Assembly: GCA_963170165.1 (NCBI GenBank)
Contig: CAUJGQ010000096.1
Span: 2,243-66,242, forward strand
Length of the DNA: 64,000 nucleotides
Direction of reading: 5' to 3'
Source of the DNA: Chloroflexota bacterium
GTDB lineage: Bacteria > Chloroflexota > Dehalococcoidia > CAUJGQ01
In this document: positions 1-64,000 of the stretch, in pieces
How the letters are laid out: every line of letters begins with the position of its first letter
Position numbering within the stretch: the stretch's first letter is position 1
Made by a program: the position numbers and the translations under genes
The notes under the pieces: model-generated
Database searches by the model: none
What the model saw: only the letters and a program-made list of their open reading frames with translations
Told to the model about the DNA's origin: nothing

Positions 1-62
1 GGCACGGTCGAACACGGTCGTGAGCGGCTTTGCAATGAGCCGCTATCGGTATATCCCCAGGC

Positions 63-91
63 TTGACTTCTGATTTCGGAGTGACAGAATG
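63..91 (+). promoter_or_regulatory. putative promoter upstream of the SBP gene (TTGACT, about 18 nt, cAGAAT)
   Basis: Hexamer-like motifs read directly in the 5' intergenic region. The -10 element is weak. Confidence 0.2.
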
Positions 92-181
92 TCCGCATCC
101 GCGGGTGTGGCCGGCGGGCGGGCAGGCAGTCACGCGGGGAGCGCGCCGGCCGGAGTCTGGTGAGTGTCAGGAGGGCACACC

Positions 182-1894
182 ATGACGGGCGGGCAGAGAT
201 GGAGCCGGAGACGGCTGCTGGGCAGTGGCGCGCTGGCCGGCGGGGCAGCGGTGCTGGCCGCGTGCGGCGGCGGCACAAAGAAGGCAGAGCAGCAACAGGC
301 GGTACAGACGGGTAATACCGCCGCACAGGGTCAGGGCGGGCAGGCCAAGGCGGGCGGCACACTCAACTGGCTGGCTGCCACCTCCGATGCCGCCACCGGC
401 TGGGACCCGCACAAGTCCTTCAGCTTCAAGACACACACGGCGCTCTCCTACACGCACGAGCGGGTGATGGAGTTCAGCTTCGGCGCCGACGCCGAGCCGG
501 GCGATTACACCGCAGTGCCCGGCCTGGCGGAGCGCATCGAGCAGGTTGACCCGACCACCTTCAAGATCGCCCTGCGTCAGGGGGTGAAGTTCCATAACAA
601 GGCGCCAGTCAACGGCCGCGTGCTGGACTCCGGCGACATCAAGTACACCATTGACCGGATGCTCGCCAAGAAGTTCACCTACCGCAACATCTTCGAAGAC
701 GTTGTGGACAAGGTCGACACGCCGGATAAGCAAACGGCCATCTTCAAGCTCAAGATGCCGTACGCCGACTTCCCCGTAAACCTCGCCAACCACTACGCCT
801 GGATCATCGCCAAGGAGTCGGTGGAAGCAGCCAAGGACGGCGATATCTCCCGTGCTGACCAGGTGATTGGCACCGGCGCGTTCATGATGGACAGCTTTGA
901 GCCGGGGCAAAAGGCCACCTACGTCAAGAACCCAGACTACTACCGCAAAGACAAGGCCGGCATGGCGCTGCCGTACCTGGACAAGATCGTCACCTTCTAC
1001 TCCGCTGACCAGGCGACACAGGAGGCGATGATTCGCTCTAAGCAGGTGGACGGTGGCGGCGTCAATCTCCCGTCCGTGGCGGCGATGAAGTCCAGCAACC
1101 CCGAGCTGGTGTGGTGGCAGAACCTGTCCGCGGGTGGGGACGTGTTCTACTTCCGCATGGACAAGAACGAGACGCAGGACATCCGCGTGCGCCAGGCAGT
1201 GGCGTACGGGTTCGACCGTAAGGGCTGGCTCAAGTCGCAGTACGTGGACAACGGCACGATCCACAACGGGCCGCCGCTGCCTGCCTCCTATACCGGCTGG
1301 TTCGTAGAACTCAAGGACCTGGGCGAAGGGGCACAGTTCTACGAATACAAGCCGGAGGAGTCGAAGAAGCTGCTGACGGCGGCTGGGTTCCCCAACGGCT
1401 TCGACGGCACGCTCGATCTGTCCAACGCCCAGGGGTACGGACAGGCGACCTTCAACCGCGGCCAGCTCTCCGCCGACCTGATGAAACAGATCGGTATCAA
1501 CCTCAAGCTCAACCCCAAGGAGTACGGCGACTGGCTGGCAACCGGCCACGCCGGCATCTACGACAGCTTTGCCTTTGGCCCGCTCACGCCGCTGGTGGCG
1601 ATGGACGACTGGCTATGGGGGATGCACCACAGCAAGGCCACCACCAATAAGGCCCACTCCGTCATCCCCGAGCTGGACGCCCTGCTCGACAAGCAGCGCG
1701 GCCTGTACGACACGGCCGAGCGCAAGAAGGTGGTGGCCGACATCCAAAAGCTGGTGGCCAAGCACGTGATGTACATCTTCGCCCCCGCCGGCAACACCAC
1801 CACCGCCCAGCAGCCCCATGTCAAGAACTTCCGCCCAAAGTCCGGCTACAACATCGGCAACGCCATGCGGGCAGTGTGGATTGATAGGGGGTAG
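182..1894 (+). CDS. ABC transporter substrate-binding protein, family 5 (peptide/nickel type), Tat-signal lipoprotein
   Basis: GGAGGG RBS 7 nt before the ATG at 182. N-terminal RRRLLGSGALAGGAAVLAACGG is a twin-arginine motif plus lipobox. Length 570 aa with SBP_bac_5-like composition. Followed by two DppBC-like permeases. Confidence 0.85.
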   Translation: MTGGQRWSRRRLLGSGALAGGAAVLAACGGGTKKAEQQQAVQTGNTAAQGQGGQAKAGGTLNWLAATSDAATGWDPHKSFSFKTHTALSYTHERVMEFSFGADAEPGDYTAVPGLAERIEQVDPTTFKIALRQGVKFHNKAPVNGRVLDSGDIKYTIDRMLAKKFTYRNIFEDVVDKVDTPDKQTAIFKLKMPYADFPVNLANHYAWIIAKESVEAAKDGDISRADQVIGTGAFMMDSFEPGQKATYVKNPDYYRKDKAGMALPYLDKIVTFYSADQATQEAMIRSKQVDGGGVNLPSVAAMKSSNPELVWWQNLSAGGDVFYFRMDKNETQDIRVRQAVAYGFDRKGWLKSQYVDNGTIHNGPPLPASYTGWFVELKDLGEGAQFYEYKPEESKKLLTAAGFPNGFDGTLDLSNAQGYGQATFNRGQLSADLMKQIGINLKLNPKEYGDWLATGHAGIYDSFAFGPLTPLVAMDDWLWGMHHSKATTNKAHSVIPELDALLDKQRGLYDTAERKKVVADIQKLVAKHVMYIFAPAGNTTTAQQPHVKNFRPKSGYNIGNAMRAVWIDRG

Positions 1895-1977
1895 GGAGCG
1901 GAGATTGGGCCGCCGGAGAATCCCGTCTCCCCGGCGGCCCGCTTCCGGCTGCCTGCCCACCCCGCCCGGAGCATGCC

Positions 1978-2919
1978 ATGGTCCAGTACATCTTGCGGCG
2001 TGTCCTGCTGATGATCCCAACGCTCCTGATCGTCAGCATTATCGTGTTCTCGCTGATCCGGCTAATACCGGGGGATATCGCCGAGATCATGGTAGAGAAC
2101 CGCAAGTATGCCAACGATGTGCAGGAGCTACGGCACAAGCTGGGGCTCGATCAGCCGGTGCCGGTGCAGTACGCCAAATGGCTGGGGGGACTGCTCACCG
2201 GTGACTTCGGCACGTCGCTGTGGACGGGGCGCACCATTGGTGAAGAGCTGCGGCACCGTGTGCCGCTCACGCTTCAGTTCGGCGTGATGACGATGATCAT
2301 CTCGCTGCTGATCGCACTGCCGGTTGGCGTGCTCTCCGCCGTGCGCCAGGACAGCGCCGTCGATTACCTTACCCGCAGCCTGGCCATCTTGGGGCTATCC
2401 TTCCCGCCCTTCTGGATCGCCACCATCCTGCTGGTGTTCGGCTCGATCTGGTTCGGCTGGGGGCCGCGCCAGTGGGTGCCCTTCTCCGAGAATCCGTGGG
2501 GCAGCGTCATGGCGCTGCTCGCTCCCAGCATCATCCTCGGCATCGACCGCGCCGCCAGCCTGATGCGCATGACCCGCGCCATGATGCTGGAGACGCTGCG
2601 TCAGGACTACGTACGCACGGCCTGGTCAAAGGGGCTGCGCGAGCGCACCATCGTGACCCGCCACGCGCTGCGCAATGCCCTGATCCCGGTCGTCACCATT
2701 CTCGGCCTGCAGATCCCCGCCATCCTCGGCGGCTCGGTAGTGATGGAGACGATCTTCAACCTGCCCGGCACCGGCAAGTTCATGCTCGACGCTATCCAGG
2801 CGCGCGATTACCCGATGGTGCAGGTGATGAACATGGTGTTCGCCGGCTTCATCCTGCTCACGAACCTGACCGTCGATCTCGCGTATGGCTGGCTCGACCC
2901 GCGCATCCGCCTGCGCTAG
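1978..2919 (+). CDS. ABC transporter permease (DppB/OppB-like)
   Basis: 313 aa, multiple transmembrane helices, and the EAA-like permease loop (AASLMRMTRAMMLE). Operon position after the SBP. Confidence 0.85.
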   Translation: MVQYILRRVLLMIPTLLIVSIIVFSLIRLIPGDIAEIMVENRKYANDVQELRHKLGLDQPVPVQYAKWLGGLLTGDFGTSLWTGRTIGEELRHRVPLTLQFGVMTMIISLLIALPVGVLSAVRQDSAVDYLTRSLAILGLSFPPFWIATILLVFGSIWFGWGPRQWVPFSENPWGSVMALLAPSIILGIDRAASLMRMTRAMMLETLRQDYVRTAWSKGLRERTIVTRHALRNALIPVVTILGLQIPAILGGSVVMETIFNLPGTGKFMLDAIQARDYPMVQVMNMVFAGFILLTNLTVDLAYGWLDPRIRLR

Positions 2920-2928
2920 GAGGGCGTC

Positions 2929-3855
2929 ATGGCTGTCAGCCGCGAATCCGTGCTGCCCATCGCCCAGGCCGAACAGCGGGCGCCGCGTCCGTGGTTTGTG
3001 GACGTCTGGCTACGGCTCGCGCGGGAGAAGCCATTGGGGATGCTGGGGGCGGTGGTGGTGCTGGTGCTGCTGGTGGTGGCTGCCGCCGCGCCATGGATTG
3101 CCACCTACCCGTATGAGCGCGTCCACCTGGCCGACACGCTGGTAGAACCCGGCTCTCCCTCTACCTACGGACCCACGTACATCCTGGGTACCGATGACCT
3201 GGGCCGCGACATGTTCAGCCGCATCGTCTACGGCGCGCGCATCTCGATGATCGTGGCGCTGGGCGCCGTGGGCCTGGGGCTGATGTTCGCCCTGATCATC
3301 GGCGTCACCTCCGGCTACGCCGGCGGGGTGGTGGACCTGGCGATTCAGCGGGTGGTCGACGCCTGGGTCTCGATCCCGTTCTTCATCCTGCTGCTCAGCA
3401 TCATGATGATCTTCAAGCCCGGCATCGGCCCGGTGATCTTCGCGCTGGCGCTGGGCTCCGCCTTCTCCAACTCGCGCATCGTCCGTTCCGCCGTGCTCAG
3501 CACGATGACCCTGCCGTACATCGAGGCGGCGCGGGCCACCGGCGCAGGCACGCTGCGCATCGTTCTTCGCCATGTCGTCCCAAACATCATGGCGCCGCTG
3601 ATCGTGGTCGCGACACTCGGTCTGGGCAACGCCATCCTGGCCGAGTCGGCGCTGTCGTTTCTCGGTTTGGGGGTGCCGCCGCCCTACCCCACGTGGGGGC
3701 AGATGCTCTCCGGCACCTCCCGCGTCTTCATGTACCAGGCGCCGTGGCTGGCCATCGCCCCCGGCATCGCCATCTCACTGGCCGTCTTCGGCTTCAACAT
3801 GCTCGGTGACGCCCTCCGCGATCTGCTCGACCCACGCCTGCGCGGCGGCCGCTGA
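2929..3855 (+). CDS. ABC transporter permease (DppC/OppC-like)
   Basis: 308 aa integral membrane protein immediately following the first permease. Typical OppC N-terminal extension. Confidence 0.85.
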   Translation: MAVSRESVLPIAQAEQRAPRPWFVDVWLRLAREKPLGMLGAVVVLVLLVVAAAAPWIATYPYERVHLADTLVEPGSPSTYGPTYILGTDDLGRDMFSRIVYGARISMIVALGAVGLGLMFALIIGVTSGYAGGVVDLAIQRVVDAWVSIPFFILLLSIMMIFKPGIGPVIFALALGSAFSNSRIVRSAVLSTMTLPYIEAARATGAGTLRIVLRHVVPNIMAPLIVVATLGLGNAILAESALSFLGLGVPPPYPTWGQMLSGTSRVFMYQAPWLAIAPGIAISLAVFGFNMLGDALRDLLDPRLRGGR

Positions 3856-4003
3856 ACGTGGTGCAGCACCGAATCTACCGCAACGGGACTGCCCCACGCG
3901 CCCCAGCGCCATCGTCACTCACGCGGCCACCGGCTATGCTGTTCGGGCCGTGCGCGCCGGCGCGCCGGTGAGCAAATGCGGCCGGATGCCGGGGGAGGGT
4001 GGT

Positions 4004-4405
4004 ATGGACGTCGCGAAGCCGGGGATTGACCTGGGGGTGCTGGTACGGGATATCGAGGGCTGCCTGCGCTTCTACTGCGAAGACCTGGGGCTGCCGAAGG
4101 TAGCGGAGATTCCCTTTCCGGGCAACCGCACGATGCACCGCATCCAGATCGGTGACTCGGTACTGAAGCTGATGCAATATCAGGACGGCGCGCCACCTGC
4201 CGGCCCCACCGGCCGCGAAGAGCAGGCCGGCATCCGCTACTTCACCATCGCCATCCATGACCTGCCCGGTGTGATCGCGCGGCTGGAGGCCAAGGGGCAT
4301 CGCTTCACCGTGCCGCTACGCCAGTCCCGCCCTGGCGTCTGGATTGCCATGCTCCAGGACCCGGACGGCAACACGGTAGAGCTACTGGAGCAGCGCGAGG
4401 AGTAG
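4004..4405 (+). CDS. VOC/glyoxalase-bleomycin resistance family protein
   Basis: GGAGGG RBS before the internal ATG at 4004. Composition of the approximately 133-aa product is glyoxalase-fold-like. The long upstream extension in the ORF track overlaps the permease and is unlikely. Confidence 0.55.
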   Translation: MDVAKPGIDLGVLVRDIEGCLRFYCEDLGLPKVAEIPFPGNRTMHRIQIGDSVLKLMQYQDGAPPAGPTGREEQAGIRYFTIAIHDLPGVIARLEAKGHRFTVPLRQSRPGVWIAMLQDPDGNTVELLEQREE

Positions 4406-4516
4406 GATACGCGGTGCGCCGCATCTCACGGGTGGCGCCGGGGAACGAACCTGCCTGCGCCGGATGGCAGCACCAGAACTCCTCCACGCCACCCGCAATT
4501 CGGAAGGGGAGTGATC

Positions 4517-5296
4517 ATGGCTGGGCGGCTTGAGGGGAAAGTGGCGATTATCACCGGCGGTGGCTCCGGCCTTGGGCGGGCAAGCGCGGTGCGCTTCGCC
4601 GCGGAAGGAGCGATGGTCTGCGCGGCAGACCTGTCCCTGGAAGGTGCGGCAGAGACCGTGCACGCGATCGAGACGGCGGGCGGCAAGGCCATCGCCTTTC
4701 AGATTGACACCACGGACGAAGCCGCCAACGACGAGATGGTGCGGCGCACGGTGGAGGCTTTCGGTGGGGTCGATGTGCTGCTGGCCGGGGCAGGTATCGG
4801 CAGCGCCCGTCCCGGCGCACCTCCCATCCCCTTCCCCGTGCTCAACACCCCCGCCGATGCCTTTCGCCGCGTGATCGATGTCAACCTGTACGGCGTGCTG
4901 TTCTCTGACCGCGCAGCAGGTCGGTGGATGGTAGCCAACCGCCGTCCGGGCAGCATCATCAATATCGCCTCGGTTGCCGCCTACGTCGCGCTCCCGGGCG
5001 GGGCGTACAGCGTGAGCAAGGCGGGGGTGCACATGCTCACCAAGGTGCTGGCCCAGGAGCTGGCCCCGGCCGGCATCCGCGTCAACGCCATTGGCCCTGG
5101 CTTCATCGAAACACCAATGACCGCCATGCTGCGCGAGGATGAGGCCCGCCGTGCCTGGGTGCTGGGCATGACACCCCTTGGTCGTTTCGGCCGGCCGGAG
5201 GAGGTGGCATCCACCGCCCTCTTCCTGGCGTCAGATGAATCGAGCTACTACACGGGCGAGCTGCTGCTGCCGAGCGGCGGCATCTTCCATGGATAG
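4517..5296 (+). CDS. SDR family oxidoreductase (3-oxoacyl-ACP reductase-like)
   Basis: TGGGSGLG Rossmann motif, YxxxK active site (YSVSKAG), and NAIGPG motif. RBS GGAAGGGGAG. Confidence 0.85.
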   Translation: MAGRLEGKVAIITGGGSGLGRASAVRFAAEGAMVCAADLSLEGAAETVHAIETAGGKAIAFQIDTTDEAANDEMVRRTVEAFGGVDVLLAGAGIGSARPGAPPIPFPVLNTPADAFRRVIDVNLYGVLFSDRAAGRWMVANRRPGSIINIASVAAYVALPGGAYSVSKAGVHMLTKVLAQELAPAGIRVNAIGPGFIETPMTAMLREDEARRAWVLGMTPLGRFGRPEEVASTALFLASDESSYYTGELLLPSGGIFHG

Positions 5297-5397
5297 CGCG
5301 CCGCTCGTGCTGCACATGTCGTGCACGTGCTCGGCCCGCTGCATCAAGCGCTGCCGTCACGATACACGCGGGCTGAACGTCTTTGAGGAGAGAACGC

Positions 5398-6192
5398 ATG
5401 GCCGGCCAGCTGGCGGGCAAGGTCACGATCATCACCGGCGCGGGCTCCGGCATCGGCCGGGCATGCGCGCTGCGGTTCGCCGCCGAGGGTGCACGGGTAT
5501 GCGCGGCGGACATGAACCTAGAGGGGGCAGCAGAGACCGTCCATCAGATTGAGGTCAACGGCGGGCAGGCCTTTGCCGTTCCGATTGACACCAGCGACGA
5601 AGCGGCCAACGAGGAGATGGTGCGCCGGACCGTCGAGGCGTACGGCGCTGTCGATTGCCTGGTGGCAGCCGCCGGCATCAGCGGCATCGCCCAGGGTGCG
5701 ACCGCCGTGCCCCAGGCGATGCTACAGTTCCCGGTGCTGAATATGCCGGTTGCCGCTTTCCAGCGGGTGATTGATGTCAACCTGTACGGCGTGCTGTTCA
5801 GTAACCGCGCAGCAGGCCGGTGGATGGTAGCCAACCGCCGTCCGGGCGCGATCGTTAACCTCGCCTCGGTGATGGCGAAGATCCCCGGACGAGGCGGGGC
5901 GTACAGCGTGAGCAAGGCGGGGGTGCACATGCTCACCAAGGTGCTCGCCCAGGAGCTGGCCCCGGCCGGCATCCGCGTCAACGCCATCGGCCCTGGCTTC
6001 ATCGAAACACCAATGACCGATCCCCTGCGCCAGGACGAAGCGATCTTCCAGCGGCTCATGACTCAAACGCCGATGGGGCGCATGGGCCGGCCGGAGGAGA
6101 TCGCCGCCACCGCCCTGTTCCTGTGCTCCGATGAGGCCAGCTACTTCACTGGCGAGCTGCTCCACCCGAGCGGCGGCATGTTCGTGGGGTAG
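5398..6192 (+). CDS. SDR family oxidoreductase (tandem paralog of the previous gene)
   Basis: Same motifs (TGAGSGIG, YSVSKAG). Long stretches are near-identical to 4517..5296 at both protein and DNA level. Confidence 0.85.
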   Translation: MAGQLAGKVTIITGAGSGIGRACALRFAAEGARVCAADMNLEGAAETVHQIEVNGGQAFAVPIDTSDEAANEEMVRRTVEAYGAVDCLVAAAGISGIAQGATAVPQAMLQFPVLNMPVAAFQRVIDVNLYGVLFSNRAAGRWMVANRRPGAIVNLASVMAKIPGRGGAYSVSKAGVHMLTKVLAQELAPAGIRVNAIGPGFIETPMTDPLRQDEAIFQRLMTQTPMGRMGRPEEIAATALFLCSDEASYFTGELLHPSGGMFVG

Positions 6193-6395
6193 CAGCGCTC
6201 TATTCCAGATCCGGGTAGTCAGGCTGCCATACCCGTGCGAAGATAGCGGCCTGATCGTACGCGCCCGTGGGGATGGGTGCTACGATGGCTCATACCGCCG
6301 GTAAGAACCGGCCGGTAAGCAGGGGAGGAGCTGCGGTGCCGGCACCACCGCAGCCAAGCCCGGCTCGGCGCCGGGAGAGGGGAACGACCAATTCG

Positions 6396-7673
6396 ATGAC
6401 CGCGCTACAGACCCCATTACCCCATGGGATCAACCTGGGTGATCCCAAGCTGTTCGAGCGCGCGGAGGCGCATGAGGCCTTCCGCATCCTGCGCCGGGAG
6501 GCGCCGGTGCACTGGAACCCCGGCACGGAGGAGGCCAACGGTTTCTGGTCGATGACCAAATACGCCGATGTGCTGTTTGTCTCCCGCCACCCGGAGATCT
6601 TCATCTCCTCCAAGGGCATCGCCGGCTCCGGCGTACGCCATCCCGAGCGCTTCCCGGAGCTGCAGGACAGCGGCAACGCCAGCATCATCACCATGGATCC
6701 GCCGCGCCACGTCAAGATGCGCCGCCTAGTCAACAAGGGGTTTACCCCGCGCGCCGTTAACGCCATGGAGCCGGAGATCCGGCGCATCACCAACGAGATC
6801 CTGGACGGCATCGCCCGCAAGGGTGCGTGTGACTTCGTGGTCGAGGTCTCCAGCCAGCTCCCGCTGGCCGTGATCTGCGGCATGATGGGCCTGCAGCGCG
6901 AGCACTGGCCGATGATGTTCGAGCTGACGAACTCCGTGCTCGGCTCCGGTGACCCCGAGTACCAGAAGGAAGTGGCGGAGGAAATGCGCGGGTCGGGTGC
7001 AGCTGCTCGCAAGACCTCGATGCTCGGCCGCCAGAAGATGATCGGCTTCTTCAGGGACGAGGTGGAGCAGCGCCGCCGCCGGCCTGGCAACGACATCATT
7101 TCCATCCTGCTGGAATCCGAGGTGGATGGGGAGAAGCTCACGGAGGAAGACCTGCTCGCCTTCTGCTTCCTGCTGATCCTGGCCGGAAATGAAACCACCC
7201 GCAACGGCATCTCCGGCGGCCTGCAGGTGCTGTGCGAGCACCCGGAGCAGAAGGCACGGCTACTGGCAGACATGTCGCTGATGGATTCGGCGGTCGAAGA
7301 GATCCTGCGCTGGGTGTCGCCCCTGCATCACATGTCCCGCTACACCGTGCAGGACGTGGAGGTGCGCGGCCAGCAGATCAAAGCGGGAGACCGCGTGATG
7401 ATGTGGTATCCCTCCGCCAACCGCGACGAGGAGGTGTTTGAGGAGCCGTACCGCTTCGACATCACCCGCAGCCCCAACGATCACATCGCCTTCGGTCACG
7501 GCGAGCACTTCTGCCTGGGCGCCGGTTTCGCGAAGAAAGAGATGAAGGTGATGTTCGAGGAGCTATTCCGCCGCTTCCCCGATATCGAGATGGCAGCGCC
7601 CGCCGAGCGGCTGCGCTCCAACTTCATCAACGGCATCAAACACCTACCGGTGGCCTTCACTCCGGCGGTGTAG
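6396..7673 (+). CDS. cytochrome P450
   Basis: Heme-binding loop FGHGEHFCLGAGFAKKE (FxxGxHxCxG), ExxR (EEILRW) and AGNETT I-helix motif. 425 aa from the ATG at 6396. Confidence 0.85.
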   Translation: MTALQTPLPHGINLGDPKLFERAEAHEAFRILRREAPVHWNPGTEEANGFWSMTKYADVLFVSRHPEIFISSKGIAGSGVRHPERFPELQDSGNASIITMDPPRHVKMRRLVNKGFTPRAVNAMEPEIRRITNEILDGIARKGACDFVVEVSSQLPLAVICGMMGLQREHWPMMFELTNSVLGSGDPEYQKEVAEEMRGSGAAARKTSMLGRQKMIGFFRDEVEQRRRRPGNDIISILLESEVDGEKLTEEDLLAFCFLLILAGNETTRNGISGGLQVLCEHPEQKARLLADMSLMDSAVEEILRWVSPLHHMSRYTVQDVEVRGQQIKAGDRVMMWYPSANRDEEVFEEPYRFDITRSPNDHIAFGHGEHFCLGAGFAKKEMKVMFEELFRRFPDIEMAAPAERLRSNFINGIKHLPVAFTPAV

Positions 7674-7712
7674 CTGCGTGGCGGTCCGCCTTTTGGCCGG
7701 CGCCAGCGGAGA

Positions 7713-7748
7713 AAAGCCCCTCCTCCGTCATCCGGAGTGAGGGGCTTC
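7713..7748. terminator. bidirectional intrinsic terminator hairpin between convergent P450 and sigma factor genes
   Basis: AAGCCCCTCCTCCG-loop-CGGAGTGAGGGGCTT forms a roughly 14-bp GC-rich stem with one bulge. Confidence 0.5.
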
Positions 7749-7777
7749 CCATCACGTGGTACATGCTCTGCTGAGCG

Positions 7778-9133
7778 CTAGTCCAGGAAATCCTTCAGCA
7801 CGTGGCTGCGGGAGGGATGGCGGAGGGTGCGCAGCGCCTTCGCCTCAATCTGGCGAATGCGCTCGCGGGTCACACCCATCTCGCGGCCGACCTCCTCCAG
7901 CGTACGGGCGCGGCCGTCGTCGATACCGAAGCGCAGCGCCAGGACGCGACGCTCGCGCTCGGTGAGGGTCGCCAGCGCTTCGGCGACGTGGCGCTTCATC
8001 ATGGTCTGGGCCACGGCCTGCGACGGGGCGAGGGCGTCGCTGTCCTCGATGAAGTCGCCCAGCTCCGACTCCTCCTCGTTACCGACCGGCGTCTCCAGGG
8101 AGACCGTCTCCTGAGCGGCGCGCAGCACTTCGGCCACCCGCTCGGCGGGCAGGTCCAGCACCGCGCCGATCTCGTCAAAGGAAGGCTCACGGCCGTAATG
8201 CTGCACCAGCTGACGGCTGACGCGCTGGAGCTTGTTCACCAGCTCCACCATATGCTCCGGCATACGGATGGTGCGGCCGTAGTCCGCGATGGCGCGGGTA
8301 ATAGACTGGCGGATCCACCAGGTGGCGTACGTGCTGAACTTAAAGCCACGGCGGTACTCGAACTTCTGCACCGCGCGCATCAGGCCAAGATTACCCTCCT
8401 GGATCAAATCCAGCAGCGTCATGCCACGCCCCAGGTACTTCTTCGCCACGCTGACGACGAGCCGAAGATTGGCCTGGGTGAGCCGCTGTTCGGCGTCGGC
8501 GCCGGCCTTGCGCACGCGGCGGAAGTGCGTCTCCAGCGCCTCCACTGGCGCCGCCGGATCGCGCAGCTCCGCCGGCAACACGTACAGCACCGTGGACAGC
8601 CGCACCGCGCTGCGGGCGGCTTGCTCGGCGGTGATTTCGCCGGCGACCGCGAGCGCCTCGACCAACTGCTCGTTGGGGGTGCCGCTGATCAGCTTCAGGA
8701 GCGCGGGCACATCGAGGTGCTGCTCCGCCTTGCCGTCCAGGCCGGCCTGGGCCGCAGCGGCCGCCGCCACGGGACGTAGCTCAGCCAGCGCAGCCAGCAG
8801 CGCGATCTGCAGATCGCGCGCCGAGGCCGTGTGCCCGGAGCCTGCCTTGATCTTCGCCTCAATCGCCTTGAGGTGATCGGCCGCCTCCATGTCGCGGGCC
8901 AAGCGCTGCTCATCGGCGAACGTCAGTAGCTTGACCTGGCCGATCTCGCGCAGGTAGGCGCGCACGCTGTCCGGCGCGTCCTCCTCAGACTCGTGCGTCT
9001 CAGCGACGTAGCCATCCTCGTCCGGACCGTCCTGGTTGCTCATCTCAAACACCGGCAGGCCACGGGTGGCGAGCGGATCGCGGTCAGCGGTCTGGCTGGG
9101 GGTCTTGGCGTCGGTCTTCTTCGTCGTCTTCAT
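7778..9133 (-). CDS. rpoD: principal RNA polymerase sigma factor (sigma-70, RpoD/SigA family)
   Basis: Conserved sigma regions 2-4 ([34 protein letters not shown]; [30 protein letters not shown]). Acidic N-terminal region. GAGGAAG RBS before the ATG at 9133 (MKTTKK...). Confidence 0.85.
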
Positions 9134-9586
9134 CGTCAATATCTTCCTCACTCACTCGTCACGATCGCACGCAATCCCTTGCCGTCTGGCTGCTCAACAC
9201 CGGATCAGGCAGCGCACGCCACCACACGGAACGTCGCCGGCGGATGCACGAAGCTGCACGTCAAACCACGAACCAGGGGGTGCACTGGTGGAGGGGACAG
9301 CGGTGGCAATCTAGACGATACACCTGTTGAAGATGCAAGTCAAGAGTCCTTCCGTTTCCTCCGAAAGATTTCTTGCGTTACGTCGTGAGACTGGGCGCTC
9401 AGCGGCCCGCTTCTGCCGCGGGATGGTTAGTATTGGTATCGAACGGGCGATCCCCACTGGGTAAACGTTCGGCGTCACAATCCCGTTTCATACCGGCCGC
9501 ACAGTTGCCGCAACATGGCGGTAGGTCCAGTTAGCCTTGCTCCGCCCTACCCGACAAGGGTGCGCGCCCCCATCCCTGCCCGGCCC

Positions 9587-9865
9587 TCAGGCCCGGTACA
9601 GCAGCCGGTACAGCCGCGTCCAGGGCGCGGGTCTTCCGCTCAGGTCGACGCGCCGCCCCCGCCAGTAGCGCACACGCCGCCGCGGGCGCAGCAGGTATGT
9701 CACCGCTGCCACAGCCACCATCCCGGCGCCCAGCGCCGCCAGCATGGCCAGCCCCGGCGCCAGCGCCCCCACCAGCCACAGCGCCATGCCGGCCAGGGCC
9801 AGCTGACCGGGGTTGGCCGGCCGCAGGTCGGGGAGACGGCGGGTGCGTGGCCGGCCAGCGTGCAT
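9587..9865 (-). CDS. hypothetical small membrane protein (two predicted transmembrane helices)
   Basis: High-GC3 ORF with a basic N-terminus followed by a hydrophobic stretch (LALAGMALWLVGALAPGLAMLAALGAGMVAVAAV). No recognisable family and the start is uncertain. Confidence 0.25.
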   Translation of the reverse strand: MHAGRPRTRRLPDLRPANPGQLALAGMALWLVGALAPGLAMLAALGAGMVAVAAVTYLLRPRRRVRYWRGRRVDLSGRPAPWTRLYRLLYRA

Positions 9866-10036
9866 GGTGGATACCCCGTTTTGCTGCATCCACATTGGTA
9901 TCGCACAGGCGCCCCGGCCGGATGCCAACAGTGGCTTAGGCATGCCTTAAATGTGTGTGAAGCGCCGCGGTGGCGTCATCGCCCGTAGGGATGAGCGTGC
10001 CTATCCTACCCCTGAACACCCGAGAGGAGCCCTCCG

Positions 10037-11221
10037 ATGCCGCCGCTGCCTCTGTCCGGAATCCGCGTGCTCGCCCTGGAGCAGGCCGTTGCCGCTCCGC
10101 TTTGCACCCGCCACCTGGCCGACCTGGGCGCTGATGTGATCAAGGTAGAGCGGCCGGACGGTGGCGACTTCGCCCGCGGCTATGACTCGGCGGTGCTCGG
10201 CCTGTCCTCCTGGTGGATCGCCCTTAACGGTGGCAAGCGCTCCATCGCCATCAACCTCAAGGAAGAGCGCGGCCGTCAGATCGTGCGCGACCTGGCAGGG
10301 CAGGCCGCGGTCGTCGTCCAGAACTTCGCGCCGGGGGCGATGGAGCGTCTGGGGCTGGGAGTCGACCAGCTGCGCGCGCGTCACCCATCGCTGATCGCCT
10401 GCGCCATCAGCGGCTACGGCAGCGAAGGCGCGTACGCCGGCCGCAAGGCCTACGATGCCATCCTCCAGGGGGAGACCGGCGTCATCGCCATCACCGGCAC
10501 ACCAGAGCAGCCGGCCAAGTGTGGCGTCTCCATCGTCGATATGGCCACCGGCGTCTACGCCTTCTCCTCGATCCTGGCCGCGCTCTATCAACGCGCGCAG
10601 AGCGGCGAAGGCGCCACCATCCGCACCACGCTCTTCGACTCCGTGGCCGAGTGGATGAATCCCGCGGTGCTCATCTCGCGCGCCGGCCGCCCGCCGCAAC
10701 GGGTGGGGGACCGCCACGCCTCAATCGTGCCCTACGGGCCGTACCAGTGCGGCGGCGGCCGGCGTGTCTTTCTCGCCATTCAAAACGAGCGTGAGTGGCC
10801 GCGGCTGTGCGCCGGGCTGCTGCAACGCCCGGAGCTGGCGGACGACCCGCGATTCCGCAGCAACGAGGCGCGGTTGCTGCATCGTGACGTGCTCGAGCCA
10901 CTGATCGAGGCGATCCTTATCGACGTGCCGCTGGAGGAGTGTGAGGCGCGGCTTGAGGCCGCTGACATCGCCTACGGCCGCGCCAACGAGCCAGCCGCGC
11001 TGCTGGAGCACCCGCACGTGCTGGCCAACGACCGCCTGCGCACCGCCCGCACACCAGCCGGCGCCGTGACGATGCTCAAGCCGCCATTCAACGTGGACGG
11101 CTGGCCCGCGGATGATGTCTCCATCCCTGGCCTGGGGGAGCACACCAATGCCGTGCTGGGCGAACTCGGTTACGACGCGTCCACCATCGCCGCGCTGCAC
11201 GCCACCGGTGTGGTGGCTTGA
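10037..11221 (+). CDS. CoA transferase, family III (CaiB/BaiF/formyl-CoA transferase-like)
   Basis: N-terminal LSGIRVLALEQAVAAPLCTRHLADLGADVIKVERPDGGDFARGYD is the family III signature. AGGAG RBS. Confidence 0.85.
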   Translation: MPPLPLSGIRVLALEQAVAAPLCTRHLADLGADVIKVERPDGGDFARGYDSAVLGLSSWWIALNGGKRSIAINLKEERGRQIVRDLAGQAAVVVQNFAPGAMERLGLGVDQLRARHPSLIACAISGYGSEGAYAGRKAYDAILQGETGVIAITGTPEQPAKCGVSIVDMATGVYAFSSILAALYQRAQSGEGATIRTTLFDSVAEWMNPAVLISRAGRPPQRVGDRHASIVPYGPYQCGGGRRVFLAIQNEREWPRLCAGLLQRPELADDPRFRSNEARLLHRDVLEPLIEAILIDVPLEECEARLEAADIAYGRANEPAALLEHPHVLANDRLRTARTPAGAVTMLKPPFNVDGWPADDVSIPGLGEHTNAVLGELGYDASTIAALHATGVVA

Positions 11222-11429
11222 GCCGGCGCCTGGCACCGGTCCCCGGCTGCGCCCCACTCGGGGCCATGGGGCAGCAGGCACACGTTGAATCCCAGCGCGC
11301 AACCAGGCGGAAAGCTGCGGAACCGACACTCAGCACTCGATACCCGTAGCAGGAAGGATGCTGCCATCGTGTGGCAGGCAAGCGGCGGGGGGTGATACGG
11401 TGCCAGAACAGCGGGCGGGGACCGGATTG

Positions 11430-11849
11430 ATGGATCAACGGTACGCCGGGCAGAGCGTCACCCCACGTGCCCAGCGCATCGACAAGCCGTGGGGTTGGGA
11501 GATCCTGTGGGCGGAGACGCCCCACTACTGCGCCAAGATCCTGCACCTCAACGCGGGCAAGCGCATCAGCCTCCAGTACCACGACCAGAAGCTCGAGTCG
11601 CAGTGTCTGATCAGCGGCCGCTGCCTGCTGCTGATCGAGGACAGCGCAGGCACGCTGCGCGAGATCGAAATGCAGCGCGGCCACGGCTACACCATCAGCC
11701 CGTTTCAGCGTCACCGCCTGATCGCGATCACCGATTGCGAAGTGGTGGAAGCATCCACGCCGGAGACCGGCATCACCTACCGGCTGGAAGACGATTACGC
11801 CCGCCCGGACGAGACCGAAGATGTGCGCCGCCGGCCTGGGCGGGTGTGA
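11430..11849 (+). CDS. cupin domain protein (mannose-6-phosphate-isomerase-type cupin_2)
   Basis: KPWGWEILW cupin motif and the expected size. The start at ATG 11430 was chosen over the longer ORF. Confidence 0.6.
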   Translation: MDQRYAGQSVTPRAQRIDKPWGWEILWAETPHYCAKILHLNAGKRISLQYHDQKLESQCLISGRCLLLIEDSAGTLREIEMQRGHGYTISPFQRHRLIAITDCEVVEASTPETGITYRLEDDYARPDETEDVRRRPGRV

Positions 11850-11991
11850 GACGGCCGGCTGGTTCTGCTCCTCACGCCTCTGGCCGGCGGCCGTCCACGG
11901 CGCTGGACGCTAAGCGGCCGGTACGCCAAGCTTGCCGGCAGGCGGCTGTCCCGCTGACCCGCGCTGTTGCTGTCTTGCTGAGGAGCATCCC

Positions 11992-12783
11992 ATGCCCGAC
12001 GTGCTGTACGAGCGCCGGCGGCGGCTGGCGATCATCACCCTCAACCGGCCGGAGGCGCTCAACGCCCTCAACAGCGGTGTGCGCCAGGGGCTGTTTGACG
12101 CCTTCACCCGGTTCCGTGACGACCCCGACGCCTGGGTGGCGATTGTCACCGGCACCGGCGACCGCGCCTTCTCCGCCGGCGCCGACCTCAAGGAAATGAG
12201 CGCCGGCCGCCAGGCAGAACTAACCGGCGAGCGGGTGGACCCCTTCTGGGAGCCGGACCGTCCTGCGCTCAACCGCGGTCTACCTCTCTGGAAGCCGATC
12301 ATCGCTGCCATCAACGGCTACTGTCTGGCCGGCGGGCTGGAACTGGCGCTGTCCTGCGACATCCGCATCGCCGTCCCCCACGCCCGGTTCGGGCTAACCG
12401 AGGTACTGCGCGGCATCCTCCCCGGCGGCGGCGGCACCCAACGTCTGCCGCGCACTGTCCCCTTCGGCATCGCGCTGGAGCTGATGCTCACCGGCGCACA
12501 CATCGAGGCGGATGAGGCGTACCGCATCGGCCTTGTCAATCACATCGTTCCCGCCGAACGGCTGATGGCGGAGGCCGAAGCTCTGGCTGAGCGCATCTGC
12601 GCCAACGCCCCGCTCTCGACCCGCGCCATCAAAGAAGCCGCCTATCGTGGCATCGGCGTCACGCTGGACGAGGGCCTGCGCATCGAAGCGCTCCTCTCCC
12701 GCATCCTTCGCACGACTGAGGACTCGCGCGAGGGCCCGAAGGCGTTCGCCGAAAAACGCCCGGCGCAGTTCAAGGGCAGATAG
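11992..12783 (+). CDS. enoyl-CoA hydratase/isomerase (crotonase family)
   Basis: FSAGADLKE oxyanion motif and KPIIAAINGYCLAGGLELALSCDIRIA. GAGGAG RBS. Confidence 0.85.
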   Translation: MPDVLYERRRRLAIITLNRPEALNALNSGVRQGLFDAFTRFRDDPDAWVAIVTGTGDRAFSAGADLKEMSAGRQAELTGERVDPFWEPDRPALNRGLPLWKPIIAAINGYCLAGGLELALSCDIRIAVPHARFGLTEVLRGILPGGGGTQRLPRTVPFGIALELMLTGAHIEADEAYRIGLVNHIVPAERLMAEAEALAERICANAPLSTRAIKEAAYRGIGVTLDEGLRIEALLSRILRTTEDSREGPKAFAEKRPAQFKGR

Positions 12784-12912
12784 GCGGCATCCGGCTTCCA
12801 GGAGTCACGCACTTCGTGGAGGTCTGGCCATCGGGGGACAGCCGGCGGGACGCGCCATACGCCCCGCTCTCTCCGGATGCCGGATGTCTGTCACCAGCTG
12901 CGGAGCACGACG

Positions 12913-13419
12913 ATGAATGCCTATTCGGCGATTGTGACCAAGCGCGACACGCGGGCCTTTGCGCCGCGGCCGGTGCCCGATGAGGTCCTGCGGCGCATCC
13001 TGCAAGCAGGACGGATGGCAGGAAGCAGCAAGAACACACAGCCCTGCCGGTTTGTGGTGCTGCGTTCCCCCGAACGGCGGGCGGCGCTGGCGGCCTGTGG
13101 CGACTTCGCCAAGCACATGCCCGATGCGCCACTGTGTATCGCTGTGGTGCTCACCCCCGGTGGCGGGGCGTTTGACGCCGGACGCGCCGCCCAGAACATG
13201 ATGGTGGCCGCCTGGGCCGAGGGCGTCACCTCCTGTCCCACGTCCATGCACCACCCCGCCTGCGCCCGCGAGACGCTCAGCCTGCCGGCGGACCACCACG
13301 TAGCGATCGTCCTGGCAATGGGCTACCCCGCTGCCACCGGCAACGATCGCCCCGGCCGCGCCCGCCTTCCGCTGGACGGCTACGTCCACTGGGAACAGTG
13401 GGACGGCAGGCGGGAGTAA
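12913..13419 (+). CDS. nitroreductase family protein
   Basis: 168 aa with nitroreductase-fold motifs (RRILQAGRMAGSSKNTQPCRFVV). Confidence 0.7.
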   Translation: MNAYSAIVTKRDTRAFAPRPVPDEVLRRILQAGRMAGSSKNTQPCRFVVLRSPERRAALAACGDFAKHMPDAPLCIAVVLTPGGGAFDAGRAAQNMMVAAWAEGVTSCPTSMHHPACARETLSLPADHHVAIVLAMGYPAATGNDRPGRARLPLDGYVHWEQWDGRRE

Positions 13420-13619
13420 CTCTCGTCCGGCCAATCTCGCGATGCCGGTCCCACGCCCGCTTGGCTGCGGGCCGAGCCGGGCGCCCGACGGCGGACCGGG
13501 TCCGATGGCGCGCTCGCGAGCGGCTGGCAGGCCATTGCGCAGAACATGCGCCGCGCCGGCGAGGCGGCCGTCTGGCCACCACTCCGGCGCGGCGCGCGTG
13601 CTCTGTAGGCGGTCGCGGG

Positions 13620-15905
13620 CTACCACACGGCCGGGACTGCGGCCGCGCTGTCGTGCGGCTCGCCGGCCGTGTGGGCGGCGCGCGGCGTGCCTTCGATGTG
13701 GATCTTCGGCAGCCACTCCAGCCAGCGGGGGAAGTACCAGTTCCAGCCGCCCAGCAGCTCCATGCTCGCCGGCACCAGCACCATGCGGATGATGGTGGCA
13801 TCGAGAATGACGGCCACCGCCAGCCCCAGCCCGGCCTGCTGGAAGACCACCAGGTCACCGGAGGCCATCCCGGCGAAGACCGCGACCATGATCAGCGCAG
13901 CTCCGGTGATGATGCTGGCCGTGCTGCGCAGGCCGCTGGCCACCGCCGCCGTGTTGTCCCCCGTCTCATCAAAGTGCTCCTTGATGCGGCTGAGCAGGAA
14001 GACGTGATAGTCCATCGACAGGCCGAACAAGATGGCGAACAGGAACAGCGGCAGCCACGACTCGATCACCGGCGCTTCCTGCAGGCCGAGCAGGTCCGTC
14101 CCGATGCCTTTCTGGAACACCAGCACCAGCACGCCATACGCGGCGCCGACAGATAGCAGGTTCAAGCCCACCGCTTTGAGCGGCACGACGAGGGAGCGGA
14201 ACACCACCAGCAACAGCAGGAAACTGAACCCCAGCACAAAGCCGAACACCCACGGCAGATAGTCGCGCTGCATCTGGACCGAGTCCACCGTCTCCGCCGC
14301 CGGGCCACCAACCAGCACCTCGGCCGCGATGCCGTCAAAGGCAGTAGGGATGTAGCCACCGCGCAGCCGTGCGAGTGCGGCACGAGACTCGGCGCTGGAG
14401 AAGTCACCAGGCATCGCCACGGTCAGCAGTGCCAGGTCGCCGGTGGCGTTCATCTCCAGCTTCACGTCTCCGAAGAAGCCGTCTGACTCCAGTGCGCCAG
14501 TCAGCCGGGCAATGGCGTCCTGAACGGCGGGGTCGTTCACTTGCTGCGCATCGACAACGACATCGGCGGTCAGCACGCCGCTGGAGAACTCCCGGTTGAG
14601 CACGGCGAAGGCGTGGCGGCTGTCGCTGTCCTCGGGCAACGAGCTGATACCGACGCTGCCGAGCTTGATGTCGAGCACCGGCAGCGCCGCGGCCACCAGC
14701 AGGGCACCGGTGGCGACCACGCTGACCACGGGCCGGGCCGTTACCGCCCGGGCGATGCCATCCCACAGCCCGCCGGTGGCGCGGGCCTGCCGCCGGCGGC
14801 CCAGGCGCGGCAGCGACAGCCAGTTGACACGGTCTCCCAGCAGTCCTAGCACAGCTGGGAGCAACGTCATCGCCGCCACCACCGTCGCCGTCACTACCAG
14901 CGTCGCACCGGCGGCGAAACTGCGGAAGGTGGCGTCGGGCATGATCAGCATCCCGCCGAGCGAGATCGCCACTGCCATCCCCGAGAAAGCGACCGTGTGC
15001 CCGGCGGTCGCGCCGGCGGTGGCGACGGCGTCCACCTTGTCGCGGCCGTTGCGGCGCTCCTCGCGAAAGCGCTGGACGAAGAACAACGAGTAGTCGATGC
15101 CAACCGCCAGGCCGATCATCGTCATGATGAAGACGACGAAGGAGGACATCTCCATCACGTTGCTGGCCAGCGCCGTCGCGCCGGTCGCCACGAAGATCGA
15201 CAGCAGCGCGAGCAGAATCGGCAGCCCGGCCGCCACGGCCGCACCGAAAGCGACCAGCAAAATGACGAGCGCCACCACCAGCCCGATCAACTCGCCCTGC
15301 TGCATCGTCTCCGCCAGCAACGTGGACATCTCGCCCTCGACACTGCCGAAGCCGACGGTCGTGACCCGGAACGAACCGGTGTTCGCCGCTTTGACCAGGT
15401 CAACAACTGGGGCGGCGGTATCTGCGGCGTCCGCTTCATCGCCCGAGAGCGTCACCAGGATGAGGGCGGTGTGACCGTCCTGGGAGACCAGGCCCTGGGC
15501 GCCGTCCCGGTAGCTGGCGACGGACGCCACATCCGGTAACGCGCGCAGGTCGGTCGCGAGCGCATCGACGAAGGCCGCAAACGCCACATCATCGGCGGTG
15601 GTAGCCGCGGACTCGACGACGATGTACTCCTCTGGCGGGGTCTGGGGGTGCATGCGCTGCTCAATCAGGTTCTTGGCTCGCGTCGCTTCGGTGCCGGCAG
15701 TGCTGGGGCTGGCCGTCAGGTGCATCGTCCCAGCGGCAAAGTAGGCCAGTGCCAGCAGCACCACCCATAGGCCCAACACACGCCAGGGATGACGCGCCGC
15801 CGCGCCGGCCAGCCGGCCGGTCAGCGGCATCCGCCGGCCAGCCCGCGCCGGGCCGTGCCCCGTTCCTACAATCTGATGCCGCTTGCCCGCATGCGGATCT
15901 GCCAT
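13620..15905 (-). CDS. MMPL family (RND superfamily) transporter
   Basis: About 760 aa with two 6-transmembrane bundles separated by soluble domains and the MMPL-typical GLxxDYxxF motif (GLAVGIDYSLFFVQRF). Start assigned to the ATG at 15905 just before the first transmembrane helix. Confidence 0.75.
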   Translation of the reverse strand: MADPHAGKRHQIVGTGHGPARAGRRMPLTGRLAGAAARHPWRVLGLWVVLLALAYFAAGTMHLTASPSTAGTEATRAKNLIEQRMHPQTPPEEYIVVESAATTADDVAFAAFVDALATDLRALPDVASVASYRDGAQGLVSQDGHTALILVTLSGDEADAADTAAPVVDLVKAANTGSFRVTTVGFGSVEGEMSTLLAETMQQGELIGLVVALVILLVAFGAAVAAGLPILLALLSIFVATGATALASNVMEMSSFVVFIMTMIGLAVGIDYSLFFVQRFREERRNGRDKVDAVATAGATAGHTVAFSGMAVAISLGGMLIMPDATFRSFAAGATLVVTATVVAAMTLLPAVLGLLGDRVNWLSLPRLGRRRQARATGGLWDGIARAVTARPVVSVVATGALLVAAALPVLDIKLGSVGISSLPEDSDSRHAFAVLNREFSSGVLTADVVVDAQQVNDPAVQDAIARLTGALESDGFFGDVKLEMNATGDLALLTVAMPGDFSSAESRAALARLRGGYIPTAFDGIAAEVLVGGPAAETVDSVQMQRDYLPWVFGFVLGFSFLLLLVVFRSLVVPLKAVGLNLLSVGAAYGVLVLVFQKGIGTDLLGLQEAPVIESWLPLFLFAILFGLSMDYHVFLLSRIKEHFDETGDNTAAVASGLRSTASIITGAALIMVAVFAGMASGDLVVFQQAGLGLAVAVILDATIIRMVLVPASMELLGGWNWYFPRWLEWLPKIHIEGTPRAAHTAGEPHDSAAAVPAVW

Positions 15906-16059
15906 GACCGTGCTCCTCTGGTGTGATGCGGGTACTGTCTCGCCTCTGCGCGGCGGAATCGTCGCCACTGCGCCGGATACCGGCTCGTCATCCGGGACGA
16001 TTTCGGTGTCGTTCGCGAGGATGACGGCGGCCACGGCGCCAATGCCGTACGCTCCGCAC

Positions 16060-17217
16060 ATGCAGCGAATTACCTCCATGGCGCGCGGATACTGGTTGGA
16101 GGTCGCCGCGGTGATCGTGGCCCTGCTCAGCGCCACTGAGGTCGCGCTGAGGCAGGATGCAGCGAATGCAACGCGGCTCAGCCCGTGGTTCGCCGTGCCG
16201 GCGGTCGCGCTGATGGTGCTGGTCCTGCTCGGGCGGCGGCGATGGCCGTTCGCGGCGCCGGCGGCGGTGTGGGTGCTGGCCGCCGCGTTGTCGTTTGTCG
16301 ATGGCCGGTTGGTGGTCTTCAGCGCGGCTGCCTCGGTCGCCGGTCTGGCCGCGGCGTTCCTGCTCGGCATGCTGCCGGATGACACGCACGCGCGCATCGG
16401 CCTGCTCCTGGTGTTCGGCGGCGCGGCGATTGTGGTCGCCAACGCGCCGAACAGCGACGCTGGCGACTATCTCTTTCTTCCGGTCATGTTCGTGATGCCA
16501 TGGCTGGGCGGACTGGCGCTCCAGCAGCGCAACACCCGCATCGACGCAGCTGAGTTGCGCGCTGCGCGGCTTGCCCGCGGTCGGGAAGAGGCGACCCAGC
16601 AGGCCATCGCCGGCGAGCGACGACGCATCGCGCGGGAACTGCACGACGTCCTCGGCCACAGTGTCAGCGTGATGACGATTCAGGCCGCGGCCGTGCGCCG
16701 GCGGCTCTCGCCGGAGCAGACCAAGGAGCAGGAGGCCCTGCTTGCGGTCGAACAGACCGGCCGGGAGGCGCTGACGGAGATGCGCCGGCTCGTCGGCCTG
16801 CTGCGCCTGGCCGGCGACACCCCCGAGCTGGAACCGCAGCCGGGTCTGGGGCAGCTGGAGAAACTGACGCATCAGGCGCGTGACGCCGGGCTGGAGGTTG
16901 ACGTGCGGGTAGAGGGGCAGCGGGTGTCACTGCCGCCGGGCCTCGATCTGACCGCCTACCGGCTGGTGCAGGAGGGGTTGACGAATGCACGCAAACACGG
17001 TGCTGCCCGCCGCGCCGAGGTGCTGCTGCGGTACGATCCGGACGCCATCGAGATCGCGGTGTGCGACGACGGGCGGGGCGCCATGGCCGGGCATGCAGAC
17101 GGCTACGGGCTGATCGGCCTGCGCGAGCGGGTGTCCATCTATGGTGGTGAGCTTGAGGCAGGTCCGCGGATCGGTGGCGGCTACCGGCTGCGGGCACGCC
17201 TGCCGGTGTCATCATGA
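16060..17217 (+). CDS. sensor histidine kinase, HisKA_3 (NarX/DesK/LiaS type)
   Basis: Transmembrane N-terminal half. H-box RIARELHDVLGHSVSVM and HATPase_c motifs (EGLTNARKHG, DDGRG, GYGLIGLRER). The start could be 16060 or 16078. Confidence 0.75.
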   Translation: MQRITSMARGYWLEVAAVIVALLSATEVALRQDAANATRLSPWFAVPAVALMVLVLLGRRRWPFAAPAAVWVLAAALSFVDGRLVVFSAAASVAGLAAAFLLGMLPDDTHARIGLLLVFGGAAIVVANAPNSDAGDYLFLPVMFVMPWLGGLALQQRNTRIDAAELRAARLARGREEATQQAIAGERRRIARELHDVLGHSVSVMTIQAAAVRRRLSPEQTKEQEALLAVEQTGREALTEMRRLVGLLRLAGDTPELEPQPGLGQLEKLTHQARDAGLEVDVRVEGQRVSLPPGLDLTAYRLVQEGLTNARKHGAARRAEVLLRYDPDAIEIAVCDDGRGAMAGHADGYGLIGLRERVSIYGGELEAGPRIGGGYRLRARLPVSS

Positions 17218-17885
17218 GCGCGATTCGGGTGCTGGTGGTCGATGATCAGGCGCTGGTGCGCGCCGGCTTCCGCATGATCTTGGAGGCGGAGCCGGAGCTC
17301 GAGGTCGCCGGCGAGGCGGCAGACGGTGTCGAAGCGATTGCCGCCGTCCAGCGCCTGCGGCCCGATGTCGTGCTGATGGATGTGCGGATGCCCAACCTCG
17401 ATGGCATCACCGCCACCCGCCGCATCCTCGAAGGTGGCAGCGCCACGAGGGTGCTGATGCTCACCACTTTTGACCTGGATGAGTACGTGTACGAGGCGCT
17501 GCGCGCCGGCGCGAGCGGTTTCCTGCTCAAGGATGTGCCGCCGGAACGGCTGATCGCCGGCATCCGCGCGGTGGCTGCCGGCGAGTCACTCCTGGCGCCA
17601 TCGGTGACGCGCCGGCTGATCGAGGCGTACGTACGCCGGCAGCCTTCGCGCACGCTGCCGGCCGGCATCGAGGACCTTACGGCACGCGAGCGCGAGGTGC
17701 TGACGCTGATGGCGCGCGGCCTCTCTAACGCCGAGATCGCCGAAGCCTTTGTCGTGAGCGAAACGACCGTCAAGACCCACGTGGCCCGCGTGCTGGCCAA
17801 GCTTGGACTCCGAGACCGCGTGCAGGCGGTCGTATTCGCCTATGAATACGGGCTGATCCAGCCGGGAGAACGCACGAGCGGCTGA
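17214..17885 (+). CDS. response regulator, NarL/FixJ (LuxR-HTH) family
   Basis: Receiver domain (VLVVDDQ, MDVRMP) plus C-terminal LuxR HTH (LTAREREVLTLMARGLSNAEIAEAFVVSETTVKTH). 4-nt overlap with the kinase gene. Confidence 0.9.
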   Translation: MSAIRVLVVDDQALVRAGFRMILEAEPELEVAGEAADGVEAIAAVQRLRPDVVLMDVRMPNLDGITATRRILEGGSATRVLMLTTFDLDEYVYEALRAGASGFLLKDVPPERLIAGIRAVAAGESLLAPSVTRRLIEAYVRRQPSRTLPAGIEDLTAREREVLTLMARGLSNAEIAEAFVVSETTVKTHVARVLAKLGLRDRVQAVVFAYEYGLIQPGERTSG

Positions 17886-18392
17886 CGGCCCAACTCGTGA
17901 TGCCGGTTCGGGATGTGCAAACTGCCCGTCAGGGCGGGCACGGGCATGACGAGTTCGGTACGGTGGCCGGTCACCACAAGGCTGGGGGCGTTCGGATTCT
18001 GGCGCAGCGTCACCGGCCACAAGCAGGCAGGGATGAGCGGCAGCATCACCGAGAGCCGGTCGGAGAGACCCACGCCCAGCACTCAGCAGGGGAGTGCTCT
18101 CAGAGCGGAGGTCAAGTGCCTACGGCTGGGTTCTGACCTTCCTCCGGTCCCGACAAGACGGCCGGTATGCGGGCGGGCCAATGCTCCCGTCGTGGATCGC
18201 GGGAGCCGGAGCCGCGCCCCCCGCCTGCCCGGCCGCAGCCGGCAGGCGCGCCGGGACACACGAGACCGGCCGGCCGGCGCCCCACGTGGGTGGCCTCCTC
18301 AGCGCAGGCGCCTCTGCCCGGGTGAGCAGTAGGGTCACGGCGAGCACCAGACGGCCAGCGGCGCTGCCTAACCAGCACCCACGCGAGCAGGA

Positions 18393-19721
18393 GTGCAATA
18401 CCGCGGCCTCGCGGGGGGCATCACCCTGCCACGTTGCGCCGTTCGCCGTTACACTGCCCGCGTGGCGAGCACTCCTGCACGAACGACCAGCGCACCCGCG
18501 GATGCGCCCCCGCCAGGCGGGACGTTTGCGGCGCTGCGCGTGCCGTACTATCCCCGGCTGTGGCTGTCTGGCTGGCTGTGGAACATGACCCGGTGGATGT
18601 CGGTGTTCCTGTGCAGCTACCTGATCAACGCATTCACCGGCTCTCCCCTCCTTGTCCAGCTGGCCGGCACGGCCTTCTTCGCACCGATGTTCTTCGGCGG
18701 TGTGCTGGGCGGGGTCATCTCCGACCGCTTTGACCGGCGGCGGACCATCATGCACCAACTGGCGGTGCTCACGCCGGTGGCAGCACTTATGGGTTGGCTG
18801 GTGCTGTCCGGCGCCGTGCGCGTGTGGATGATCTACCCGTTTATGCTCGCCATCGGCATGGGTGGGGTGCTGGATATGACCAGCCGCCGGGCGCTGCTGT
18901 ATGACCTGGTGGGCCCGGTTCGCATCACCAACGCCATGGCGCTGGAGTCGATGGCGCAGACCGGCGGCACGATGCTCGGCACGTTGATCGGCGGCACGAT
19001 GATCAACTTCATCGGCCTGGGACAGGCCTTCATGCTGATCGCCATCGCCTATGCCGCCGCCTGGCTGGCGATGGCAGGGATGCCCTCCCCCGCGCGGGAG
19101 AGCGCACCACTGCGGGGCACATCCCTGCGGCGCGATGTGGCTGAAGGGCTGGCATACGTCCGCCGCACGCCGGCCATCGTTTCCATCCTCGGCGTGACGA
19201 TGCTCATGAACTTCTTCTTCTTTTCGTACATGCCGATGGTGCCGGTCTTCGCCGAACGGCTGGGAGTCAACGCCTTTTGGGCGGGGGTGCTGGGCAGCGC
19301 CACTGGAGCCGGCTCGATCTGCGGCGCCTTTGTGATCGCGGCGCACGTACCACACCGCGCCGCGCGTGGACTGGTGTACACCGCCGGCTCGGCCGTGGCG
19401 ATGGTATGCCTGCTGCTGTTCACCGCCGCGTCCTGGTACCCGCTGGCGCTACTGGCGCTGATCGCCGCGGGGTTCGGCCAGTCTGGCTTCGGGGCGTTGC
19501 AGGGGGCGCTGATCCTGACTGCTTCGTCGCCGGAGATGCGCGGCCGGGCAATGGGTATTCTCAGCATGGCCATCGGCGTGCTGCCCTTCGGCATGTTCCT
19601 GCTGGGTCTCGCCGCGCAGCGCGCCGGGCCCGCCGTCGCCGTCGCCGCCAGCACCACCCTTGGTCTGGCGCTGCTGCTGCTCTGGTGGCGGCGCCACCCG
19701 CTGCTCAGCTCGCTGCGCTAA
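18393..19721 (+). CDS. MFS transporter
   Basis: 12 predicted transmembrane helices with an MFS-like layout. The start is uncertain because no convincing RBS was seen. A GTG near 18541 is an alternative. Confidence 0.65.
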   Translation: MQYRGLAGGITLPRCAVRRYTARVASTPARTTSAPADAPPPGGTFAALRVPYYPRLWLSGWLWNMTRWMSVFLCSYLINAFTGSPLLVQLAGTAFFAPMFFGGVLGGVISDRFDRRRTIMHQLAVLTPVAALMGWLVLSGAVRVWMIYPFMLAIGMGGVLDMTSRRALLYDLVGPVRITNAMALESMAQTGGTMLGTLIGGTMINFIGLGQAFMLIAIAYAAAWLAMAGMPSPARESAPLRGTSLRRDVAEGLAYVRRTPAIVSILGVTMLMNFFFFSYMPMVPVFAERLGVNAFWAGVLGSATGAGSICGAFVIAAHVPHRAARGLVYTAGSAVAMVCLLLFTAASWYPLALLALIAAGFGQSGFGALQGALILTASSPEMRGRAMGILSMAIGVLPFGMFLLGLAAQRAGPAVAVAASTTLGLALLLLWWRRHPLLSSLR

Positions 19722-19847
19722 CCGGCCGCGCGTTGTCCCTACCAACCGGATCGGGCAGGATCAGGGCACGCTCCCGCCGCGCAGGGGATGCGGAGATGGG
19801 GACAGCGCGCGGCCGGCTCGTGATCGCAGCAGGAGGCACAGCGGGTC

Positions 19848-21071
19848 ATGGTGGATTTCACCCTCTCTCCGGAAATCAAGGACCTCCGGCGGCGCGTCGC
19901 CGCCTTCATGAAAGAGCACGTCTACCCCAACGAATCAGCGCTGAGCCACGAAGATGAGGCGGGCGAAGCGCTGATGCGCGACCTTCAGCAAAAGGTCCGC
20001 GACCAGGGGATGTGGGCGCTGTTCATCGGCCCGGAGGCAGGCGGCAACGGGCAGGGCTTTCTGCCGTATGCCTACATCAACGAGCTGCTGGGCCGCAGCC
20101 CGGTGGCGCCGCGGGTGTTCGGCTGTCAGGCGCCGGACACCGGCAACGCCGAGATCCTGCATATGTTCGGCACGCCCGAGCAGCAGGAACGGTGGATGAA
20201 GCCGTTGATCGCCGGCCAGATCCGCTCCTGCTTCTCGATGACGGAGCCGGCCGTCTCCGGTGCGGACCCCGTCAACCTGCAGAGCAACGCCGTGCGCGAC
20301 GGGGACGAGTGGGTGATCAACGGCCGCAAGTGGTTCAGCAGCTCTGCCGACGGCGCCGCCTTCGCCATTGCCATGGTGACGACCGACCCGGAAGCGCCAC
20401 CCCACCGGCGTATGAGCCAGATCATCGTTCCCACGGATGCCCCGGGCTTCCACCTCGTGCGCAACATCTCGGTGATGGGCCACACCGGCGCCGGTCACAG
20501 CAGCCACGGTGAGGTGGTGTATGACAACTGCCGCGTGCCGGTGACGAATACGCTCGGTAACCCCGGCGACGGCTTCCTGATTGCGCAGAAGCGGCTGGGG
20601 CCGGGGCGCATCCATCACTGCATGCGCTGGCTGGGGCAGGCGCAGCGGGCCTTCGAGCTGCTCTGCCGCCGCGCCCTCACCCGCGAAGCCTTCGGCGGCC
20701 CGCTGGCGGAGAAACAGACCGTCCAAAACTGGATCGCTGACTCGGTGGCGGAGATTCAGGCTTGCCGGCTGCTCACCCAGCATGCCGCCGCCAAAATCGA
20801 TAGCGGCGAGGATGCCCGCGTCGAGATCTCGCTGATCAAGTTCTACGGCGCCACCATGCTGCACAACGTCATCGACCGTGCCATCCAGGTACACGGCGCC
20901 TTGGGCGTCACCGATGACACACCGCTGGCGAGCATGTACCGCCAGGCCCGCTCCGCCCGCATCTATGACGGCCCGGACGAGGTGCACCGCATGGTCGTCG
21001 CCCGCCGCATCCTGCGCGCCTTCCAGGCCAGCGCCGACGTCTCCTACCTGCAAGCCATGGGTGAGTGGTAG
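19848..21071 (+). CDS. acyl-CoA dehydrogenase family protein (LvaC/ACAD10-11-like candidate)
   Basis: ACAD N/M/C architecture (FSMTEPAVSGADP, IYDGPDEVHRMVVARRIL). AGGAGG RBS. Followed directly by an APH-type kinase. Confidence 0.85.
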   Translation: MVDFTLSPEIKDLRRRVAAFMKEHVYPNESALSHEDEAGEALMRDLQQKVRDQGMWALFIGPEAGGNGQGFLPYAYINELLGRSPVAPRVFGCQAPDTGNAEILHMFGTPEQQERWMKPLIAGQIRSCFSMTEPAVSGADPVNLQSNAVRDGDEWVINGRKWFSSSADGAAFAIAMVTTDPEAPPHRRMSQIIVPTDAPGFHLVRNISVMGHTGAGHSSHGEVVYDNCRVPVTNTLGNPGDGFLIAQKRLGPGRIHHCMRWLGQAQRAFELLCRRALTREAFGGPLAEKQTVQNWIADSVAEIQACRLLTQHAAAKIDSGEDARVEISLIKFYGATMLHNVIDRAIQVHGALGVTDDTPLASMYRQARSARIYDGPDEVHRMVVARRILRAFQASADVSYLQAMGEW

Positions 21072-21146
21072 CGCCTATCGTGTCGTGCGTAGCGTGTGGA
21101 GCTGCCGCGCTGCGCATGACGAACGTCGCAATTCCTCCGGTGCGTT

Positions 21147-22196
21147 ATGAATGAGTTTCCGGACTTTGGCGGGTTGCTGGATATCGCGGCGCTCGGCCGT
21201 TATCTGGCAGAACATGTGGCGGGCAATGACGCGCCGCTGCTGGTGGAAAAGCACTCGGCCGGCTTCTCCAACGAGACGTTCTACATCACACGCGGTGGTC
21301 AGCACTGGGTGCTACGGCGGCCGCCGCGCGGGGTGTTCCTGCCAACGGCGCACGACGTGGTGCGCGAGTACCGCGTGATGCGGGCGCTGCAGGATGCCAA
21401 GGTGCGCGTACCGCGGATGGTCGTGGCCTGCACCGACAGCAGCGTCATCGGCGCGCCGTTCTACGTCATGGAGCGCGTGGCGGGCGAGGTCATCCGCGAG
21501 GAGATGCCCGCGGCGCTGGACACGCCCGAGGAGCGCCGCCGCGTCTCCGAGGAGATGATCGACGCGCTGGCCGAGCTGCACGCGGTCGATTACCGGGCCG
21601 TGGGGCTGGAGGGACTGGGCCGGCCGGCGGGCTACCTGGAACGTCAGATCCGCCGGTGGAGCGGCCAGCTCGAGCTGACCTTGCAGCGCACCCGGCCGCT
21701 ACCCGGCCTGGAGTCTGCCACGCACTGGCTGACCGAGCACCTACCGGCGTCCGGCCCGCCCGCCATCGTCCACGGCGATTTCAAGCCGGACAACGTCATC
21801 TTCTCGGCGGCTCCACCGGCGCGGCTGCTGGCCATCCTCGACTGGGAGATGGCGACCATCGGTGACCCGCTGGCAGACCTGGGCTGGCTGCTCTCCTACT
21901 GGACCGAGCCGGGTGAGCAGCCGGAGGATGTGCCGCCCGGCATCAACATGCTCGACACCACCCAACCCGGCTTCCTCAACCGGGCGGAGATGATCGCGCG
22001 GTACGAGCAACACACCGGCCGTTCGATGCAGCACGTATCGTTCTATCTGTGCCTGGCCGTGTGGAAGCTGGCAATCATCCTGGAAGGGCTGTACGCCCAC
22101 TACCTCGATGGCACTGCCAGTAACCCGCGCACCGCCGAGTTCGAGTGGCGGGTGCCGCACGAGATCGCCCGCATCGAGCGCATCATCAATGGCTAA
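21147..22196 (+). CDS. phosphotransferase enzyme family protein (APH/ChoK kinase fold)
   Basis: Brenner motif HGDFKPDNVIF and DWEMATIGDP. 349 aa. Confidence 0.8.
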   Translation: MNEFPDFGGLLDIAALGRYLAEHVAGNDAPLLVEKHSAGFSNETFYITRGGQHWVLRRPPRGVFLPTAHDVVREYRVMRALQDAKVRVPRMVVACTDSSVIGAPFYVMERVAGEVIREEMPAALDTPEERRRVSEEMIDALAELHAVDYRAVGLEGLGRPAGYLERQIRRWSGQLELTLQRTRPLPGLESATHWLTEHLPASGPPAIVHGDFKPDNVIFSAAPPARLLAILDWEMATIGDPLADLGWLLSYWTEPGEQPEDVPPGINMLDTTQPGFLNRAEMIARYEQHTGRSMQHVSFYLCLAVWKLAIILEGLYAHYLDGTASNPRTAEFEWRVPHEIARIERIING

Positions 22197-22213
22197 CCGC
22201 ACGGGAGTAACCG

Positions 22214-22981
22214 ATGGACCCTAACGGGCGGGTGGCGGTGGTAACCGGAGCCGGTTCCGGCATCGGCCGGGCGATTGCCCTGCTGCTTGGGCGCGCGGGC
22301 GCGCGGGTGGTGGCCGCTGACCTGAACGGGCAGGCCGCCGAGGAGACCGCGCAGTCCATCCGCGAGGCAGCCGGCGCGGCACTGGCCCTGCGCGCGGATG
22401 TCACCATCGAAGACGACGTGGCACGAATGCTATCGTTCGCGCGGGAGCGGTTCGGCGGGCCGGACATCCTCTGCAACAACGCCGGGCTGGGGGAGCTACC
22501 GGATGAACTGTTCGGCGGCGGGCCGGGCGCAGGCTGGCGGCGGTTGGTGGACGTCAATCTCGCCGCCGTCATCCTCGGCACGCGCCTGGGGGCGCTGGCG
22601 ATGCGTGAGACGGGCGGCGGCGTGATCATCAACACTGCCTCGATGGGCGGGCTGCTACCCATGCCCTACGCCCCGGTCTACGCCGCCACCAAGGCGGCTG
22701 TCGTCCACTTCACCCGCTCTCTCGCGGGCCTGCGCGAGGAGATGAATGTCCGTGTCAACGCTATCTGCCCCAGCTATGTAGACACGCCGCTCCTCTGGGC
22801 CGGGACTGAGCAGCAACGCCGGGAGACGGAGCAGCGGACCGCGGCCCTCGGCGGCGCGCTCTCTCCCGAGCTGATCGCTGAGGGTGTGCTCGAACTGGTG
22901 CGTGACGACGGCCGCGCCGGTGCGATTCTGCGCGCCACCCAGGCCCGGGGGCTGGACTACGCGCGGGAGATCCACGCGTGA
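22214..22981 (+). CDS. SDR family oxidoreductase
   Basis: TGAGSGIGRAIA motif, YAATKAA active site, and NAICPS. Confidence 0.85.
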   Translation: MDPNGRVAVVTGAGSGIGRAIALLLGRAGARVVAADLNGQAAEETAQSIREAAGAALALRADVTIEDDVARMLSFARERFGGPDILCNNAGLGELPDELFGGGPGAGWRRLVDVNLAAVILGTRLGALAMRETGGGVIINTASMGGLLPMPYAPVYAATKAAVVHFTRSLAGLREEMNVRVNAICPSYVDTPLLWAGTEQQRRETEQRTAALGGALSPELIAEGVLELVRDDGRAGAILRATQARGLDYAREIHA

Positions 22982-23024
22982 CAGGCATCCGGCGGGCGCC
23001 GCGAGACCCGCAAGGGACACCACC

Positions 23025-24035
23025 ATGGACGAAGCAGAACTACAAGAACGGCTAACCGCGCTGGCCCGGTCGAAGACTGGGGACGGGCAGGCGGAGGTGA
23101 CCGCGGTTCAAGCGATGCCGGGCCACGCCGGATTCTCCTGGGGCTTTGCGCTGACGCACCGCGGCGGGACGGAGCGGCTGGTGCTGCGCCTGCCACCGCC
23201 GGGCGTGCGCTGGGTGGGCACCGCCGACATCGTGCGGCAGGCGCGCGTGATGCAGGCGCTCGCCGGTTCCGCCGTACCCGTGCCCGCGGTGCGCTGGACC
23301 GGCGATGAGCTGGAGTGGTTCGAGCGGCCGTATTACGTGGTGGAGCAGCTGCCCGGCGTCACCCTCTGGTTTCGCACGCCGGATGGGGAGCCCATCGCCT
23401 ACGACGCCGGTGATCTGCAATCCCGCGCCGAGCAGGTGACACGGGCGCTGGCTGACCTCCATGCGCTCGACTGGCGCGAAGTCATGCCGGCATGGGACGC
23501 GCCTCTATCGCTGGAAGAAGAGGTGATTCGCTGGGACTGGCTGCATTCGCGGACGGCGGACCCTGAGTTGACCGCGCTGGCGCCGGCGGTGCGCGAGCGG
23601 CTGCTGTCTGGCGTACCTTCGGTGGGGCGGCAGGGCATCGTTCATGGCGACTATCAGTGGACGAACCACCTGTTCCACGAGGGGCGCCTGCAGGCCGTGC
23701 TTGACTGGGAGCTGGCCACTGCCGGCGACGTCCGCATGGACGCCGGCTGGCTGCTGACGTTCAGCGACCGGAAGAACTGGACCGGCTTTGGCTCCTGGGA
23801 GGCGCCGCTGCCATCGCCGGAGGTGATTATCGCCATGTACGAGCGGGCGTCCGGCCACACGGTGGCGGACCTACCGTGGTTCCGGGCGCTGGCGGGCTAT
23901 AAGTTCGCGCTGATCACCGGCCTCAACCTCAGCCTGCACCGTAAGGGGCGGCGGGTAGACCCGCACTGGGAGATGCTCGCTCCCTCGGCGCCGTTGCTGC
24001 TGGCGCGGGCGCAGGAACTGCTCGGTTCAGGCTGA
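23025..24035 (+). CDS. phosphotransferase enzyme family protein (APH-like, second copy)
   Basis: HGDYQWTNHLF and DWELATAGD motifs. Start assigned to ATG 23025 with an AAGGGA RBS. Confidence 0.75.
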   Translation: MDEAELQERLTALARSKTGDGQAEVTAVQAMPGHAGFSWGFALTHRGGTERLVLRLPPPGVRWVGTADIVRQARVMQALAGSAVPVPAVRWTGDELEWFERPYYVVEQLPGVTLWFRTPDGEPIAYDAGDLQSRAEQVTRALADLHALDWREVMPAWDAPLSLEEEVIRWDWLHSRTADPELTALAPAVRERLLSGVPSVGRQGIVHGDYQWTNHLFHEGRLQAVLDWELATAGDVRMDAGWLLTFSDRKNWTGFGSWEAPLPSPEVIIAMYERASGHTVADLPWFRALAGYKFALITGLNLSLHRKGRRVDPHWEMLAPSAPLLLARAQELLGSG

Positions 24036-24109
24036 CACCCCGTGCTGCCGCTGACGAGCCAGGCGGGTACGATAGGCACGCCGCCACATCGTGACGTGAG
24101 GGATATCGC

Positions 24110-25117
24110 ATGACCGCCGCCCGCCTCGGATTCTCGTTGCCGCTCGCCGGGGTGCCGCTCGGCGAGCACCGCGCGCCACTGCAGGAGGCGGAGCGGCTGG
24201 GCTACACCGACGCCTGGAGCCTGGAGGTAGACGGCACGGACGCCTTCACGCCGCTGGCCGTCGCCGCCGCCTGGACCACGCGGATGCGCCTGGGTACCGC
24301 CATCGCCAACACCTTCACCCGCGGGCCGGCCACCCTGGCGCAATCGGCGCTGGGCATGGCAGAGGCCGCGCCAGGGCGGTTCGTGCTCGGACTGGGGACA
24401 TCGTCCGAGGCGATCGTGCGTGACTGGAACGGCGGGACGTTCACCCGGCCGCTGGCGCGTACCCGCGACGTGATGGCGCTGGTGCAGCAGGCGCTCACTG
24501 GCGGGCGGGTGAGCGAGACGCGCCCAGACGCCTCGATGCAGGGCTTCCGCCTGTCGCGCCCGGTCCCGGGCACAATACCGGTGTACCTGGCAGCCCTACG
24601 CTCCGGGATGCTACGGCTGGCGGGTGAGCGCGCGGACGGGGTGATCATCAACTGGCTCACACCGAAAGATGTGCCGGTGGTGGTGGACATCGCCCGCGAG
24701 GCGGCGCGCGCTGCCGGGCGCGACCCCGATGCACTGGAGGTGGCCTGCCGTATCTTCGTCTGCATGCATGATGACTTGGAGACGGCGCGGGCGATGGCTC
24801 GTCGCACCATCGCCGGCTATCTCACCGTGCCAGTGTACCGCCACTTTCATGAGTGGCTGGGCAATCATCACTTGCTCGGCGGCATGTGGGAGAAGTGGGA
24901 GGCGGGCGACCGCCGCGGTGCGCTCGCCTCCCTCTCCGACGACGCCATCGATCAGCTGTTCGCCGTCGGTGACGCCGGCCGCTGCCGTGCCGCCGTCCAG
25001 CGCTGGGTCGAGGCCGGTGTGCAGGCGCCGATTATGTACTTCCAGCCCGCCGCCACCGACGAGGAGGGCATGGGGCGCGAGTCGCTGGCGATGCTGCGCG
25101 CCCTGGCGCCGGCGTGA
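24110..25117 (+). CDS. LLM class (luciferase-like) F420-dependent oxidoreductase
   Basis: TIM-barrel LLM signature (FSLPLAGVPLGEH...LGYTDAWSLE...RLGTAIANTFTRGPATLAQSA...LGLGTS). Confidence 0.8.
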   Translation: MTAARLGFSLPLAGVPLGEHRAPLQEAERLGYTDAWSLEVDGTDAFTPLAVAAAWTTRMRLGTAIANTFTRGPATLAQSALGMAEAAPGRFVLGLGTSSEAIVRDWNGGTFTRPLARTRDVMALVQQALTGGRVSETRPDASMQGFRLSRPVPGTIPVYLAALRSGMLRLAGERADGVIINWLTPKDVPVVVDIAREAARAAGRDPDALEVACRIFVCMHDDLETARAMARRTIAGYLTVPVYRHFHEWLGNHHLLGGMWEKWEAGDRRGALASLSDDAIDQLFAVGDAGRCRAAVQRWVEAGVQAPIMYFQPAATDEEGMGRESLAMLRALAPA

Positions 25118-25199
25118 ACCATGTCCCGAGGGCGTCCTGCCTTGTGAGCGGGCGGGCGCGCCGATGGCCGGCGCCGTACGCCAACCGCCCCTGCACGCG

Positions 25200-25559
25200 C
25201 TACTCGGGCTTGAACTCGACCAGCTGGAAGTAGTTGCCATCCGGGTCGATGAACGTCGAGATGATGCCGCCCCAGAACTCGCGCCCCTGACTGCGGATGC
25301 AGGCCACCCCCTGACCCGTCAGGCGGGCTTCCTCGACCGCGATGTCTTCGACGAGAAAGTTGATCAAGTAGCGCGGCGGCTCCTTGGTGTCGCCGGTGAG
25401 ATCGCTATGCCCATCAATCACGAACAGCGTCTCGCCCGCCCGGAACGCCGTCTCGCCGGCGCCTGGCTCGGGCGGTAGCTGCACCACATCGCGATAGAAG
25501 GCGGTCAGGCGAGCCGGATCGGCGCTGTTCACGTTGACGATCAGGCCGGTAACGTTCAC
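25200..25559 (-). CDS. VOC/glyoxalase family protein
   Basis: 119-aa glyoxalase-fold composition (FIDPDGNYFQLVEF C-terminal motif). Confidence 0.7.
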   Translation of the reverse strand: MNVTGLIVNVNSADPARLTAFYRDVVQLPPEPGAGETAFRAGETLFVIDGHSDLTGDTKEPPRYLINFLVEDIAVEEARLTGQGVACIRSQGREFWGGIISTFIDPDGNYFQLVEFKPE

Positions 25560-25665
25560 GATGACGACTCCGAGGTGAGGATGGGGCGCGAATCGCGCGA
25601 CATATCTACCGTAGCAAGGCGAAGTGACAGCTTCCTGGCAGCAGCCTGCCCCCGCCGTGCAGTCA

Positions 25666-28017
25666 TCAGCCGGCTGGCTGCATACCGCCCGCCGGCGCCG
25701 CCTCTCCGATCAGGCGGGTCAGCAGGCGCAGCGCTGCCTGCTTGGGGTTGCCGCCCAGCTCGTTCTGCGGGCCGCAGCAGGAGGGACAGCCGGCCGCACA
25801 GCCACAGGCGCGAAGATGCGCGGCGGCACTGGCCAGCATCTCGGCTCGCAGGTCAAAGAGCAGTTCGGTCAGGCCGGTCCCGCCCGGAGCGGCGTCGTAC
25901 AGGAACACCGTGGGCAGGCGTGTGTGCGGTGAGCGCACCTGGGTAGTGACGTGCAGGTCGCGCGGGTCGCACAGCACGAACACCGGTGCGACCGCGTGGA
26001 GCACGGTGCCCACCGCCCACAATCCGCCCTCCACCTCTTCAGGCGGCATCCCCGCCGTCACCGTGTCCGGCAGCGCCAGCCAGCAGGCGACGGTGTGCAG
26101 GTCCTCCTGGTGCAGGTCGATCTTCTCCCAGCCGACGTTCTCGCTTGTGTCCAGCTTGATCTTCTTGAAGACCGTGGGGTAGAACGACACCTTCACATCG
26201 CCGTGATACCAGCGGCCCTGTGTGCCGTCGTCGTTGCGGTCCTCCATCAACACGGCGAGGTCTACCGCCAGCTCAGCGTCAGTGTAGTAGTCCACATCAA
26301 CCTTGTGGACGTACGCCTTGCGCTCGCCACGGTCGAGACGGTCCACGTGGTACTGCTGTCCGCCGTGGAAGTAGATGGCGTCCTTGTGCACCAGCATCGG
26401 CGCCGAGGGGCGGTCTACTTCGCCGATCACCACATGGCGGGTACGTTCGTCCGGCAGGGCATCCAGCCGTTTGCCCCGGCCGCTGCCATCCTCACCGGTA
26501 TCGATGATCACGAAGTTGTCCACCGAGGCAGCGCGCAGCGAGATATTTTCCGCTGGGTAGCTCTCGTGCATCCACCAGAACTTGCCACCTTCCAGGTGCA
26601 GGATGCCTTCATCGCAGAGGTAGCCCAGCAGCAGGTTGGTGTCTTTGCCGAACTCCGGCTCGTCAGAGCCAAACGGCAGTTCAAAGGCCGCGCATTTGAG
26701 ATGCGAAACGAGGATGTAGAAGTTGTCCGGGTTGATGCGCGCCTGCTCCGGCCGGCCGCCGAAGATAAACTCCGGGTTCTCGGCAATGTACTGGCTGAGG
26801 GCGGAGGATGTGCATACCATGACCGCGAAAGCCAGGTCGTGCCGCCGGCCGGCACGGCCGAACTGCTGCCAGGTGCTAGAGATGGAGCCGGGATAGCCGA
26901 GCAGCACCGCCGCTTCCAGCCCTCCGATATCGATACCCAGCTCCAACGCGTTGGTGGAAACCACACCGCGCACGGTACCGTCACGCAGCCCCTGTTCAAT
27001 CTGGCGCCGCTCGTTCGGCAGATAGCCGCCGCGGTAGCCGTGGACGCGCTCCGACAGCGGCGGGCCAGGACGGCGCTGCATCTCCCGGCGCAGATTCGTC
27101 AGCAGGACCTCCACGCCGGTCCGGGAGGAGGCAAAGACAATGCTCTGGGCGCCACCGCGGATCAGCGATCCTGCCAGGGAACGCACCACCGCCATTGACG
27201 AGCGGCGCAGCCCCAACTCGCGGTTAACCACCGGCGGGTTGTAGATCGCCACCACCTTCTTGCCGGCCGGCGCGCCGCTGCTGGCAATCAGCTGCACCGG
27301 TTGCCCCGTCAGCCCTTCGGCCAGCTCCACCGGATTGGCGATGGTGGCGGAGCAGCAGATGAACACCGGGTCCGCGCCGTAGAACTGGCAAATGCGTCGC
27401 AGCCGCCGAATGACGTTGGCCACATGGCTGCCGAACACGCCCCGATACTGGTGTAGCTCATCGATCACCACATAGCGCAGATTGGCGAACAGCCGTTGCC
27501 ACTTGGTGTGGTGGGGAAGGATGCCGGTATGGAGCATATCCGGGTTGGTGATGACGATGTGCCCGGAGGCGCGCATGCGCTGGCGAGCGTCTTGGGGTGT
27601 ATCACCGTCGTAGGTGAAGGTGCGGATCTCCTTGCCCGTGGCTGCAATCAGTCCGTGCAGCTCGTCGTACTGGTCCTGGGCCAGCGCCTTGGTGGGAAAC
27701 AGGTACAGCGCTCGGGCGGCCGGCTCGCGCAGGATCGTGGAGAGTACCGGCAGCGTGTAGCAAAGCGTCTTGCCGGAGGCCGTCGGCGTCACCACCACGC
27801 AGTGCCGGCCGGCCAGCGCGGCGGCGGCGGCTTCGGCCTGGTGAGTCCAGGGACGGGCAATACCCCGGCGCGCCAGCGCCGCGATCAGCTCGGGATGGAC
27901 GTCGGTCGGGTAGTCCGCGTAGCGGGCCGGCCGGGGAGGGATCTCCTCCCAGTGGATAAAGTTCTCCCGGTGCTCGCGCGAGAACCGCAGATCGTCCAGC
28001 ACCTGTGCCAGCGCCAT
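25666..28017 (-). CDS. DEAD/DEAH-box helicase with C-terminal DUF1998 zinc-binding domain (YprA/MrfA-like)
   Basis: Walker A (TPTASGKT), DExH (VVIDELHQY) and helicase C motifs. C-terminal four-Cys cluster (CGCAAGCPSCCGPQ) characteristic of DUF1998. Confidence 0.85.
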   Translation of the reverse strand: MALAQVLDDLRFSREHRENFIHWEEIPPRPARYADYPTDVHPELIAALARRGIARPWTHQAEAAAAALAGRHCVVVTPTASGKTLCYTLPVLSTILREPAARALYLFPTKALAQDQYDELHGLIAATGKEIRTFTYDGDTPQDARQRMRASGHIVITNPDMLHTGILPHHTKWQRLFANLRYVVIDELHQYRGVFGSHVANVIRRLRRICQFYGADPVFICCSATIANPVELAEGLTGQPVQLIASSGAPAGKKVVAIYNPPVVNRELGLRRSSMAVVRSLAGSLIRGGAQSIVFASSRTGVEVLLTNLRREMQRRPGPPLSERVHGYRGGYLPNERRQIEQGLRDGTVRGVVSTNALELGIDIGGLEAAVLLGYPGSISSTWQQFGRAGRRHDLAFAVMVCTSSALSQYIAENPEFIFGGRPEQARINPDNFYILVSHLKCAAFELPFGSDEPEFGKDTNLLLGYLCDEGILHLEGGKFWWMHESYPAENISLRAASVDNFVIIDTGEDGSGRGKRLDALPDERTRHVVIGEVDRPSAPMLVHKDAIYFHGGQQYHVDRLDRGERKAYVHKVDVDYYTDAELAVDLAVLMEDRNDDGTQGRWYHGDVKVSFYPTVFKKIKLDTSENVGWEKIDLHQEDLHTVACWLALPDTVTAGMPPEEVEGGLWAVGTVLHAVAPVFVLCDPRDLHVTTQVRSPHTRLPTVFLYDAAPGGTGLTELLFDLRAEMLASAAAHLRACGCAAGCPSCCGPQNELGGNPKQAALRLLTRLIGEAAPAGGMQPAG

Positions 28018-28127
28018 CGCCCGCCATCCTGTTCTGTCTCGAACAAGTGTGCGAAGCGCACGGCGGCGCTGTCAACCAGCAGGATTGCGCTTGCGGGCGC
28101 CCTTGCGCCGGGGCGGCCGGCCGTGGC

Positions 28128-28301
28128 TCAGGCTGCCTGGTTGAGCATGGCAGACAGCTCACGATGCAGGCGCTTTTCCATGCGCTTGGCCGAGCCGGTC
28201 TCCCGCAGAAAGCAGCGGAGGCACACACAACGGCCGTGCGGGTTGGCAACGACCACATCATCCAGTTCCGTGTCAAAGGCGCACAGGATGCAGCGGTACA
28301 T
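28128..28301 (-). CDS. small zinc-ribbon protein (57 aa; two CxxC pairs)
   Basis: AAGGAG RBS 7 nt before ATG 28301. MYRCILCAF...GRCVCLRCF forms a four-Cys knuckle. Same strand as the helicase and 110 bp upstream of it. Confidence 0.5.
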   Translation of the reverse strand: MYRCILCAFDTELDDVVVANPHGRCVCLRCFLRETGSAKRMEKRLHRELSAMLNQAA

Positions 28302-28481
28302 GGTGCGACTCCTTTCGCTTCCGCCCTCAGTCTCGTGTGGCGCCACACCATCCGGCATACGGGATGATCCGGATTTCCCGGCTCCCTACCTTGCTACTAC
28401 GCTGCTACATCACCCAGCGGTTCAGTCTGCGCTGGATTCATCCGTCCGGACGGCCGATCATAGGCTGACAGGCAGGCAGTA

Positions 28482-28976
28482 GTGCAGCAGGACGACGCAA
28501 TCCAGGCAGCGCGCGGGCGGCTGGCAGAGCAGCTGCTGAGCGATGAGCGTATCCTCGGCGCCGTGCCGGAGGATGCCGCCCGGCTGTTGCTGGATCGCGC
28601 GCTTGCCGCGCTCGATGCCGCCGTCACCGCCGCGCCGGACACCGGAACCTTCACGCAGACGGCTGAGGCCATCCGGCGGCATGCCCGCGACCTGGCGGAC
28701 ACCGCCGCCGCAGCGGACGATCCGGCCGTGGCGATCGCAGCATCACCATTCCCCGTGCTGGTGACCGCACCCGAACAGGTAGCAGCGCAGCCACCAGCGG
28801 CACCGGCCGCCTGGGAGGAGCCACCGCCCCCTGAGATGCTGGGCGCCGAAGAATCATCCCCGTCTGAAGCGCCCTTGTCCGAGCTGGCAGCGACAGAGCC
28901 ACCGCACCTGGAGGAGCCGCCGCCCATCCCCGAGCCTCCGTCGCTGTGGGAGCGGCTGCGCCTGTGGTGGCGCTAA
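28482..28976 (+). CDS. hypothetical Ala/Pro/Glu-rich protein
   Basis: ORF just upstream of the PLD gene on the same strand. Low-complexity acidic C-terminus and no recognisable domain. Confidence 0.3.
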   Translation: MQQDDAIQAARGRLAEQLLSDERILGAVPEDAARLLLDRALAALDAAVTAAPDTGTFTQTAEAIRRHARDLADTAAAADDPAVAIAASPFPVLVTAPEQVAAQPPAAPAAWEEPPPPEMLGAEESSPSEAPLSELAATEPPHLEEPPPIPEPPSLWERLRLWWR

Positions 28977-29061
28977 CGCGTGCTGGGGCATGCCGCATCT
29001 GCCCGCCTCCTCGCCATAATAGAACAGGGAGATCGGGCCACACCGGGGGAGGGCGCGGGCC

Positions 29062-30225
29062 ATGCCACGCTGGGCGCTATTGCTGTCAATGGCCGTGCTG
29101 TTCGTCGTGGCGATGGTGGCCGTCGTGGTGGTGCTGCGCCGGTCGCACGACGGTGGGCCAATCGCTACCGGTCCTACGCCGGCTCCGGGCTCGGTGGCGA
29201 TGCCGGACGGGATCGAGCTACTGTTTACGACACCGCTCGGCGGCAACAACCGCGCTCCCACCGGCGCGCCGGGCCGGCTCGATGAACGCCTCACCGCGCT
29301 CATTGACGGTGCACGCACGTCGGTCGACATGGCGATCTACGACCTACGGCTAGACAACGTGGCCGATGCACTGGTGCGCGCCCATCAGCGCAGCGTGCGC
29401 GTCCGGCTGGTAACAGATACGGACAACGTGGAGGATGCCCAGCTCAAGCGCGTGAAGGGCGCGGGCGTGCCGGTGGTGGCCGACGGCCGCGGCCCGCTCA
29501 TGCATCACAAGTTCACCGTGATCGATGGGGAAGTAGTGCTGACCGGCTCCTGGAATTACGCCCCGAACGACACCTTCCGTTACAACAACCACACGGCGGT
29601 GATCCGCTCCCGGCCGCTGGCCGAGAACTATACGGCCGAGTTCGAGAAGATGTTTACGCGCCGCAGCTTCGGCCCGACCAAGCCGAAAGACGTTCCCCAT
29701 CCGCGCATCGTACTGGACGGCGCCGTCATCACGACGATCTTCGAAGCAGAAGGGGATGCGGCCGGCCCGATTGTCGAGCGCATTCGCGGCGCGCGGCATA
29801 GTGTCGCGTTCCTCGCCTTCACCTTCACGCACGACGACATCGGCCGGGCCATCGAGGAGCGGTTCGCGGCGGGAGTCGCCGTACGCGGCGTCATCGAGAA
29901 CCTCCAGTCCGAGCGGCCGGAGGGGGAGCTTGGCCGCCTGGTGCGCGCCGGCCTGGGAGCGGCGCAGCCGGCCGGGGTGCCGCTGCCGGAGTGTGTGGCC
30001 GGCCCCGCCGTGCTGACAGACGGCAACCCGCAGCTCATGCACCACAAGGTGATCATCATCGACGGGACCGTCGCCATCTTCGGCTCCTTAAACTTCACTG
30101 CTAACGCCACCACCGACAACGACGAGAACGTGCTGATCATCGAGTCACCCGCCATCGCCGCGGCCTTCAGCGCCGAGTTCTGCCGCGTCTACAACGTGGC
30201 GGTGGAGGCGAAGAACCGGCGCTAA
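29062..30225 (+). CDS. phospholipase D-like domain protein (two HKD motifs), N-terminal membrane anchor
   Basis: Two HxKxxxxD motifs (HHKFTVIDGEVVLTGSWNYAPN and HHKVIIIDGTVAIFGSLNFTANA). N-terminal hydrophobic segment LLSMAVLFVVAMVAVVVV. Confidence 0.85.
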   Translation: MPRWALLLSMAVLFVVAMVAVVVVLRRSHDGGPIATGPTPAPGSVAMPDGIELLFTTPLGGNNRAPTGAPGRLDERLTALIDGARTSVDMAIYDLRLDNVADALVRAHQRSVRVRLVTDTDNVEDAQLKRVKGAGVPVVADGRGPLMHHKFTVIDGEVVLTGSWNYAPNDTFRYNNHTAVIRSRPLAENYTAEFEKMFTRRSFGPTKPKDVPHPRIVLDGAVITTIFEAEGDAAGPIVERIRGARHSVAFLAFTFTHDDIGRAIEERFAAGVAVRGVIENLQSERPEGELGRLVRAGLGAAQPAGVPLPECVAGPAVLTDGNPQLMHHKVIIIDGTVAIFGSLNFTANATTDNDENVLIIESPAIAAAFSAEFCRVYNVAVEAKNRR

Positions 30226-30396
30226 ATGCGCGCCATACCAGCGGCAGCCGCAGGACACGCGGGCTAGGGTGGGCGAGTGAGCAAACGCGCGTGATAGACT
30301 GCAAAGAAACGCGGCCCGTCCCAATCGAGGGCGGGCCGCCCGCTGTATCCCGGCCCGCGCGGGCCACCATCGGGTACGCAGGAGAGGGGACGGCGC

Positions 30397-31722
30397 ATGG
30401 CACGCACCAAGCAAGGAGACGGACAGGAATCGCAGGGCGCGGCCGGACACACGCCGGTATGGGAGATCGGGCAACTCGCCAACGGTATGCGCGTCGTCAC
30501 CACGCCCGTGCCGGCGGCGCAGTCCGTCTCGGTCAACGTCTTTATCGGTGTCGGCTCGCGTGGTGAGGAGCGACGCGTCAACGGCATCTCCCACTATATG
30601 GAGCACATGCTGTTCAAGGGCACGGAGCGGCGGCCAAATGCCATCGTCATCGCCGAAGCGATTGAGGGCGCGGGCGGCTCGCTCAACGCCTACACGGCCA
30701 AAGAGCTGACCTGCTACTGGAACCACGTACCCTATGACCATCTACCGGTGGCGATGGACGTCGTGGCAGACATGCTCCTCCACTCCAAGATCGAGCAGGA
30801 GGAGGTGGACCGCGAGCGGACCGTGGTTCAGCAGGAGATCCGCCGCTCCAAAGATCAGCCCGGCGCCTGGGCAGGCGAGCTGCTCTCGCGTGCGGTCTTC
30901 GGCGACCAGCCGATCGGCTGGTCCATCGCGGGCACGCTGGAAATCATCGAGGGGATGCAGCGACAGGACTTCTTTGACCACCTGGAGCGCTGGTACACCC
31001 CGCAAAACGCCGTCCTCTCCGTGGCCGGTAACACTACCCATAGCGCCGTGATGGAGATGGCCGCGCGGTCATTCGCCGGGTGGTCCGGCGCCGCTGCCCC
31101 CCGCTTCTTGCCGGCGCATCCGGAATTGGGCACCCCCCGCGTCCAGGCGGAACATCGCGACATCGCCCAATGCAATGTCGCCATCGGCCTGCGCGCCGTC
31201 TCCCGCACCGACCCGGACCGCTTCGCCCTCACCATCCTCAACAACATCCTTGGCCGGGGCATGTCGTCCCGTCTGTTCAAGGAGGTGCGCGAGCGGCGCG
31301 GACTGGCCTACTCCGTCGGCTCCTCGGTCTCCCGTCATGCCGACACCGGCACGATGTCCATCTCTGCCGGGGTGACTCCGGACAAGCTGCATGAGGCAAC
31401 GACCGTCATCCTCGATGAGCTGCGCCGCCTGTGTAACGAGCCGGTGGGCGACGACGAGATGACAAAGGCGCGCGATTACGCCGCCGGCTCCTTCCGCCTC
31501 GGGCTCGAGAGCACGATGTCACTCGGTCAGCGTGCCGGCGAAGCATTGCTCACCCTCGGCGAGATTGAGGCGGTCGACGACGTGGTCACCAAGCTACGGG
31601 CGATCACGGCGGAAGATGTGCAACGGGTAGCCCGCCGCCTGTTTCACAGCCACAACCTGGCGATGGCCGTGGTTGGCCCCGCCGGCGACCCGGACGAACT
31701 GGATAAGCTGCTGGTACTGTAG
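30397..31722 (+). CDS. M16 family zinc peptidase (insulinase/pitrilysin-like)
   Basis: Inverted zincin motif HYMEHMLFKGT (HxxEH). 441 aa. Confidence 0.85.
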   Translation: MARTKQGDGQESQGAAGHTPVWEIGQLANGMRVVTTPVPAAQSVSVNVFIGVGSRGEERRVNGISHYMEHMLFKGTERRPNAIVIAEAIEGAGGSLNAYTAKELTCYWNHVPYDHLPVAMDVVADMLLHSKIEQEEVDRERTVVQQEIRRSKDQPGAWAGELLSRAVFGDQPIGWSIAGTLEIIEGMQRQDFFDHLERWYTPQNAVLSVAGNTTHSAVMEMAARSFAGWSGAAAPRFLPAHPELGTPRVQAEHRDIAQCNVAIGLRAVSRTDPDRFALTILNNILGRGMSSRLFKEVRERRGLAYSVGSSVSRHADTGTMSISAGVTPDKLHEATTVILDELRRLCNEPVGDDEMTKARDYAAGSFRLGLESTMSLGQRAGEALLTLGEIEAVDDVVTKLRAITAEDVQRVARRLFHSHNLAMAVVGPAGDPDELDKLLVL

Positions 31723-31748
31723 TCCCCGCGAACCGGAGGTGAGCCAAG

Positions 31749-32003
31749 ATGCGCTGCCCGCTGTGCAATATCACGATGCGCGAGGTGCCCCGCCGCGGCG
31801 TCAAAATCGATATCTGCCCGCAGTGTCGCGGCGTCTGGCTGGATGGCGGTGAGATGGAACGGCTGCTAGAAGGGGCAGGGGACTGGGAAGAGGAGGACTT
31901 CCGCGAGCGCGAGCGCGGCCATGTCTACGCCGACTACGAGCATCATCCATACCGCCGCAAGAAGCGCCGCAGTTTTCTCGATGACTTGTTTGACTTTGAC
32001 TAA
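31749..32003 (+). CDS. zinc-ribbon domain protein (zf-TFIIB-like)
   Basis: CPLC...CPQCRGVWLDGGE motif with an acidic/basic tail. Confidence 0.6.
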   Translation: MRCPLCNITMREVPRRGVKIDICPQCRGVWLDGGEMERLLEGAGDWEEEDFRERERGHVYADYEHHPYRRKKRRSFLDDLFDFD

Positions 32004-32097
32004 TCCGGCCGCTTAAGGGTTTTCTCGATAACGGCTCAACCGCTCTGCTCCGACAATCCCGGTAGAGGCGGGCACACGGCCGCCTGGGAGGACGAAC

Positions 32098-32265
32098 GTG
32101 AGCGTGATTGAGCCGTTGATCGTCGTCTCGGCGACCGCTACCGCCACCGCGCCGGTTGCCTATGCACTGAAAACGATGGCCCGCCGGCGTGGCCGCGTGC
32201 TGGCTGGGGCCATCTTGCGCAGCCGGCTGGCGCCGTACACGCCGAAGAGTGCCGAGGGGGCTTAA
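32098..32265 (+). CDS. candidate small protein (55 aa, hydrophobic N-terminus)
   Basis: GGGAGGA RBS 5 nt before GTG 32098. High-GC3 frame in an otherwise empty 450-bp convergent gap. Not in the ATG-only ORF track. Confidence 0.25.
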   Translation: MSVIEPLIVVSATATATAPVAYALKTMARRRGRVLAGAILRSRLAPYTPKSAEGA

Positions 32266-32451
32266 ACGAGGAGCGGCAGTGATATCCGACCCCGCCTTCG
32301 GATATCACCGCCGTCCTACAACGTTAGTATGCCACGGCCGGCTGCCTGTGGATCGTCCGATCGCTATCACTTTTCTTGCAGCTTGGGTGACCGTCGCCCT
32401 GCGCCCGCGGAACCTCACGGTGGCCCAACCACGCGGCAAGGCCATTCGCGG

Positions 32452-33234
32452 CTATACGGCGGCGGTGATCGCATCGAGAAAGGCATCAAGCTCAACGGCG
32501 TACGCGTCTTTGGCTTCGGTGAAGGGGGCATGTCCGGCGCCGGGTATGACAGCCAGTTGGGCGTGAGGCACCGCAGCGGCCAGGGCGCGGGCGTCCTCCA
32601 GCATGCGGTCATGCTCACCGCACAGGATTAGCACCGGCATCGTCAGCGCGGCGGTGTCTTCGGTGATGGGGCGAAGCTGAGCCAGCGCCTCGTACTGCGC
32701 AGCCAGTGCCTCGGCGCCGGCGGCACGCAGGTGTGCCTCCCACTCTGCCCGGCGTACGGGGTGACGCGGTGCCCCTGGTAGCCGGGCGATGAACGGCTCC
32801 AGCCCTTCTACCCGCAGCCGCTCGGCCGCGCGCAGATAGAACTCGCGCCGCTGGCCGTGTGCCCCCAGCGCCGGGGCGGCCACCGCCACCACCGCCCGCA
32901 CCCGCTGTGGATGTGTCCGGGCAAACTCCAGCGCCGCCCGCGCCCCACGCGAGTGGCCACCTATCACCGGGCGCTCCAGCCCGAGCGCGTCCAGGAGCCC
33001 GAGCAGATCGCCGGCCAGTAGGGTGGGAGCGTAGGAGGCCGCCGCGACAAACGCCGTCGTGCCGCCCTGGCCACGCGGATCGACGCTGATGAAGCGGTAC
33101 CGGCCAAGCTGGCGCTCGTGGGCGCGCAGCGACATGGCCGCGTGATCGTTGCCGCCCGGCAGCCACACGACCGGCGGCCCCTGTCCCTCGTCCAGATAGT
33201 GGATGCGAATGCCGTTCGCTTCAATCGTTGGCAT
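32452..33234 (-). CDS. alpha/beta hydrolase fold protein
   Basis: GHSRG nucleophile elbow (GxSxG) and an N-terminal IRIHYLDEGQGPPVVWLPG motif. Start assigned to MPTIEANG. Confidence 0.75.
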   Translation of the reverse strand: MPTIEANGIRIHYLDEGQGPPVVWLPGGNDHAAMSLRAHERQLGRYRFISVDPRGQGGTTAFVAAASYAPTLLAGDLLGLLDALGLERPVIGGHSRGARAALEFARTHPQRVRAVVAVAAPALGAHGQRREFYLRAAERLRVEGLEPFIARLPGAPRHPVRRAEWEAHLRAAGAEALAAQYEALAQLRPITEDTAALTMPVLILCGEHDRMLEDARALAAAVPHAQLAVIPGAGHAPFTEAKDAYAVELDAFLDAITAAV

Positions 33235-33439
33235 GGCCGGCCCCAAGCAGTGATGCAACGCCCGCAGTTGTAGCACGGCCCGCCACCAGGCGCGAGCGCA
33301 GTTCTTCAGGCACTTTTCAGGATTGTCTCCGGCCGAACAGCGCCGCTGTATGCCCGGTCGCGGCGGCCGGCGTGGATGACAGGCATGCTGCAGTGGCACG
33401 GCGGCGAGGGGCCGCCACCCAGCACCAGGAGGCACACCG

Positions 33440-33550
33440 ATGTACCACGAGAGCCTGCGCCTGTACTCTGTCCTCGCGGCCAGCCGCTTCGATAAGTACC
33501 TGCTCAACCCCCAGCCGCTGCCGCCGCGCTACGCGTTCTACCTCCGCTAG
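33440..33550 (+). CDS. candidate small protein (36 aa, Tyr-rich)
   Basis: Perfect AGGAGG SD 7 nt before ATG 33440 in a 400-bp intergenic region. Confidence 0.2.
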   Translation: MYHESLRLYSVLAASRFDKYLLNPQPLPPRYAFYLR

Positions 33551-33636
33551 GCGACAGTCCCGGTCGTCTGTTTCTGCGCACGCGCCGTGCCGGTCCTCCC
33601 CCGGACGGCGCGTGCCGCCCTGTGGCGCCTGCCACC

Positions 33637-34314
33637 CTATCCCTGCTCAGTGAGCATGCCATCGCGCATGGCGAGGATGCGTGCCGCATAGGCCGCCATC
33701 CGGCTGTCATGGGTTACCATCAGCCCGGTCTTGCCGCGGGAGGTGATCTCCTGGCGGAGCATCTCCACCACCTGCTGACCGCGTTCGGTATCCAGGCTGG
33801 CAGTCGGCTCATCGACCAGGATGATGTCGGGGTCGTTCATCAGCGCTCGACCGATGGCGACCCGCTGCCGCTCGCCACCGGACAGCCGGGCCGGCAACAC
33901 CCGTGCCCGGCGGCTGAGCCCCAACTCCTCGATCAACTGGTCTGCACGCTGTCGCGCCTCGTTGGTCACCCGGCCGCTGATGGCGGCCACCACCAGCAGG
34001 TTGTCTCGCGCCGTCATATAGGGAATCAGGTTCGATCCTTGAAAGACAAAGCCCACCCGCTCCCGCCGGAACCGCGCCAGCCCGCGGCCCGACAGCCGGT
34101 GCACCTCGATATCCCCGATCAGTACCCGCCCAGAGGTGGGAGTGAGCAGGCCGCCCAGCATCGCCAGTAGCGTCGTCTTGCCGGAACCGCTCGGCCCGAC
34201 CAATGCCAGGAACTCCCCTGGTTCCGCCACAAAGGCGGCATGACGCACGGCCTGGACGGCATCCTCGCCATCGCCGTACGTCTTGTTCAGGTCCTGAACC
34301 TCGATGTGTGGCAC
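33637..34314 (-). CDS. ABC transporter ATP-binding protein (MacB/LolD-like)
   Basis: Walker A GPSGSGKTT, signature LSGGERQRVAIGRAL, and Walker B ILVDEP. GTG start 20 nt after the permease stop with an AGGA RBS. Confidence 0.8.
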   Translation of the reverse strand: MPHIEVQDLNKTYGDGEDAVQAVRHAAFVAEPGEFLALVGPSGSGKTTLLAMLGGLLTPTSGRVLIGDIEVHRLSGRGLARFRRERVGFVFQGSNLIPYMTARDNLLVVAAISGRVTNEARQRADQLIEELGLSRRARVLPARLSGGERQRVAIGRALMNDPDIILVDEPTASLDTERGQQVVEMLRQEITSRGKTGLMVTHDSRMAAYAARILAMRDGMLTEQG

Positions 34315-34333
34315 GGTCTGATCCTGCGAGGCG

Positions 34334-35437
34334 TTACTGCTGCTGACCGAGCGCGATGATGGGGTCAACCTTCGCCACCTGGCGACCGGAAAACAGCGCC
34401 CCCAACATCGCAGCCAGCAGCAGCCCGAGAGCGGTGTAACCATAGGTGGCGCCCGTGAAGGCGACGGGCACACCGTCATCCGGGATCAGTGCGGCGGTAG
34501 CCAGCGCCAACGGGATGGCGACAGCCAGCCCGGCGAGGGTGAGCAGCACCACCTGGAGCAACAACTGCCGGAACACGAACCAGCCGGAGGCCCCCAGTGC
34601 CTTGAGGATGCCAATGTGCGGAACCTTTTGCAGGGTGAGCACATAGAAGAAGATGCCGATCACCATCCCACCGATCACGAAGCCCATGATCTGCAACGAG
34701 CGCACGGTTTGCTGCTGCGCTGCCACCCCTTCGATTTTGAAAAAGGCATCGTACGGGGAGAGCGCCCGAATGCCACGTACGGCGTCCTCCAGCATCCGGG
34801 GCACGACCTCACCATCCGCCAGCACCACGTTGCCGGCCGGCACGTTCGCCCCCTCTGCGCCGTACCGGAGCTGCTGCCAGGTCTCCCGGTTGGTGAACAA
34901 CGACGGCTGAAAGAAGAAGTTGCCCGCGTTGACCGCGCCGGTGATACGCAGCGTTCGCGTCTCCAGCCGCACCGTCAGCTGCACCGTATCCCCCACGGCC
35001 AGCCCGGCGCGGCGCAGGTACCGCCGGTCTGCCACGATCGCATCGCGTTCCTCCGGCGCAACCGCACGCCCCTCGACAATGCGCGGGGCGCCGAGACTGC
35101 CATGGTCATAGCCGATCAGCGTGGCGGGGTACTGCCGGTCATCCCGAAAGGTGGTGACGGAGAAGAAGCCCAGCGGCGCCACCGCACGCACACCAGGCGC
35201 CGCCTGGACGGCAGCCAGCTGCTGGGGACTGATCTCGCTGCGCAGCAGCGAGTAGTTGGCGTTGCCGTTGTAGACCACGGCATCTACCGGCAACTCCCGC
35301 ACCCAGCTACCGGACTGCTCCTGCAGCCCGACACCGAGGCCGCTGATCATCACTACCAGGTAACCGATCAGGGCGATGATCGCGACGATCAGCAGGAACT
35401 GCACCGTCCGGTGGCGGATCTCATTCAGTGCGAGCAT
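34334..35437 (-). CDS. ABC transporter permease, FtsX/MacB-type
   Basis: N-terminal transmembrane helix, a large extracytoplasmic domain, and a C-terminal 3-transmembrane FtsX module. GGGAG RBS. Confidence 0.8.
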   Translation of the reverse strand: MLALNEIRHRTVQFLLIVAIIALIGYLVVMISGLGVGLQEQSGSWVRELPVDAVVYNGNANYSLLRSEISPQQLAAVQAAPGVRAVAPLGFFSVTTFRDDRQYPATLIGYDHGSLGAPRIVEGRAVAPEERDAIVADRRYLRRAGLAVGDTVQLTVRLETRTLRITGAVNAGNFFFQPSLFTNRETWQQLRYGAEGANVPAGNVVLADGEVVPRMLEDAVRGIRALSPYDAFFKIEGVAAQQQTVRSLQIMGFVIGGMVIGIFFYVLTLQKVPHIGILKALGASGWFVFRQLLLQVVLLTLAGLAVAIPLALATAALIPDDGVPVAFTGATYGYTALGLLLAAMLGALFSGRQVAKVDPIIALGQQQ

Positions 35438-35466
35438 GCCGGCTCCCTACCGCCTTCGTCGCCTTA

Positions 35467-36384
35467 TCAGTGTGTCACGAGCGCGGCCACGGCGGCGGAG
35501 GCGGCCCGCAGATCGCCTTCCGGCGCCACCACACCGGGGGGCAGCTCCACCAGCCGGGCGGCGGGGCCACCAACGGCGATCACACACCCCAACGCGGAGC
35601 CGCTCAGCGCGGTAAGGGTCGCATGCAGCGCCGGCGCCGAGGCCGTGGCGGTAGCGCTCAGGCACACCGCCGGCGCGCCGCTGTCCCGCAGGCAATGCAT
35701 GAGATCCACCACCGGGACATCGGCGCCGAGATACAACGCGCGCACCCCAGCCCAGCGCAGGAACAGCCCCAGCATCAGCAGCCCCAGCGCGTGCTGCTCC
35801 CCCGGGACACAGGCCAGGATCACGGCTGGCGCGCCGGTGAGCGGCGGCTGAGCATGCCACAGCGCCTGCAGCCGCCGCTGGATGACGTTGGTGGCGAAGT
35901 GCTCGGCGCTGACCGGCAGATCGCCGCCGGCCCATTGCTCGCCGATGGCGTACAGCGCGGGAACGATCACGCCCAGCAGCACGTCGTCGGGAGAGAAGCG
36001 GGCATACGCTTCGCTCTGCACCGCATGCAGCGCCGGCTCGTCATAGCGGGCCGCGGCCTGCAACAGCTGGTCCGTCAGTGACGTCTGCGGCCTCAGCACC
36101 GGCGGCGCGCCATCAGATGCCGTACCCGGCGCGGCGCGCTGGGCCCAGCGCACGGCCTGGGCCGCACTCAGACCGCGCGCTGTCTGGACGCGCACCCAGG
36201 CGATGGCGGCCACCTCGCGCTCGGAATACAACCGGCGGGCGGAGGGGCTGCGGTCCGGAGAGGGAAAACCGTAGCGCCGTTCCCACGAGCGGAGGGTGGC
36301 CGCCGGCACGCCGGTGCGGCGCTCCACAGCTCGGATGTTGTACCGCGGCTCATTCACGCTGTCAGTTATCCATATCTCATGCAA
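35467..36384 (-). CDS. MerR family transcriptional regulator with C-terminal cobalamin-binding domain (CarH/LitR-like)
   Basis: MerR HTH (YNIRAVERRTGVPAATLRSWERRYG). B12-binding signature ExHxxG (PGEQHALG) and a downstream GG. The start is uncertain: TTG 36384 or GTG 36357. Confidence 0.7.
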   Translation of the reverse strand: MHEIWITDSVNEPRYNIRAVERRTGVPAATLRSWERRYGFPSPDRSPSARRLYSEREVAAIAWVRVQTARGLSAAQAVRWAQRAAPGTASDGAPPVLRPQTSLTDQLLQAAARYDEPALHAVQSEAYARFSPDDVLLGVIVPALYAIGEQWAGGDLPVSAEHFATNVIQRRLQALWHAQPPLTGAPAVILACVPGEQHALGLLMLGLFLRWAGVRALYLGADVPVVDLMHCLRDSGAPAVCLSATATASAPALHATLTALSGSALGCVIAVGGPAARLVELPPGVVAPEGDLRAASAAVAALVTH

Positions 36385-36475
36385 CTACTATGCAATCACC
36401 CTAGTCTGCCGCGGCGCCGGTGGTCAAGCAGCGGCCCGCCAGGACGTGCGCATGAGCCATGCCGAGCCGGACAAG

Positions 36476-36573
36476 CAGAGGGGACCAGCGTGCTGCCGGT
36501 CCCCTCGTTGGCTGCGGTGCCGGGTGAGCGCTTAGTGCGCGGCGGCGCCGGAGTGGGCGAAGCCGATGTTCGG
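36476..36573. repeat. left copy of a 98-bp direct repeat (att-like): orphan duplicate of the TPP-enzyme gene 3' end plus terminator
   Basis: 95/98 identical to 42092..42189. Its reverse complement encodes ...PNIGFAHSGAAAH-stop with no gene attached. Contains the GGGGACC-N11-GGTCCCC hairpin. Confidence 0.8.
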
Positions 36574-36721
36574 AGTCGAAGCAGCGAGGTGCTTACTGGG
36601 GATACCTCAAAGTACTCGGTGCCTGCTATCCGGTTGTCACGGTAAAACTCCACTGCCAGGTTCCGAACAGGCTACCCCGCCAGCACTCGGAGATGGTCGT
36701 ATCTACAGGAGCAAGCTGTCC

Positions 36722-38569
36722 TCATAACCCTCTGCTGAGGAAGGCAACCAGGAGAGCACCTACGCCGGCGGCTAGAGACAGCACCACAGCTACCTTCACC
36801 CAAGCCGGAGCGCCGTCCTTTTGCGTCGGCCGTGGCGGTTGCGTAGGTCGTGGTGGCCCAGCCGGCGTGGGAGCAGCGGGTATGGGTGCTTGCAGCGGTG
36901 ACTGTAGCCCTGGCACAGCAGGGCGAGTCGCCGGTACCGCACGTGGGGGCTGCTGCGCCGATGGCTTGGCTGGCTCAAGCGGTCGAGAGGGCGATGGCGC
37001 ACCGGGAGAATGACTTGTCTGCTTCCTGATCTCCGCCAATACATCCATGTTCCTGGACTGCCGGGTCACGGGTGGCTGTGCAGTGGGCAGAGAGACGTGC
37101 GACGGCCCCTGAACTGACGGCGGTGGCAACGGGCCGGGCTCCGTGGATACTGGCGAGGAGATCTGTGGCGTTACCCTCGCGAGTGAACCGGGACCGCTCC
37201 CCAGGAGTCGAGGTGGCGGGCCGCCGCGGTTCAGTCTGAACTTCGCCTCTTGTTCGTCGATGAACTTGACCTGTGACTGATCCGTTATGGTAATGCCGAT
37301 GCTCTCGTACGACGGACCGACATAGGGCGGCTCTACCAATCCACTCACACTGACCCAGCGGCCTACCCATGCCGCAGATGGCCGGTCGCTGAATGTTGTC
37401 AGTCCTTCCGACCAGATGGTCAGCCGTGCACAGTTAAGCTTCCAGTTGCCAAAATTAACAAAAGCATACGGGTTCCCGTAGCGAGTAGTGGCAGTTTTTG
37501 TCTCGACTACCTTGCCAACGAGTTCCACCTTATCGCCAACCCGCCGGAGAACGGTCTTGTAGTCTGATGCGTCAACGACATCATAGGCGCCGACATAGCG
37601 CAGCGGCTGTTGAGGGACGGTGTGCCTTGACGCTGGTTGGGCAACAGTGACGGCGGATGCAGATGCAGGCCGTTTACCAGCTGCGAAGGCACCAAGGGCA
37701 GGCACGCTCTGGATCGGTGCCGCGCAAAGCTCTGCGAGTTGCTCCGCCTGCCGCTGTAAATCTGGTAGCCGCAAGAGGATCTTGAAGATTTCAGACTGAT
37801 TTGGATCCGCGAAGTCGCCAGCTTTGAAGACGATAGTCTCTCCACCTTCGCTGTACTTCGCGTAAAGTTCCGGGTTCGCCGCAAGCGCCTGCAGGCTGAC
37901 ATCGATGACAATCAGCGAGAAGCGATCGATCCAGGGGCCGAACTGATCGCCCGTTCGTCCAGGATGCTGGAAGTGCTTGAGGCCTATCTCGCTACTGCGT
38001 GTAACGGGTAGGCCGGGCACCCACATGCCGTCGTAATCGATCAGCTTGATGGAACCGTCACGCTGCACCATGACATTGCCGTTTTGCAGATCCCCATGCC
38101 CGATTCCTTGCTGCTCGAGGAATCCCGCCAGCGCACGAAATTTCGTCTGCAGCGACCGGATTGCCTGCGCATTACGGTACTGATGCTGGAGGTAGATGCC
38201 GAGCGTGTCGCCCTCCAGCCAGTCCATCACAACGATCGGGAAGACATTGCCATTCGCGCGAATTCCACTTGGTTGAAAAGAGAATTGTGTGAAGTAGTCA
38301 GACTGAAGCTTCCCAATGGAGCTGGAAATCGCTGCGTACTTCCCCTCGATATCCGGAACCGATCGGTGGAAGCACCGCACGGCGTACTTCTTCGAACCTG
38401 CCGTCAGCTTGTATGTCAGGGCAAATCCGCCGGAGCGTGCGAAGGGGATACCGAAAGAATTGGTTTCGACCTTCGCCTGCTTGAGCTCCGTATCGACAAA
38501 CGCGAACTGCGGATTCTGCAGCAGTTCCTGGTATTCGAGCATAGTGGGATACGCAGCCATTGCGGTCAC
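36722..38569 (-). CDS. protein-kinase-like protein with C-terminal OB-fold-like domain, Pro-rich linker and transmembrane anchor (TerY-P kinase component candidate)
   Basis: Catalytic-loop-like HGDLQNGNVMV (HxDxxxxN) and Mg-binding LIDYDGM (DFG-like). No canonical Gly-rich loop. C-terminal WVKVAVVLSLAAGVGALLVAFL transmembrane helix. ATGA overlap with the upstream PP2C gene. Confidence 0.7.
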   Translation of the reverse strand: MTAMAAYPTMLEYQELLQNPQFAFVDTELKQAKVETNSFGIPFARSGGFALTYKLTAGSKKYAVRCFHRSVPDIEGKYAAISSSIGKLQSDYFTQFSFQPSGIRANGNVFPIVVMDWLEGDTLGIYLQHQYRNAQAIRSLQTKFRALAGFLEQQGIGHGDLQNGNVMVQRDGSIKLIDYDGMWVPGLPVTRSSEIGLKHFQHPGRTGDQFGPWIDRFSLIVIDVSLQALAANPELYAKYSEGGETIVFKAGDFADPNQSEIFKILLRLPDLQRQAEQLAELCAAPIQSVPALGAFAAGKRPASASAVTVAQPASRHTVPQQPLRYVGAYDVVDASDYKTVLRRVGDKVELVGKVVETKTATTRYGNPYAFVNFGNWKLNCARLTIWSEGLTTFSDRPSAAWVGRWVSVSGLVEPPYVGPSYESIGITITDQSQVKFIDEQEAKFRLNRGGPPPRLLGSGPGSLARVTPQISSPVSTEPGPLPPPSVQGPSHVSLPTAQPPVTRQSRNMDVLAEIRKQTSHSPGAPSPSRPLEPAKPSAQQPPRAVPATRPAVPGLQSPLQAPIPAAPTPAGPPRPTQPPRPTQKDGAPAWVKVAVVLSLAAGVGALLVAFLSRGL

Positions 38570-39318
38570 CAGAGTACGAGGAGTGTAGTGTCATCGCGAC
38601 GCAGCCGACCACTTGCCCGTTCGTCAATCACGAACGTGCGAAAGGCACCGATGTCCTGAAGTTCCAGAAGACGCCGAACGGGATTGACTCCGAGACCTGA
38701 CTGCTCAAGGAACCAGAGGCCGAGTGCGTCGGTCATACACAGCAGGCGCGGCTGTTGATAATCCTGTAAGTCAAACTCCCCGCACCAGTCCCACCGGAGG
38801 AAGCCGTCCTCATCAAATTGATTCTCACTGAGATTAGTTGAAATCAGGTGGGGTCTGTTGCCGAACTGACTGGGATGAGACAAAGGAAACATTTGCTGGA
38901 TGGCGTCACCGTCGCAGAGCACACCGCAGGTGTCACCAATTGCCTGGATCTCCAGCAAACCCTGCGCGCGATAGCGAATACCCAGAAGACTCGCGAAGTT
39001 GCCCCGCTCCATCGCTGCCTGAGCGTGCCAAGGAAGATTATCCCAGTCAAAGCGCTTCGCGAACTCTTGCGCGACCTTCTTTAGTGAGTCGCGTCTGATG
39101 CTGGGGTCACGCACGTAGTGGCACACGAGCATCTGCGCCCAGGTGGCAGAGTCAAACGATACCGAAGCCCCATCGCTGAGCGCATATCTGCCCCAGCCGC
39201 GGTGCGCTTTCCACTTGTCCTCGTTCTGGGAGCCGTCGTCGTGCTTGGGTACCGTGAACTCGCGCCGCAACTGGAATGCGTCGGTTGACACCTTCGCCCC
39301 CCTAGCGATCGCCCGCAA
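38566..39318 (-). CDS. PP2C-family Ser/Thr protein phosphatase
   Basis: N-terminal metal-binding motif GSQNEDKW, the LSDGASVSFDSATWAQML block (equivalent to DGMGGHxxG), and the C-terminal DDTTLLVLW end typical of PP2C/SpoIIE phosphatases. Confidence 0.65.
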   Translation of the reverse strand: MRAIARGAKVSTDAFQLRREFTVPKHDDGSQNEDKWKAHRGWGRYALSDGASVSFDSATWAQMLVCHYVRDPSIRRDSLKKVAQEFAKRFDWDNLPWHAQAAMERGNFASLLGIRYRAQGLLEIQAIGDTCGVLCDGDAIQQMFPLSHPSQFGNRPHLISTNLSENQFDEDGFLRWDWCGEFDLQDYQQPRLLCMTDALGLWFLEQSGLGVNPVRRLLELQDIGAFRTFVIDERASGRLRRDDTTLLVLW

Positions 39319-41038
39319 CTACGTTCGCACGTGTGCCAATGTCGAAAAAGTCCACGATGAATCCGGGCGACTGCACATTGTACATGAAACCACGCGCGCC
39401 ATCCGCGATCTGGTAGTCTTTGCTCATCGCCGCCTGAACGAGGTGCGCTGGCAGTGCACTCGAGGCTCGGAAGAGCATGCGGGCGGAGTCATCAGGAAGG
39501 CCCGTCTCATCAGATGGGAGGACGATCGGCGCGATCGCTCCAAGGGCAACGTGGAGATTGAACACAAGAATCTCTCCATCATCGGTGCCCATGAGCCGCA
39601 ACTTCTCGACGATCTCTTCTGGCGACCCATCGGTGGACACACCATCGGTGATATGCAGTACGGTCGGTGGGTAGGAGTTCGGATGGGCATCGCACCAGGC
39701 TGCCAGTACCTCGGCAGCGCGCACGAAGGCCGCACGCATCGGTGTACCACCGGTGTTCTTTGGCTCGAACCAGACGGGGAACTTCGTGTTCATCTCGACA
39801 ACGCCACCGGCCCCGTCGTCGACTTTGCGCTTTCTCTCCTCAATGCGCAGAGGGTTATCAGCGATCATGCTGATAGAATGAAGATCCTGTCCAGCCAGGT
39901 TGCCGCTGAAGCCCGGCGCTACGCTGTTACCACCGTACCCAAGCACGCCGATGTCAAAGTAGTCCCGCACGCCGTCGGCTTTGGTGCAAACTTGGCCAAG
40001 CGTGTAGATGGTGCGATTGAGGACGTCCGCGACGAACTCGGCCTTGGACCGGCCACTCTCCATGCGTTCGTCCATGGAACCTGACTGGTCGACGAGAAAT
40101 AGAAAACACGTGGGGTTGGCTCTGCTGATCTCACCGCGATACGACATAGCTTCTGGATGCTCCTTGTGTTGCTGTTTGGATAGATTGATATTGTCCCAAT
40201 CCGGTCGCTCACTCGAGCCAACATATAAAGAGTCGATGAGGAAGCTCTCCGGGGACTCGACGTTGTACATGAAACCACGCGCACCATCCCCAACCTGGCA
40301 GCCCCGTTCTTGCGCTTCGTAAAGAAGGTGATCGGGCAGCGCACTCGATGCCCGCCACAACATGCGGGCGTTTTCATTCGGCAGCCTGGATTCGGTTGCT
40401 GGAAATAGGAGTTCTGAGTGACCCCCAGGAGCTACTTGCAGGTTGAAGATCAGGGAAGCGCCGTCGGCAGTTCCAAAATTCTGCAGTGACTTGCTGAGCA
40501 ACTCAGGCGACCCATCGGTCGAGTCGCCGCCAGTTAGGTGGAGTACGGTGGGAGGATAGGAGTCTGGATGGCGTTCGCACCAGGCTGCCAGTACCTCGGC
40601 AGCGCGCACGAAGGCCGCACGCATCGGTGTACCACCGGTGTTCTTTGGCTCGAACCAGACGGGAAACTTCGTGCTCATCTCGATCACGCCACCGGCGCCA
40701 TCGTCCACCGTTCGCTTCCGATCCTCGACCCGCAACGGGTTATCAGCCACCACACTTGTTGGATGAAGAACCTTGCCCGCAAGTATGCCGCCAAAACCCG
40801 GTGCCACGCTGTCATCACCATAACAAAGCACGCCGATGTCAACGTAATTTCGGACCCCATCTGATCTACAACTGCACTGGATTAATCGGGAAATGGCTCG
40901 GTTAAGTATGTCTGCAACGATCTCTGACCTGGGAGTTCCACTCTCCAGGTGCCCTTTCATCGACCCAGATTGATCAACAAGGAACAGGAAGCAGGTGGGC
41001 TTGGTTGGGCTGATCCAGGCGCGATACGGCATGATCAC
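39302..41038 (-). CDS. tandem-duplicated vWA (von Willebrand factor A) domain protein, TerY-like x2
   Basis: Two MIDAS motifs CFLFLVDQSGSM (DxSxS), one per half, with a TDG(D/V)STDG second metal loop. The two halves are about 60% identical with an 885-bp period. Confidence 0.75.
   Translation of the reverse strand: MIMPYRAWISPTKPTCFLFLVDQSGSMKGHLESGTPRSEIVADILNRAISRLIQCSCRSDGVRNYVDIGVLCYGDDSVAPGFGGILAGKVLHPTSVVADNPLRVEDRKRTVDDGAGGVIEMSTKFPVWFEPKNTGGTPMRAAFVRAAEVLAAWCERHPDSYPPTVLHLTGGDSTDGSPELLSKSLQNFGTADGASLIFNLQVAPGGHSELLFPATESRLPNENARMLWRASSALPDHLLYEAQERGCQVGDGARGFMYNVESPESFLIDSLYVGSSERPDWDNINLSKQQHKEHPEAMSYRGEISRANPTCFLFLVDQSGSMDERMESGRSKAEFVADVLNRTIYTLGQVCTKADGVRDYFDIGVLGYGGNSVAPGFSGNLAGQDLHSISMIADNPLRIEERKRKVDDGAGGVVEMNTKFPVWFEPKNTGGTPMRAAFVRAAEVLAAWCDAHPNSYPPTVLHITDGVSTDGSPEEIVEKLRLMGTDDGEILVFNLHVALGAIAPIVLPSDETGLPDDSARMLFRASSALPAHLVQAAMSKDYQIADGARGFMYNVQSPGFIVDFFDIGTRANVVAGDR
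39692..39778. repeat. 87-bp segment perfectly identical to 40577..40663 (core of the intragenic vWA duplication)
   Basis: Direct comparison of the two halves of the 39302..41038 gene. The flanks diverge gradually. Confidence 0.85.
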
Positions 41039-41075
41039 TCCGGATGCCGAGTCTTCGTACCTTTGGCTGGCACCA

Positions 41076-41921
41076 TCACGTCAGTTGAGCGCGCGTGCCG
41101 ATATTGAAGAAGTCGACGATGCTCGAGATATCCGCGTTGTAGACGAAGCCACGTGCTCGCTCCTGTATCCGCAGCCCTTGCTGGCGGGCAGACTGGATCA
41201 AAGTCGCGGGTAGTTCGCTCGACATCTGGAACAGCTTGACGGCGTACTTATTTGGCAATCCAGCTGGGTCTCTCGGAAAGGCATGCGAGTTGCCGTGCCC
41301 CTGGTCGACGTGGAGATTGAACAGCAAACATTGGCCATCCTCTGTTGCAAGCGCCCTCACCTTGGCGGCTATGGGCTCGGGATCACCATCTGTCGGATGC
41401 CCATCGGTTACGTGCAGCAAGATGGGTGGATAGCTGAGTGGGTGGCGGTGCACCCAGTCATTCAATGTCTGATGGGCAAGTCCGAGTCCAGCGCACATCC
41501 CGGTCCAGCCGCGGCTGCACGGCTCTACCCAGACCGGAAATCGTATCGGGTTGCTAATCGTGTCTCCGGTCTCAGACTTGACCTGCTGCTGACGAGTCTC
41601 AATACGCAAGGGGTGCGTAGCCATGAGTGAAAGTGGATGGAGGACGGCGGTATTGAGTACGCCGTGTAAGGCGTTCTCAGCAAGTCCAAGGTCACGCGTC
41701 AGACCGCTGTAACCGATGACGCCGACATCGAAGTAGTCACGCACTCCATCGTGTCGTGTGGAAGCGACAGCCAGGGTGGCGAGGGTGCGATTGATCACGT
41801 CGCACAGAAACTGTGCCTTCGTGCCTGCGCCTTCGACATGCTCGCGCATCGAGGTCGATTGGTCTACAAGGATTAGCAGGCATGCAGGCGACGTCTGGCT
41901 GATGGCAGCGGAGTACACCAC
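41076..41921 (-). CDS. vWA domain protein (TerY-like), first gene of the operon
   Basis: MIDAS ACLLILVDQSTSM plus TDGHPTDGD. Paralogous to both halves of the fused gene. GGGAGA RBS. Confidence 0.75.
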   Translation of the reverse strand: MVYSAAISQTSPACLLILVDQSTSMREHVEGAGTKAQFLCDVINRTLATLAVASTRHDGVRDYFDVGVIGYSGLTRDLGLAENALHGVLNTAVLHPLSLMATHPLRIETRQQQVKSETGDTISNPIRFPVWVEPCSRGWTGMCAGLGLAHQTLNDWVHRHPLSYPPILLHVTDGHPTDGDPEPIAAKVRALATEDGQCLLFNLHVDQGHGNSHAFPRDPAGLPNKYAVKLFQMSSELPATLIQSARQQGLRIQERARGFVYNADISSIVDFFNIGTRAQLT

Positions 41922-42001
41922 TGGAGATCTCCCGCGGCTTCAGCGTGCGACAGTGTTGACGTGCTAGTTGTCGCAGCGACTGGCACTCTAGCTGGTTTGG
42001 T

Positions 42002-42030
42002 ATCATACATAGACATTATGTGACATGCAA
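42002..42030 (-). promoter_or_regulatory. putative sigma-70 promoter for the vWA-PP2C-kinase operon (TTGCAT, 17 nt, TATGAT on the minus strand)
   Basis: Near-consensus hexamers with a 17-nt spacer in an AT-richer 180-bp region about 75 nt upstream of the vWA start codon. Confidence 0.4.
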
Positions 42031-42091
42031 TCATTTCGAAAGGCGTGGTCGCCTCATTGCCCTCATCTGAGGTCGTGCAGTGAAGTCAATA

Positions 42092-42189
42092 CAGAGGGGA
42101 CCAGCGTGCTGCCGGTCCCCTCGTTGGCTGCGGTGCCGGGTGGGCGCTTAGTGGGCGGCGGCGCCGGAGTGGGCGAAGCCGATATTCGG
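42092..42189. repeat. right copy of the 98-bp direct repeat: the genuine 3' end (last 14 codons plus stop) and terminator hairpin of the TPP-enzyme gene
   Basis: Reverse complement reads DPNIGFAHSGAAAH-stop in frame with the 549-aa ORF. Hairpin GGGGACC-N11-GGTCCCC at 42096..42120. Confidence 0.85.
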
Positions 42190-43797
42190 GTCGGTGATGA
42201 CATTGATGCAGGCGGGGACTCCGGAGGCAAACGCCCGCTCCAGCGCCGGCCGGATCTCCTTGGCTTCGGTCACCATCTCGCCGTAGCCGCCCATCGCCTC
42301 GACGATTTTGTCGTAGCGCACGCTCTGCGACAGCTCCTGCGCGACGGTGTGGCCGTAGCGCTGCATCTGCGGGCGCTTGTTTTCGCCCCAGGCGCCGTCG
42401 TTGCCGATGATCGACACCACCGGCAGCTTGTGCCGCACCATCGTCTCGAACTCAAAGCCGTTGAGACCGAAGGAGCCGTCGCCGTTGACGATCAGCACCT
42501 GCTCCTGCGGACGGGCCAGCTTGGCGGCGATGGCGTAGCCGGTGCCGACGCCCAGGCAGCCCAACCCGCCCGGATCAAGCCAGTGGCCGGGCTTGTAGAT
42601 GTCGAGGATGCGGGCCGCGGTGGTGACGACATCGCCGCCGTCACCGATCACCGTGGCGTCGCGGTCGATGAAGTCGCGGATCTCCTTGCACAGGCGGTAG
42701 GGGTGAATCGGGTTCTGGTCCGAGTTCATCACCGCCTCATCCGCCTTGCGCGTCTGCCCCTCGATGCCGCGCAGCAGCTCGATCCAGGCATCGCCGCCAC
42801 GGCGGTCGCGGCCGGTCTCCAGCTCGTTGACCAGCTGCGTGAGCACGGAGTTGACGTCGCCCACCAGCCCGACCTCGATGTCACGGTTCTTGGCGATCAG
42901 CGTCTCATCGACATCGACTTGGATCACCTTGACGTCCGGGTGGAAGCGCGGCGGCCGGCCGAAGCGCAGGCGGAAGTCGAACGGCGCGCCGATCACCAGC
43001 ACGACATCGGCCTGAGACAGCGCCTGCCCGCGGGAGAAGGCAAAGAACAGCGGGTGGTCGGCAGGGATGGCGCCGCGGGCCATGCTGTTCAGATAGACCG
43101 GGGCGTTGAGCGTCTCGATAGTGGCGCGCAGGGCGTCCCACGCCTGGTCAAACCAGATGGCGGAGCCGGCCATCACCACCGGCCGCTCGGCATTCGCCAG
43201 CAGATCGGCGGCGCGGCGCACCTCATCCGGGTCGGCCTGGGTGCGGCCGGTGGCGCGGTCCTGCTTGGGCCACCACACCTTCTCCTCGGCAGCGCTGCCC
43301 ATGATCACGTCGATCGGCACCTCCAGGAAGGAGGGGCCAGGCCGGCCGGCAATGGCATGGCGGAAGGCGATGGAGATGTACTCGGGCAGGCGGGCCGTCT
43401 GCGCCACCATCGCCGAGTACTTGGTGATCGGGCGCAGGAAGTCCAGGTGATCGATCTCCTGGAGGTTGCCCATCCCCCACTGCGCCAGCGGGCTCTTGCC
43501 ACCGATCACGATGCAAGGCGCGCCGCTCTGCAGGGCGGAGACGATACCGGTGACGCCGTCGGTGACGCCTGGTCCGGCGGTAATGGCGGCCACACCCGGC
43601 TTGCCCGTCACCTTCGCCCAGCCCTCGGCAGCGTGCACGGCCGCCTGCTCGTGGCGAAAGTCAACGACGCCGATACCTTCTTTGACGCAGCCGTCATAGG
43701 TGGGCGAGATATGCCCGCCGCTGAGCGTGAACAGGTGCTGCACGCCCTCTTTCTTGAGCTGGCGGGCGATGAGATGCCCGCCATGCAAATCGGCCAT
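42148..43797 (-). CDS. thiamine pyrophosphate-dependent enzyme (acetolactate synthase large subunit/oxalyl-CoA decarboxylase family)
   Basis: N-terminal TPP_enzyme_N motif (GVQHLFTLSGGHISPTYDG), TPP-binding GDGSFGLNGFEFETMVRH...N motif, and 549 aa. GGAGG RBS. Confidence 0.8.
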   Translation of the reverse strand: MADLHGGHLIARQLKKEGVQHLFTLSGGHISPTYDGCVKEGIGVVDFRHEQAAVHAAEGWAKVTGKPGVAAITAGPGVTDGVTGIVSALQSGAPCIVIGGKSPLAQWGMGNLQEIDHLDFLRPITKYSAMVAQTARLPEYISIAFRHAIAGRPGPSFLEVPIDVIMGSAAEEKVWWPKQDRATGRTQADPDEVRRAADLLANAERPVVMAGSAIWFDQAWDALRATIETLNAPVYLNSMARGAIPADHPLFFAFSRGQALSQADVVLVIGAPFDFRLRFGRPPRFHPDVKVIQVDVDETLIAKNRDIEVGLVGDVNSVLTQLVNELETGRDRRGGDAWIELLRGIEGQTRKADEAVMNSDQNPIHPYRLCKEIRDFIDRDATVIGDGGDVVTTAARILDIYKPGHWLDPGGLGCLGVGTGYAIAAKLARPQEQVLIVNGDGSFGLNGFEFETMVRHKLPVVSIIGNDGAWGENKRPQMQRYGHTVAQELSQSVRYDKIVEAMGGYGEMVTEAKEIRPALERAFASGVPACINVITDPNIGFAHSGAAAH

Positions 43798-43929
43798 GTG
43801 CCTGCCTCCAATGGCTATTCACAGGTACCCGCGGCCAGTCTCGTGCTTCCCGGCACAAGCCGCAAGCGCGGGCCAGCAGGCGAGCCGCGCGCCACCGATG
43901 AGACCGCTGCAAACGCTCGCAAGCGTGCG

Positions 43930-45495
43930 CTAGATATCGTCGGGCGGGCTGTCCGCCCCATCCACAGCCCCCGCTTCCCGATCCTCGCTCACCACATTGC
44001 GGCCGTAGAGCTCAGACAGATGACGCAGGCGGACGGCGTGGCCATGCGTCAGGGCGCCGGCCGTCAGCCGCCAGGCCCAGTTGCCATGGGGGCGGCCGGG
44101 GAAGTTCATTCGGGCCTCGCCGCCCAGCGCCAGTACGTCCTGTACCGGGATGATGGCCATCTCTGCCACCGAGGCCAGCGCAGCCCGGATGAAGTCCCAG
44201 GCGATGTCATGGCCATCAATGCCAAAGTAGCGGCGGACGTGATCGCGGGTCTTCTCTGGCTGGCTGTGGTACCACCCGACGGTCGTATCGTTGTCATGGG
44301 TGCCGGTGTAGGTCACCGTTGCGGCGGCGTGGTTGTGGGGCAGGTACAGGTTCTCCGGGCCACCGCCAAAGGCAAACTGCAGCACGCGCATCCCGGGGAA
44401 CCCCAGCTCCAGGCGTAGCGCCTCCACCTTGGGGGTAATCAGCCCCAGATCCTCGGCGATGATCGGGAAATCACCCAGCGCCGCACGGACAGCGGCGAAC
44501 AGCGCGCGCCCCGGCGTCTCGACCCACTTCCCCTTGACCGCTGTCTCCTCCTGCGCCGGAATGTGCCACGATGCCTGGAAGCCGCGGAAGTGATCCACGC
44601 GGACGATGTCCACGGTGGCCAGCAGCGCGCGAAAGCGCTCCACCCACCAGCCGAATCCCTGCTGCTCCAGCACGTCCCAGCGGTACAAGGGGTTGCCCCA
44701 GCGCTGGCCGGTGCGCGAGAAGGCGTCCGGTGGCACGCCGGCGACAATGGTAGGCTGCCCCCGCGCATCCAGGTGGAACAGGTCCTGCCGCGCCCACACA
44801 TCGGCGCTGTCGTGCGCGACGAAGATCGGAACGTCACCGATGATGCGGACGCCCTGCTCGTTGGCATACGTGCGCAGCGCGCCCCACTGGCGGAAGAATG
44901 CCCATTGGGCGAAGGCGTGCACGTCTATCTCATGCGCGAGGGCGGCACGCGCCTTGGCCAGCGCCTCCCCCTCCCGCCGCACCAGTTCCGGTGGCCAGGA
45001 GGTCCACTCGCGGCCGCCGTGCTGGTCGCGCAGCGCCATGAACAGCGCGTAGTCCGGCAGCCAGCTCTGTTCCCGCTCGATAAAGTCTGCCAGCTGCTGC
45101 CGCCCGGCGGCGTCCGACCGCAGCCGGTGGCAGGCCCGCCGCAGCCGCTCGCCCTTGAACGCCTCCGCGCCGGCGAAATCGGCCGGGGATGGCTTACCGT
45201 CCGCTGCGCCCGCGAGATCCGCCGCCGTCAGCAGGCCATCGGCAGCCAATGCCTCCAGCGATATCAGCAGGGGATTGCCGGCAAAGGCCGAGCGGGCAGC
45301 ATATGGCGATTCGCCGTAGCCCGGCGGGCCAAGCGGCATGATCTGCCACAGGTTCTGGCCGGCCTCAGCGAGGAAGTCCACGAAGCGTCGGGCATCCGGG
45401 CCCAGATCGCCGCAACCATGACCACCGGGCAAGGAGGTGGGATGCAGCAGCAGGCCGCTGCTCCTCTGGGGACGCTGTGGGGAGATAGCCGTCAC
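43930..45495 (-). CDS. malQ: 4-alpha-glucanotransferase (amylomaltase, GH77)
   Basis: N-terminal GLLLHPTSLPGGHGCGDLG...FVDFLAEAGQNLWQIMPLGP...ESPYAARSAFAGNPLLI is the GH77 signature. GTG start with a GGAGGGG RBS. Confidence 0.85.
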   Translation of the reverse strand: MTAISPQRPQRSSGLLLHPTSLPGGHGCGDLGPDARRFVDFLAEAGQNLWQIMPLGPPGYGESPYAARSAFAGNPLLISLEALAADGLLTAADLAGAADGKPSPADFAGAEAFKGERLRRACHRLRSDAAGRQQLADFIEREQSWLPDYALFMALRDQHGGREWTSWPPELVRREGEALAKARAALAHEIDVHAFAQWAFFRQWGALRTYANEQGVRIIGDVPIFVAHDSADVWARQDLFHLDARGQPTIVAGVPPDAFSRTGQRWGNPLYRWDVLEQQGFGWWVERFRALLATVDIVRVDHFRGFQASWHIPAQEETAVKGKWVETPGRALFAAVRAALGDFPIIAEDLGLITPKVEALRLELGFPGMRVLQFAFGGGPENLYLPHNHAAATVTYTGTHDNDTTVGWYHSQPEKTRDHVRRYFGIDGHDIAWDFIRAALASVAEMAIIPVQDVLALGGEARMNFPGRPHGNWAWRLTAGALTHGHAVRLRHLSELYGRNVVSEDREAGAVDGADSPPDDI

Positions 45496-45528
45496 GGGGA
45501 GCCCCTCCGCGTTCCGCGCGTTACCGGT

Positions 45529-48500
45529 TCAGTCTACTGTCTCCAGCAGCGCCACCGGGAAGGTGGCCAGCACCTGTCCGGCTGCCAGCGCCACCCGCCC
45601 GCCTGCGCTGACCGGCTCGATCTCGGCTCCGGTCAACCGATCCCGGAACCGCGTCCCCGGAACCCCCGCAGGCAAGAGCAGTATCGTCTCGCCCCAGACA
45701 GCTTCGCCCACCGGCAACCCATCCGGCTCGCGCGCCAGCCGGGCGCAGATCCGCGGCGCGACGGCGATGGCGGCGTCATTCCCCAGCACGCGGGCGAAGG
45801 CGCACAGGTGGTCGCGGCGGATGCCCTCCGCCTCCAGCGGGCGGTAGGCGCCTTCCAGGAACAGCGCCGGCCGCTCCTGGCGTAGGGTCAGGGTGCGATG
45901 GGTGAGATAGAGCTTCACCCAGCCATCCGGCCAGGCCGCCAGCAGCCCGGCCGCCCGCGCTGCCCGCTCGGCCTCGGCGGGAACTGCCAGCGCGGCCAGC
46001 GCCTCAGCGCGGGCGGCGAAATCCACCGGGCGGCGATTGTCCGGGTCCACCAGCGATAGGTTCCACAGCTCGCTGCCCTGGTAGATATCCGGCACACCGG
46101 GGGCCGTCAGCCGCAACAGCGTCTGCGCCAGCGAGTTAACCATTCCGGCACGGGCGATACGCCGCTGAAAGGGCAGGAAGTCACGCACAAAGGGATTCGC
46201 CTCACCGCCCTGAAGGATCGCGGCAACGAACGTCTGCACCGCGGCATCGTACGGGCTAATGGGGTTGATCCAGCTAGTGTTGACCTTCGCCTCCTTGACG
46301 GCCTTGAGCAGATATGCCTGCACCCGCTCGATGAACGCCGGCAGTTCCTCAGCGGACAGCCCCTCGGCCGGCCAGGCGCCGATCAAGGTCTGGTACAGCA
46401 GGTACTCCTCGTTGGCGTCCGGCGCGCGGCCGCCATCGGTCTCCGGCTTGTGGCGGCGGTTGAGCCTCCGCCAGCGGGTAACGGCCGAGCGCCACTCACG
46501 CGGCAACTCCGACAGCACATTGATGCGGGCGCGGGCATCCTCACCGCGCTTGGTGTCGTGCGTCGAGCTTGCCGTCATGGCATACGGCCAGCGCGCCTGC
46601 CGCTCGGCATTGGCGCGATGGAACGCCGGCGCCGAGACGCCGAACTGATCGGGATCGCCGCCGACCTCGTTCAGCGACACCAGCCGGTGATAGCGGTAGA
46701 AGGCGGTGTCCTCCACCCCCTTGGCCATCACCGGCCCGGTGTACTGCTGGAATTTCATCACGAATTCCAGGCGCGCCCGGCGGTCCTCCTCGGTCTCGTC
46801 TTCGGCAGCGATCAGCAGCAGCGTGTCGCGCACGTAGTCGAACACTGATGCATCCATCGCCGGGTTGCGTCTGCTGGCCCGCGCAACCGCAGTGTCGATG
46901 CGGCCGCGATCGTGCGAGTTGACGATCCCATCGCTGCCGATATAGGTGCGGTAGACGGGAAAGGCCGCTACCACCTCCCGCAGGGCATCGGTGAGGTTGT
47001 TCACAGTGAAGTCACGCGTACGCCGGTTACGTCCTGCCAGCCGGGCAAGCTGCTCGCCCAGCACGTTCAGCTCGCTGGCCATCGAGGTATCCATGATCAG
47101 GCGCTTGGCGTGGTAGGCGATATCCCGAAAGCTCTCGCGCTTGCCGGTAAACCGGCCGTAGATGTCATCAAACGCCCGGCGGCTGCCGCTATCGATGAAC
47201 AAGCCGTTGACCAGGACCGCCATGTCGTAACCGGTGGTGCCGCTCACCGCCCAGGTGTCTGGCAGCTGCTCCCCTGGCTCGAGGATCTTCTCCGCCACCA
47301 CCCACAGTGGCCGCGCGGGCGGTGGCGTGTCGCCGGCGCCCTGGCGCAGCCGCTCTGCGAGTCTCTCCACCAGCTGTGCCTGCGTCTCCTCGCGCTGCTC
47401 CAACGGCACGCTCGCGCCGAACCGTGCCAGCAAGTAGGCCGCCTGCAGGCGTAGGGTGTACTCCGCCGGATCCCACAGGCCGTCGATGTGGTCAATCCGC
47501 AGGCCGGTCAGCGCACCCGAAGCCAGCAGGTCCAGCACCAGCCGGTGACTGTCAGCAAAGACGGCGGGTTGCTCCGCCCGGATTGCGGCCAGCTCGTTTA
47601 TCTCGAAGAACCGCCGGTAGTTGATCTCTTCAGCCGCCACCCGCCAGAAGCTCAGCCGGTAGGCCTGCGCCTCGATCAGCGCGTCCATCAGGTCGAAGGA
47701 ACGCGTCTCACCCGGACGGCCAGCATAGGCGGTCAGCGTCCCGGCAATCGCGCGCTGTACCGCCGGTGTATCTGCGTAGAGGGTGCCAAGGCGGCGCTTG
47801 ATGATGTCCTTCTCGCGGTTGCGCTCCTCCAGCCGTTCCGGCGCCGTCTCGTCACGCGCGGGGAGATTCGTTGCGGCGGTGATGATGCTCTGCAGTTCCA
47901 GTACCGCCGGGTGTTCGGCACCCAGTTCTGCCAGGACGCCCTCCAGGCCAAAACGCAGCAGTCCGGCATAGGAGCGCGGATCTACGGGCAGCCGGTGATC
48001 CCAGTAGGAGATGAAAAACGCGCCGCCCTCGAAGCTGAGGAGCAGTTCGCCCCGCTCCAGCACCTTGCCATAATGGTCACCCAGCAGCGGCAGCAGCACC
48101 TTGCCGCTGTACTCGCGGCGGAGGGGGCGCCAGGAGATGTCAAATGCCTCGGCGCGGCGGGCGGCGGGCCCGTTCTCCAGCACATCCATCCACCAAGGAT
48201 TGGTGGAGCCGATGCCCATGTGGTTGGGCACGATGTCCAGCACCTGGCCCAGCCCGCAGCGGCGCAACGCCGCCACCATCCGGCGGTAGGCGCGTTCGCT
48301 GCCGGCGGTCGGGTTGAGACGGGAGTGGTCGGTGACATCGTATCCGTGCGCGCTATCCGGACGCGCCATCAGGTATGGCGACGCGTAAAGATCGGAGACG
48401 CCCAGCGCCTGGAGATATGGCGCCAGCAACGCCGCGTCACCAAAACCGAAGCCGGCGTTGAACTGGACGCGGTAGGTGGCAAGAGGGATACGCAGGCGGG

Positions 48501-48663
48501 CGTCGCCGGTGGCAAGCAGGCGCCGCGCGGGCGCCCGCTCCGGGACGGCCGCCGTGCGGGCGGCGTCGGGCGCGCCGGCAACCGGTACTGACACAGGGGC
48601 CTCCCAGCGCCGGACGGGACGGCGGGTCATCCTACCGTAGCGGGCAAGCGGGCATGGCCGCAT
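45529..48663 (-). CDS. treY: malto-oligosyltrehalose synthase
   Basis: IPLATYRVQFNAGFGFGD...YLQALGVSDLYASPYLMARPDSAHGYDVTDH TreY N-terminal signature. The start may be internal (for example MTRRP at 48630). 34-nt gap to malQ suggests an operon. Confidence 0.75.
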   Translation of the reverse strand: MRPCPLARYGRMTRRPVRRWEAPVSVPVAGAPDAARTAAVPERAPARRLLATGDARLRIPLATYRVQFNAGFGFGDAALLAPYLQALGVSDLYASPYLMARPDSAHGYDVTDHSRLNPTAGSERAYRRMVAALRRCGLGQVLDIVPNHMGIGSTNPWWMDVLENGPAARRAEAFDISWRPLRREYSGKVLLPLLGDHYGKVLERGELLLSFEGGAFFISYWDHRLPVDPRSYAGLLRFGLEGVLAELGAEHPAVLELQSIITAATNLPARDETAPERLEERNREKDIIKRRLGTLYADTPAVQRAIAGTLTAYAGRPGETRSFDLMDALIEAQAYRLSFWRVAAEEINYRRFFEINELAAIRAEQPAVFADSHRLVLDLLASGALTGLRIDHIDGLWDPAEYTLRLQAAYLLARFGASVPLEQREETQAQLVERLAERLRQGAGDTPPPARPLWVVAEKILEPGEQLPDTWAVSGTTGYDMAVLVNGLFIDSGSRRAFDDIYGRFTGKRESFRDIAYHAKRLIMDTSMASELNVLGEQLARLAGRNRRTRDFTVNNLTDALREVVAAFPVYRTYIGSDGIVNSHDRGRIDTAVARASRRNPAMDASVFDYVRDTLLLIAAEDETEEDRRARLEFVMKFQQYTGPVMAKGVEDTAFYRYHRLVSLNEVGGDPDQFGVSAPAFHRANAERQARWPYAMTASSTHDTKRGEDARARINVLSELPREWRSAVTRWRRLNRRHKPETDGGRAPDANEEYLLYQTLIGAWPAEGLSAEELPAFIERVQAYLLKAVKEAKVNTSWINPISPYDAAVQTFVAAILQGGEANPFVRDFLPFQRRIARAGMVNSLAQTLLRLTAPGVPDIYQGSELWNLSLVDPDNRRPVDFAARAEALAALAVPAEAERAARAAGLLAAWPDGWVKLYLTHRTLTLRQERPALFLEGAYRPLEAEGIRRDHLCAFARVLGNDAAIAVAPRICARLAREPDGLPVGEAVWGETILLLPAGVPGTRFRDRLTGAEIEPVSAGGRVALAAGQVLATFPVALLETVD

Positions 48664-48764
48664 CCTCCGGCCGGGTGAGCCCGCTTCGCTCTCACACCTG
48701 CTCGCCCGCTGCGTTACCCTGTCCCCAGCGGAACGGACAGCCCATGCAGGGGAAGGAGCCGCGC

Positions 48765-49403
48765 ATGACGGCCGCAGCCGGTTATGCCACCCAAATTCCA
48801 GAGGAGCGCTGGCAGGCAGCCAAGACCTACGAGCAGTACATCGCTTCCATCACCGTCAACCAGGCAAAGTTCGCAGACAACCTGGCCAAGACGTCGGTGC
48901 CGGATGAGCTGGCAGAGCGGCTGCGGGCGCGTTCTGCCCAGGCCGGCGGGCCGCGGCGGCTGCTCGTCATCGGTGAGGACTGGTGCCCGGATGTCTATCG
49001 CGGCCTGCCCGTGGCCGCGCGTATCGCCGCCGCGGCCGGTTGGGAACTACGCGTGCTGGAACGCGACCAGCACATGGACGTGATGGACGTGTTCAAGAAC
49101 GGTGAATTCCTGTCCATCCCGGTGTACGTTTTTCTGACTGAGGACAACCGGCCGCTGGCCACGTGGATCGAGCGGCCCAAGCTGGCCAATGACCAGATGC
49201 GCGAGGCGCTCGGCCCGGTCTTCGGCCCCTCCGGTCAGCGCCAGCTGATGGAGAAGCTCGGCCGCGAGCCCACGGAGGAGGAGAAGGCCGCCGCCCGCGC
49301 CGAAGCTCAGGCGCGCTACGACGCATTTCAGGCCACCAGCCCCTATTGGGCAGGCTGGCGCGACGCCACCATTCGCGAGGTCGTTGAGTTGTTGGGAGCG
49401 TAA
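48765..49403 (+). CDS. thioredoxin-like fold protein
   Basis: EDWCPDV motif (WCxxC-like). 212 aa. GAAGGAG RBS before ATG 48765. Confidence 0.5.
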   Translation: MTAAAGYATQIPEERWQAAKTYEQYIASITVNQAKFADNLAKTSVPDELAERLRARSAQAGGPRRLLVIGEDWCPDVYRGLPVAARIAAAAGWELRVLERDQHMDVMDVFKNGEFLSIPVYVFLTEDNRPLATWIERPKLANDQMREALGPVFGPSGQRQLMEKLGREPTEEEKAAARAEAQARYDAFQATSPYWAGWRDATIREVVELLGA

Positions 49404-49449
49404 GCGGCGCCGGCCTGCCTGCAGGCTGCCCCCGTGAGAGGAGCGAGTG

Positions 49450-50487
49450 ATGAAGGTCGAAGCTGGTATTCCGACGAACAACCTCAAGGCGATCCCCGAG
49501 GTGATCCAGAAGCTGGAGCGGGCCGGCTACGACGGCGTGAGCACCCCGGAGATCAAGAACGATCCGTTCCTGCCAATCGCGGTAGCGGCGGTTCATAGCG
49601 AGCGTATCGGCCTGGCCACCTCTGCGGCCATCGCCTTTCCCCGTAGCCCGATGATCACAGCGATGATGGCGTGGGACCTGCAGCGCGCCTCGAACGGCCG
49701 CTTCATGCTCGGGCTGGCAACCCAGGTTAAAGGCCACAATCAGCGCCGGTTCTCCACGCCGTGGGTCGCCCCAGCCCAGCCGCGGATGCGGGACTATGTC
49801 GGCGCCGTGCGGGCGATCTGGGCAGCATGGCAGGACGGCGCCCCGCTCCAATACACCGGGAAGTTCTACACCCACACGCTGATGACGCCGGAGTTCAACC
49901 CCGGCCCGGTGCCCGGCGGCGCGCCCAAGATCACCATCACCGCCGTGGGGCCGTACATGGCCCGCCTGGCTGGTGAGGTGGCGGATGGCGTGCGCATGCA
50001 CGGCTTCTGCACGGCAAAGTACATCCAGGATGTGATCCTGCCGGAACTGCGTATCGGCGCCGAGCGGGCCGGGCGCGACCCCAGCACGCTGGAGGTCTCC
50101 GGCGGTGGCTTCGTCGTCACCGGTGCGACAGCGGCCGAGGTGGAGCAGGCGCGCGAGGCGGCGCGCACCCGCGTCTCGTTCTATGGCTCCACCCGTACCT
50201 ATCACGGCGTGTTCGAGGCGCACGGCTGGACGGAGATCGGCCCGCGCCTGCACGAGATGTCACTCAAGGGCCAGTGGGACAAGATGCCCGCCGTGGTGCC
50301 GGATGATGTACTCGACGCCTTCGTCATTGCCGGGACGTACGACGAAATCGCCGCCCGTATCCGCGAGCGCTTCTCCGGCATCTGCACCCGTGTCGGCCTG
50401 TCCTTGCCGCTGCGCACGCCCGAGGACGAGGAACGCGCCACTGCCCTGATCCGCGACCTCCACGCCGACCCAGTGGCGGCAGACTAG
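49450..50487 (+). CDS. LLM class F420-dependent oxidoreductase
   Basis: Luciferase-like TIM-barrel motifs (GYDGVSTPE, FMLGLATQV). GAGAGGAG RBS. Confidence 0.8.
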   Translation: MKVEAGIPTNNLKAIPEVIQKLERAGYDGVSTPEIKNDPFLPIAVAAVHSERIGLATSAAIAFPRSPMITAMMAWDLQRASNGRFMLGLATQVKGHNQRRFSTPWVAPAQPRMRDYVGAVRAIWAAWQDGAPLQYTGKFYTHTLMTPEFNPGPVPGGAPKITITAVGPYMARLAGEVADGVRMHGFCTAKYIQDVILPELRIGAERAGRDPSTLEVSGGGFVVTGATAAEVEQAREAARTRVSFYGSTRTYHGVFEAHGWTEIGPRLHEMSLKGQWDKMPAVVPDDVLDAFVIAGTYDEIAARIRERFSGICTRVGLSLPLRTPEDEERATALIRDLHADPVAAD

Positions 50488-50501
50488 CCGAGGAGTCCCC
50501 C

Positions 50502-51302
50502 GTGACCTACGAGATGATCCTGATTGAAGACCGCGACCGGGTGCGGACCATCACGCTCAACCGGCCGGAGAAGCTCAACGCGCTGGTGGACCAGCTCGCC
50601 AACGAGATGATCGCCGCCATCGAGGAGGCCGACCGCGATGAAGGCGTCAACGTGATTGTGATCACCGGCGCCGGCCGCGGTTTCTGCGCCGGGCTGGACC
50701 TCAGCGCCCGCCTGTCACGGCCGGAACCCCGGCGCGAACCGAGCCGGTGGGAGCGGCTAGATGACACCGGCTGAGTAGGCCGCCAAGCGCTGGTGATCAC
50801 CGGCGCGTCGAAGCCGGTAATCGCGGCCATCAACGGCCCCGCCGTAGGTGCAGGGCTGTCCATCGCCCTGGCGGCAGACATCCGCCTGATCGCGGCCTCA
50901 GCCCGGCTCACCACCGGCTACGCCCGGCGCGGTCTTTCGCCGGATGGCGGCATGAGCTACTTCCTCCCACGGATCGTGGGCGCCACCCGCGCGGCTGACC
51001 TGATCCTCACCGGCCGGGATATCACCGCCGAGGAGGTCGTGCAGTTCGGCATCGCCGTCGCGGCCTTCGATGACGCTACCTTTCGGGAGGAAGCCCAGGC
51101 ATATGCCGCCCGGCTGGCGGCCAACGCCCCCACCGGCATGACCTACAGCAAGCGATTGCTGGCCGCCTCCCCGGAACACAGCCTAGAAACACAGCTCAAG
51201 CTGGAACTGACGCTGATCCGCCGCGCCTTCGAGACTGAGGACGTCATGGAAGCGCTCCGCGCCTTCCAGGAGAAGCGTCAGCCGGTGTTTGAGGGGAGGT
51301 AG
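50502..51302 (+). pseudogene. enoyl-CoA hydratase/isomerase interrupted by an in-frame TGA (50772..50774)
   Basis: Both halves are in the same frame and together form a complete crotonase: GAGRGFCAGLDL ... TGA ... KPVIAAINGPAVGAGLSIALAADIRL. The stop sits where crotonases often have a Trp. Confidence 0.5.
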
Positions 51303-51382
51303 ACAGAGGCTGGTTGGAGACAGGGGTGCGCGGGCCACTGTTGCGCCGGCTGCCTTCCTGCTGTGACCGAAGGGAGCACTGC

Positions 51383-51928
51383 ATGAGCCGGTTGCCGCCG
51401 CCGCGACGAGAGGATTTGCCCGAGGAAGGACAGCGGGTGTGGGACCAGATCTCCGGGCCGCGTGGCGGGATGGGCGCCATCGGGCCATACGGCATCCTGG
51501 TCCGGCATCCGGCGCTGGCGGAGCGGGTCGAGGCGCTGGGCCGGTTGCTGCGCTTCGGCGGCACGCTGCCGGGGGCCGACCGCGAACTGGCGATCCTCAC
51601 TGCCGGTCGAGAACTGGGCGCCCGCTTTGAGTGGTATGCGCACGAGCCCATCGCCCGGCGGGAAGGCACGCGCCCCGAAGCTATCGCCGCCGTGCGCGAC
51701 CGGACGCCGCTCGATGCGCTCGCCCCGCGCGAGCAGATCGTCATCGCCTGCGTGCGCGCGCTGTACCGGGACCGCGCGTTACCCGATGGGCTGTATGCAC
51801 AGGCGGTGGCCGCGCTGGGCGAGACCGGCGTGATCGAACTGGTGACGCTGGCCGGCTACTACGGCCTGATTGGCTTCGTGCTGCTCGGATTCGGCGTGGA
51901 GCCGCCGGAGGGCAGCGCGACGTTCTAA
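51383..51928 (+). CDS. carboxymuconolactone decarboxylase family protein (AhpD-like fold)
   Basis: 181 aa with CMD-like helical repeats (ELAILTAGRELGARFEWYAHEPIARREG). Confidence 0.6.
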   Translation: MSRLPPPRREDLPEEGQRVWDQISGPRGGMGAIGPYGILVRHPALAERVEALGRLLRFGGTLPGADRELAILTAGRELGARFEWYAHEPIARREGTRPEAIAAVRDRTPLDALAPREQIVIACVRALYRDRALPDGLYAQAVAALGETGVIELVTLAGYYGLIGFVLLGFGVEPPEGSATF

Positions 51929-52014
51929 CGCTGCCGACATTCTGGGACGCAACACAGGCCCGCCCCGCACCCGAGTGCGCAGAGCGAGCCCATGCCGTCG
52001 CCGTCGCAACACGG

Positions 52015-52266
52015 TTACTCGCTGATGGTGTCGCCGCGCTCGGCGTCTTCGCCGACCTTGAGCACGGTGCCGGCGGGTAGCCCGGCCCCTTCCTGGTAGC
52101 CAGCCCAGTCCGGGTTGTCGTCGATAATGCGCTGTCGCTGGACGGCGTCCCCATAGAAGAACGCCGCAATCACCTCCAGCGTGTCGCCGGGCTTGCTGAT
52201 GTATTCACGCTCTGTGCCGGTTCCGCGGGCGGTCCCCCACAGTTCCTGGTCCTGCACGTACGCCAT
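52015..52266 (-). CDS. LysM domain protein
   Basis: YISKPGDTLEVIAAFFYGD...IIDDNP...LPAGTVLKV matches the LysM consensus. Confidence 0.7.
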   Translation of the reverse strand: MAYVQDQELWGTARGTGTEREYISKPGDTLEVIAAFFYGDAVQRQRIIDDNPDWAGYQEGAGLPAGTVLKVGEDAERGDTISE

Positions 52267-52289
52267 GGTTCGTGCCCTTTCTGGACGTG

Positions 52290-52499
52290 CTACTTGCCTG
52301 CCAGCGCGGCGATCGCCACTGCCGCCACGATGAACTTGTTGCGCCCCAGATCACCGATGGTCTTGACGCGGAACGCCTGCATCAATGCAGCGGCATCGGC
52401 GGCGGAGACGCCGGAGAGGGCATCAACCGGGGCGTTTGCCAGCTCCGCAAAGTCCATCCCCTCGTACGCCTTGTCGAGCAACTTGGACAGGTCTGCCAT
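52290..52499 (-). CDS. hypothetical small protein (69 aa) with hydrophobic C-terminus
   Basis: Strong AAGGAGAA RBS 9 nt before ATG 52499. Co-oriented with the LysM gene. Confidence 0.45.
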   Translation of the reverse strand: MADLSKLLDKAYEGMDFAELANAPVDALSGVSAADAAALMQAFRVKTIGDLGRNKFIVAAVAIAALAGK

Positions 52500-52737
52500 G
52501 GTGCGGGTTCTCCTTGTTGTATGTCCTGAGCCAAAGCATACCGCAGCCATGCGCACCTGGACTACCGTACCCGGCAATCAACCATCCGTCTGGCAGCTAT
52601 ACCTCACACCTGGCGCCGCCCTGGCCGCCGGCGCCTGTGGGGACAGCACGAAGCGGTATAGGCAGCCACGCGGGCGGCCACGTACGCTGGGAGCGAGCCC
52701 CGTAACGGTGAGGTCTTTTTGCCGAAAGGATTGAGTA

Positions 52738-54462
52738 ATGGAAGATTCATCTTCACCCCTACACCGGGATCAGACACCGGTGCTTGTGTTGCTTGATTGG
52801 AGCGCCGGCTCGGCGGGCGAAGGCGGCCTCAGCCCGGCGGCATTGCTGGCCGTGGCGCGCCGCTACGGAGCGCTGGCGCAGGTGCGGGTCTACGCCGGCC
52901 GGCCAGATAGCGTGCCGGCCGGCGCCGTCGCGCAGCTCCACGCCGCTGGGATGGCAGTGATGCTCACGCCCTCGCCGGCCGTTCAGATGGCGGTAGACGC
53001 GCTGCAATGTGCCCGGCCCGATAGCGTTGTGGTGCTCGTGGCGTCCTGGCTGAGCGTTGTCCCCTTGGTCCCCGCCCTTGCTGGGCGCGGCGTTACCGTC
53101 ATCCTTGCCTCGCCGGACACGCTGCCAGAGGGCGGCCTGCTCCCGGCCGGCTTACATGCCGTGGTGCCCTGGCGGGAGATTATTGAGAGCGTGCCGGAGG
53201 TTCGTGCACCGGCAACGTCGACACCACCCGCCATCAACGGGGCAGCTCCTGCACCCACTTGGCCGGCGTTCGGTTGGCAACCACCCAGTGACAGTAGCCA
53301 TACCCGCACTCTGGAGCGCCACATCCGCGACTTACAGCAGGTGCTGGAGCAGGCGGGCGAGCCGCCATCCGGCGCTCTCGATGACGCCGCCTGTCGTATC
53401 GAGGCAGGGGTGCTGCGCGATCTGACCGAAGACATCGATGGCCGGTGGGGCGAGCTGCCCGCCGATCAGCAGCGGGCGCTGCTGGGAATGTGTGCAGCGC
53501 GCATCAAGCATCTACAAGGTCAGAACGTCGTCGCCGCTGATGACGATCTTTCCTCCCGGCTGACCCGCACCTTTGGCATCCTCACCCGCTTCTCCAAGGA
53601 GTACATGCCGGGGGCGGTCCACGGGCTAGCGCGCGTGCACCAGCCCCGTCACGACTCCTGGGCCAGCGACGCGCATGAGTACTACTCCTCCCTGTGCAAG
53701 CAGGCCGGGATGGTGACCGACCCCGACGCCGTGCGAGCGCGGCTGCTGGCGGAGCTGGCAGAGGCCGTAGCGATGTGGAGCGCAGCACTGCCAGAGGAAC
53801 GGACGGTGCCCTCCGCCGAGGTCGCCGAACGGGTGCGTGCCTGCTTTCGGTCTGGTATGGGCCGCACCGACGCCGAGATCGTCCGCATTGTCGCCCCGGC
53901 CGCCCGCGAATTGCGCGCGACGGACTTCAAGTCGCTGCGCGAAGCGGTCAAACAACTGGAGCGGGCGCCGGCTCCGCAGGCTCCGGAGGCGGACGGAGCT
54001 ATGCCGGTGTGCTCGCATCCCGACTGTGTCCGGCTGGCGGGCGCGCGCTCGACGCCCGGGACTGCGATGGTGGAGGTCGAACCGGGCGAGTGCGAGGTGT
54101 GCGAGAACTCCAACGACCGGCGGGCGATGCTGCTGATGGCCGATACGCTCCATCGCAACAACCTGGAACGGCTACTAGTCGTCGGCGGCTCACCGGCGAA
54201 ACGCACCCTACTTGAGCAGACACTCGGTGACGAGGGGCTGCAACTGCGTTGTGTGGACGGGACCGGCCACTCCAACACGCGTGAGGCCGTGAACAATCTC
54301 AACTGGTGTCAGGTGGCGGTGATTTGGGGTGGCACCGAACTGGACCACAAGACCTCGGATCTGTACACCGACAACCTTCCTCCACACGTGCTGGCCGTGA
54401 CGCTGGCGCGGCGCGGTATCGAGGCGCTGTGCCGCGAAGTGATTGCCCGCGCGGAGGGGTGA
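52738..54462 (+). CDS. hypothetical multidomain protein: N-terminal NYN/LabA-like alpha/beta module, CxxC...CxxC zinc ribbon, C-terminal DUF2325-like domain
   Basis: N-terminus VLVLLDWSAG...AVQMAVDAL...VVVLVAS resembles the NYN fold but lacks the SGDGDF acidic cluster. CSHPDCVR...CEVCENS ribbon. LLVVGGSPAKRTLLEQTLGDEGLQLRCVDGTGHS...VAVIWGGTELDHKTSD resembles DUF2325. Confidence 0.45.
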   Translation: MEDSSSPLHRDQTPVLVLLDWSAGSAGEGGLSPAALLAVARRYGALAQVRVYAGRPDSVPAGAVAQLHAAGMAVMLTPSPAVQMAVDALQCARPDSVVVLVASWLSVVPLVPALAGRGVTVILASPDTLPEGGLLPAGLHAVVPWREIIESVPEVRAPATSTPPAINGAAPAPTWPAFGWQPPSDSSHTRTLERHIRDLQQVLEQAGEPPSGALDDAACRIEAGVLRDLTEDIDGRWGELPADQQRALLGMCAARIKHLQGQNVVAADDDLSSRLTRTFGILTRFSKEYMPGAVHGLARVHQPRHDSWASDAHEYYSSLCKQAGMVTDPDAVRARLLAELAEAVAMWSAALPEERTVPSAEVAERVRACFRSGMGRTDAEIVRIVAPAARELRATDFKSLREAVKQLERAPAPQAPEADGAMPVCSHPDCVRLAGARSTPGTAMVEVEPGECEVCENSNDRRAMLLMADTLHRNNLERLLVVGGSPAKRTLLEQTLGDEGLQLRCVDGTGHSNTREAVNNLNWCQVAVIWGGTELDHKTSDLYTDNLPPHVLAVTLARRGIEALCREVIARAEG

Positions 54463-54510
54463 CGGCCGGCCGGCGGGCTCCCGTGGCCACGCCGGCCGGC
54501 TGCACGGCGA

Positions 54511-55602
54511 TCAGTCCAGCAGCCGCACGCAGTCCCAATCGCTGATGGCGGTGGCGCTACGCTCCATCATTGCCCGCGCCAGTGCGTGGCCACGCTCGTT
54601 CGCCAGATCACCCAGACCGCCACCCATGACCGGGTAGGCGAAGCAGAACAGCAGCGTCCAGCGGTAGTCCTCCATCAGTTGCTCCATCGAGTAATCCGTC
54701 ACACCTCCGGCGCGCAACTGCTCGTGGTACCGCCGCAACAAGTCACGCTCGTGCGTCGCGCGCATCGCCGGGTCCATGCTCTGGCTGAGGAAGTACCCGA
54801 TATCGTAGGTTCCCACGCCGCGGATGGCGATCTGCCAATCCACCAGTGCCACCGGCGGCTGAGACGGCGCAACCGCGAAGAAGAAGTTGTCCATGCGCGA
54901 ATCGCCATGACAGACGGTGCGCGGACCGCTGGCGAAGCGGGTGAGGATGTCGTAGAAGCGGCTACCCAGCCGCTCGCCCATTGACACCATGACGGCGGGA
55001 AGGGCATGGCCGAAGCGTTCAATGAACGGACCCCAGGCCAGCGGATAGAGCGCCAGCCCGGCCATGTTGGTCTCGGAGTTGGAGACCGGCATCCATGCCA
55101 GCGATTCCAGTGCCGGCCGGTTCCACCAGGAGGAGTGCAGCGTCGCCAGCGTGTCAATCACGATGCGCGCGTCTTCCAGGGAGCAGCCGGCAAGTTGATC
55201 ACCGATGCGGCGCTCGCCCAGGTCCTCCATCAGAATCACGAAGTCATCAGGCTCAGGGTCATAGGCGCCGTAATACAGCGCCGGTACCCCGACGTTCAGC
55301 CGCTCCGACACTTCCTGATAGCAGCGCACCTCGCGCTCATAGAACCGGAACAGCCGCACCATGCCGCGCGTCTGCGCCACATCGGTCGGAAACTTGGCAA
55401 TCAGCGTGCGGGGCGCCTCCGCGACAGGCTGGTCATACTCCAGCGTCAGCCGCGCCAGGTGGCAGAGAATCCCGGCTCCCGCTCCTACGGGCTCCGCCTG
55501 GACCGCGCGCACCCGCGCCCCTCCAACGCGCTCGCCGAGAGCAGCGGTCAGCCACTCCGGTGTGAACGCATCCAGTGTCAACGGAATCGAAGCCGCAACC
55601 AT
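54511..55602 (-). CDS. phosphotransferase enzyme family protein (APH-like, third copy)
   Basis: CHGDSRMDNFFF Brenner motif and DWQIAIRGVGTYD. Confidence 0.8.
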   Translation of the reverse strand: MVAASIPLTLDAFTPEWLTAALGERVGGARVRAVQAEPVGAGAGILCHLARLTLEYDQPVAEAPRTLIAKFPTDVAQTRGMVRLFRFYEREVRCYQEVSERLNVGVPALYYGAYDPEPDDFVILMEDLGERRIGDQLAGCSLEDARIVIDTLATLHSSWWNRPALESLAWMPVSNSETNMAGLALYPLAWGPFIERFGHALPAVMVSMGERLGSRFYDILTRFASGPRTVCHGDSRMDNFFFAVAPSQPPVALVDWQIAIRGVGTYDIGYFLSQSMDPAMRATHERDLLRRYHEQLRAGGVTDYSMEQLMEDYRWTLLFCFAYPVMGGGLGDLANERGHALARAMMERSATAISDWDCVRLLD

Positions 55603-55680
55603 TCCCCACGTTCCTCCCCCGGCACTCCGGCTTGGGCCGGCGCCGTGCCCAGCAGTATACGGACGCCGGAGGTGTGGTGA

Positions 55681-56127
55681 TCAGGCAGGTAGATCGTGGT
55701 GGGCACGCAGCCGATCCGCGATCCGCCGGGCGATGGCGGCGCAGGTGGCATCGGGCGCCGAGGCGGGCAACGAGAAGATAGCGGGGCCGCGGGCGCCGGC
55801 CGGTATTTCGGCGCGGCGGGGGATGACGTGAAAGTGCACGTGGGTGACCGCCTCGGCCAGCAGCACGCTGTAAACGCGCTCGGCGCCGGTCTCCATCTCC
55901 AGCACCGCGGTGAGGCGGACGAGCAGCGGCCCCAGTTCCGCCGCCTCGTGCGGGCTCAGCTCAGCCAGTGACCGTACATGCCGCAGTGGCTTGAGGATCA
56001 GCCAGCCAGGCACCACCGCTGGGGCAAGCTGGTGCTCCACCCGCCACAGGCCATCGTCGTAGATGACCCCGCCCGGCGCCGTGACGTCGCCGCGGTTGGC
56101 GCGGCATGCCAGACAATCCGCAGGCAT
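55681..56127 (-). CDS. HIT family (histidine triad) hydrolase
   Basis: HVHFHVIPR HxHxHxx motif. 148 aa. Confidence 0.8.
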   Translation of the reverse strand: MPADCLACRANRGDVTAPGGVIYDDGLWRVEHQLAPAVVPGWLILKPLRHVRSLAELSPHEAAELGPLLVRLTAVLEMETGAERVYSVLLAEAVTHVHFHVIPRRAEIPAGARGPAIFSLPASAPDATCAAIARRIADRLRAHHDLPA

Positions 56128-56137
56128 CTCCGGCCCC

Positions 56138-57016
56138 TCAATCGCGGCGCGCGGGGCGGCGCTGGTTGGCCAGCAACGCGTGCATGGTCCCGCCGATGGG
56201 ACCCAGGTGGTCGTACAGCGTCGTGGTGGCGACGCCTAATCCAACGGGCTCCGTGACGCGCTGCGCCTGCATTCCTACCCACTCGCCATCCGGCAGGCGA
56301 TGAAGGTAGAGAGTGATGTCAGCGTTGATGTAGCCCTGCCCGCCCGGCCGGCCAATGTTGGCGAAGGCGTTGCCGAAGTCCGATACGGCAGCGGCGCGCA
56401 CCAGCGGGCTGGTCGGCTCTCCGGCCACCAGCGGCACCGGGATACGGATCCAGGCCATATTGGGGCCGTGCTCGTAGGGGCGGTTGACCCAGCGGACTTC
56501 GATGGTGGTGTGGAACCCGGACGGCACGTGCTCCGGCGGCCCCTCCATCCGGCGCATTCCCCCACCCATGCTGGAGGTGGCCAGCCCCTCCGGCCCGGGC
56601 GGCATCGCCCGTCCCTCGTGCGGGTCCGCCTGCGCCTCGCTCTTGCGCAGCAACACCGCCGTCGCCCGGCTCACCTCCACGTCATCGGCGAATAGGCCTG
56701 CCTGGACGGCGTGGATACGGTTGCCCTCGCGCACCGTCTCCGCGCGCACCTCCAGCGGCTGCATCGGCACCGGGCGGAACAGATCAATCGTCAGGCGGGT
56801 GACGGCGAAGGTGGGGTCCGGTACATGGTGCTCAATCGCACGCGCTAGCAACCCGGCGGGCGGACCGCCGTGCAGCAGGCCCGGCCCCCACGGGCTGCCT
56901 GCCCGCTTGGTCGGCACGAACCGGCCCCCGTCCGGCACAAAGATCGCATCCTCCGCCACACCAGCACCCCCATGCGCCAATGATGAACGGCCCGCCTCGC
57001 GGTCACCGTTCATCAC
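56138..57016 (-). CDS. acyl-CoA thioesterase II-like (double hotdog)
   Basis: 292 aa, N-terminal GGPPAGLLARAIEHH, and two hotdog halves. Confidence 0.65.
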   Translation of the reverse strand: MMNGDREAGRSSLAHGGAGVAEDAIFVPDGGRFVPTKRAGSPWGPGLLHGGPPAGLLARAIEHHVPDPTFAVTRLTIDLFRPVPMQPLEVRAETVREGNRIHAVQAGLFADDVEVSRATAVLLRKSEAQADPHEGRAMPPGPEGLATSSMGGGMRRMEGPPEHVPSGFHTTIEVRWVNRPYEHGPNMAWIRIPVPLVAGEPTSPLVRAAAVSDFGNAFANIGRPGGQGYINADITLYLHRLPDGEWVGMQAQRVTEPVGLGVATTTLYDHLGPIGGTMHALLANQRRPARRD

Positions 57017-57171
57017 TCTCCGTCACTCTACGTGAGGCAAGGACAGAGGGTAAGCCAGGATGCCTGAGGACAGGGCAGCGCACCGCAGACGGCGCGGCAG
57101 ACAAGAGACCTCCGGCAGGTCATTGCCTGTTGCGGTGCGCTCCGCCTGCTCTCCGGATATCGGGTGCGGGA

Positions 57172-57789
57172 TCATTCCTCAATTATCACGCCGAACGGAT
57201 AGAGCAGGGCAAGGGCGTCCGGCAGCGACAGCTTGAGGCCACGGATGCGGTTGGCGGTGGGATCGATGACATACGAGCGGGCGTCACGCAGATCAGCGCC
57301 CTGCAAGTTGGTGTGGTGGAAGGTGGCGCCCTCGAGTTCCAGCCCGCGCAGGGATGCGCCACGCAGATCGCACTCGGTGAAGTCGGCGTGACGCGCCGTG
57401 CCACCGGTCATCGTCAGGTCCCTGAGGCGCATCCCCTGGAAGATACCGTAGTCGAGCACGCAATCCTCGAACGAGAAGGAGAGGAGCGCCTTCGCTGGTT
57501 CGGAGCCGCCCAGCTCCGTCCAATTCACGCCGGCCATCTTGCTACGGCGGAAGCGAACGTCGCGCAGGTCCGTATTGGTCAGGCGCGCACCGCTCAGGTC
57601 GCACCCCTCAAACCGGCACTCCAGCAGCCGGCTGCGGTGCAGCGTAGCTTCGTTCAGCCGGCAACGCTCGAACAGGCACCCTTCAAACTCGACATGGCTG
57701 ATGCGCAACCCCGCCAGCATCCGGCCGGAGAGCCGCAAACCTTCATAGCGCTCACCGTCCTTCAGCACGATGCCTTCCGCATCGCTCAT
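57172..57789 (-). CDS. pentapeptide repeat protein
   Basis: Tandem A(D/N)LxxA(D/N)LxxA pentapeptides throughout (ADLRDARSY, ANLQGADL, CDLRGASL...). Confidence 0.8.
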   Translation of the reverse strand: MSDAEGIVLKDGERYEGLRLSGRMLAGLRISHVEFEGCLFERCRLNEATLHRSRLLECRFEGCDLSGARLTNTDLRDVRFRRSKMAGVNWTELGGSEPAKALLSFSFEDCVLDYGIFQGMRLRDLTMTGGTARHADFTECDLRGASLRGLELEGATFHHTNLQGADLRDARSYVIDPTANRIRGLKLSLPDALALLYPFGVIIEE

Positions 57790-58310
57790 GGCGCGGACTC
57801 CGGCTCCGGCGGCCAGATAGGCGTGGCGCATCCGCCGCTACAGGTGTGTGACAGATAGGCCAGCTCGCGCAGCACCGCTTCCTGCCCGGGTAGGGCATGC
57901 CCCTCGTTCGCCGCACACCACAGCGCCGGCGCGCCGAAGCGATCGGCGATCAGCAACGCCACCCCACCGGCGGTGACACCATAGCGCCGCGCCGTAGCAG
58001 CTTCGGGGTCGGCCAGCACCGGGAACGGCAGCGCCAGCGCGTCGCGCAGCTGCTCGGCGCTGCTCACCGAACCGGGGATGATTACCAACGGTTCGGCGTC
58101 TGCAAAGGCGTAGTCGCCGTAGTGAGGCAGGATGACGGCAGCGATGTCGCGGCAGGGCGCACAGTCCGGGGCATGCAGAAAGAACAGGGCCACGCTGCGC
58201 CGGCCGCGATAGGCGCGCAGCCGCACCGCGCCACCTCCGGCCCGCGCCAGATCAAACGCCGGCACAAGGTTGCCTTCCAGCTGGGGACCTGCCGATGCCT
58301 GTGCCGTCAT
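57786..58310 (-). CDS. peroxiredoxin/thiol-disulfide oxidoreductase (AhpC/TSA-redoxin fold)
   Basis: Thioredoxin-fold spacing with a CAPC pair (FFLHAPDCAPCRD). 174 aa. Confidence 0.6.
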   Translation of the reverse strand: MTAQASAGPQLEGNLVPAFDLARAGGGAVRLRAYRGRRSVALFFLHAPDCAPCRDIAAVILPHYGDYAFADAEPLVIIPGSVSSAEQLRDALALPFPVLADPEAATARRYGVTAGGVALLIADRFGAPALWCAANEGHALPGQEAVLRELAYLSHTCSGGCATPIWPPEPESAP

Positions 58311-58435
58311 GACCTCACCCCTGATGACGCTGCTCTGATGGTAGCCCGCCCGTGCAACCGGTAGCGATCATCCGATGTGAAGATTGCGTACAATGTTGCG
58401 CACCCGCCATGCGGCTGACAAACAGGGAGGACACC

Positions 58436-59557
58436 ATGGCGGCGTTGCTGGAGCGGCTGCACGCGCTGGCGCCGGTACTGACGCGGCGAGAGACAGAAGA
58501 GCCGGACGTATATCCGGCCGCGAACATCGCAGACGTTCAGGAGGCAGGTCTGCTGCGGGCGCCGTTCGCACCGGAGCGCGGCGGTGAAGGAGTCTCAGCC
58601 GCCGTGGCGGCCGAGGCGGTAGCCCTGCTGGCAGCGGCCTCCCCCTCGCTGGCGCTACTGGCGGCGATGCCGTTGGGGCTGGCGGGTGTGCTGGAGCACG
58701 GCGGCGCGGCCGTACCTGAGGAACAGCGGCGGGCCTGGCAGCAGCAGCGCGAGGCCGTGGCAGCCGACTTCCGCGCCGGCCGCATCTACGCCGCCGCCAA
58801 CTCGGAGAAGGGCGCCGGTGGCTCGCTGGCTGCGACCAAGACAGTGGCGACCCGTGCGCCAGACGGAAGCCTTCACCTGACCGGCGAAAAGATATTGGGC
58901 TCCTTTGGGCGGCACGCGGATGTGTTCTTCTCCACGGCGAAGGTAGACGCTCGCGATCTCCCCGGAGCAGGCATCGTCGAGTTCTTCCTGATGCCGGTGG
59001 ACCAGCCAGGGGTAGTGGTGCTGGACGACTGGGACGGTTTCGGGATGCGCTCAACCGAAAGCCAGACCGTACTGCTGAACGACGCAGCAGCTACCGGGGT
59101 ACTGGGCTTTCCGGGGTTCATTGATCACGTACAGCCCACGACGTATTGGTACCTGCTGTTCGCGGCGATTCCGCTGGGGTGCGCGGCGGCGGTATTGCAC
59201 GCGCTGGCGACACCGGCACCGGCATCGGCAGCGCTGCGGCTGCGCTTCTCCGAGGCGCTGATGCGTTACGAGTCACTGCGCGCCTATCTGCTGGAGACCG
59301 CCACCGCCTGGCATCCCGCCGGCGATGACGCGGCCTACCGTGCCCGGGTGCTCCGCACCAAGACGTTCGTCGCACAGGAGTCGGTGAAACTCTGCGCCGA
59401 ACTGTTCGCCCTGGCCGGTGGGCGGCACTACCGGCGGACCGACCCGGTGGCGCGGTCGCTGGCCGGGTCGTTTGCGGGGACGGCGCTGCGCCCGCCGCTG
59501 CCGCTCGGCCTGGAGAGCCTGATCGAGAACTTCGGGCTGGGCGATCTTGGTAGCTGA
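58436..59557 (+). CDS. acyl-CoA dehydrogenase family protein
   Basis: ACAD-like domain order. GGGAGGA RBS before ATG 58436. Confidence 0.65.
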   Translation: MAALLERLHALAPVLTRRETEEPDVYPAANIADVQEAGLLRAPFAPERGGEGVSAAVAAEAVALLAAASPSLALLAAMPLGLAGVLEHGGAAVPEEQRRAWQQQREAVAADFRAGRIYAAANSEKGAGGSLAATKTVATRAPDGSLHLTGEKILGSFGRHADVFFSTAKVDARDLPGAGIVEFFLMPVDQPGVVVLDDWDGFGMRSTESQTVLLNDAAATGVLGFPGFIDHVQPTTYWYLLFAAIPLGCAAAVLHALATPAPASAALRLRFSEALMRYESLRAYLLETATAWHPAGDDAAYRARVLRTKTFVAQESVKLCAELFALAGGRHYRRTDPVARSLAGSFAGTALRPPLPLGLESLIENFGLGDLGS

Positions 59558-59845
59558 TCGCCAGGTAGCAGAACCCCCTCGCCGCGGTGTGCAGGGCGTC
59601 TCTCACGACCAGCGGGGCTAACCAGGATGATGCATGAGTGGCCAACGGGCCCCAGCGTGACGCGCAGCAATCACCGGCTGGCATGCCGGGGTTTGCGGCA
59701 ATCCGGACCCTGCCGGGGTGGCACTGGGCATGAAGGATGGCCGCATGGGGGTGAGGGCTCAGCCACTGGCGCCCCCTCACCCGCTGGCGGGCGAGGGGAC
59801 AGGGGTGAGGGCCAGCCTGCCGCGGCCGCCGATGATTGATCCGGA

Positions 59846-60781
59846 CTAGCGGAAGCGCGGCATGACCGTCTCCGCGAACAGCTTCGCCCCGACGCGCGTA
59901 TCCCGGCCGAAGAACTCCAGCACGAAGTGGGTGCAGCCCAGGTCGATATGCCGTTGGATGCGCTCAGCGACCATATCCGGCGTGCCGGCAAGCGACAGCG
60001 GGCCACGCACGTTGCCCATATGCCCGCCGAACAGCTTCTCGGCACGCTGCAGGGCAGGCTCCACCTCGGCGTCGTTCTCAACGATCAGCACCATCGCCTG
60101 CTGCGATACGCGGATGCTGTCCGGGTCGCGGCCCGTGTCCTTGCAGTGCTGGCGTAGCACCGACACCTTATGCTCCAGCCGCGCCTGATGGCCGGCGAGG
60201 TTGTTCCAGATGTCGGCGTAGCGGGCGGCGATGCGCATCGTCACCTTCTCACCGGAGCCGCCGATCAGTAGCGGCGGGCGGCGCACCGGCGGCGGAGAGA
60301 TCGTCAGATTCTCCGTCCGGTAGTGCTTGCCCGCAAAGGTGACGCCGGGCTCCGTCCACAGCTTGGTCATCAGCGCCGCCGCCTCGCCAAGGCGCTGGAG
60401 ACGGACCTTTGTTTCCGGGAAGTCAAAGCCGTAGGAGACGAACTCCTGCCGCATCCAGCCGGCGCCAATGCCCGGTGTCACCCGGCCGCCGGTGATGCGG
60501 TCCAGCGTGGCGATCACCTTCGCGAGATAGGCGGGGTTGCGGAAGCCGGGGGGCGTCACCAGCGTGCCCAGCTCCACTCGCTCGGTCACGGCGCCGAGGG
60601 CGGTGAGCAGCGTCCATGACTCGAGGATAGGGATCTCGGGGCGGGGCACGCCCAGCAGGTGGTCGCACGCCCACAGCGAATCAAACCCCAGCCGCTCAAA
60701 CTCCTGTCCAGCCTCTTTGGACTCCTCCCAGGTGCGGCTGATCTGAGGAATGGTGACGCCGAAATGCACCGGCACGCCCAT
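59846..60781 (-). CDS. LLM class F420-dependent oxidoreductase
   Basis: Luciferase-like motifs (GFDSLWACDHL, LGTLVTPPGFRNPA, PLLIGGSGEK). Confidence 0.8.
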   Translation of the reverse strand: MGVPVHFGVTIPQISRTWEESKEAGQEFERLGFDSLWACDHLLGVPRPEIPILESWTLLTALGAVTERVELGTLVTPPGFRNPAYLAKVIATLDRITGGRVTPGIGAGWMRQEFVSYGFDFPETKVRLQRLGEAAALMTKLWTEPGVTFAGKHYRTENLTISPPPVRRPPLLIGGSGEKVTMRIAARYADIWNNLAGHQARLEHKVSVLRQHCKDTGRDPDSIRVSQQAMVLIVENDAEVEPALQRAEKLFGGHMGNVRGPLSLAGTPDMVAERIQRHIDLGCTHFVLEFFGRDTRVGAKLFAETVMPRFR

Positions 60782-60853
60782 GGCTGCCCTCCCTATAGCA
60801 TCGTCCGTGCCATTATGAGTGATTGGCGCGCAAGGGACAGGGCCGGCCGGCGG

Positions 60854-63028
60854 CTACATGCCAAGATGCTGGGGCACATCGACCACGACCGTGTCGCGGC
60901 GGAACAACAGCGCTGCCTTGAGGCGCAGCGCATCCTGATTGTGCAACAGCGTCTGCCACCAGCGCCGCGGCACGAACTCCGGTAGCACCACGGTGATAGT
61001 GGTTCCCGGATTCCTGCTCTCGATCAGATCCATGTAACGTAGCAGCGGCTCGGTGAATGACCGGTACGGCGACTCAATCACCACCAGCGGCACATCGCCC
61101 GCCCACCGCTCCCACTGCCGGCGCAGGCCGTCCGCGGCGCGTGGCTCGTCCGTGATGTGGACGGCCGTGACCCGCGTCGCGATTGAGCAGGCATAGGCCA
61201 GCGCCCGTACCACCGGCTTGTTCAGTGATCGCACGGGCACAATCACGGTCGGGGCGTGCCCGGTCAGCACCAGCGGCTCATCCAGGGTGGGTAGCGCCAT
61301 CTCCCGATCAACGGCATCGTAGTGCCGCCGGATCAGCCGGAAGCACAGTACCAGCACCACGCCGATCAGTAGCGACATCCACGCGCCATGAGTGAACTTG
61401 GTCAGCGTGATGATCAGCGCGACGATCACTGTCGCCACGGCGCCGGTGGCGTTGATTGCGAGTGACCGCCGCCAGCCCCGACCGCGCTCGCGCAGCCAGT
61501 GACGCACCATTCCAGATTGCGACAGCGTGAATGATACGAACACACCGATCGCATACAGCGGGATCAGCCGTGTTACGTCGCCACCAAAGCCGGTCAGAAT
61601 CGCGATGGCGGCCGCACCCAGAACGATGATGCCGTTCGAATACGCCAGCCGGTCGCCGCGAAAGGCGAACTGCCGCGGCATGTAGCCATCCTTGGCCAGC
61701 AGCGATGCCAGCCGCGGGAAGTCCGCGAAGGCAGTATTGGCAGCCAGCAGCAGAATCATGGCGGTGGCGCCCTGCCACATGAAGTAGAAGAGGTTCTCGC
61801 CGCCAAACACCTCCCGCCCCAACTGCGAGACGATCGTCTGTCCCGGCTCCTCGCGCAGTCCGTACTGGTTGGCGAGCAGCACCGTTCCAAAGAACAACGT
61901 TCCGAGAATCACCGCCATCCACGCGAGGGTGACCGAGGCGTTCCGGGCCTCGGGTGGCTTGAAGGCTGGCACGCCGTTGGAGATCGCTTCTACACCTGTG
62001 AGCGCGGCGCAGCCGGAGGAGAACGCCCGCAGAATGAGGAAGAGCCCCAGCCCCTGACTGGCAGCGTGCATCTCCTCATAGGCCACAGGCTGGATGCCGC
62101 CGGTCAGATAGCGGATCGCACCCACGACGAGCAGTGCCACGCCCATCAGGATGAATGCATAAGTCGGTACGGCAAAGATCGTCCCGGAGTCACGCACGCC
62201 GCGCAGGTTGAGCAGCGTCACCACCACAATGGCGGCAATGCCCATCGGAATGCGGTACCCGGCTGAATCAGGAACGGCAGCGATGATGGCCGCGACACCC
62301 GCGGCGACCGAGACGGAGACGGTGAGGATATAGTCCACCAGCAACGCCCCGGCCGCCGCCTGACCAGGCAGATTGCCAAGATTCTCGTGGGCGACGATGT
62401 ACGCGCCGCCACCGTTGGGGTAGGCGCGGATGGTCTGCTGGTACGAGACCGCGACGATAGCCAGCAGCGCCACGATCGCCGCCGCGATTGGGATCGCCAG
62501 CCCCAGATGACCGGTGCCGGCCAGCATCAGGATAATAATGATCTCACCACCGGCATACGCCGAGGAGGAAACGGCATCGGATGAGAAGACGGCCAGCGCC
62601 TTCAGCTTCGATAGCCGCTCATGCGCCAGCCGCGTCGAGGAGAGTGGCGCGCCCACGAGCACACCCTTGACCTGTCCGGCGAGTGCGGCCACGCCGCTGC
62701 GCGGCCGGGACGCCTCCTGGGTCGCTTCCAGGACACCGCCAGAACGGCGCCGGAACCCATCGCGCGGCTCAGTCGTCATCACCCGGATATACTGCGACTT
62801 CGATTCGCGCCCGTGCATGAGCTCGCCCGGCGCCCGCACGGCATGTGCCGTGGACTGCTCTGGTGGCAAAGCCCGTGGCTCCACCACGACCAGGCGCGGG
62901 GAGGTTTCCCCGTTTGCCACCGGCAGCGCCGGCTGCGTCCGGCGCGGCGGGCGAATGACGCGCCGTTCCTGCTGCTGCTCGTCGGTCAAGCTGCTGGGAG
63001 TCTCCATCGCTGTCCCCGTTCGGTCCAC
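60854..63028 (-). CDS. APC superfamily permease (12 transmembrane helices) with about 100-aa N-terminal and about 160-aa C-terminal cytoplasmic extensions (USP-like)
   Basis: Amino-acid-permease-like transmembrane core. C-terminal TVIVPVRSLNKPVVRALAYACSIA...VHI resembles a universal-stress-protein alpha/beta domain. Confidence 0.7.
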   Translation of the reverse strand: MDRTGTAMETPSSLTDEQQQERRVIRPPRRTQPALPVANGETSPRLVVVEPRALPPEQSTAHAVRAPGELMHGRESKSQYIRVMTTEPRDGFRRRSGGVLEATQEASRPRSGVAALAGQVKGVLVGAPLSSTRLAHERLSKLKALAVFSSDAVSSSAYAGGEIIIILMLAGTGHLGLAIPIAAAIVALLAIVAVSYQQTIRAYPNGGGAYIVAHENLGNLPGQAAAGALLVDYILTVSVSVAAGVAAIIAAVPDSAGYRIPMGIAAIVVVTLLNLRGVRDSGTIFAVPTYAFILMGVALLVVGAIRYLTGGIQPVAYEEMHAASQGLGLFLILRAFSSGCAALTGVEAISNGVPAFKPPEARNASVTLAWMAVILGTLFFGTVLLANQYGLREEPGQTIVSQLGREVFGGENLFYFMWQGATAMILLLAANTAFADFPRLASLLAKDGYMPRQFAFRGDRLAYSNGIIVLGAAAIAILTGFGGDVTRLIPLYAIGVFVSFTLSQSGMVRHWLRERGRGWRRSLAINATGAVATVIVALIITLTKFTHGAWMSLLIGVVLVLCFRLIRRHYDAVDREMALPTLDEPLVLTGHAPTVIVPVRSLNKPVVRALAYACSIATRVTAVHITDEPRAADGLRRQWERWAGDVPLVVIESPYRSFTEPLLRYMDLIESRNPGTTITVVLPEFVPRRWWQTLLHNQDALRLKAALLFRRDTVVVDVPQHLGM

Positions 63029-63226
63029 CGGTGTACCGGCCAGATGTGCTGGTCAGCTCTCATCCATGCTAGGACGGGCACGCCGCGACGGCAGGCAGGA
63101 CGCATAAGTGCTGCATAAGCGTTTCGGTTGGCGCGTACACCGCGCGATCGGTGGCAATACCACACAGGCAGAAGGAAGCTTCCGGAGGGCAGAGACACGG
63201 CAGCGCCTGAGCGCCTGGCCGCTCGC

Positions 63227-63925
63227 TCAATCGCTCGCAACCAGACAAAACCGGTAGCCAACGCCCGGCTCTGTCTGAATCAGCGCCGGCCGCGCGGGGT
63301 CGGCCTCGAGCTTGCGGCGCAGGCCGAGCACTACGTTGCGGAGGTACTGCGCCTCTGTGGCGTACTCCTTCCCCCACACCGCGCGCAGGATGCCGGCGTG
63401 CGTCAGTGCCCGGCCGGCATTGGTAGCCAGGTACTTCAGCACGTCGTACTCCTTGGGCGTCAACGCCACCGGCAGATGGTGCAGCGTGACGGCCCGCCGC
63501 TCGAAGTCGATGCGGAGCGGCCCGGTTTCAAATACCGGGGCGTCACTGCGGCCGGCACTGCGCCGCAGGGCAACGCGCAGCCGGGCTAGCAGCTCCGCCG
63601 CGCCGAAGGGCTTGGTCAGGTAGTCATCGGCGCCCAGGTCGAGCGCCTGTACTTTGATCGGCTCATCACCCTGCGCCGAGAGCACGATGATCGGCACGTC
63701 CGAGCGCTGCCGCACCTGCCGGCATACCTCCAGGCCATCGATGCCGGGCAGCATCAGGTCGAGCAGGATGACATCGGGCAGGCGACGAGCGAACTCCGCT
63801 AGTGCCGCCTCGCCGGTCGAGACGGGCGCCACGTCATAGCCGCTCCCCGCCAAGGTCAGCCGCAACGAGCGCAGCATGTGCGGCTCATCGTCGACCACCA
63901 GCACCCGTGCACCGCTCATTGGCAC
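63227..63925 (-). CDS. kdpE: OmpR-family response regulator, KdpE-like
   Basis: Receiver VLVVDDEPHM...LDLMLPGIDG plus a winged-helix C-terminus (YLRNVVLGLRRKLE, TEPGVGYRF). The 3' end of an upstream gene on the same strand runs off the window. Confidence 0.7.
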   Translation of the reverse strand: MPMSGARVLVVDDEPHMLRSLRLTLAGSGYDVAPVSTGEAALAEFARRLPDVILLDLMLPGIDGLEVCRQVRQRSDVPIIVLSAQGDEPIKVQALDLGADDYLTKPFGAAELLARLRVALRRSAGRSDAPVFETGPLRIDFERRAVTLHHLPVALTPKEYDVLKYLATNAGRALTHAGILRAVWGKEYATEAQYLRNVVLGLRRKLEADPARPALIQTEPGVGYRFCLVASD

Positions 63926-64000
63926 TGTCCGTCAGTCCTGCCCGCGCCCGCCGGGCTCTCCCGTGGCGCTACGACGCCGGGGCCGCCACCGATCACTGCG

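Follow-up and report, generated by a model that had tools for sequence, protein, structure and literature searches.

A split ACAD10/11-like acyl-CoA dehydrogenase and kinase cluster with a second kinase, predicted to act in the catabolism of 4-hydroxy acids

An intriguing question is raised by bacterial gene clusters in which an acyl-CoA dehydrogenase (ACAD) is found next to kinases of the aminoglycoside-phosphotransferase (APH) fold: do such genes encode a route for 4-hydroxy acids, or are they unrelated neighbors? We analyzed one such cluster in a 64,000-nt stretch of DNA (the window), the host of which is probably a member of the Chloroflexota. The original prediction had likened its ACAD-APH-SDR-APH block to the levulinate (Lva) pathway and to mammalian ACAD10/11, and this reading was supported. 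All four ORFs were recovered on one strand with the predicted Pfam families (Table 1), and their coding GC3 was 0.84-0.88. The co-directional unit exceeds this four-gene block, with an MFS transporter upstream of the ACAD and an F420-class LLM oxidoreductase downstream of the second kinase (APH2). From the MFS gene through ACAD, APH1, SDR and APH2 to the LLM gene, the gaps were 126, 75, 17, 43 and 74 nt, the second of these agreeing with the spacing of within 76 bp first given, and the gene after the LLM gene lies on the opposite strand. As judged from the sequence, the most likely APH2 start is the ATG at 23025 (336 aa) rather than the GTG at 22884, which would give a 98-nt overlap with the SDR gene; the APH2 orthologue in the related locus L002 starts 11 nt past its SDR gene.

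Table 1. Coordinates of the cluster genes and upstream genes in the window, with their family matches.
Feature	Position	Strand	Family match
Family III CoA-transferase	10037-11221	+	CoA_transf_3, E 5e-107
163-aa protein accompanying the CoA-transferase	11358-11849	+	no Pfam match in the window copy
Enoyl-CoA hydratase	11932-12783	+	ECH_1, E 4e-65
HisKA_3 histidine kinase	15883-17217	+	Pfam/NCBIfam
LuxR-type response regulator	17214-17885	+	Pfam/NCBIfam
MFS transporter	18393-19721	+	Pfam MFS_1/MFS_3
ACAD	19848-21071	+	Pfam Acyl-CoA_dh_N/M/1
APH1 kinase	21147-22196	+	PF01636, E 5e-54
Classical SDR	22214-22981	+	adh_short, E 2e-50
APH2, second APH-fold kinase	23025-24035	+	PF01636, E 5e-28
F420-class LLM	24110-25117	+	Bac_luciferase, E 1e-64; TIGR03841

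In the PDB comparison, the best solved relative of the window ACAD was mouse ACAD11 (323 bits, E 1.5e-95), with 43% identity to its residues 378-767, and human ACAD11 scored 313 bits. Conventional ACADs reached at most 203 bits, a gap of 120 bits to mouse ACAD11, and, in line with the original prediction, the protein did not cluster with ordinary short- or medium-chain ACADs. Residues 249-260 (RLGPGRIHHCMR) contain the phosphate-binding 'HCMR' motif of the ACAD10/11-LvaC clade. Here R249, H257 and R260 aligned with ACAD11 R626, H634 and R637, any one of which abolishes turnover of the phospho-intermediate when mutated (PMC12440821), and ACAD11 R631 was also kept. Asp374, within YDGPDEVH, corresponds to ACAD11 D753 and replaces the usual catalytic Glu. 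Every residue that Rashan et al. 2025 (PMC12440821) describe as confined to ACAD10/11 and LvaC was present. From this profile, the window ACAD is predicted to be a FAD-dependent 4-phosphoacyl-CoA phosphate eliminase that would yield 2-enoyl-CoA.

The first kinase, APH1, grouped with the ACAD11 kinase domain and with 3dxp and 9o56, both bacterial homologues of the ACAD10 kinase, in scores and in a neighbor-joining (NJ) tree. Its PDB matches were 9o56 (E 2e-77, 41% identity), 3dxp (3e-66) and the ACAD11 kinase domain (1e-52, 34% identity), and the viomycin and gentamicin kinases reached about E 1e-4. APH1 carried the HGDFKPDN (ACAD11 D220/N225) and DWE motifs and kept the two Arg residues that are modelled to contact CoA. 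APH1 is accordingly classed by homology as a predicted ATP-dependent 4-hydroxyacyl-CoA 4-kinase of the ACAD10/11 N-terminal type. The earlier expectation that neither kinase clusters with the antibiotic or homoserine type held, with the caveat that APH2 belongs to a different clade and its ACAD11 match is weak (4e-9).

It is extremely improbable that the ACAD is an ordinary beta-oxidation enzyme lying by chance beside antibiotic-resistance or homoserine-type kinases. This reading would fit the public annotation of homologues as 'acyl-CoA dehydrogenase family protein' and 'phosphotransferase family protein', as well as the weak, below-cut-off NCBIfam matches of APH1 to APH(3') (3e-9), homoserine kinase (6e-4) and thiamine kinase. 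However, the sequence data already contradict it, through the bit-score gap to ordinary ACADs, the catalytic Asp, the HCMR motif, the far stronger matches of APH1 to ACAD10/11-type kinases than to antibiotic kinases, and an adjacency that is conserved across phyla.

This adjacency was assessed among ACAD relatives from Chloroflexota, Actinomycetota, Acidobacteriota, Myxococcota, Bacillota and other groups. Three independent metagenome relatives shared the ACAD-APH1-SDR-APH2 order (L002/L003, L093 and L094, the contigs of the latter two ending within APH2), and L002/L003, whose ACAD is 83% identical to that of the window, also retain both flanking genes, MFS on the upstream side and LLM on the downstream side. 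Among 62 more distant loci in which 2.5 kb or more of sequence flanks the ACAD relative on each side, an APH-fold kinase was found within 2.5 kb in 38, and an APH1-type kinase stood beside the ACAD in 35; we would informally put the chance level of such adjacency at about 1%. Motif counts across these loci are not independent evidence, because the search patterns that recovered several of them themselves contained the motifs. Some close ACAD relatives had no kinase nearby (L004, 75% identity). Acyl-CoA genes were found among the neighbors in related loci, such as a thiolase and an AMP-ligase in L017.

A different reading would make APH1, and perhaps APH2, lipid kinases for 1-O-alkylglycerol or monoacylglycerol, with the cluster serving membrane or ether-lipid salvage. 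Such an activity was recently reported for the ACAD10 kinase domain, and according to a 2026 preprint (PMC13596139) prokaryotic homologues of this kinase act on 1-O-alkylglycerols, several of them phosphorylating chimyl alcohol in a reaction that acetyl-CoA stimulates; the structure solved there, of a Caldalkalibacillus thermarum protein, is probably 9o56, the top PDB match of APH1. An APH2-clade gene in L091 also overlaps a CDP-alcohol phosphatidyltransferase gene. We nevertheless regard this reading as quite unlikely. The sole known role of the HCMR/Arg motif carried by the adjoining ACAD is 4-phosphoacyl-CoA handling, the kinase and ACAD are neighbors in most of the loci counted and across phyla, and ether-lipid genes such as AGPS were not found in the window. 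Both of the modelled CoA-contact Arg residues are kept in APH1, and stimulation by acetyl-CoA would be expected from a CoA-binding site. The C. thermarum homologue shares the DWE motif with APH1 but has an ether lipid, not an acyl-CoA, as its proposed substrate, while APH1 is operonic with a predicted phosphate-eliminating ACAD.

The 4-hydroxyacyl-CoA reading extends less directly to APH2, which is 32% identical to APH1, matched 3dxp with E 1e-15 and reached no NCBIfam model at cut-off. Its VLR, HGDYQWTN and DWE motifs were intact, the alphaC Glu was replaced by Gln, and no equivalent of the putative CoA-contacting ACAD11 R176 was found in the alignment. The NJ tree placed it in a separate clade, sister to the ACAD10/11-type kinases. 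On these grounds APH2 is predicted to be a second hydroxyacyl-CoA kinase with a different specificity.

Alternatively, the ACAD and APH1 alone may form the 4-hydroxyacyl-CoA module, with the SDR, APH2 and LLM genes being a co-transcribed module for another acyl-CoA or alcohol; in that case the SDR could act as a 3-hydroxyacyl-CoA dehydrogenase, and APH2 could phosphorylate some other hydroxylated compound. The distinct clade of APH2 and its missing R176 equivalent point in this direction, as do the weak enrichment of SDR and LLM genes near the ACAD and the failure of the SDR and APH2 to reach any NCBIfam cut-off. All five of the other APH2-clade members at 44-50% identity had no ACAD within 5 kb, and their contexts were varied, such as SDR-APH2-MaoC (L089) and AMP-ligase-APH2-sulfatase (L092). 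However, the short-gapped order of the four genes is kept in the three relatives, and an APH2-type kinase is the sole kinase beside the ACAD in five other loci (L011, L013, L035, L038 and L096/L097), one of them a minimal two-gene unit in Tepidiforma (L011). LLM genes are also found again immediately next to the ACAD in L007, L018 and Thermoleophilia loci, and we consider the two-part division unlikely.

The SDR itself matched only generic SDRs in the PDB. Its position was kept in L002/L003, L093 and L094, and SDR genes were also found beside the kinase-ACAD pair in Burkholderia multivorans, Gordonia L062 and L072; the enrichment near the ACAD is weak because an SDR lay within 2.5 kb in only 9/62 loci. 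It is a candidate NAD(P)H-dependent 4-oxoacyl-CoA reductase with an LvaD-like role, or alternatively a candidate 3-hydroxyacyl-CoA dehydrogenase. The LLM, one of three in the window, where the presence of such an oxidoreductase had been noted, scored 268 bits against TIGR03841 (Rv3093c subfamily; cut-off 213.65), and its closest solved structures are F420-dependent (Mer, hydroxymycolate dehydrogenase and FGD). An LLM of this subfamily also adjoins the ACAD in L002, L007 (an ECH-LLM-ACAD operon) and L018, and a different F420-LLM subfamily (TIGR03559) does so in the Thermoleophilia loci. An LLM near the ACAD was weakly enriched (10/62 loci, mostly from one lineage), and the window LLM is a candidate 4-oxo/4-hydroxy redox enzyme. 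The MFS gene immediately precedes the ACAD gene in the window, L001 and L002/L003 (68% identity in L002/L003), and probably encodes the substrate transporter of the operon.

Taken together, the genes likely form an operon for the catabolism of 4-hydroxy acids, and probably also of 4-oxo acids, with a split form of the two-step ACAD10/11 (LvaA/LvaC) reaction at its center. We have rather firmer confidence in its core steps, from APH1 to ACAD to enoyl-CoA hydratase, which are proposed from homology and motifs. APH1 would transfer phosphate from ATP to the 4-hydroxyl group of a 4-hydroxyacyl-CoA, and the 4-phosphate would be held by Arg249, His257 and Arg260 of the ACAD. The ACAD would then eliminate the phosphate, with Asp374 serving as the base and FAD acting transiently as redox cofactor, and release 2-enoyl-CoA, which an ordinary enoyl-CoA hydratase could pass into beta-oxidation. 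Around this core, the MFS protein may carry the acid across the membrane, and the family III CoA-transferase, 8.6 kb upstream, may form the CoA thioester instead of LvaE. Interconversion of 4-oxoacyl-CoA and 4-hydroxyacyl-CoA might fall to the SDR, using NAD(P)H, to the F420-dependent LLM or to both, a step modelled on LvaD acting on levulinyl-CoA. APH2 may feed the same ACAD as a second hydroxyacyl-CoA kinase, perhaps for substrates that differ in stereochemistry, chain length or the position of the hydroxyl. The core is an already known kind of system, and the dual-kinase and F420-LLM architecture is a modest variant, in which only the second divergent kinase and the F420-type oxidoreductase are new.

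Mammalian ACAD11 and ACAD10 fuse a 4-hydroxyacyl-CoA kinase to a 4-phosphoacyl-CoA eliminase (PMC12440821, PMC11342911). Both folds are shared by the window ACAD and APH1, which are two separate genes rather than one polypeptide; the cluster has neither the HAD domain of ACAD10 nor organelle targeting, and adds the second divergent kinase, SDR, F420-type LLM and MFS. Separate bacterial kinase and ACAD proteins carry out the two reactions in Pseudomonas putida and B. pseudomallei (PMC11342911, PMC6692424). For P. putida lvaABCDE (Rand et al. 2017), the comparison draws on summaries in PMC6692424, PMC12440821 and PMC11342911, and the link to the window rests on these published statements and the direct ACAD11 comparison. 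Both systems have a separate kinase, an ACAD-family eliminase and an SDR in one operon, although lvaABCDE is proteobacterial and the window cluster differs from it in having a pair of kinases and an F420 LLM. Counterparts of LvaB, LvaE and LvaR were not found in the block: no intergenic gap in the cluster is large enough for LvaB (12 kDa), the family III CoA-transferase stands upstream instead of the LvaE acyl-CoA synthetase, and a two-component system is found upstream in place of the sigma-54 regulator LvaR.

The B. pseudomallei LvaA/LvaC orthologues (Q63VL1 and its partner kinase) can replace the ACAD10 domains in vitro (PMC11342911), and these split bacterial proteins are nearer to ACAD10/11 than is P. 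putida LvaA. In the homologous B. multivorans locus, the ACAD and kinase are 46% and 39% identical to the window proteins, and the order kinase-SDR-SDR-ACAD indicates that SDRs travel with the pair there too. The Burkholderia locus differs from the window in gene order and SDR number, and lacks both a second kinase clade and an F420 LLM.

A third APH and ACAD pair had been proposed at 54511-59557, but the two genes, 2.7 kb apart on opposite strands, are not a pair of the ACAD10/11 type. The supposed kinase (54511-55602, - strand) belongs to the EcKL family, and the supposed ACAD (58352-59557, + strand) is an SfnB/DszC-like flavoprotein that showed no significant similarity to the ACAD of the cluster (blastp E 1.9); HIT, thioesterase, pentapeptide-repeat and peroxiredoxin genes lie between them.

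The family III CoA-transferase that had been noted was confirmed by its CoA_transf_3 match, and is a possible CoA-activation step. Its L002/L003 orthologue, with 73% identity, is followed by a counterpart of the adjacent small gene, and both stand directly upstream of MFS-ACAD; between these two parts the window thus seems to have gained an insertion, which comprises the enoyl-CoA hydratase, nitroreductase, MMPL, histidine kinase and response regulator genes. The two-component pair is on the same strand as the MFS gene, ends 508 nt upstream of it and is absent from the L002/L003 cluster; it possibly regulates the operon, although its membership is doubtful. The small gene encodes a 163-aa protein that is 70% identical to the product of the L002 gene at 8061-8483, for which only a weak cupin (MannoseP_isomer) match was recorded. 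The enoyl-CoA hydratases reported for the window were both recovered, the second at 50793-51302. The upstream one is a candidate for the downstream step on the 2-enoyl-CoA product; its position is not conserved in L002, and in L007 an ECH gene immediately precedes LLM-ACAD.

The four genes grouped into one block by the original prediction, namely an acyl-CoA dehydrogenase (ACAD), an APH-fold kinase (APH1), an SDR, and a second APH-fold kinase (APH2), were all recovered on the forward strand of the window (GC of approximately 68%), with strong third-position GC bias and the Pfam families that had been named. The extent of the block did not stand as proposed, however, because the co-directional unit is longer and takes in an MFS transporter gene upstream and a luciferase-like (LLM) oxidoreductase gene downstream. 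The gaps along this MFS-ACAD-APH1-SDR-APH2-LLM unit measure 126, 75, 17, 43, and 74 nt, and the glyoxalase and helicase genes downstream of it lie on the opposite strand. It was noted that the mechanically called APH2 ORF, with its start at 22884, shares 98 nt with the SDR gene, while starting from the in-frame ATG at 23025 yields a protein of 336 aa in agreement with the orthologue in a relative. Scanning 17.8-25.7 kb for promoters and terminators was uninformative, giving no promoter-like site and a single terminator-like site, within APH1, which is below the shuffled expectation. Rfam and tRNA scans of the whole window gave no matches.

Features of the window, in order of position
Feature	Position (nt)	Strand	Remark
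P450	6267-7673		
Family III CoA-transferase	10037-11221		
Small protein accompanying CoA-transferase	11358-11849		
Apparent insertion	11932-17885		Between CoA-transferase/small-protein pair and MFS-ACAD operon, relative to L002/L003 (83% relative)
Nitroreductase	12877-13419		Within apparent insertion
MMPL transporter, 940 aa	13620-16442	-	Within apparent insertion
MFS transporter	18393-19721	+	Upstream end of co-directional unit
ACAD	19848-21071	+	Three ACAD domains (Pfam)
APH1	21147-22196	+	APH family, E 5e-54 (Pfam)
SDR	22214-22981	+	adh_short, E 2e-50 (Pfam)
APH2	23025-24035	+	APH family, E 5e-28 (Pfam)
LLM-class F420-dependent oxidoreductase	24110-25117	+	TIGR03841, 268 bits against a cut-off of 213.65
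Low-GC island	36722-41921	-	Four co-directional genes
STK_OB kinase	36722-38569	-	E 6e-170
PP2C phosphatase	38566-39318	-	E 1e-63
TerY/VWA protein	39302-41038	-	E 5e-229
TerY/VWA protein	41076-41921	-	E 1e-94
LLM	49447-50487		
574-aa protein	52738-54462	+	Marginal NYN domain
EcKL-family kinase	54511-55602	-	
SfnB/DszC-like flavoprotein	58352-59557	+	
TIGR03560 F420-LLM	59846-60781	-	Beyond the flavoprotein

Against all PDB sequences, the top matches of the ACAD were mouse ACAD11 (8v3u; 323 bits, E 1.5e-95) and human ACAD11 (2wbi; 313 bits), with the Mycobacterium abscessus homologue 4hr3 also among the best, compared to 203 bits for the highest-scoring conventional ACAD. Identity to the ACAD domain of mouse ACAD11 was 43%. 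The mammalian kinase-ACAD fusions ACAD10 and ACAD11, together with LvaC of the Pseudomonas putida levulinate operon, are set apart from other ACADs by a catalytic Asp (D753) that replaces Glu and by three residues that bind the 4-phosphate (Rashan et al. 2025, PMC12440821). The latter, R626, H634, and R637, make up the 'HCMR' motif and share a helix beside the catalytic base, and their mutants lose turnover (PMC12440821). In the residue alignment, ACAD residues 249-260 (RLGPGRIHHCMR) matched ACAD11 626-637 (likewise RLGPGRIHHCMR) column by column, and on a recount R249, R254, H257, and R260 corresponded to R626, R631, H634, and R637. The YDGPDEVH stretch of the same alignment faces LADGPDEVH of ACAD11, placing Asp374 at D753. 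Clustering with ordinary short- or medium-chain ACADs, named in the original prediction as the outcome that would speak against it, was ruled out both by the scores and by these conserved ACAD10/11-type residues. The protein can be assigned on this basis to the ACAD10/ACAD11/LvaC clade as a predicted 4-phosphoacyl-CoA eliminase. Characterized enzymes of this clade turn 4-phosphoacyl-CoA into 2-enoyl-CoA with FAD and no external electron acceptor, and do not act on plain acyl-CoAs.

The two kinases were found to differ in their relation to ACAD11. APH1 matched PDB entries 9o56 (E 2e-77) and 3dxp (3e-66) and the ACAD11 kinase domain (1e-52), compared to 6e-5 to 4e-4 for viomycin and gentamicin kinases. 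It carries the HGDFKPDN motif (ACAD11 D220/N225), the DWE metal-binding motif, and both Arg residues modelled as CoA contacts (VREYR, LERQIR). These contacts, one beside the alphaC Glu and the other R176, are known from MD modelling alone; the published 'R86' disagreed with our own count, and the first Arg was mapped by its place beside the alphaC Glu. APH2 shares 32% identity with APH1 and 25-26% with ACAD11, 3dxp, and 9o56, with PDB matches of 1e-15 for 3dxp and 4e-9 for ACAD11, and its catalytic motifs (HGDYQWTN, DWE) are intact. The APH2 clade as a whole keeps the first Arg, has Gln for the alphaC Glu, and possesses no R176 equivalent. A neighbor-joining tree of 52 kinases placed APH1 in one clade with the ACAD11 kinase domain, 3dxp, 9o56, and 9fsg, and APH2 and its relatives in a separate sister clade. 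No paper was found on the 9fsg structure, a moderate match of both kinases. The scores (1e-52 to 2e-77 for APH1, against approximately 1e-4 for antibiotic kinases) ruled out identity as antibiotic-resistance or homoserine kinases, an identity that the original prediction had named as speaking against it. APH2 falls outside the ACAD10/11-type clade. An antibiotic-kinase function, or a chance juxtaposition of the genes, is contradicted by the sequence data and was considered extremely improbable.

We sought relatives of the ACAD and assessed which genes accompany them. The closest homologues, at 82-83% identity, came from Chloroflexota and Dehalococcoidia metagenome bins, and an identical copy was encountered on a short Logan contig. 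In the 83% relative (L002/L003), the genes run colinearly as CoA-transferase III, small protein, MFS, ACAD, APH1, SDR, APH2, and LLM. The window differs in that the CoA-transferase and small protein are parted from the MFS gene by what appears to be an insertion, with genes for an enoyl-CoA hydratase, a nitroreductase, an MMPL transporter, and a two-component system (HisKA_3/LuxR). The ACAD-APH1-SDR-APH2 order was kept in two more metagenome contigs (L093 and L094; 77-91% identity), while one ACAD relative at 75% was solitary, counter to a general linkage rule. A scan of species-representative genomes yielded 80 loci from many phyla (ACAD identity 50-69%), and linkage was counted in the 62 that had 2.5 kb or more of sequence on each side. 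An APH-fold kinase lay within 2.5 kb of the ACAD in 38 of the 62 (35 APH1-type, 3 APH2-type). Because the retrieval patterns contained RIHHCMRW and YDGPDEVH, the motif census over the 80 loci is not independent evidence. An LLM was found near the ACAD in 10/62 loci and an SDR in 9/62, an enrichment too weak and too tied to one lineage for strong evidence.

Homology, motif conservation, and gene linkage together make it likely that APH1 is a 4-hydroxyacyl-CoA kinase and that the ACAD acts as a 4-phosphoacyl-CoA eliminase yielding 2-enoyl-CoA. The MFS protein would transport the acid and the CoA-transferase would activate it, while the SDR and/or the LLM may interconvert its 4-oxo and 4-hydroxy forms; the characterized F420-LLMs nearest to the window LLM include secondary-alcohol and hydroxymycolate dehydrogenases. 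APH2 could serve as a second kinase of differing specificity. The main rival is that APH1-type kinases are lipid kinases, as a 2026 preprint reports phosphorylation of 1-O-alkylglycerols, stimulated by acetyl-CoA, for kinases of the ACAD10 type, prokaryotic members among them (PMC13596139). However, the ACAD in the operon has a phosphate-binding site, and the kinase-ACAD linkage extends across phyla, so we regard a lipid-kinase role as quite improbable here. A second rival, that the SDR, APH2, and LLM form a module separate from ACAD-APH1, appears unlikely.

The preferred assignment, a hydroxyacyl-CoA kinase paired with an eliminase, was compared with the characterized systems. ACAD10/11 carry both final steps, phosphorylation and elimination, in a single protein, and each ACAD10 domain can be replaced by separate Burkholderia pseudomallei proteins (PMC11342911). 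Whereas the eukaryotic proteins are fused, the kinase and ACAD of the window are separate ORFs with a stop codon and 75 nt between them; the pairing that had been likened to ACAD10/11 is present here as split genes, an arrangement known in bacteria. The gene order at a Burkholderia multivorans locus is kinase-SDR-SDR-ACAD. For P. putida, PMC6692424 describes LvaE as yielding levulinyl-CoA, LvaD as reducing it to 4-hydroxyvaleryl-CoA, LvaA/LvaB as phosphorylating the latter, and LvaC as turning the phosphoester towards 3-hydroxyvaleryl-CoA. The 12 kDa LvaB stands beside the kinase in P. putida, but the intergenic gaps of the window unit are too short for an LvaB-like ORF (approximately 100 aa) and none was found in them; the same source states that LvaB is also missing from P. 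citronellolis (PMC6692424). The window SDR, a classical SDR at a conserved position and a candidate for the LvaD role, matched only generic SDR models. Neither an LvaE-type AMP-binding gene nor a sigma-54 activator (LvaR) was found among the Pfam-scanned ORFs, most but not all of those in the window, and in their place the window has the family III CoA-transferase and the HisKA_3/LuxR pair. The second kinase of a distinct clade, the F420-type LLM, and the probable Chloroflexota host are further differences. NCBIfam holds no Lva model, and the proposed link to Lva runs through ACAD11 and published statements. Judged by sequence, the core belongs to the known ACAD10/11-LvaA/C system in its split bacterial form, and the cluster is a modest variant of it.

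The less ordinary features are the second kinase clade pairing with the same ACAD and the recurrent F420-dependent LLM. The ACAD has an APH2-type protein as its sole neighboring kinase in L011 (Tepidiforma), L013, two Dormibacterota bins (L035 and L038), and L096/L097, and in L011 the two form a two-gene unit flanked by unrelated genes. None of five APH2-clade members at 44-50% identity had an ACAD within 5 kb, with two sitting amid acyl-CoA genes. General ACAD linkage of this clade was not supported, and the linkage is confined to certain lineages. Two of the five, at 47-50% identity, had contexts that hint at other phospho-acyl-CoA chemistry. In L092 (797-6008), the kinase overlaps or abuts an acyl-CoA ligase, with an LLM and then an APH1-type kinase 3 kb upstream, and in L089 (4233-6497), an SDR-kinase-MaoC dehydratase unit adjoins thiolase and CoA-transferase genes.

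TIGR03841 LLMs, the subfamily of the window LLM, were found beside the ACAD in the Chloroflexota loci L007 (ECH-LLM-ACAD) and L018. The Thermoleophilia/Gaiellaceae loci (L012, L014-L017, L019, L022) have another gene order, with an APH1-type kinase (+), a TIGR03559 F420-LLM (-), and the ACAD (+, at locus position ~10000). Nearby genes encode a thiolase, an AlgH-like protein, a Zn-dehydrogenase, and an acyl-CoA ligase, and approximately 7 kb downstream there is another ACAD, of the ordinary kind. The association between F420-LLMs and this ACAD type in these loci is an independent one.

The ACAD10 kinase favors the R isomer approximately fourfold (PMC11342911), which makes a stereo-complementary second kinase conceivable. 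We tentatively propose, as a minority possibility, that the APH2 clade is an unrecognized second hydroxyacyl-CoA kinase lineage partnering the ACAD10/11-type eliminase, and that the two kinases, the NAD(P)-SDR, and the F420-LLM form a stereo- and redox-convergent funnel of R- and S-4-hydroxyacyl-CoA and 4-oxoacyl-CoA into one ACAD. The substrates would derive, for example, from opened gamma-lactones or oxidized lipids. Such a funnel, if real, would give cofactor F420 a part in the breakdown of 4-hydroxy acids by Chloroflexota and Thermoleophilia. The second kinase and the LLM are testable leads on substrate or stereochemical breadth and on a possible role of F420 in the pathway.

To our knowledge, the route that takes 4-hydroxy acids through phosphorylation and elimination was elucidated just between 2017 and 2025, and in Pseudomonas, Burkholderia, and mammals only. 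The core alone would not surprise a specialist. Homologues are publicly annotated in generic terms ('acyl-CoA dehydrogenase family protein', 'phosphotransferase family protein'), and the locus lends such pairs, widespread in uncultured Chloroflexota, Thermoleophilia, Acidobacteriota, Myxococcota, and others, a specific functional prediction. It bears on the use of lactone-derived, lipid-peroxidation-derived, and levulinate-type carbon by soil and sediment bacteria, and is an enzyme source for engineered levulinate or gamma-valerolactone conversion.

Other parts of the window were also examined. A third APH and ACAD pair had been proposed towards its far end, but the genes there, on opposite strands, encode an EcKL-family kinase and a flavoprotein resembling SfnB/DszC, which are not an ACAD10/11-type pair. 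Four unrelated genes (HIT, acyl-CoA thioesterase, pentapeptide-repeat, and AhpC) lie between them, and the flavoprotein has no significant similarity to the ACAD. The CoA-transferase, enoyl-CoA hydratases, and LLM named as possible feeders are present, with one CoA-transferase, two enoyl-CoA hydratases, and three LLM genes in the 64 kb, at least two of the latter in F420-dependent subfamilies. Together with three SDRs and a P450, this paralogue-rich oxidative repertoire suggests that the host is a generalist degrader of oxidized organic acids. The sole match of the 574-aa protein was a marginal NYN domain (E 8e-5, slightly under the gathering score). The low-GC island (57-63%, compared to approximately 68% elsewhere) was probably acquired horizontally, and its genes fit a candidate anti-phage system, the TerY-P triad of PADLOC.

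What the first reader, a model, noticed from the sequence alone, without database searches (positions are those of the whole stretch)
36476..42189. 5.7-kb low-GC islet carrying a vWA x3 - PP2C - kinase operon (TerY-P-like phosphorylation triad) inserted at the 3' end of a TPP-enzyme gene
Four co-directional genes with overlapping or near-overlapping junctions encode a vWA protein, a fused double-vWA protein, a PP2C phosphatase and a protein-kinase-like protein. This is the domain triad known as TerY-P (TerY vWA, PP2C, Ser/Thr kinase). TerY-P has been proposed from comparative genomics as a stress/virus-response module and reported as an antiphage system. Several things set this locus apart. 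It has three MIDAS-containing vWA modules where the triad has one. The kinase lacks a Gly-rich loop and carries an OB-like domain and a transmembrane anchor. The whole unit is bounded by att-like 98-bp repeats, is visibly AT-richer than the surrounding 70% GC chromosome, and has no integrase or other mobility gene. Calling it TerY-P-like is an inference from motif-level reading.
Basis: partly seen in the sequence, partly recalled or inferred. Interest (0 to 1): 0.85.

Follow-up and report, generated by a model that had tools for sequence, protein, structure and literature searches.

The report
Horizontally acquired TerY-P anti-phage cassette

Summary
A 98-nt direct repeat (95/98 identical) brackets a 5.5-kb segment of 58% GC in a 68% GC genome (z = -11). 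The segment holds four co-directional minus-strand genes.

PADLOC's three TerY-P models hit them full-length: TerY 1e-94 and 5e-229, PP2C 1e-63, STK_OB 6e-170. AlphaFold/Foldseek independently confirm the kinase and PP2C folds. It is therefore a member of the known TerY-P defence family (Gao 2020 type), not merely similar to it.

Three supposedly special features are family-wide: the OB-like domain, the C-terminal membrane anchor and the odd Gly loop. Two TerY genes, not one, are the norm in this clade (29 of 36 informative metagenome loci).

Two things are particular to this locus:
- A tandem duplication of the B-type TerY, fused by stop loss. The extra module has lost the fifth MIDAS Asp.
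- The att-like repeats (0 of 25 other loci have them), with no recombinase in the island or within 13.6-64 kb of the window.

The repeat is the last 42 nt of the TPP-enzyme gene plus its terminator hairpin. The SNP pattern favours recombination between diverged homologous segments over target-site duplication. No empty site was recovered. Defence function is inferred, not shown.

The parts
36476..36573 (-). Left (CarH-proximal) copy of the 98-nt repeat. It is a pseudo 3' end of the TPP gene (42 nt plus stop) and a 12-bp-stem hairpin. It lies downstream of the kinase gene and probably acts as the operon terminator.
   Evidence: It carries alleles G36/T47 (gene orientation) that are absent from the TPP-adjacent copy and from the 97% relative L010.
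36574..36721 (-). Island left end, 148 nt non-coding, downstream of the kinase stop.
   Evidence: GC 0.57.
36722..38569 (-). STK_OB. It has an eukaryote-like Ser/Thr kinase domain (about residues 1-300), a five-strand beta-barrel with OB topology (about 330-450), a disordered Pro-rich linker with a short helix (506-519), and a C-terminal TM helix (589-614).
   Evidence: PADLOC PDLC02223 at 5.8e-170, residues 6-536 against profile 2-522/562. AF2 mean pLDDT 80, above 90 in the folded parts. Foldseek top hits are all protein kinases. A PDB profile search hits PAK/PKC/PknB. Invariant HGDxQNxN and IDYDG motifs.
38566..39318 (-). PP2C/PPM-type Ser/Thr phosphatase. The database gene call starts at 39291, giving 241 aa.
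   Evidence: PADLOC PDLC02222 at 1.2e-63. AF2 pLDDT 92.7. The Foldseek top 50 are all PPM phosphatases: PBCP, PppA, PstP, tPphA, RsbX. Invariant D34, D49-G50, D129, D197, D242-D243.
40154..41038 (-). TerY module 2 (B'), the N-terminal half of the fused 578-aa protein. It is a diverged duplicate of the B-type TerY. DxSxS and Thr are kept. The fifth MIDAS Asp is lost (HLTGG) and the family C-terminal motif DFFxIGTR is lost.
   Evidence: (885-nt period, 81-82% nt identity).
39302..40153 (-). TerY module 3 (B), the C-terminal half of the fused protein, with a complete MIDAS (DQSGS, GGTPM, HITDG). It is 75% identical to the PP2C-proximal TerY of the closest locus, L006.
41076..41921 (-). TerY module 1 (A-type vWA), with a complete MIDAS (DQSTS, GWTGM, HVTDG). 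It is 66% identical to the distal TerY of L006.
   Evidence: PADLOC PDLC02224 at 1.3e-94. The identical protein occurs in Logan contigs from several sequencing runs.
41922..42091 (-). Island right end, a 170-nt AT-richer leader and presumed promoter region upstream of TerY1.
   Evidence: GC 0.51. No consensus sigma-70 site passed the scan, so the promoter is inferred only.
42092..42189 (-). Right (TPP-proximal) copy of the 98-nt repeat. It is the true 3' end (last 42 nt plus stop) and terminator hairpin of the TPP gene.
   Evidence: Alleles C36/C47 match the 97% relative L010.
42148..43797 (-). Target gene: an intact 549-aa thiamine-diphosphate enzyme (acetolactate-synthase-like, NF004516).
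35467..36384 (-). Flanking CarH-like MerR/B12-binding regulator. The database start is 36357.

Best explanation
The locus is a divergent member of the TerY-P anti-phage family, of the type with a kinase-OB fusion. A high-GC, probably Chloroflexota, genome acquired it horizontally as a 5.5-kb cassette.

The operon reads: A-type TerY (vWA/MIDAS), then a fused B'-B TerY pair, then a PP2C phosphatase, then a tail-anchored Ser/Thr kinase with a cytoplasmic kinase domain and an OB-like domain.

Proposed working model (inferred):
- The paralogous A and B vWA proteins use their MIDAS sites as a metal-dependent binding and sensing module.
- The membrane-tethered kinase and the PP2C form an opposing phospho-switch on the TerY proteins or on a phage or host target.
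- The OB-like domain gives the kinase access to nucleic acid at the membrane, where podophage DNA enters.
- Activation blocks infection without killing the cell, as reported for homologous TerY-P systems against T7-like phages.
- The extra B' module arose by tandem duplication and stop loss and is decaying or acting as a non-MIDAS adaptor.

The cassette integrated by recombination between a roughly 98-nt segment it carried and the homologous chromosomal segment. That segment comprises the 3' end and terminator of a TPP-enzyme gene from an earlier host. The recombinase acted in trans (cis-mobilizable-element style) or the exchange was RecA-mediated (Campbell type).
For: Shown:
- PADLOC TerY, PP2C and STK_OB models hit full-length at 1e-94/5e-229, 1e-63 and 6e-170.
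- The kinase fold is confirmed and the PP2C fold is confirmed.
- Catalytic and metal residues are conserved.
- The same gene order TerY(-TerY)-PP2C-STK occurs in all metagenome loci with enough sequence.
- A/B paralogy and the B' duplication are established.
- Foreign composition: GC z = -11, GC3 about 0.66 against about 0.85, tetranucleotide outlier.
- The repeats coincide exactly with the composition boundary.
- The CarH-side copy carries non-host alleles at two of three SNPs, while the TPP-side copy matches the sister lineage. That fits attP x attB-type exchange, not target-site duplication.
- In the sister lineage (97% aa TPP) the sequence past the terminator is not the island end and has host-like GC.

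From the literature:
- TerY-P with a kinase-OB fusion is a stand-alone defence system (PMC10542128).
- It is active against T7-like phages (PMC7699616).
- In P. aeruginosa it acts against Autographiviridae, and most cells survive (bioRxiv 10.1101/2022.08.12.503731).
Against: - No phage or phenotype data exist for this locus or its clade. The nearest kinase in a 5.8-billion-protein database is only 56% identical.
- Pfam does not reach threshold for any component.
- The OB fold rests on predicted topology and on the family's name. A Pfam scan of that segment found nothing.
- No true empty site was found. Relatives at 85% TPP identity or below have no synteny, and k=31 Logan contigs cannot tell filled from empty sites.
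- No recombinase was identified.
- Every mechanistic step beyond domain identity is inference. No TerY-P component has a solved structure by sequence search.
Confidence: 0.8

Rival explanations
1. The module is not a phage-defence system here. It is a stress or metal-sensing phospho-signalling switch, which is the original comparative-genomics proposal for TerY-P triads linked to tellurite-resistance loci.
For: TerY-P triads were first predicted to be metal-sensing, phosphorylation-dependent switches (cited in PMC10542128). The island is not inside a recognisable defence island; its flanks are metabolism genes. vWA MIDAS sites are metal-dependent.
Against: The OB-fused subtype, which this is, is the one shown experimentally to defend against phages. 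No ter genes are nearby. Sporadic, horizontally acquired distribution is typical of defence cargo.
Confidence: 0.12
2. The island is the remnant of a larger integrative element, with its integrase and other genes deleted, rather than a cassette that moved as such.
For: Att-like direct repeats at the 3' end of a gene are the hallmark of tyrosine-integrase elements. No recombinase remains.
Against: Both repeats are intact. Only 148 and 170 nt of non-coding DNA separate them from the operon, leaving no gene fragments or scars. Composition is uniform across the island.
Confidence: 0.2
3. The integrated arrangement is an assembly artefact. In this reading a circular 5.6-kb episome carrying one repeat copy and an uninterrupted TPP-CarH site were joined by the assembler.
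For: Short-k Logan contigs from at least five runs all break at the repeat ends. They are equally compatible with an episome plus an empty site.
Against: The deposited 68-kb contig resolves two distinct repeat copies differing at three positions. The host-like alleles are phased to the TPP side. A 5.6-kb circle with no replication gene would not be maintained.
Confidence: 0.05
4. The four genes are native, with no insertion. On this view the low GC reflects gene-specific constraints and the repeat is a local duplication.
For: The island is present in every sample in which this species was found. No empty site was recovered.
Against: GC is 11 sd below all other 5.5-kb windows. GC3 is depressed in all four genes and the tetranucleotide signature is an outlier. 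The boundaries coincide with the repeats to the base. The nearest homologues are 56% identical or less and come mainly from Proteobacteria-like contigs. The sister lineage lacks the island end after the terminator.
Confidence: 0.04

Closest known systems
TerY-P defence system (Gao et al. 2020; PADLOC 'TerY-P' models TerY/PP2C/STK_OB; DefenseFinder Gao_TerY)
   Same: All three component families match over full length. Gene order and co-directional operon are the same. The kinase has a C-terminal OB-like domain, a linker and a TM tail. MIDAS and catalytic residues are conserved.
   Different: The sequences are very divergent (56% identity or less). There are three vWA modules instead of the described one, although two is the norm in this clade. 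Modules 2 and 3 are fused, and module 2 has a defective MIDAS. The host is probably Chloroflexota.
TerY-P triads embedded in Type II/III-A CoCoNuT (McrBC-related) systems and ter-operon neighbourhoods
   Same: The vWA-PP2C-kinase logic is the same.
   Different: In those systems the kinase is fused to a zinc ribbon, not an OB fold, and they sit beside McrBC/HEPN or ter genes. None of these is near this locus.
Cis-mobilizable elements (CIMEs) and other integrase-less islands flanked by att sites (my own knowledge, not checked in the library)
   Same: Cargo is flanked by direct repeats that duplicate the 3' end of a chromosomal gene, with no recombinase of its own.
   Different: No cognate integrase or ICE was identified, no excision was shown, and the 98-nt identity is long for a typical att core. 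RecA-mediated Campbell-type integration would give the same structure.
Fused double-TerY proteins elsewhere (P0378 567 aa, P0396 580 aa)
   Same: Two TerY vWA modules in one polypeptide.
   Different: They are rare (2 of the 150 best representatives). The one locus inspected has FHA and other vWA genes but no PP2C or kinase.

Membership tests
TerY-P defence system | TerY-type vWA protein with a MIDAS motif | tested here: met
   PADLOC TerY at 1.3e-94 (281 aa) and 4.6e-229 with two stretches (578 aa). DxSxS, Thr and the TDG Asp are present in modules 1 and 3. Module 2 lacks the Asp.
TerY-P defence system | PP2C/PPM Ser/Thr phosphatase | tested here: met
   PADLOC PP2C at 1.2e-63. AF2 pLDDT 92.7 and the Foldseek top 50 are all PPM phosphatases. 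Metal-binding Asp residues are invariant. Pfam found nothing on its own.
TerY-P defence system | Eukaryote-like Ser/Thr kinase | tested here: met
   PADLOC STK_OB at 5.8e-170. Foldseek and PDB profile hits are all protein kinases. HGD..N and DYDG motifs are invariant. Pfam Pkinase reaches only 21.6 bits against a cut-off of 31.7.
TerY-P defence system | OB fold fused C-terminal to the kinase (defence subtype) | tested here: inconclusive
   The match to the STK_OB profile runs through this region. The AF2 model shows a confident five-strand barrel with a helix between strands 3 and 4 at residues 330-450. Pfam found no OB family on the excised segment, and no domain-level fold search was possible.
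TerY-P defence system | The three components adjacent and co-directional | tested here: met
   The same order occurs in L006 and the metagenome loci.
TerY-P defence system | Protection against phage | not testable with these tools
   Known only for homologues.
Site-specific integrative element / CIME | Flanking direct repeats (attL/attR) duplicating the target | tested here: met
   98 nt, 95/98 identical, two copies only. 0 of 25 other TerY-P loci have such repeats.
Site-specific integrative element / CIME | Own integrase or recombinase (integrative element), or a cognate one elsewhere (CIME) | tested here: not met
   None in the island and none among 30 genes at 13.6-64 kb. The rest of the genome is not available.
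Site-specific integrative element / CIME | Empty site in close relatives | tested here: inconclusive
   The sister lineage L010 lacks the island end after the terminator, but only 43 nt are available and they do not align significantly to the CarH side. More distant relatives have no synteny.
Site-specific integrative element / CIME | Excision to a circular form | not testable with these tools
   k=31 contigs cannot span the 98-nt repeat.

The most novel reading that the evidence does not exclude
The 5.6-kb unit is a minimal, recombinase-less mobile defence cassette. It travels with a borrowed 3' end and terminator of a housekeeping gene and re-inserts wherever a homologous gene end exists, by a trans-acting integrase or by homology alone. 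Its fused B'-B TerY is a functional innovation, for example a MIDAS-dead decoy or adaptor that changes what the system senses.
Probability: 0.12. Interest if true: 0.55.

Novelty: new member of a known kind. Interest (0 to 1): 0.27.

Why it matters
TerY-P is an experimentally validated defence system whose mechanism is still unknown. No component has a solved structure by sequence search.

This locus adds a very divergent member from a phylum with few characterised defence systems.

Comparing it with 80 metagenome loci shows three things about the family:
- The common form carries two paralogous TerY proteins (A and B).
- The kinase is tail-anchored to the membrane.
- The linker holds a conserved short helix.

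These family-level points could guide experiments more than the locus itself does.

The precise insert without an integrase is a tidy example of how small defence cassettes can be placed at a gene's 3' end. It does not open a new question on its own.

Tried and rejected
- Genome scan for the TPP gene: only 69% and 57% relatives, so no empty site.
- Exact-protein look-ups for the TPP enzyme and CarH with the ORF-list starts: not on record. The right CarH start (36357) was found through.
- Neighbourhoods of the 85% and 82% TPP relatives: no shared synteny on either side, so useless as empty sites.
- L010, the 97% relative: the 43 nt past the terminator do not align significantly to either the island end or the CarH side. 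An anchored 13/19 match to the CarH side is suggestive only.
- Logan contigs: all break at the repeat. They show that both contexts exist in at least five runs but cannot separate integrated, excised or empty states.
- Flanking repeats as a general property of TerY-P cassettes: rejected, 0 of 25 loci.
- Target-site duplication: rejected. 98 nt is far beyond known TSDs, and the copies differ in a host versus non-host pattern.
- tRNA target: none in the window.
- Rfam: nothing in the window.
- Promoter and terminator consensus scan: nothing informative.
- Plasmid, phage and viral collections: two distant plasmid hits, no phage hit, one viral contig.
- Anantharaman 2012 and Gao 2020 could not be read. 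What is said about them comes from papers that cite them.
- The afdb50 fold library was unavailable.
Full report
**Observation.** The coordinates are exact. A 98-nt direct repeat lies at 36476-36573 and 42092-42189, with 95/98 identity. A 47-nt core occurs only twice in the window, against none in shuffles. Between the copies GC falls from about 0.68 to 0.55-0.60.

- The island proper (36574-42091) is 58.1% GC. 190 other 5.5-kb windows give 67.9 +/- 0.9%, so z = -11.
- Its tetranucleotide distance from the rest is 0.375, against a maximum of 0.157 elsewhere.
- GC3 of its genes is 0.64-0.68, against 0.77-0.90 in most host genes (0.71 in one doubtful ORF).

Four minus-strand ORFs fill the island: 41076-41921 (281 aa), 39302-41038 (578 aa), 38566-39318 (250 aa) and 36722-38569 (615 aa). 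On the minus strand the repeat reads as the last 42 nt of a TPP-enzyme gene, its stop codon, 14 nt, and a 12-bp-stem hairpin. The TPP gene (42148-43797) is intact and matches NF004516 above its cut-off. The other flank is a CarH-like MerR/B12 regulator.

**What the genes are.** Pfam alone is weak. VWA_2 and VWA pass only for the 578-aa protein, Pkinase reaches 21.6 bits against a cut-off of 31.7, and the 250-aa protein gets nothing. The PADLOC models for the TerY-P system hit decisively and over full length:

- TerY: 1.3e-94, and 4.6e-229 with two stretches.
- PP2C: 1.2e-63.
- STK_OB: 5.8e-170, residues 6-536 on profile positions 2-522 of 562.

I checked the two enzymes independently.

- An AF2 model of the kinase has mean pLDDT 80, above 90 in the folded parts. 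Its PDB matches are all protein kinases, and a family profile finds PAK, PKC and PknB catalytic cores.
- An AF2 model of the 250-aa protein has pLDDT 92.7. Its 50 best PDB matches are all PPM/PP2C phosphatases, including PBCP, PppA, PstP, tPphA and RsbX.
- The phosphatase family keeps D34, D49-G50, D129, D197 and D242-D243 invariant.

The region 330-450 of the kinase is a confident five-strand barrel with a helix between strands 3 and 4, which is OB topology. Pfam finds no OB family there, so I treat the OB call as consistent but not proven.

**Are the 'special' features special?** Mostly not.

- A paper on CoCoNuT systems states that TerY-P modules with the kinase fused to an OB fold are the ones shown to be stand-alone defence systems (PMC10542128). 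The PADLOC model carries that name.
- In an alignment of 30 homologues, nearly all have a Pro/Ser-rich disordered linker after the barrel, ending in an 'IPxWxW + hydrophobic' segment. In the model this is a TM helix at 589-614. The membrane anchor is therefore a family trait.
- The family also has an invariant SGGFALTY where a Gly-rich loop is expected, AVRCF with Arg where the beta-3 Lys is expected (my inference from motif order), HGDxQNxN, and IDYDG.

**Number of vWA modules.** I fetched 80 metagenome loci with the kinase alignment. I scored them, plus L006 (the locus of the nearest kinase homologue), with HMMs built from the window's proteins.

- 33 loci have two full, separate TerY genes upstream of PP2C-STK.
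- In 29 of those, at least 400 nt further upstream hold no third copy.
- 7 loci have a single TerY.
- None has three modules or a fusion.

The two genes are distinct paralogues, about 52% identical within a locus. The window's module 1 is A-type (66% to L006_A) and module 3 is B-type (75% to L006_B). Module 2 is a diverged B-type duplicate: 61% to module 3 overall but 82-90% in the centre, which is more than module 3 shares with L006_B there. At the DNA level this is a tandem repeat of period 885 nt at 81-82% identity.

The fusion is a stop loss. A 23-residue linker is followed by the old start, M-SYRGEISR. Module 2 keeps DxSxS and the Thr. It has HLTGG in place of the family-invariant TDG, and it has lost the invariant C-terminal DFFxIGTR.

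A full HMMER pass over 1.84 billion representatives found fused double-TerY proteins in only 2 of the best 150. The one locus I could inspect has FHA and other vWA genes but no PP2C or kinase.

**Insertion and mobility.** No recombinase is in the island. None is among 30 flanking genes from 13.6 to 64 kb, which are ordinary metabolism and transport genes. There is no tRNA in the window. Flanking repeats are not a property of TerY-P cassettes in general: 0 of 25 loci with both flanks have any, and their GC matches their surroundings.

The three differences between the copies lie at positions 6, 36 and 47 in gene orientation. The last 50 nt are identical.

| Copy | Position 6 | Position 36 | Position 47 |
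|---|---|---|---|
| TPP-side copy | T | C | C |
| CarH-side copy | C | G | T |
| Sister lineage L010/L011 | C | C | C |

The sister lineage's TPP gene is 97% identical in protein and 92% in DNA. The CarH-side copy therefore carries non-host alleles on its 5' side. This is what exchange between an element-borne segment and the chromosomal one would leave, with the crossover in the 3' half. It is not what a target-site duplication would leave. Whether an integrase acting in trans or RecA did this cannot be decided from sequence.

I found no true empty site.

- Relatives at 85%, 82% and 69% TPP identity share no neighbours with the window.
- L010 gives only 43 nt beyond the hairpin. Those bases are host-like in GC (0.67 against 0.51 for the island end). 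They do not match the island end, and they match the CarH side only weakly.

The identical TerY1, CarH and near-identical MalQ/TPP occur in Logan contigs from at least five runs, and a 99.6% identical TerY1 variant and a MalQ variant sit on other NCBI contigs. All short-k contigs break at the repeat ends. The island therefore seems fixed in this species, but excised or empty forms would be invisible to such data.

**How it probably works.** The parts list, the conserved catalytic and MIDAS residues, and the topology (no signal peptide, C-terminal tail anchor) are shown. The literature adds that TerY-P protects against T7-like phages (PMC7699616). In P. aeruginosa it protects against Autographiviridae at low and high MOI, with most cells surviving (bioRxiv 10.1101/2022.08.12.503731).

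The rest is inferred. The A and B vWA proteins bind a ligand through MIDAS. The membrane-tethered kinase and the PP2C set the phosphorylation state of TerY or of a phage or host target. The OB-like domain contacts nucleic acid near the membrane. No solved structure of any component exists by sequence search.

**Verdict.** This is a genuine, horizontally acquired, divergent member of a known defence family. The locus-specific points are modest: a decaying or repurposed third vWA module fused to the second, and a neat recombinase-less insertion with 98-nt repeats. The organism is probably a Chloroflexota MAG, judged from the TPP homologues.

Noticed in passing
window 36722-38569, kinase residues 506-519; alignment A2: Inside the otherwise disordered Pro-rich linker there is a short predicted helix (RNMDVLAEIRKQ). 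It corresponds to a conserved 'N..IL' motif that many homologues carry once or twice. It could be a docking motif for TerY or PP2C.
   Followed up: no
L007 1-100; L093 and L094 3' ends; window 42184-42189: MalQ-TPP contigs from two runs stop 5 nt into the repeat, just before the C/T difference at position 6. L007 joins a TPP-side base to the CarH-copy alleles and then to the island's right end. Either strains differ in the TPP-side copy (gene conversion or different crossover points), or the k=31 assembly threaded the wrong branch.
   Followed up: partly
L101-L104, 1-9000: A fused double-TerY protein (567 aa) sits after FHA, two vWA genes and a 787-aa CarboxypepD_reg/prenyltransferase-like protein. 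It lies next to QueC-like and SNF2/DUF3670 helicase genes, with no PP2C or kinase. This is a different TerY context that may be another defence-type module.
   Followed up: no
window 25666-28017 and 29062-30225: An MrfA-like helicase (DEAD, Helicase_C, MZB zinc domain) and a two-domain PLD-family protein lie 8 kb from the island. This could be DNA repair or defence-related.
   Followed up: no
window 52738-54462: A 574-aa protein whose only hit is a sub-threshold N-terminal NYN (RNase-like) domain.
   Followed up: no
window 19848-25117 and 54511-55602: There is a cluster of acyl-CoA dehydrogenase, two APH-family kinases and a luciferase-like monooxygenase, plus a further EcKL/APH kinase. These are unrelated small-molecule kinase-fold genes, not part of the finding.
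   Followed up: no
L076 2332-3187; L058 3866-5203; L070 and L082: In a few metagenome TerY-P loci the second TerY or the kinase is split across two frames or ORFs. These may be decaying copies or sequencing errors.
   Followed up: no
window 1-13600: Thirteen ORFs at the left end of the window were gene-called by GC3 but not scanned against any family library, so a recombinase there is not excluded.
   Followed up: no

What the first reader, a model, noticed from the sequence alone, without database searches (positions are those of the whole stretch)
36476..36573. 98-bp direct repeats (97% identical) flank the islet; one copy is an orphan duplicate of a gene's last 14 codons plus terminator
The copy at 42092..42189 is the real 3' end of the 549-aa TPP-enzyme gene, encoding ...DPNIGFAHSGAAAH-stop, together with its GGGGACC-N11-GGTCCCC hairpin. 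The copy at 36476..36573 reproduces the same 98 bp with 3 mismatches and no attached ORF, and similarity stops abruptly on both sides. Regenerating the 3' end of a target gene is the classic footprint of site-specific (tyrosine/serine recombinase) integration, usually at tRNA genes but here at a protein gene. No recombinase gene lies between the repeats. That suggests a decayed or in-trans-mobilised islet, or an integration mechanism not encoded locally.
Basis: seen in the sequence. Interest (0 to 1): 0.7.

Follow-up and report, generated by a model that had tools for sequence, protein, structure and literature searches.

The report
Integrase-less defence islet with 98-bp repeats
A 5.5-kb anti-phage gene cassette (TerY-P) lies just after an enzyme gene between two 98-bp copies of that gene's tail, and related metagenome contigs show the same site without it; this is a real present/absent mobile insertion of a familiar kind that carries no recombinase of its own.

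Summary
Window 36476-36573 and 42092-42189 are 95/98 identical direct repeats and occur only twice in the window. They bracket a 5,518-bp low-GC segment with four genes, which PADLOC identifies as a complete TerY-P anti-phage system (TerY, TerY-TerY fusion, PP2C, STK_OB). No recombinase lies in the islet or in any of about 52 window genes.

New evidence:
- Metagenome contig L007 shows an unoccupied site. It has 9 nt of the TPP gene, then one repeat copy, then the MerR-B12 flank, with 0 mismatches over 814 nt.
- That single copy carries the orphan-copy allele at all three variant positions.
- A second metagenome contig (L022) has the occupied junction.
- Contig break points suggest occupied and empty forms coexist in two further samples.

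The orphan copy is therefore most likely the original host gene end, and the copy now finishing the gene probably arrived with the islet. That fits site-specific integration with crossover at the gene-proximal edge (CCGAA), giving an att-flanked, integrase-less, CIME-like element. The recombinase step is inferred, not shown. One-off illegitimate recombination, or RecA-mediated integration with the alleles reversed, remains possible. This is a new member of a known kind, of modest interest.

The parts
42092..42189 (-). Repeat copy B (gene-proximal, attL-like). It supplies the last 13 codons, the stop codon and the 3' hairpin of the TPP-enzyme gene. Inferred to have been brought in with the islet.
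   Evidence: It differs at 3/98 positions from the empty-site allele in L007. It is identical in a second occupied contig, L022.
36476..36573 (-). Repeat copy A (gene-distal, attR-like, 'orphan'). Inferred to be the displaced ancestral 3' end and hairpin of the TPP gene, still joined to its original downstream flank (the MerR-B12 upstream region).
   Evidence: It is identical to the single copy in empty-site contig L007, and its flank is identical over a further 716 nt.
36574..42091 (-). Islet cargo (5,518 bp): the TerY-P operon plus 148-nt and 170-nt non-coding ends. GC is 56-60% against 66-72% in the flanks, and GC3 is 0.65-0.68 against 0.78-0.90.
   Evidence: composition. (PADLOC). (no terminal inverted repeats or shared end motifs).
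41076..41921 (-). TerY (vWA-domain protein, 281 aa), first gene of the islet operon.
   Evidence: PADLOC TerY, E=1.3e-94. Weak Pfam VWA_2 hit.
39302..41038 (-). TerY-TerY fusion (578 aa, two vWA domains) formed by an internal tandem duplication with an 885-nt period.
   Evidence: PADLOC TerY, E=4.6e-229, two matched stretches. Repeat families D1/D3, 81-82% identical.
38566..39318 (-). PP2C-type Ser/Thr phosphatase (250 aa) of TerY-P.
   Evidence: PADLOC PP2C, E=1.2e-63. No Pfam hit.
36722..38569 (-). STK_OB Ser/Thr kinase (615 aa) of TerY-P, with a Pro-rich C-terminal tail and a hydrophobic C-terminus.
   Evidence: PADLOC STK_OB, E=5.8e-170. Weak Pfam Pkinase hit. The best database relative is only 56% identical.
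42148..43797 (-). Target gene: a thiamine-pyrophosphate enzyme (acetolactate-synthase-like, 549 aa). Its 3' end is the integration site.
   Evidence: Pfam TPP_enzyme_N/M/C. Orthologues listed.
35467..36384 (-). MerR-HTH / B12-binding regulator gene. It is the original downstream neighbour of the TPP gene.
   Evidence: Pfam. Adjacency in empty-site contig L007.
42185..42189 (-). Inferred crossover zone (CCGAA in gene sense), between the gene-proximal repeat edge and the first variant position at 42184.
   Evidence: Inference from the allele pattern: proximal copy B-B-B, distal copy A-A-A, empty site A-A-A. Logan contigs L014 and L015 end exactly at 42185.
42094..42122 (-). Stem-loop (12-bp G+C-rich stem, 5-nt loop) after the TPP stop codon, in copy B.
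   Evidence: The same stem with a different loop occurs in the 92%-identical sister lineage L005.
36478..36506 (-). The identical stem-loop in copy A. It now lies about 215 nt downstream of the STK_OB stop codon, where it could terminate the islet operon ahead of the MerR promoter region (inference).
   Evidence: coordinates.

Best explanation
The 5,616-bp unit is a small, non-autonomous integrative element. It consists of copy B plus the 5,518-bp TerY-P cassette, and its cargo is an anti-phage defence operon.

Proposed mechanism (inferred):
- The circular form carried an attP made of a 98-bp look-alike of the TPP gene's last 13 codons, stop codon and hairpin.
- A site-specific recombinase recombined attP with the chromosomal TPP 3' end, crossing over at the gene-proximal edge of the identity block (CCGAA). 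The recombinase was most likely of the tyrosine type and was encoded elsewhere or has since been lost.
- The gene is now completed by element-borne sequence (copy B).
- The host's original tail and hairpin (copy A) were displaced 5.6 kb downstream, still attached to the MerR-B12 upstream region.
- The element is left as an att-flanked islet without integration genes, like a CIME or pseudo-SCC element. It is present in some members of this Chloroflexota population and absent in others.

Shown: the repeat, the foreign cargo and its identity, the absence of a local recombinase, an empty site, a second occupied site, and the allele pattern.

Inferred: the circular intermediate, the recombinase and its class, the exact crossover point, and current mobility.
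For: 1. The repeat is real and occurs only twice in the window.

2. The cargo is foreign. It is the only GC/GC3 outlier in 64 kb. It is a complete TerY-P system: TerY 1e-94 and 5e-229, PP2C 1e-63, STK_OB 6e-170.

3. Empty site. L007 (GCA_009612875.1, WBZR01172694.1) reads ATCACCGAC (TPP codons I-T-D), then one repeat copy, then the MerR flank and gene. It has 0 mismatches to window 36573..35760.

4. Allele pattern. The L007 copy has the copy-A allele at all three variant sites. Copy B differs from it at 3/98 positions, against 0/716 in the adjoining flank (Fisher p=0.0017) and 0/4118 using L018 (p=1e-5). This argues against divergence in place and for an imported copy B. Both coding differences are synonymous.

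5. The extent of the identity block makes functional sense only if it replaces the gene tail. It runs from inside the coding sequence to the base of the hairpin. The hairpin is native to this gene lineage, since L005 has the same stem with a different loop.

6. A RecA-mediated deletion between the repeats would most likely leave B-type alleles. L007 is A-A-A, so it is either never occupied or precisely excised.

7. Second occupied junction. L022 comes from another metagenome and has a different TPP haplotype but an identical copy B.

8. Contig break points in k=31 Logan assemblies:
- Five MerR-side contigs end at 36505, 30 nt into the repeat.
- Two TPP-side contigs from different samples end at 42185, one base before the first variant. 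This is as expected if TPP+B and TPP+A both occur in those samples.

9. No tRNA, tmRNA or Rfam RNA offers an alternative target.

10. Precedent. In Dehalococcoides, 15 ssrA-flanked islands lack an integration module and were proposed to be cis-mobilizable elements (PMC3146451). CIMEs are defined in PMC5704250.
Against: - No recombinase was found in the islet or in about 52 genes of the window.
- No integrase pseudogene remnant is visible. The non-coding ends are only 148 and 170 nt.
- The two islet ends share no arm-type or inverted motifs.
- No attP junction and no near-identical element were found elsewhere. The best STK_OB relative is 56% identical, and phage, plasmid and viral collections have no match.
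- The empty-site contig extends only 9 nt into the TPP gene, and its other end is unexplained and possibly chimeric.
- The identity available at the inferred crossover is only 5 nt (CCGAA), with mismatches on both sides. That is short for a typical tyrosine-recombinase overlap region.
- The TPP gene shows clustered SNPs among strains. Copy B is only marginally more divergent than ordinary strain variation in that gene (3/98 vs 10/1608, p=0.035). Copy B could therefore be a native allele, with copy A the imported one.
Confidence: 0.5

Rival explanations
1. One-off homology-facilitated illegitimate recombination. A linear fragment from a related strain carried the TPP gene tail (B allele) followed by the cassette. 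It anchored by homology in the TPP gene. Its far end joined illegitimately 98 nt upstream of where homology ends, duplicating the tail. Ordinary homologous recombination in the flanks later spread presence and absence among strains. No dedicated recombinase was ever involved.
For: - There is no recombinase anywhere nearby.
- A CGAC match displaced by 1 nt at the islet/copy-A junction could be a microhomology scar.
- The TPP side is mosaic, with clustered SNPs at 0.3-0.6% divergence, while the MerR side is almost invariant. This shows frequent recombination on that side.
- The islet ends share no motifs.
Against: - It requires a donor that already had the cassette exactly at the foot of the TPP hairpin, so the origin problem is only moved back.
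- A donor of the same species would normally recombine through both flanks without creating a duplication.
- The microhomology is imperfect (extra T) and 4 nt is within chance.
- The tidy replacement of exactly the coding tail plus hairpin is unexplained.
- H1, H2 and L022 share an identical 269 nt upstream of the repeat, so no donor tract is visible there.
Confidence: 0.22
2. Campbell-type integration by general (RecA) recombination, or by a site-specific crossover in the hairpin region, with the alleles reversed. In this view the occupied strains natively carry allele B. The circular element carried allele A, captured from an L007-like strain, and the crossover fell in the 51-nt perfectly identical hairpin half of the repeat. 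The orphan copy would then be the imported one.
For: - The 51 nt nearest the hairpin end are identical in both copies, which is long enough for RecA-type exchange.
- SNP clusters are common in this TPP gene among strains, so the B allele could be native variation (p=0.035 only).
- No recombinase was found.
Against: - Copy A is contiguous with a flank that is 100% identical to the empty-site strain over 716-4118 nt, while copy B differs at 3/47 positions next to it. The simplest reading is that A plus its flank form one ancestral piece.
- No B-type empty site was observed.
- With recipient = A, a RecA crossover would have to fall in the first 5 of 98 nt (5%).
- An element has no functional reason to carry 42 nt of coding sequence upstream of its crossover point.
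Confidence: 0.2
3. Transposition-like insertion that generated a 98-bp target-site duplication in place, followed by three substitutions in the gene-attached copy.
For: Direct repeats flank the insertion. All three changes are neutral for the gene: two are synonymous and one is in the UTR.
Against: - No transposase was found.
- There are no terminal inverted repeats.
- A 98-bp duplication is far longer than known target-site duplications (established knowledge).
- 3/98 changes in copy B against 0/814 in copy A plus flank, relative to the empty site, argue against divergence in place (p=0.0017).
- The chance that all three changes fell on one copy is 1/8.
Confidence: 0.04
4. Assembly artefact: the duplication or the empty site results from mis-joining of metagenomic contigs at a repeat.
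For: - The window and all comparison sequences are metagenome assemblies.
- L007 is short, reaches only 9 nt past the repeat, and has an unexplained far end.
Against: - The occupied proximal junction was assembled independently in L022, from a different metagenome and haplotype.
- The Logan contig ends are exactly what a true two-copy repeat predicts.
- The two copies differ at three sites, so they are not a collapsed or duplicated read pile.
- The k-mer ATCACCGACCCGAAC in L007 exists in neither junction of the occupied form, so real reads must carry it.
Confidence: 0.04

Closest known systems
CIMEs (cis-mobilizable elements) and other att-flanked, integrase-less remnants of ICEs/IMEs. In streptococci such elements lie at the 3' end of protein genes such as fda (from memory).
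   Same: [quoted passage not shown] No integration or transfer genes. Carries adaptive cargo. Matches the definition in PMC5704250.
   Different: - There is no trace of decayed integration or transfer genes, only a single clean operon.
- No neighbouring partner element or third att copy lies within the window, so there is no sign of accretion.
- The identity block is 98 bp.
- The host is an uncultured Chloroflexota lineage.
- Mobilisation was not demonstrated.
Dehalococcoides ssrA genomic islands (ssrA-GIs), including the 15 islands without an integration module (PMC3146451).
   Same: Same phylum. Low-GC islands inserted at the 3' end of a single-copy gene and bounded by a direct repeat of that gene's end. 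Some lack any recombinase and were proposed to be cis-mobilizable.
   Different: - The target there is the tmRNA gene, with 20-bp repeats, tandem arrays and a DsiB/CcrB-type serine recombinase on sister islands.
- Here the target is a protein-coding gene, the repeat is 98 bp, the island is single, and no recombinase of any class was found.
SCCmec and ccr-less pseudo-SCC elements at the 3' end of rlmH (orfX) in staphylococci (from memory; SCC is also discussed in PMC3146451).
   Same: Site-specific insertion at the 3' end of a protein-coding gene that leaves the gene intact. Direct repeats at both ends. Variants lacking recombinase genes exist and depend on recombinases supplied in trans.
   Different: SCC repeats are about 15-20 bp and the recombinases are large serine recombinases. 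Nothing here points to a serine recombinase, and a long identity block is more typical of tyrosine integrases.
Integrative elements whose tyrosine integrases recognise long attP/attB identity blocks covering a gene's 3' end, for example actinomycete integrative elements such as SLP1 or pSAM2 at tRNA genes (from memory).
   Same: An identity segment of tens to about 100 bp that restores the 3' end of the target gene. The crossover lies at the gene-proximal side of the block, and the displaced original end sits at the far side of the element.
   Different: Those elements encode their own int/xis genes and usually target tRNA genes. Here there is no int gene and the target is a protein gene plus its hairpin.
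TerY-P (TerY-phosphorylation triad) anti-phage system. This describes the cargo, not the integration mechanism.
   Same: vWA (TerY) protein, PP2C phosphatase and Ser/Thr kinase in one operon. All three PADLOC models match strongly. The system is described as active against T7-like phages (PMC7699616, citing Gao et al. 2020).
   Different: There are three TerY domains (one single gene plus a fused tandem pair) instead of one. The kinase is only 56% identical to its nearest database relative. Defence activity was not tested.

Membership tests
CIME-like (att-flanked, integrase-less integrative element) | [quoted passage not shown] | tested here: met
   98-nt direct repeats, 95/98 identical, covering 13 codons, the stop codon and the hairpin of the TPP gene.
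CIME-like (att-flanked, integrase-less integrative element) | Lacks its own integration and transfer genes | tested here: met
   The four ORFs are TerY, TerY-TerY, PP2C and STK_OB. No recombinase, relaxase or transposase domains were found in the islet or the rest of the window.
CIME-like (att-flanked, integrase-less integrative element) | The insertion is a discrete unit: an unoccupied target site exists in related genomes | tested here: met
   L007 joins the TPP tail directly to the MerR flank. The contig break at 42185 in two samples implies both forms are present. Caveat: L007 reaches only 9 nt past the repeat.
CIME-like (att-flanked, integrase-less integrative element) | Derived by decay from an ICE or IME (remnants of integration or transfer modules) | tested here: not met
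   No pseudogene remnants were seen. The non-coding ends are 148 and 170 nt and share no motifs. The origin by decay is therefore unsupported; it 'works like' a CIME at most.
CIME-like (att-flanked, integrase-less integrative element) | att sites are functional: excision or integration by a recombinase supplied in trans or in cis by accretion | not testable with these tools
   This needs raw-read searches for attP/attB junctions, or an experiment. No cognate recombinase-bearing element was found.
Tyrosine-recombinase site-specific integration at a gene 3' end | The gene-proximal repeat copy derives from the element and the distal copy from the host (crossover at the 5' edge of the identity block) | tested here: inconclusive
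   The allele pattern fits: proximal B-B-B, distal and empty site A-A-A. The reversed assignment is not excluded, because the TPP gene has SNP clusters among strains.
Tyrosine-recombinase site-specific integration at a gene 3' end | An integrase gene adjacent to one att site | tested here: not met
   None in the islet or the window.
Transposon / insertion sequence | A transposase, terminal inverted repeats and a short target-site duplication | tested here: not met
   No transposase. No terminal inverted repeats. The repeat is 98 bp and its copies are not identical.
Dispersed REP-like / generic repeat | Many copies at unrelated loci | tested here: not met
   Two copies in the window. No phage, plasmid or viral matches. 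The three metagenome hits to the 23-nt core share only 24-25 nt.
TerY-P defence system (cargo) | Co-operonic vWA (TerY) protein, PP2C phosphatase and Ser/Thr kinase (STK_OB) | tested here: met
   PADLOC: TerY 1.3e-94 and 4.6e-229, PP2C 1.2e-63, STK_OB 5.8e-170. All are on the minus strand, overlapping or closely spaced.
TerY-P defence system (cargo) | Confers phage resistance | not testable with these tools
   Requires experiment. Activity of the family is reported in the literature only (PMC7699616).

The most novel reading that the evidence does not exclude
The islet is a truly recombinase-free mobile defence cassette. It carries a decoy copy of a host gene's tail and hairpin. It moves between strains using a host-encoded or otherwise unlinked enzyme that recognises that hairpin or tail, as IMEX elements exploit Xer, or through a mechanism not yet described. 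If so, 'naked' defence operons could hop into the ends of housekeeping genes without bringing any mobility gene.
Probability: 0.08. Interest if true: 0.7.

Novelty: new member of a known kind. Interest (0 to 1): 0.3.

Why it matters
It is a clean natural example of how an anti-phage system can sit in a genome as a minimal insertion. The insertion does no damage to the gene because it brings its own replacement for the gene tail it displaces. It is also polymorphic (present or absent) within one uncultured Chloroflexota population.

It adds a protein-gene target and a TerY-P cargo to the short list of integrase-less, att-flanked islets in this phylum. It also offers concrete junction sequences with which public read sets can be searched for excision circles.

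It does not change how genomic islands are understood, unless the missing recombinase turns out to be something unusual.

Tried and rejected
1. Synteny in more distant relatives gave no empty-site comparison. L001 (69% identical protein), L003 (85%) and L004 (82%) have unrelated genes downstream of the TPP gene.

2. I first thought the post-hairpin tail of sister lineage L005 resembled the MerR-side flank. A local-alignment shuffle test showed no significant similarity to either flank (p=0.88 and 0.69), so I dropped that argument.

3. Exact look-ups of the window's TPP and MerR proteins failed because of start-codon differences or indexing. Cluster look-ups solved this.

4. A scan of JGI metagenome contigs with the 23-nt conserved core returned three contigs that share only 24-25 nt, which is uninformative.

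5. Viral contigs (two patterns), phage records and plasmid records had no match.

6. The search for close relatives of the islet found nothing above 56% identity outside this population. The nearest TerY-P locus, L012, sits in an unrelated context.

7. I looked for terminal inverted repeats or shared 8-11-mers at the islet ends as possible arm-type sites. There were none.

8. I considered integron attC, Xer/dif (IMEX) and hairpin-targeting IS families by reading the sequence. I saw no GTTRRRY core or dif-like motif in the 98-mer, and no matching enzyme is encoded. This was inspection only, not a formal search.

9. The simple terminator scan does not call the hairpin, because it lacks a T-run.

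Full report
**1. Observation**

The two 98-nt segments 36476-36573 (copy A) and 42092-42189 (copy B) are direct repeats with 95/98 identity. Each half of the repeat occurs exactly twice in the 64-kb window, with none expected in shuffles.

Copy B ends a 549-aa thiamine-pyrophosphate enzyme gene (42148-43797, minus strand; Pfam TPP_enzyme_N/M/C). In gene sense the repeat holds 13 codons (PNIGFAHSGAAAH), the stop codon and 56 nt of 3' UTR. The UTR contains a stem-loop with a 12-bp stem and a 5-nt loop.

The three differences are AAT/AAC (Asn), GCC/GCG (Ala) and one base after the stop codon, so both coding differences are synonymous. Copy A has no ORF in frame. Two small corrections apply: the repeat holds 13 codons plus stop, not 14 plus stop, and the hairpin is longer than described and lacks a T-tract, so the terminator scan does not call it.

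**2. What lies between the repeats**

The 5,518 bp between the copies (36574-42091) has 56-60% GC against 66-72% in the flanks. It is the only compositional outlier in the window. GC3 of its genes is 0.65-0.68, against 0.78-0.90 for every other gene.

It holds four minus-strand genes. PADLOC assigns them to the TerY-P defence system:
- TerY, 41076-41921, E=1.3e-94
- TerY-TerY fusion, 39302-41038, E=4.6e-229
- PP2C phosphatase, 38566-39318, E=1.2e-63
- STK_OB kinase, 36722-38569, E=5.8e-170

TerY-P is described as a vWA protein, a Ser/Thr phosphatase and a Ser/Thr kinase acting against T7-like phages (PMC7699616, citing Gao et al. 2020).

No recombinase or transposase domain occurs in these four proteins, nor in about 48 further ORFs covering the rest of the window. 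There is no tRNA, tmRNA or Rfam RNA in the window, so the protein gene's tail is the real target.

**3. An empty site exists**

Distant relatives were no help because synteny downstream of the TPP gene is not conserved. The same population, however, is sampled in several public metagenomes.

Contig L007 (GCA_009612875.1, WBZR01172694.1) begins ATCACCGAC. These are the TPP gene's own codons I-T-D that precede the repeat at copy B. They match the islet sequence next to copy A at only 1 of 9 positions. L007 then continues through a single repeat copy into the MerR-B12 upstream region and gene. Positions 10-823 match window 36573..35760 with no mismatch.

That test is therefore passed. Caveats: only 9 nt of TPP sequence are present, and the other end of L007 (its last ~128 nt) matches nothing I hold.

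**4. Which copy is original**

The single copy in L007 carries the copy-A allele at all three variant sites. Copy B differs from this empty-site allele at 3/98 positions. Copy A plus its flank show 0 differences over 814 nt. The Fisher test on the 716 nt of flank outside the repeat (3/98 vs 0/716) gives p=0.0017. Using the 4.1-kb Logan contig L018 it gives p=1e-5.

Divergence in place after a target-site-type duplication is therefore unlikely. The simplest reading is that copy A and the MerR flank are one ancestral piece, and that copy B arrived with the cassette. If so, the exchange lies in the first 5 nt of the repeat (CCGAA, 42185-42189), at the gene-proximal edge.

This geometry is classic for integrases that target gene 3' ends (established knowledge). 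The element's attP carries a replacement for everything downstream of the crossover, and the host's original end is displaced to the far side of the element. It also explains why the identity block runs from inside the coding region exactly to the foot of the hairpin. The hairpin is native to this gene lineage, because the 92%-identical sister lineage L005 has the same stem with a different loop.

Historically, then, the 'orphan' is probably the original, and the gene-attached copy is probably the import.

**5. Population evidence**

- L022 (GCA_009612775.1, WBZY01015257.1) is an independently assembled occupied junction: TPP, copy B, TerY. It has a different TPP haplotype but an identical copy B.
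- Five Logan assemblies contain MerR-side contigs that all stop at window 36505, 30 nt into the repeat. That is what a k=31 graph gives when the hairpin half of the repeat has two contexts, so the islet is present in all five samples.
- Two TPP-side Logan contigs from different samples (L014, L015) both stop at 42185, one base before the first variant. An occupied-only population should run on to about 42113. A branch at that base implies that both TPP+T (occupied) and TPP+C (empty, as in L007) occur in those samples. This is an inference from contig ends, not from reads.
- A RecA deletion between the repeats would most likely cross over in the 51-nt identical part and leave B alleles. L007's A-A-A allele therefore indicates a never-occupied site or a precise site-specific excision.

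**6. What is not shown, and the rivals**

I found no recombinase, no attP junction and no close relative of the element elsewhere. The best STK_OB relative is 56% identical. Phage, plasmid and viral collections have no match. The islet ends share no motifs and have no inverted repeats. Only 5 nt of identity, bounded by mismatches, is available at the inferred crossover.

The TPP gene also shows clustered SNPs among strains: 10 in 1,608 nt between two haplotypes, plus a 6-SNP patch in L022. Copy B is only marginally more divergent than that background (p=0.035). Copy B could therefore be a native allele, with copy A the import and the crossover in the identical hairpin half (RecA or site-specific). 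A one-off homology-facilitated illegitimate recombination is also possible, and a 1-nt-displaced CGAC match at the islet/copy-A junction could be its scar. Transposition and assembly artefact are unlikely (section 4).

My estimates are:
- about 0.5 for site-specific integration of a non-autonomous element
- about 0.2 for each of the two recombination rivals
- a few per cent each for transposition and assembly artefact

**7. Comparison with known systems**

[quoted passage not shown] It also resembles the 15 integration-module-less ssrA islands of Dehalococcoides, which are in the same phylum (PMC3146451), and ccr-less pseudo-SCC elements at the end of rlmH (from memory).

Differences from these:
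- The target is a protein-gene tail plus its hairpin.
- The identity block is 98 bp.
- There is no accretion partner or third att copy in the window.
- There are no decay remnants, so descent from an ICE or IME is not supported.

It works like a CIME; membership in the strict sense is unproven.

**8. Verdict**

The finding is real, and the insertion polymorphism is documented. The mechanism is probably site-specific integration with an unlinked or lost recombinase. It is a new member of a known kind, with modest interest (0.3). The most novel reading not excluded is a truly recombinase-free cassette moved by a host or unknown enzyme that recognises the gene tail or hairpin. I give that about 8%.

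Noticed in passing
window 50502-51302 (+), position 50774: The enoyl-CoA hydratase gene is split by a TGA codon where the related-strain contig L013 has TGG (Trp91). This is a nonsense mutation (pseudogene) or a base error in the window's assembly (Pfam halves).
   Followed up: partly
L007 positions 824-951 (breakpoint corresponds to window ~35760, inside the MerR-B12 gene): After 814 nt of perfect identity, the empty-site contig continues with about 128 nt that match nothing in the window or in any fetched locus. This truncates the MerR-B12 gene near codon 200 and starts a membrane-protein-like ORF. It is either a chimeric contig or a second structural variant.
   Followed up: partly
window 39302-41038 (-): The middle islet gene is a fusion of two TerY (vWA) units created by an 885-nt tandem duplication, about 81% identical (D1/D3). 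The nearest relative, L012, has two separate 281-aa TerY genes. The islet therefore encodes three TerY domains for one phosphatase and one kinase.
   Followed up: partly
window 42190-51438 versus 29920-36505: Strain-level diversity is asymmetric around the islet. On the TPP side there are 12-21 SNPs per 3-8 kb, arranged in tight clusters, plus a 6-SNP patch at 42328-42382 in L022. On the MerR side there are 0-2 SNPs in up to 6.6 kb. This suggests recombination tracts on one side only.
   Followed up: no
window 36569-36578 and 42185-42198: Next to the gene-proximal repeat edge, the gene reads ACCGAC|CCGAA and the islet reads TTCGACT|CCGAA. A CGAC match is displaced by one extra T. It could be chance or a junction scar.
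   Followed up: no
window 36722-37200 (-), C-terminus of STK_OB: The kinase ends in a long Pro/Ala/Ser-rich low-complexity stretch followed by a hydrophobic segment (…VKVAVVLSLAAGVGALLVAFL…). This suggests membrane anchoring. GC rises locally to about 0.67 in this part of the otherwise low-GC islet.
   Followed up: no
window 52738-54462 (+): A 574-aa ORF has only a weak NYN-domain hit (E=7.7e-5, just below the Pfam cut-off) and no other family. It is an uncharacterised putative RNase-domain protein.
   Followed up: no
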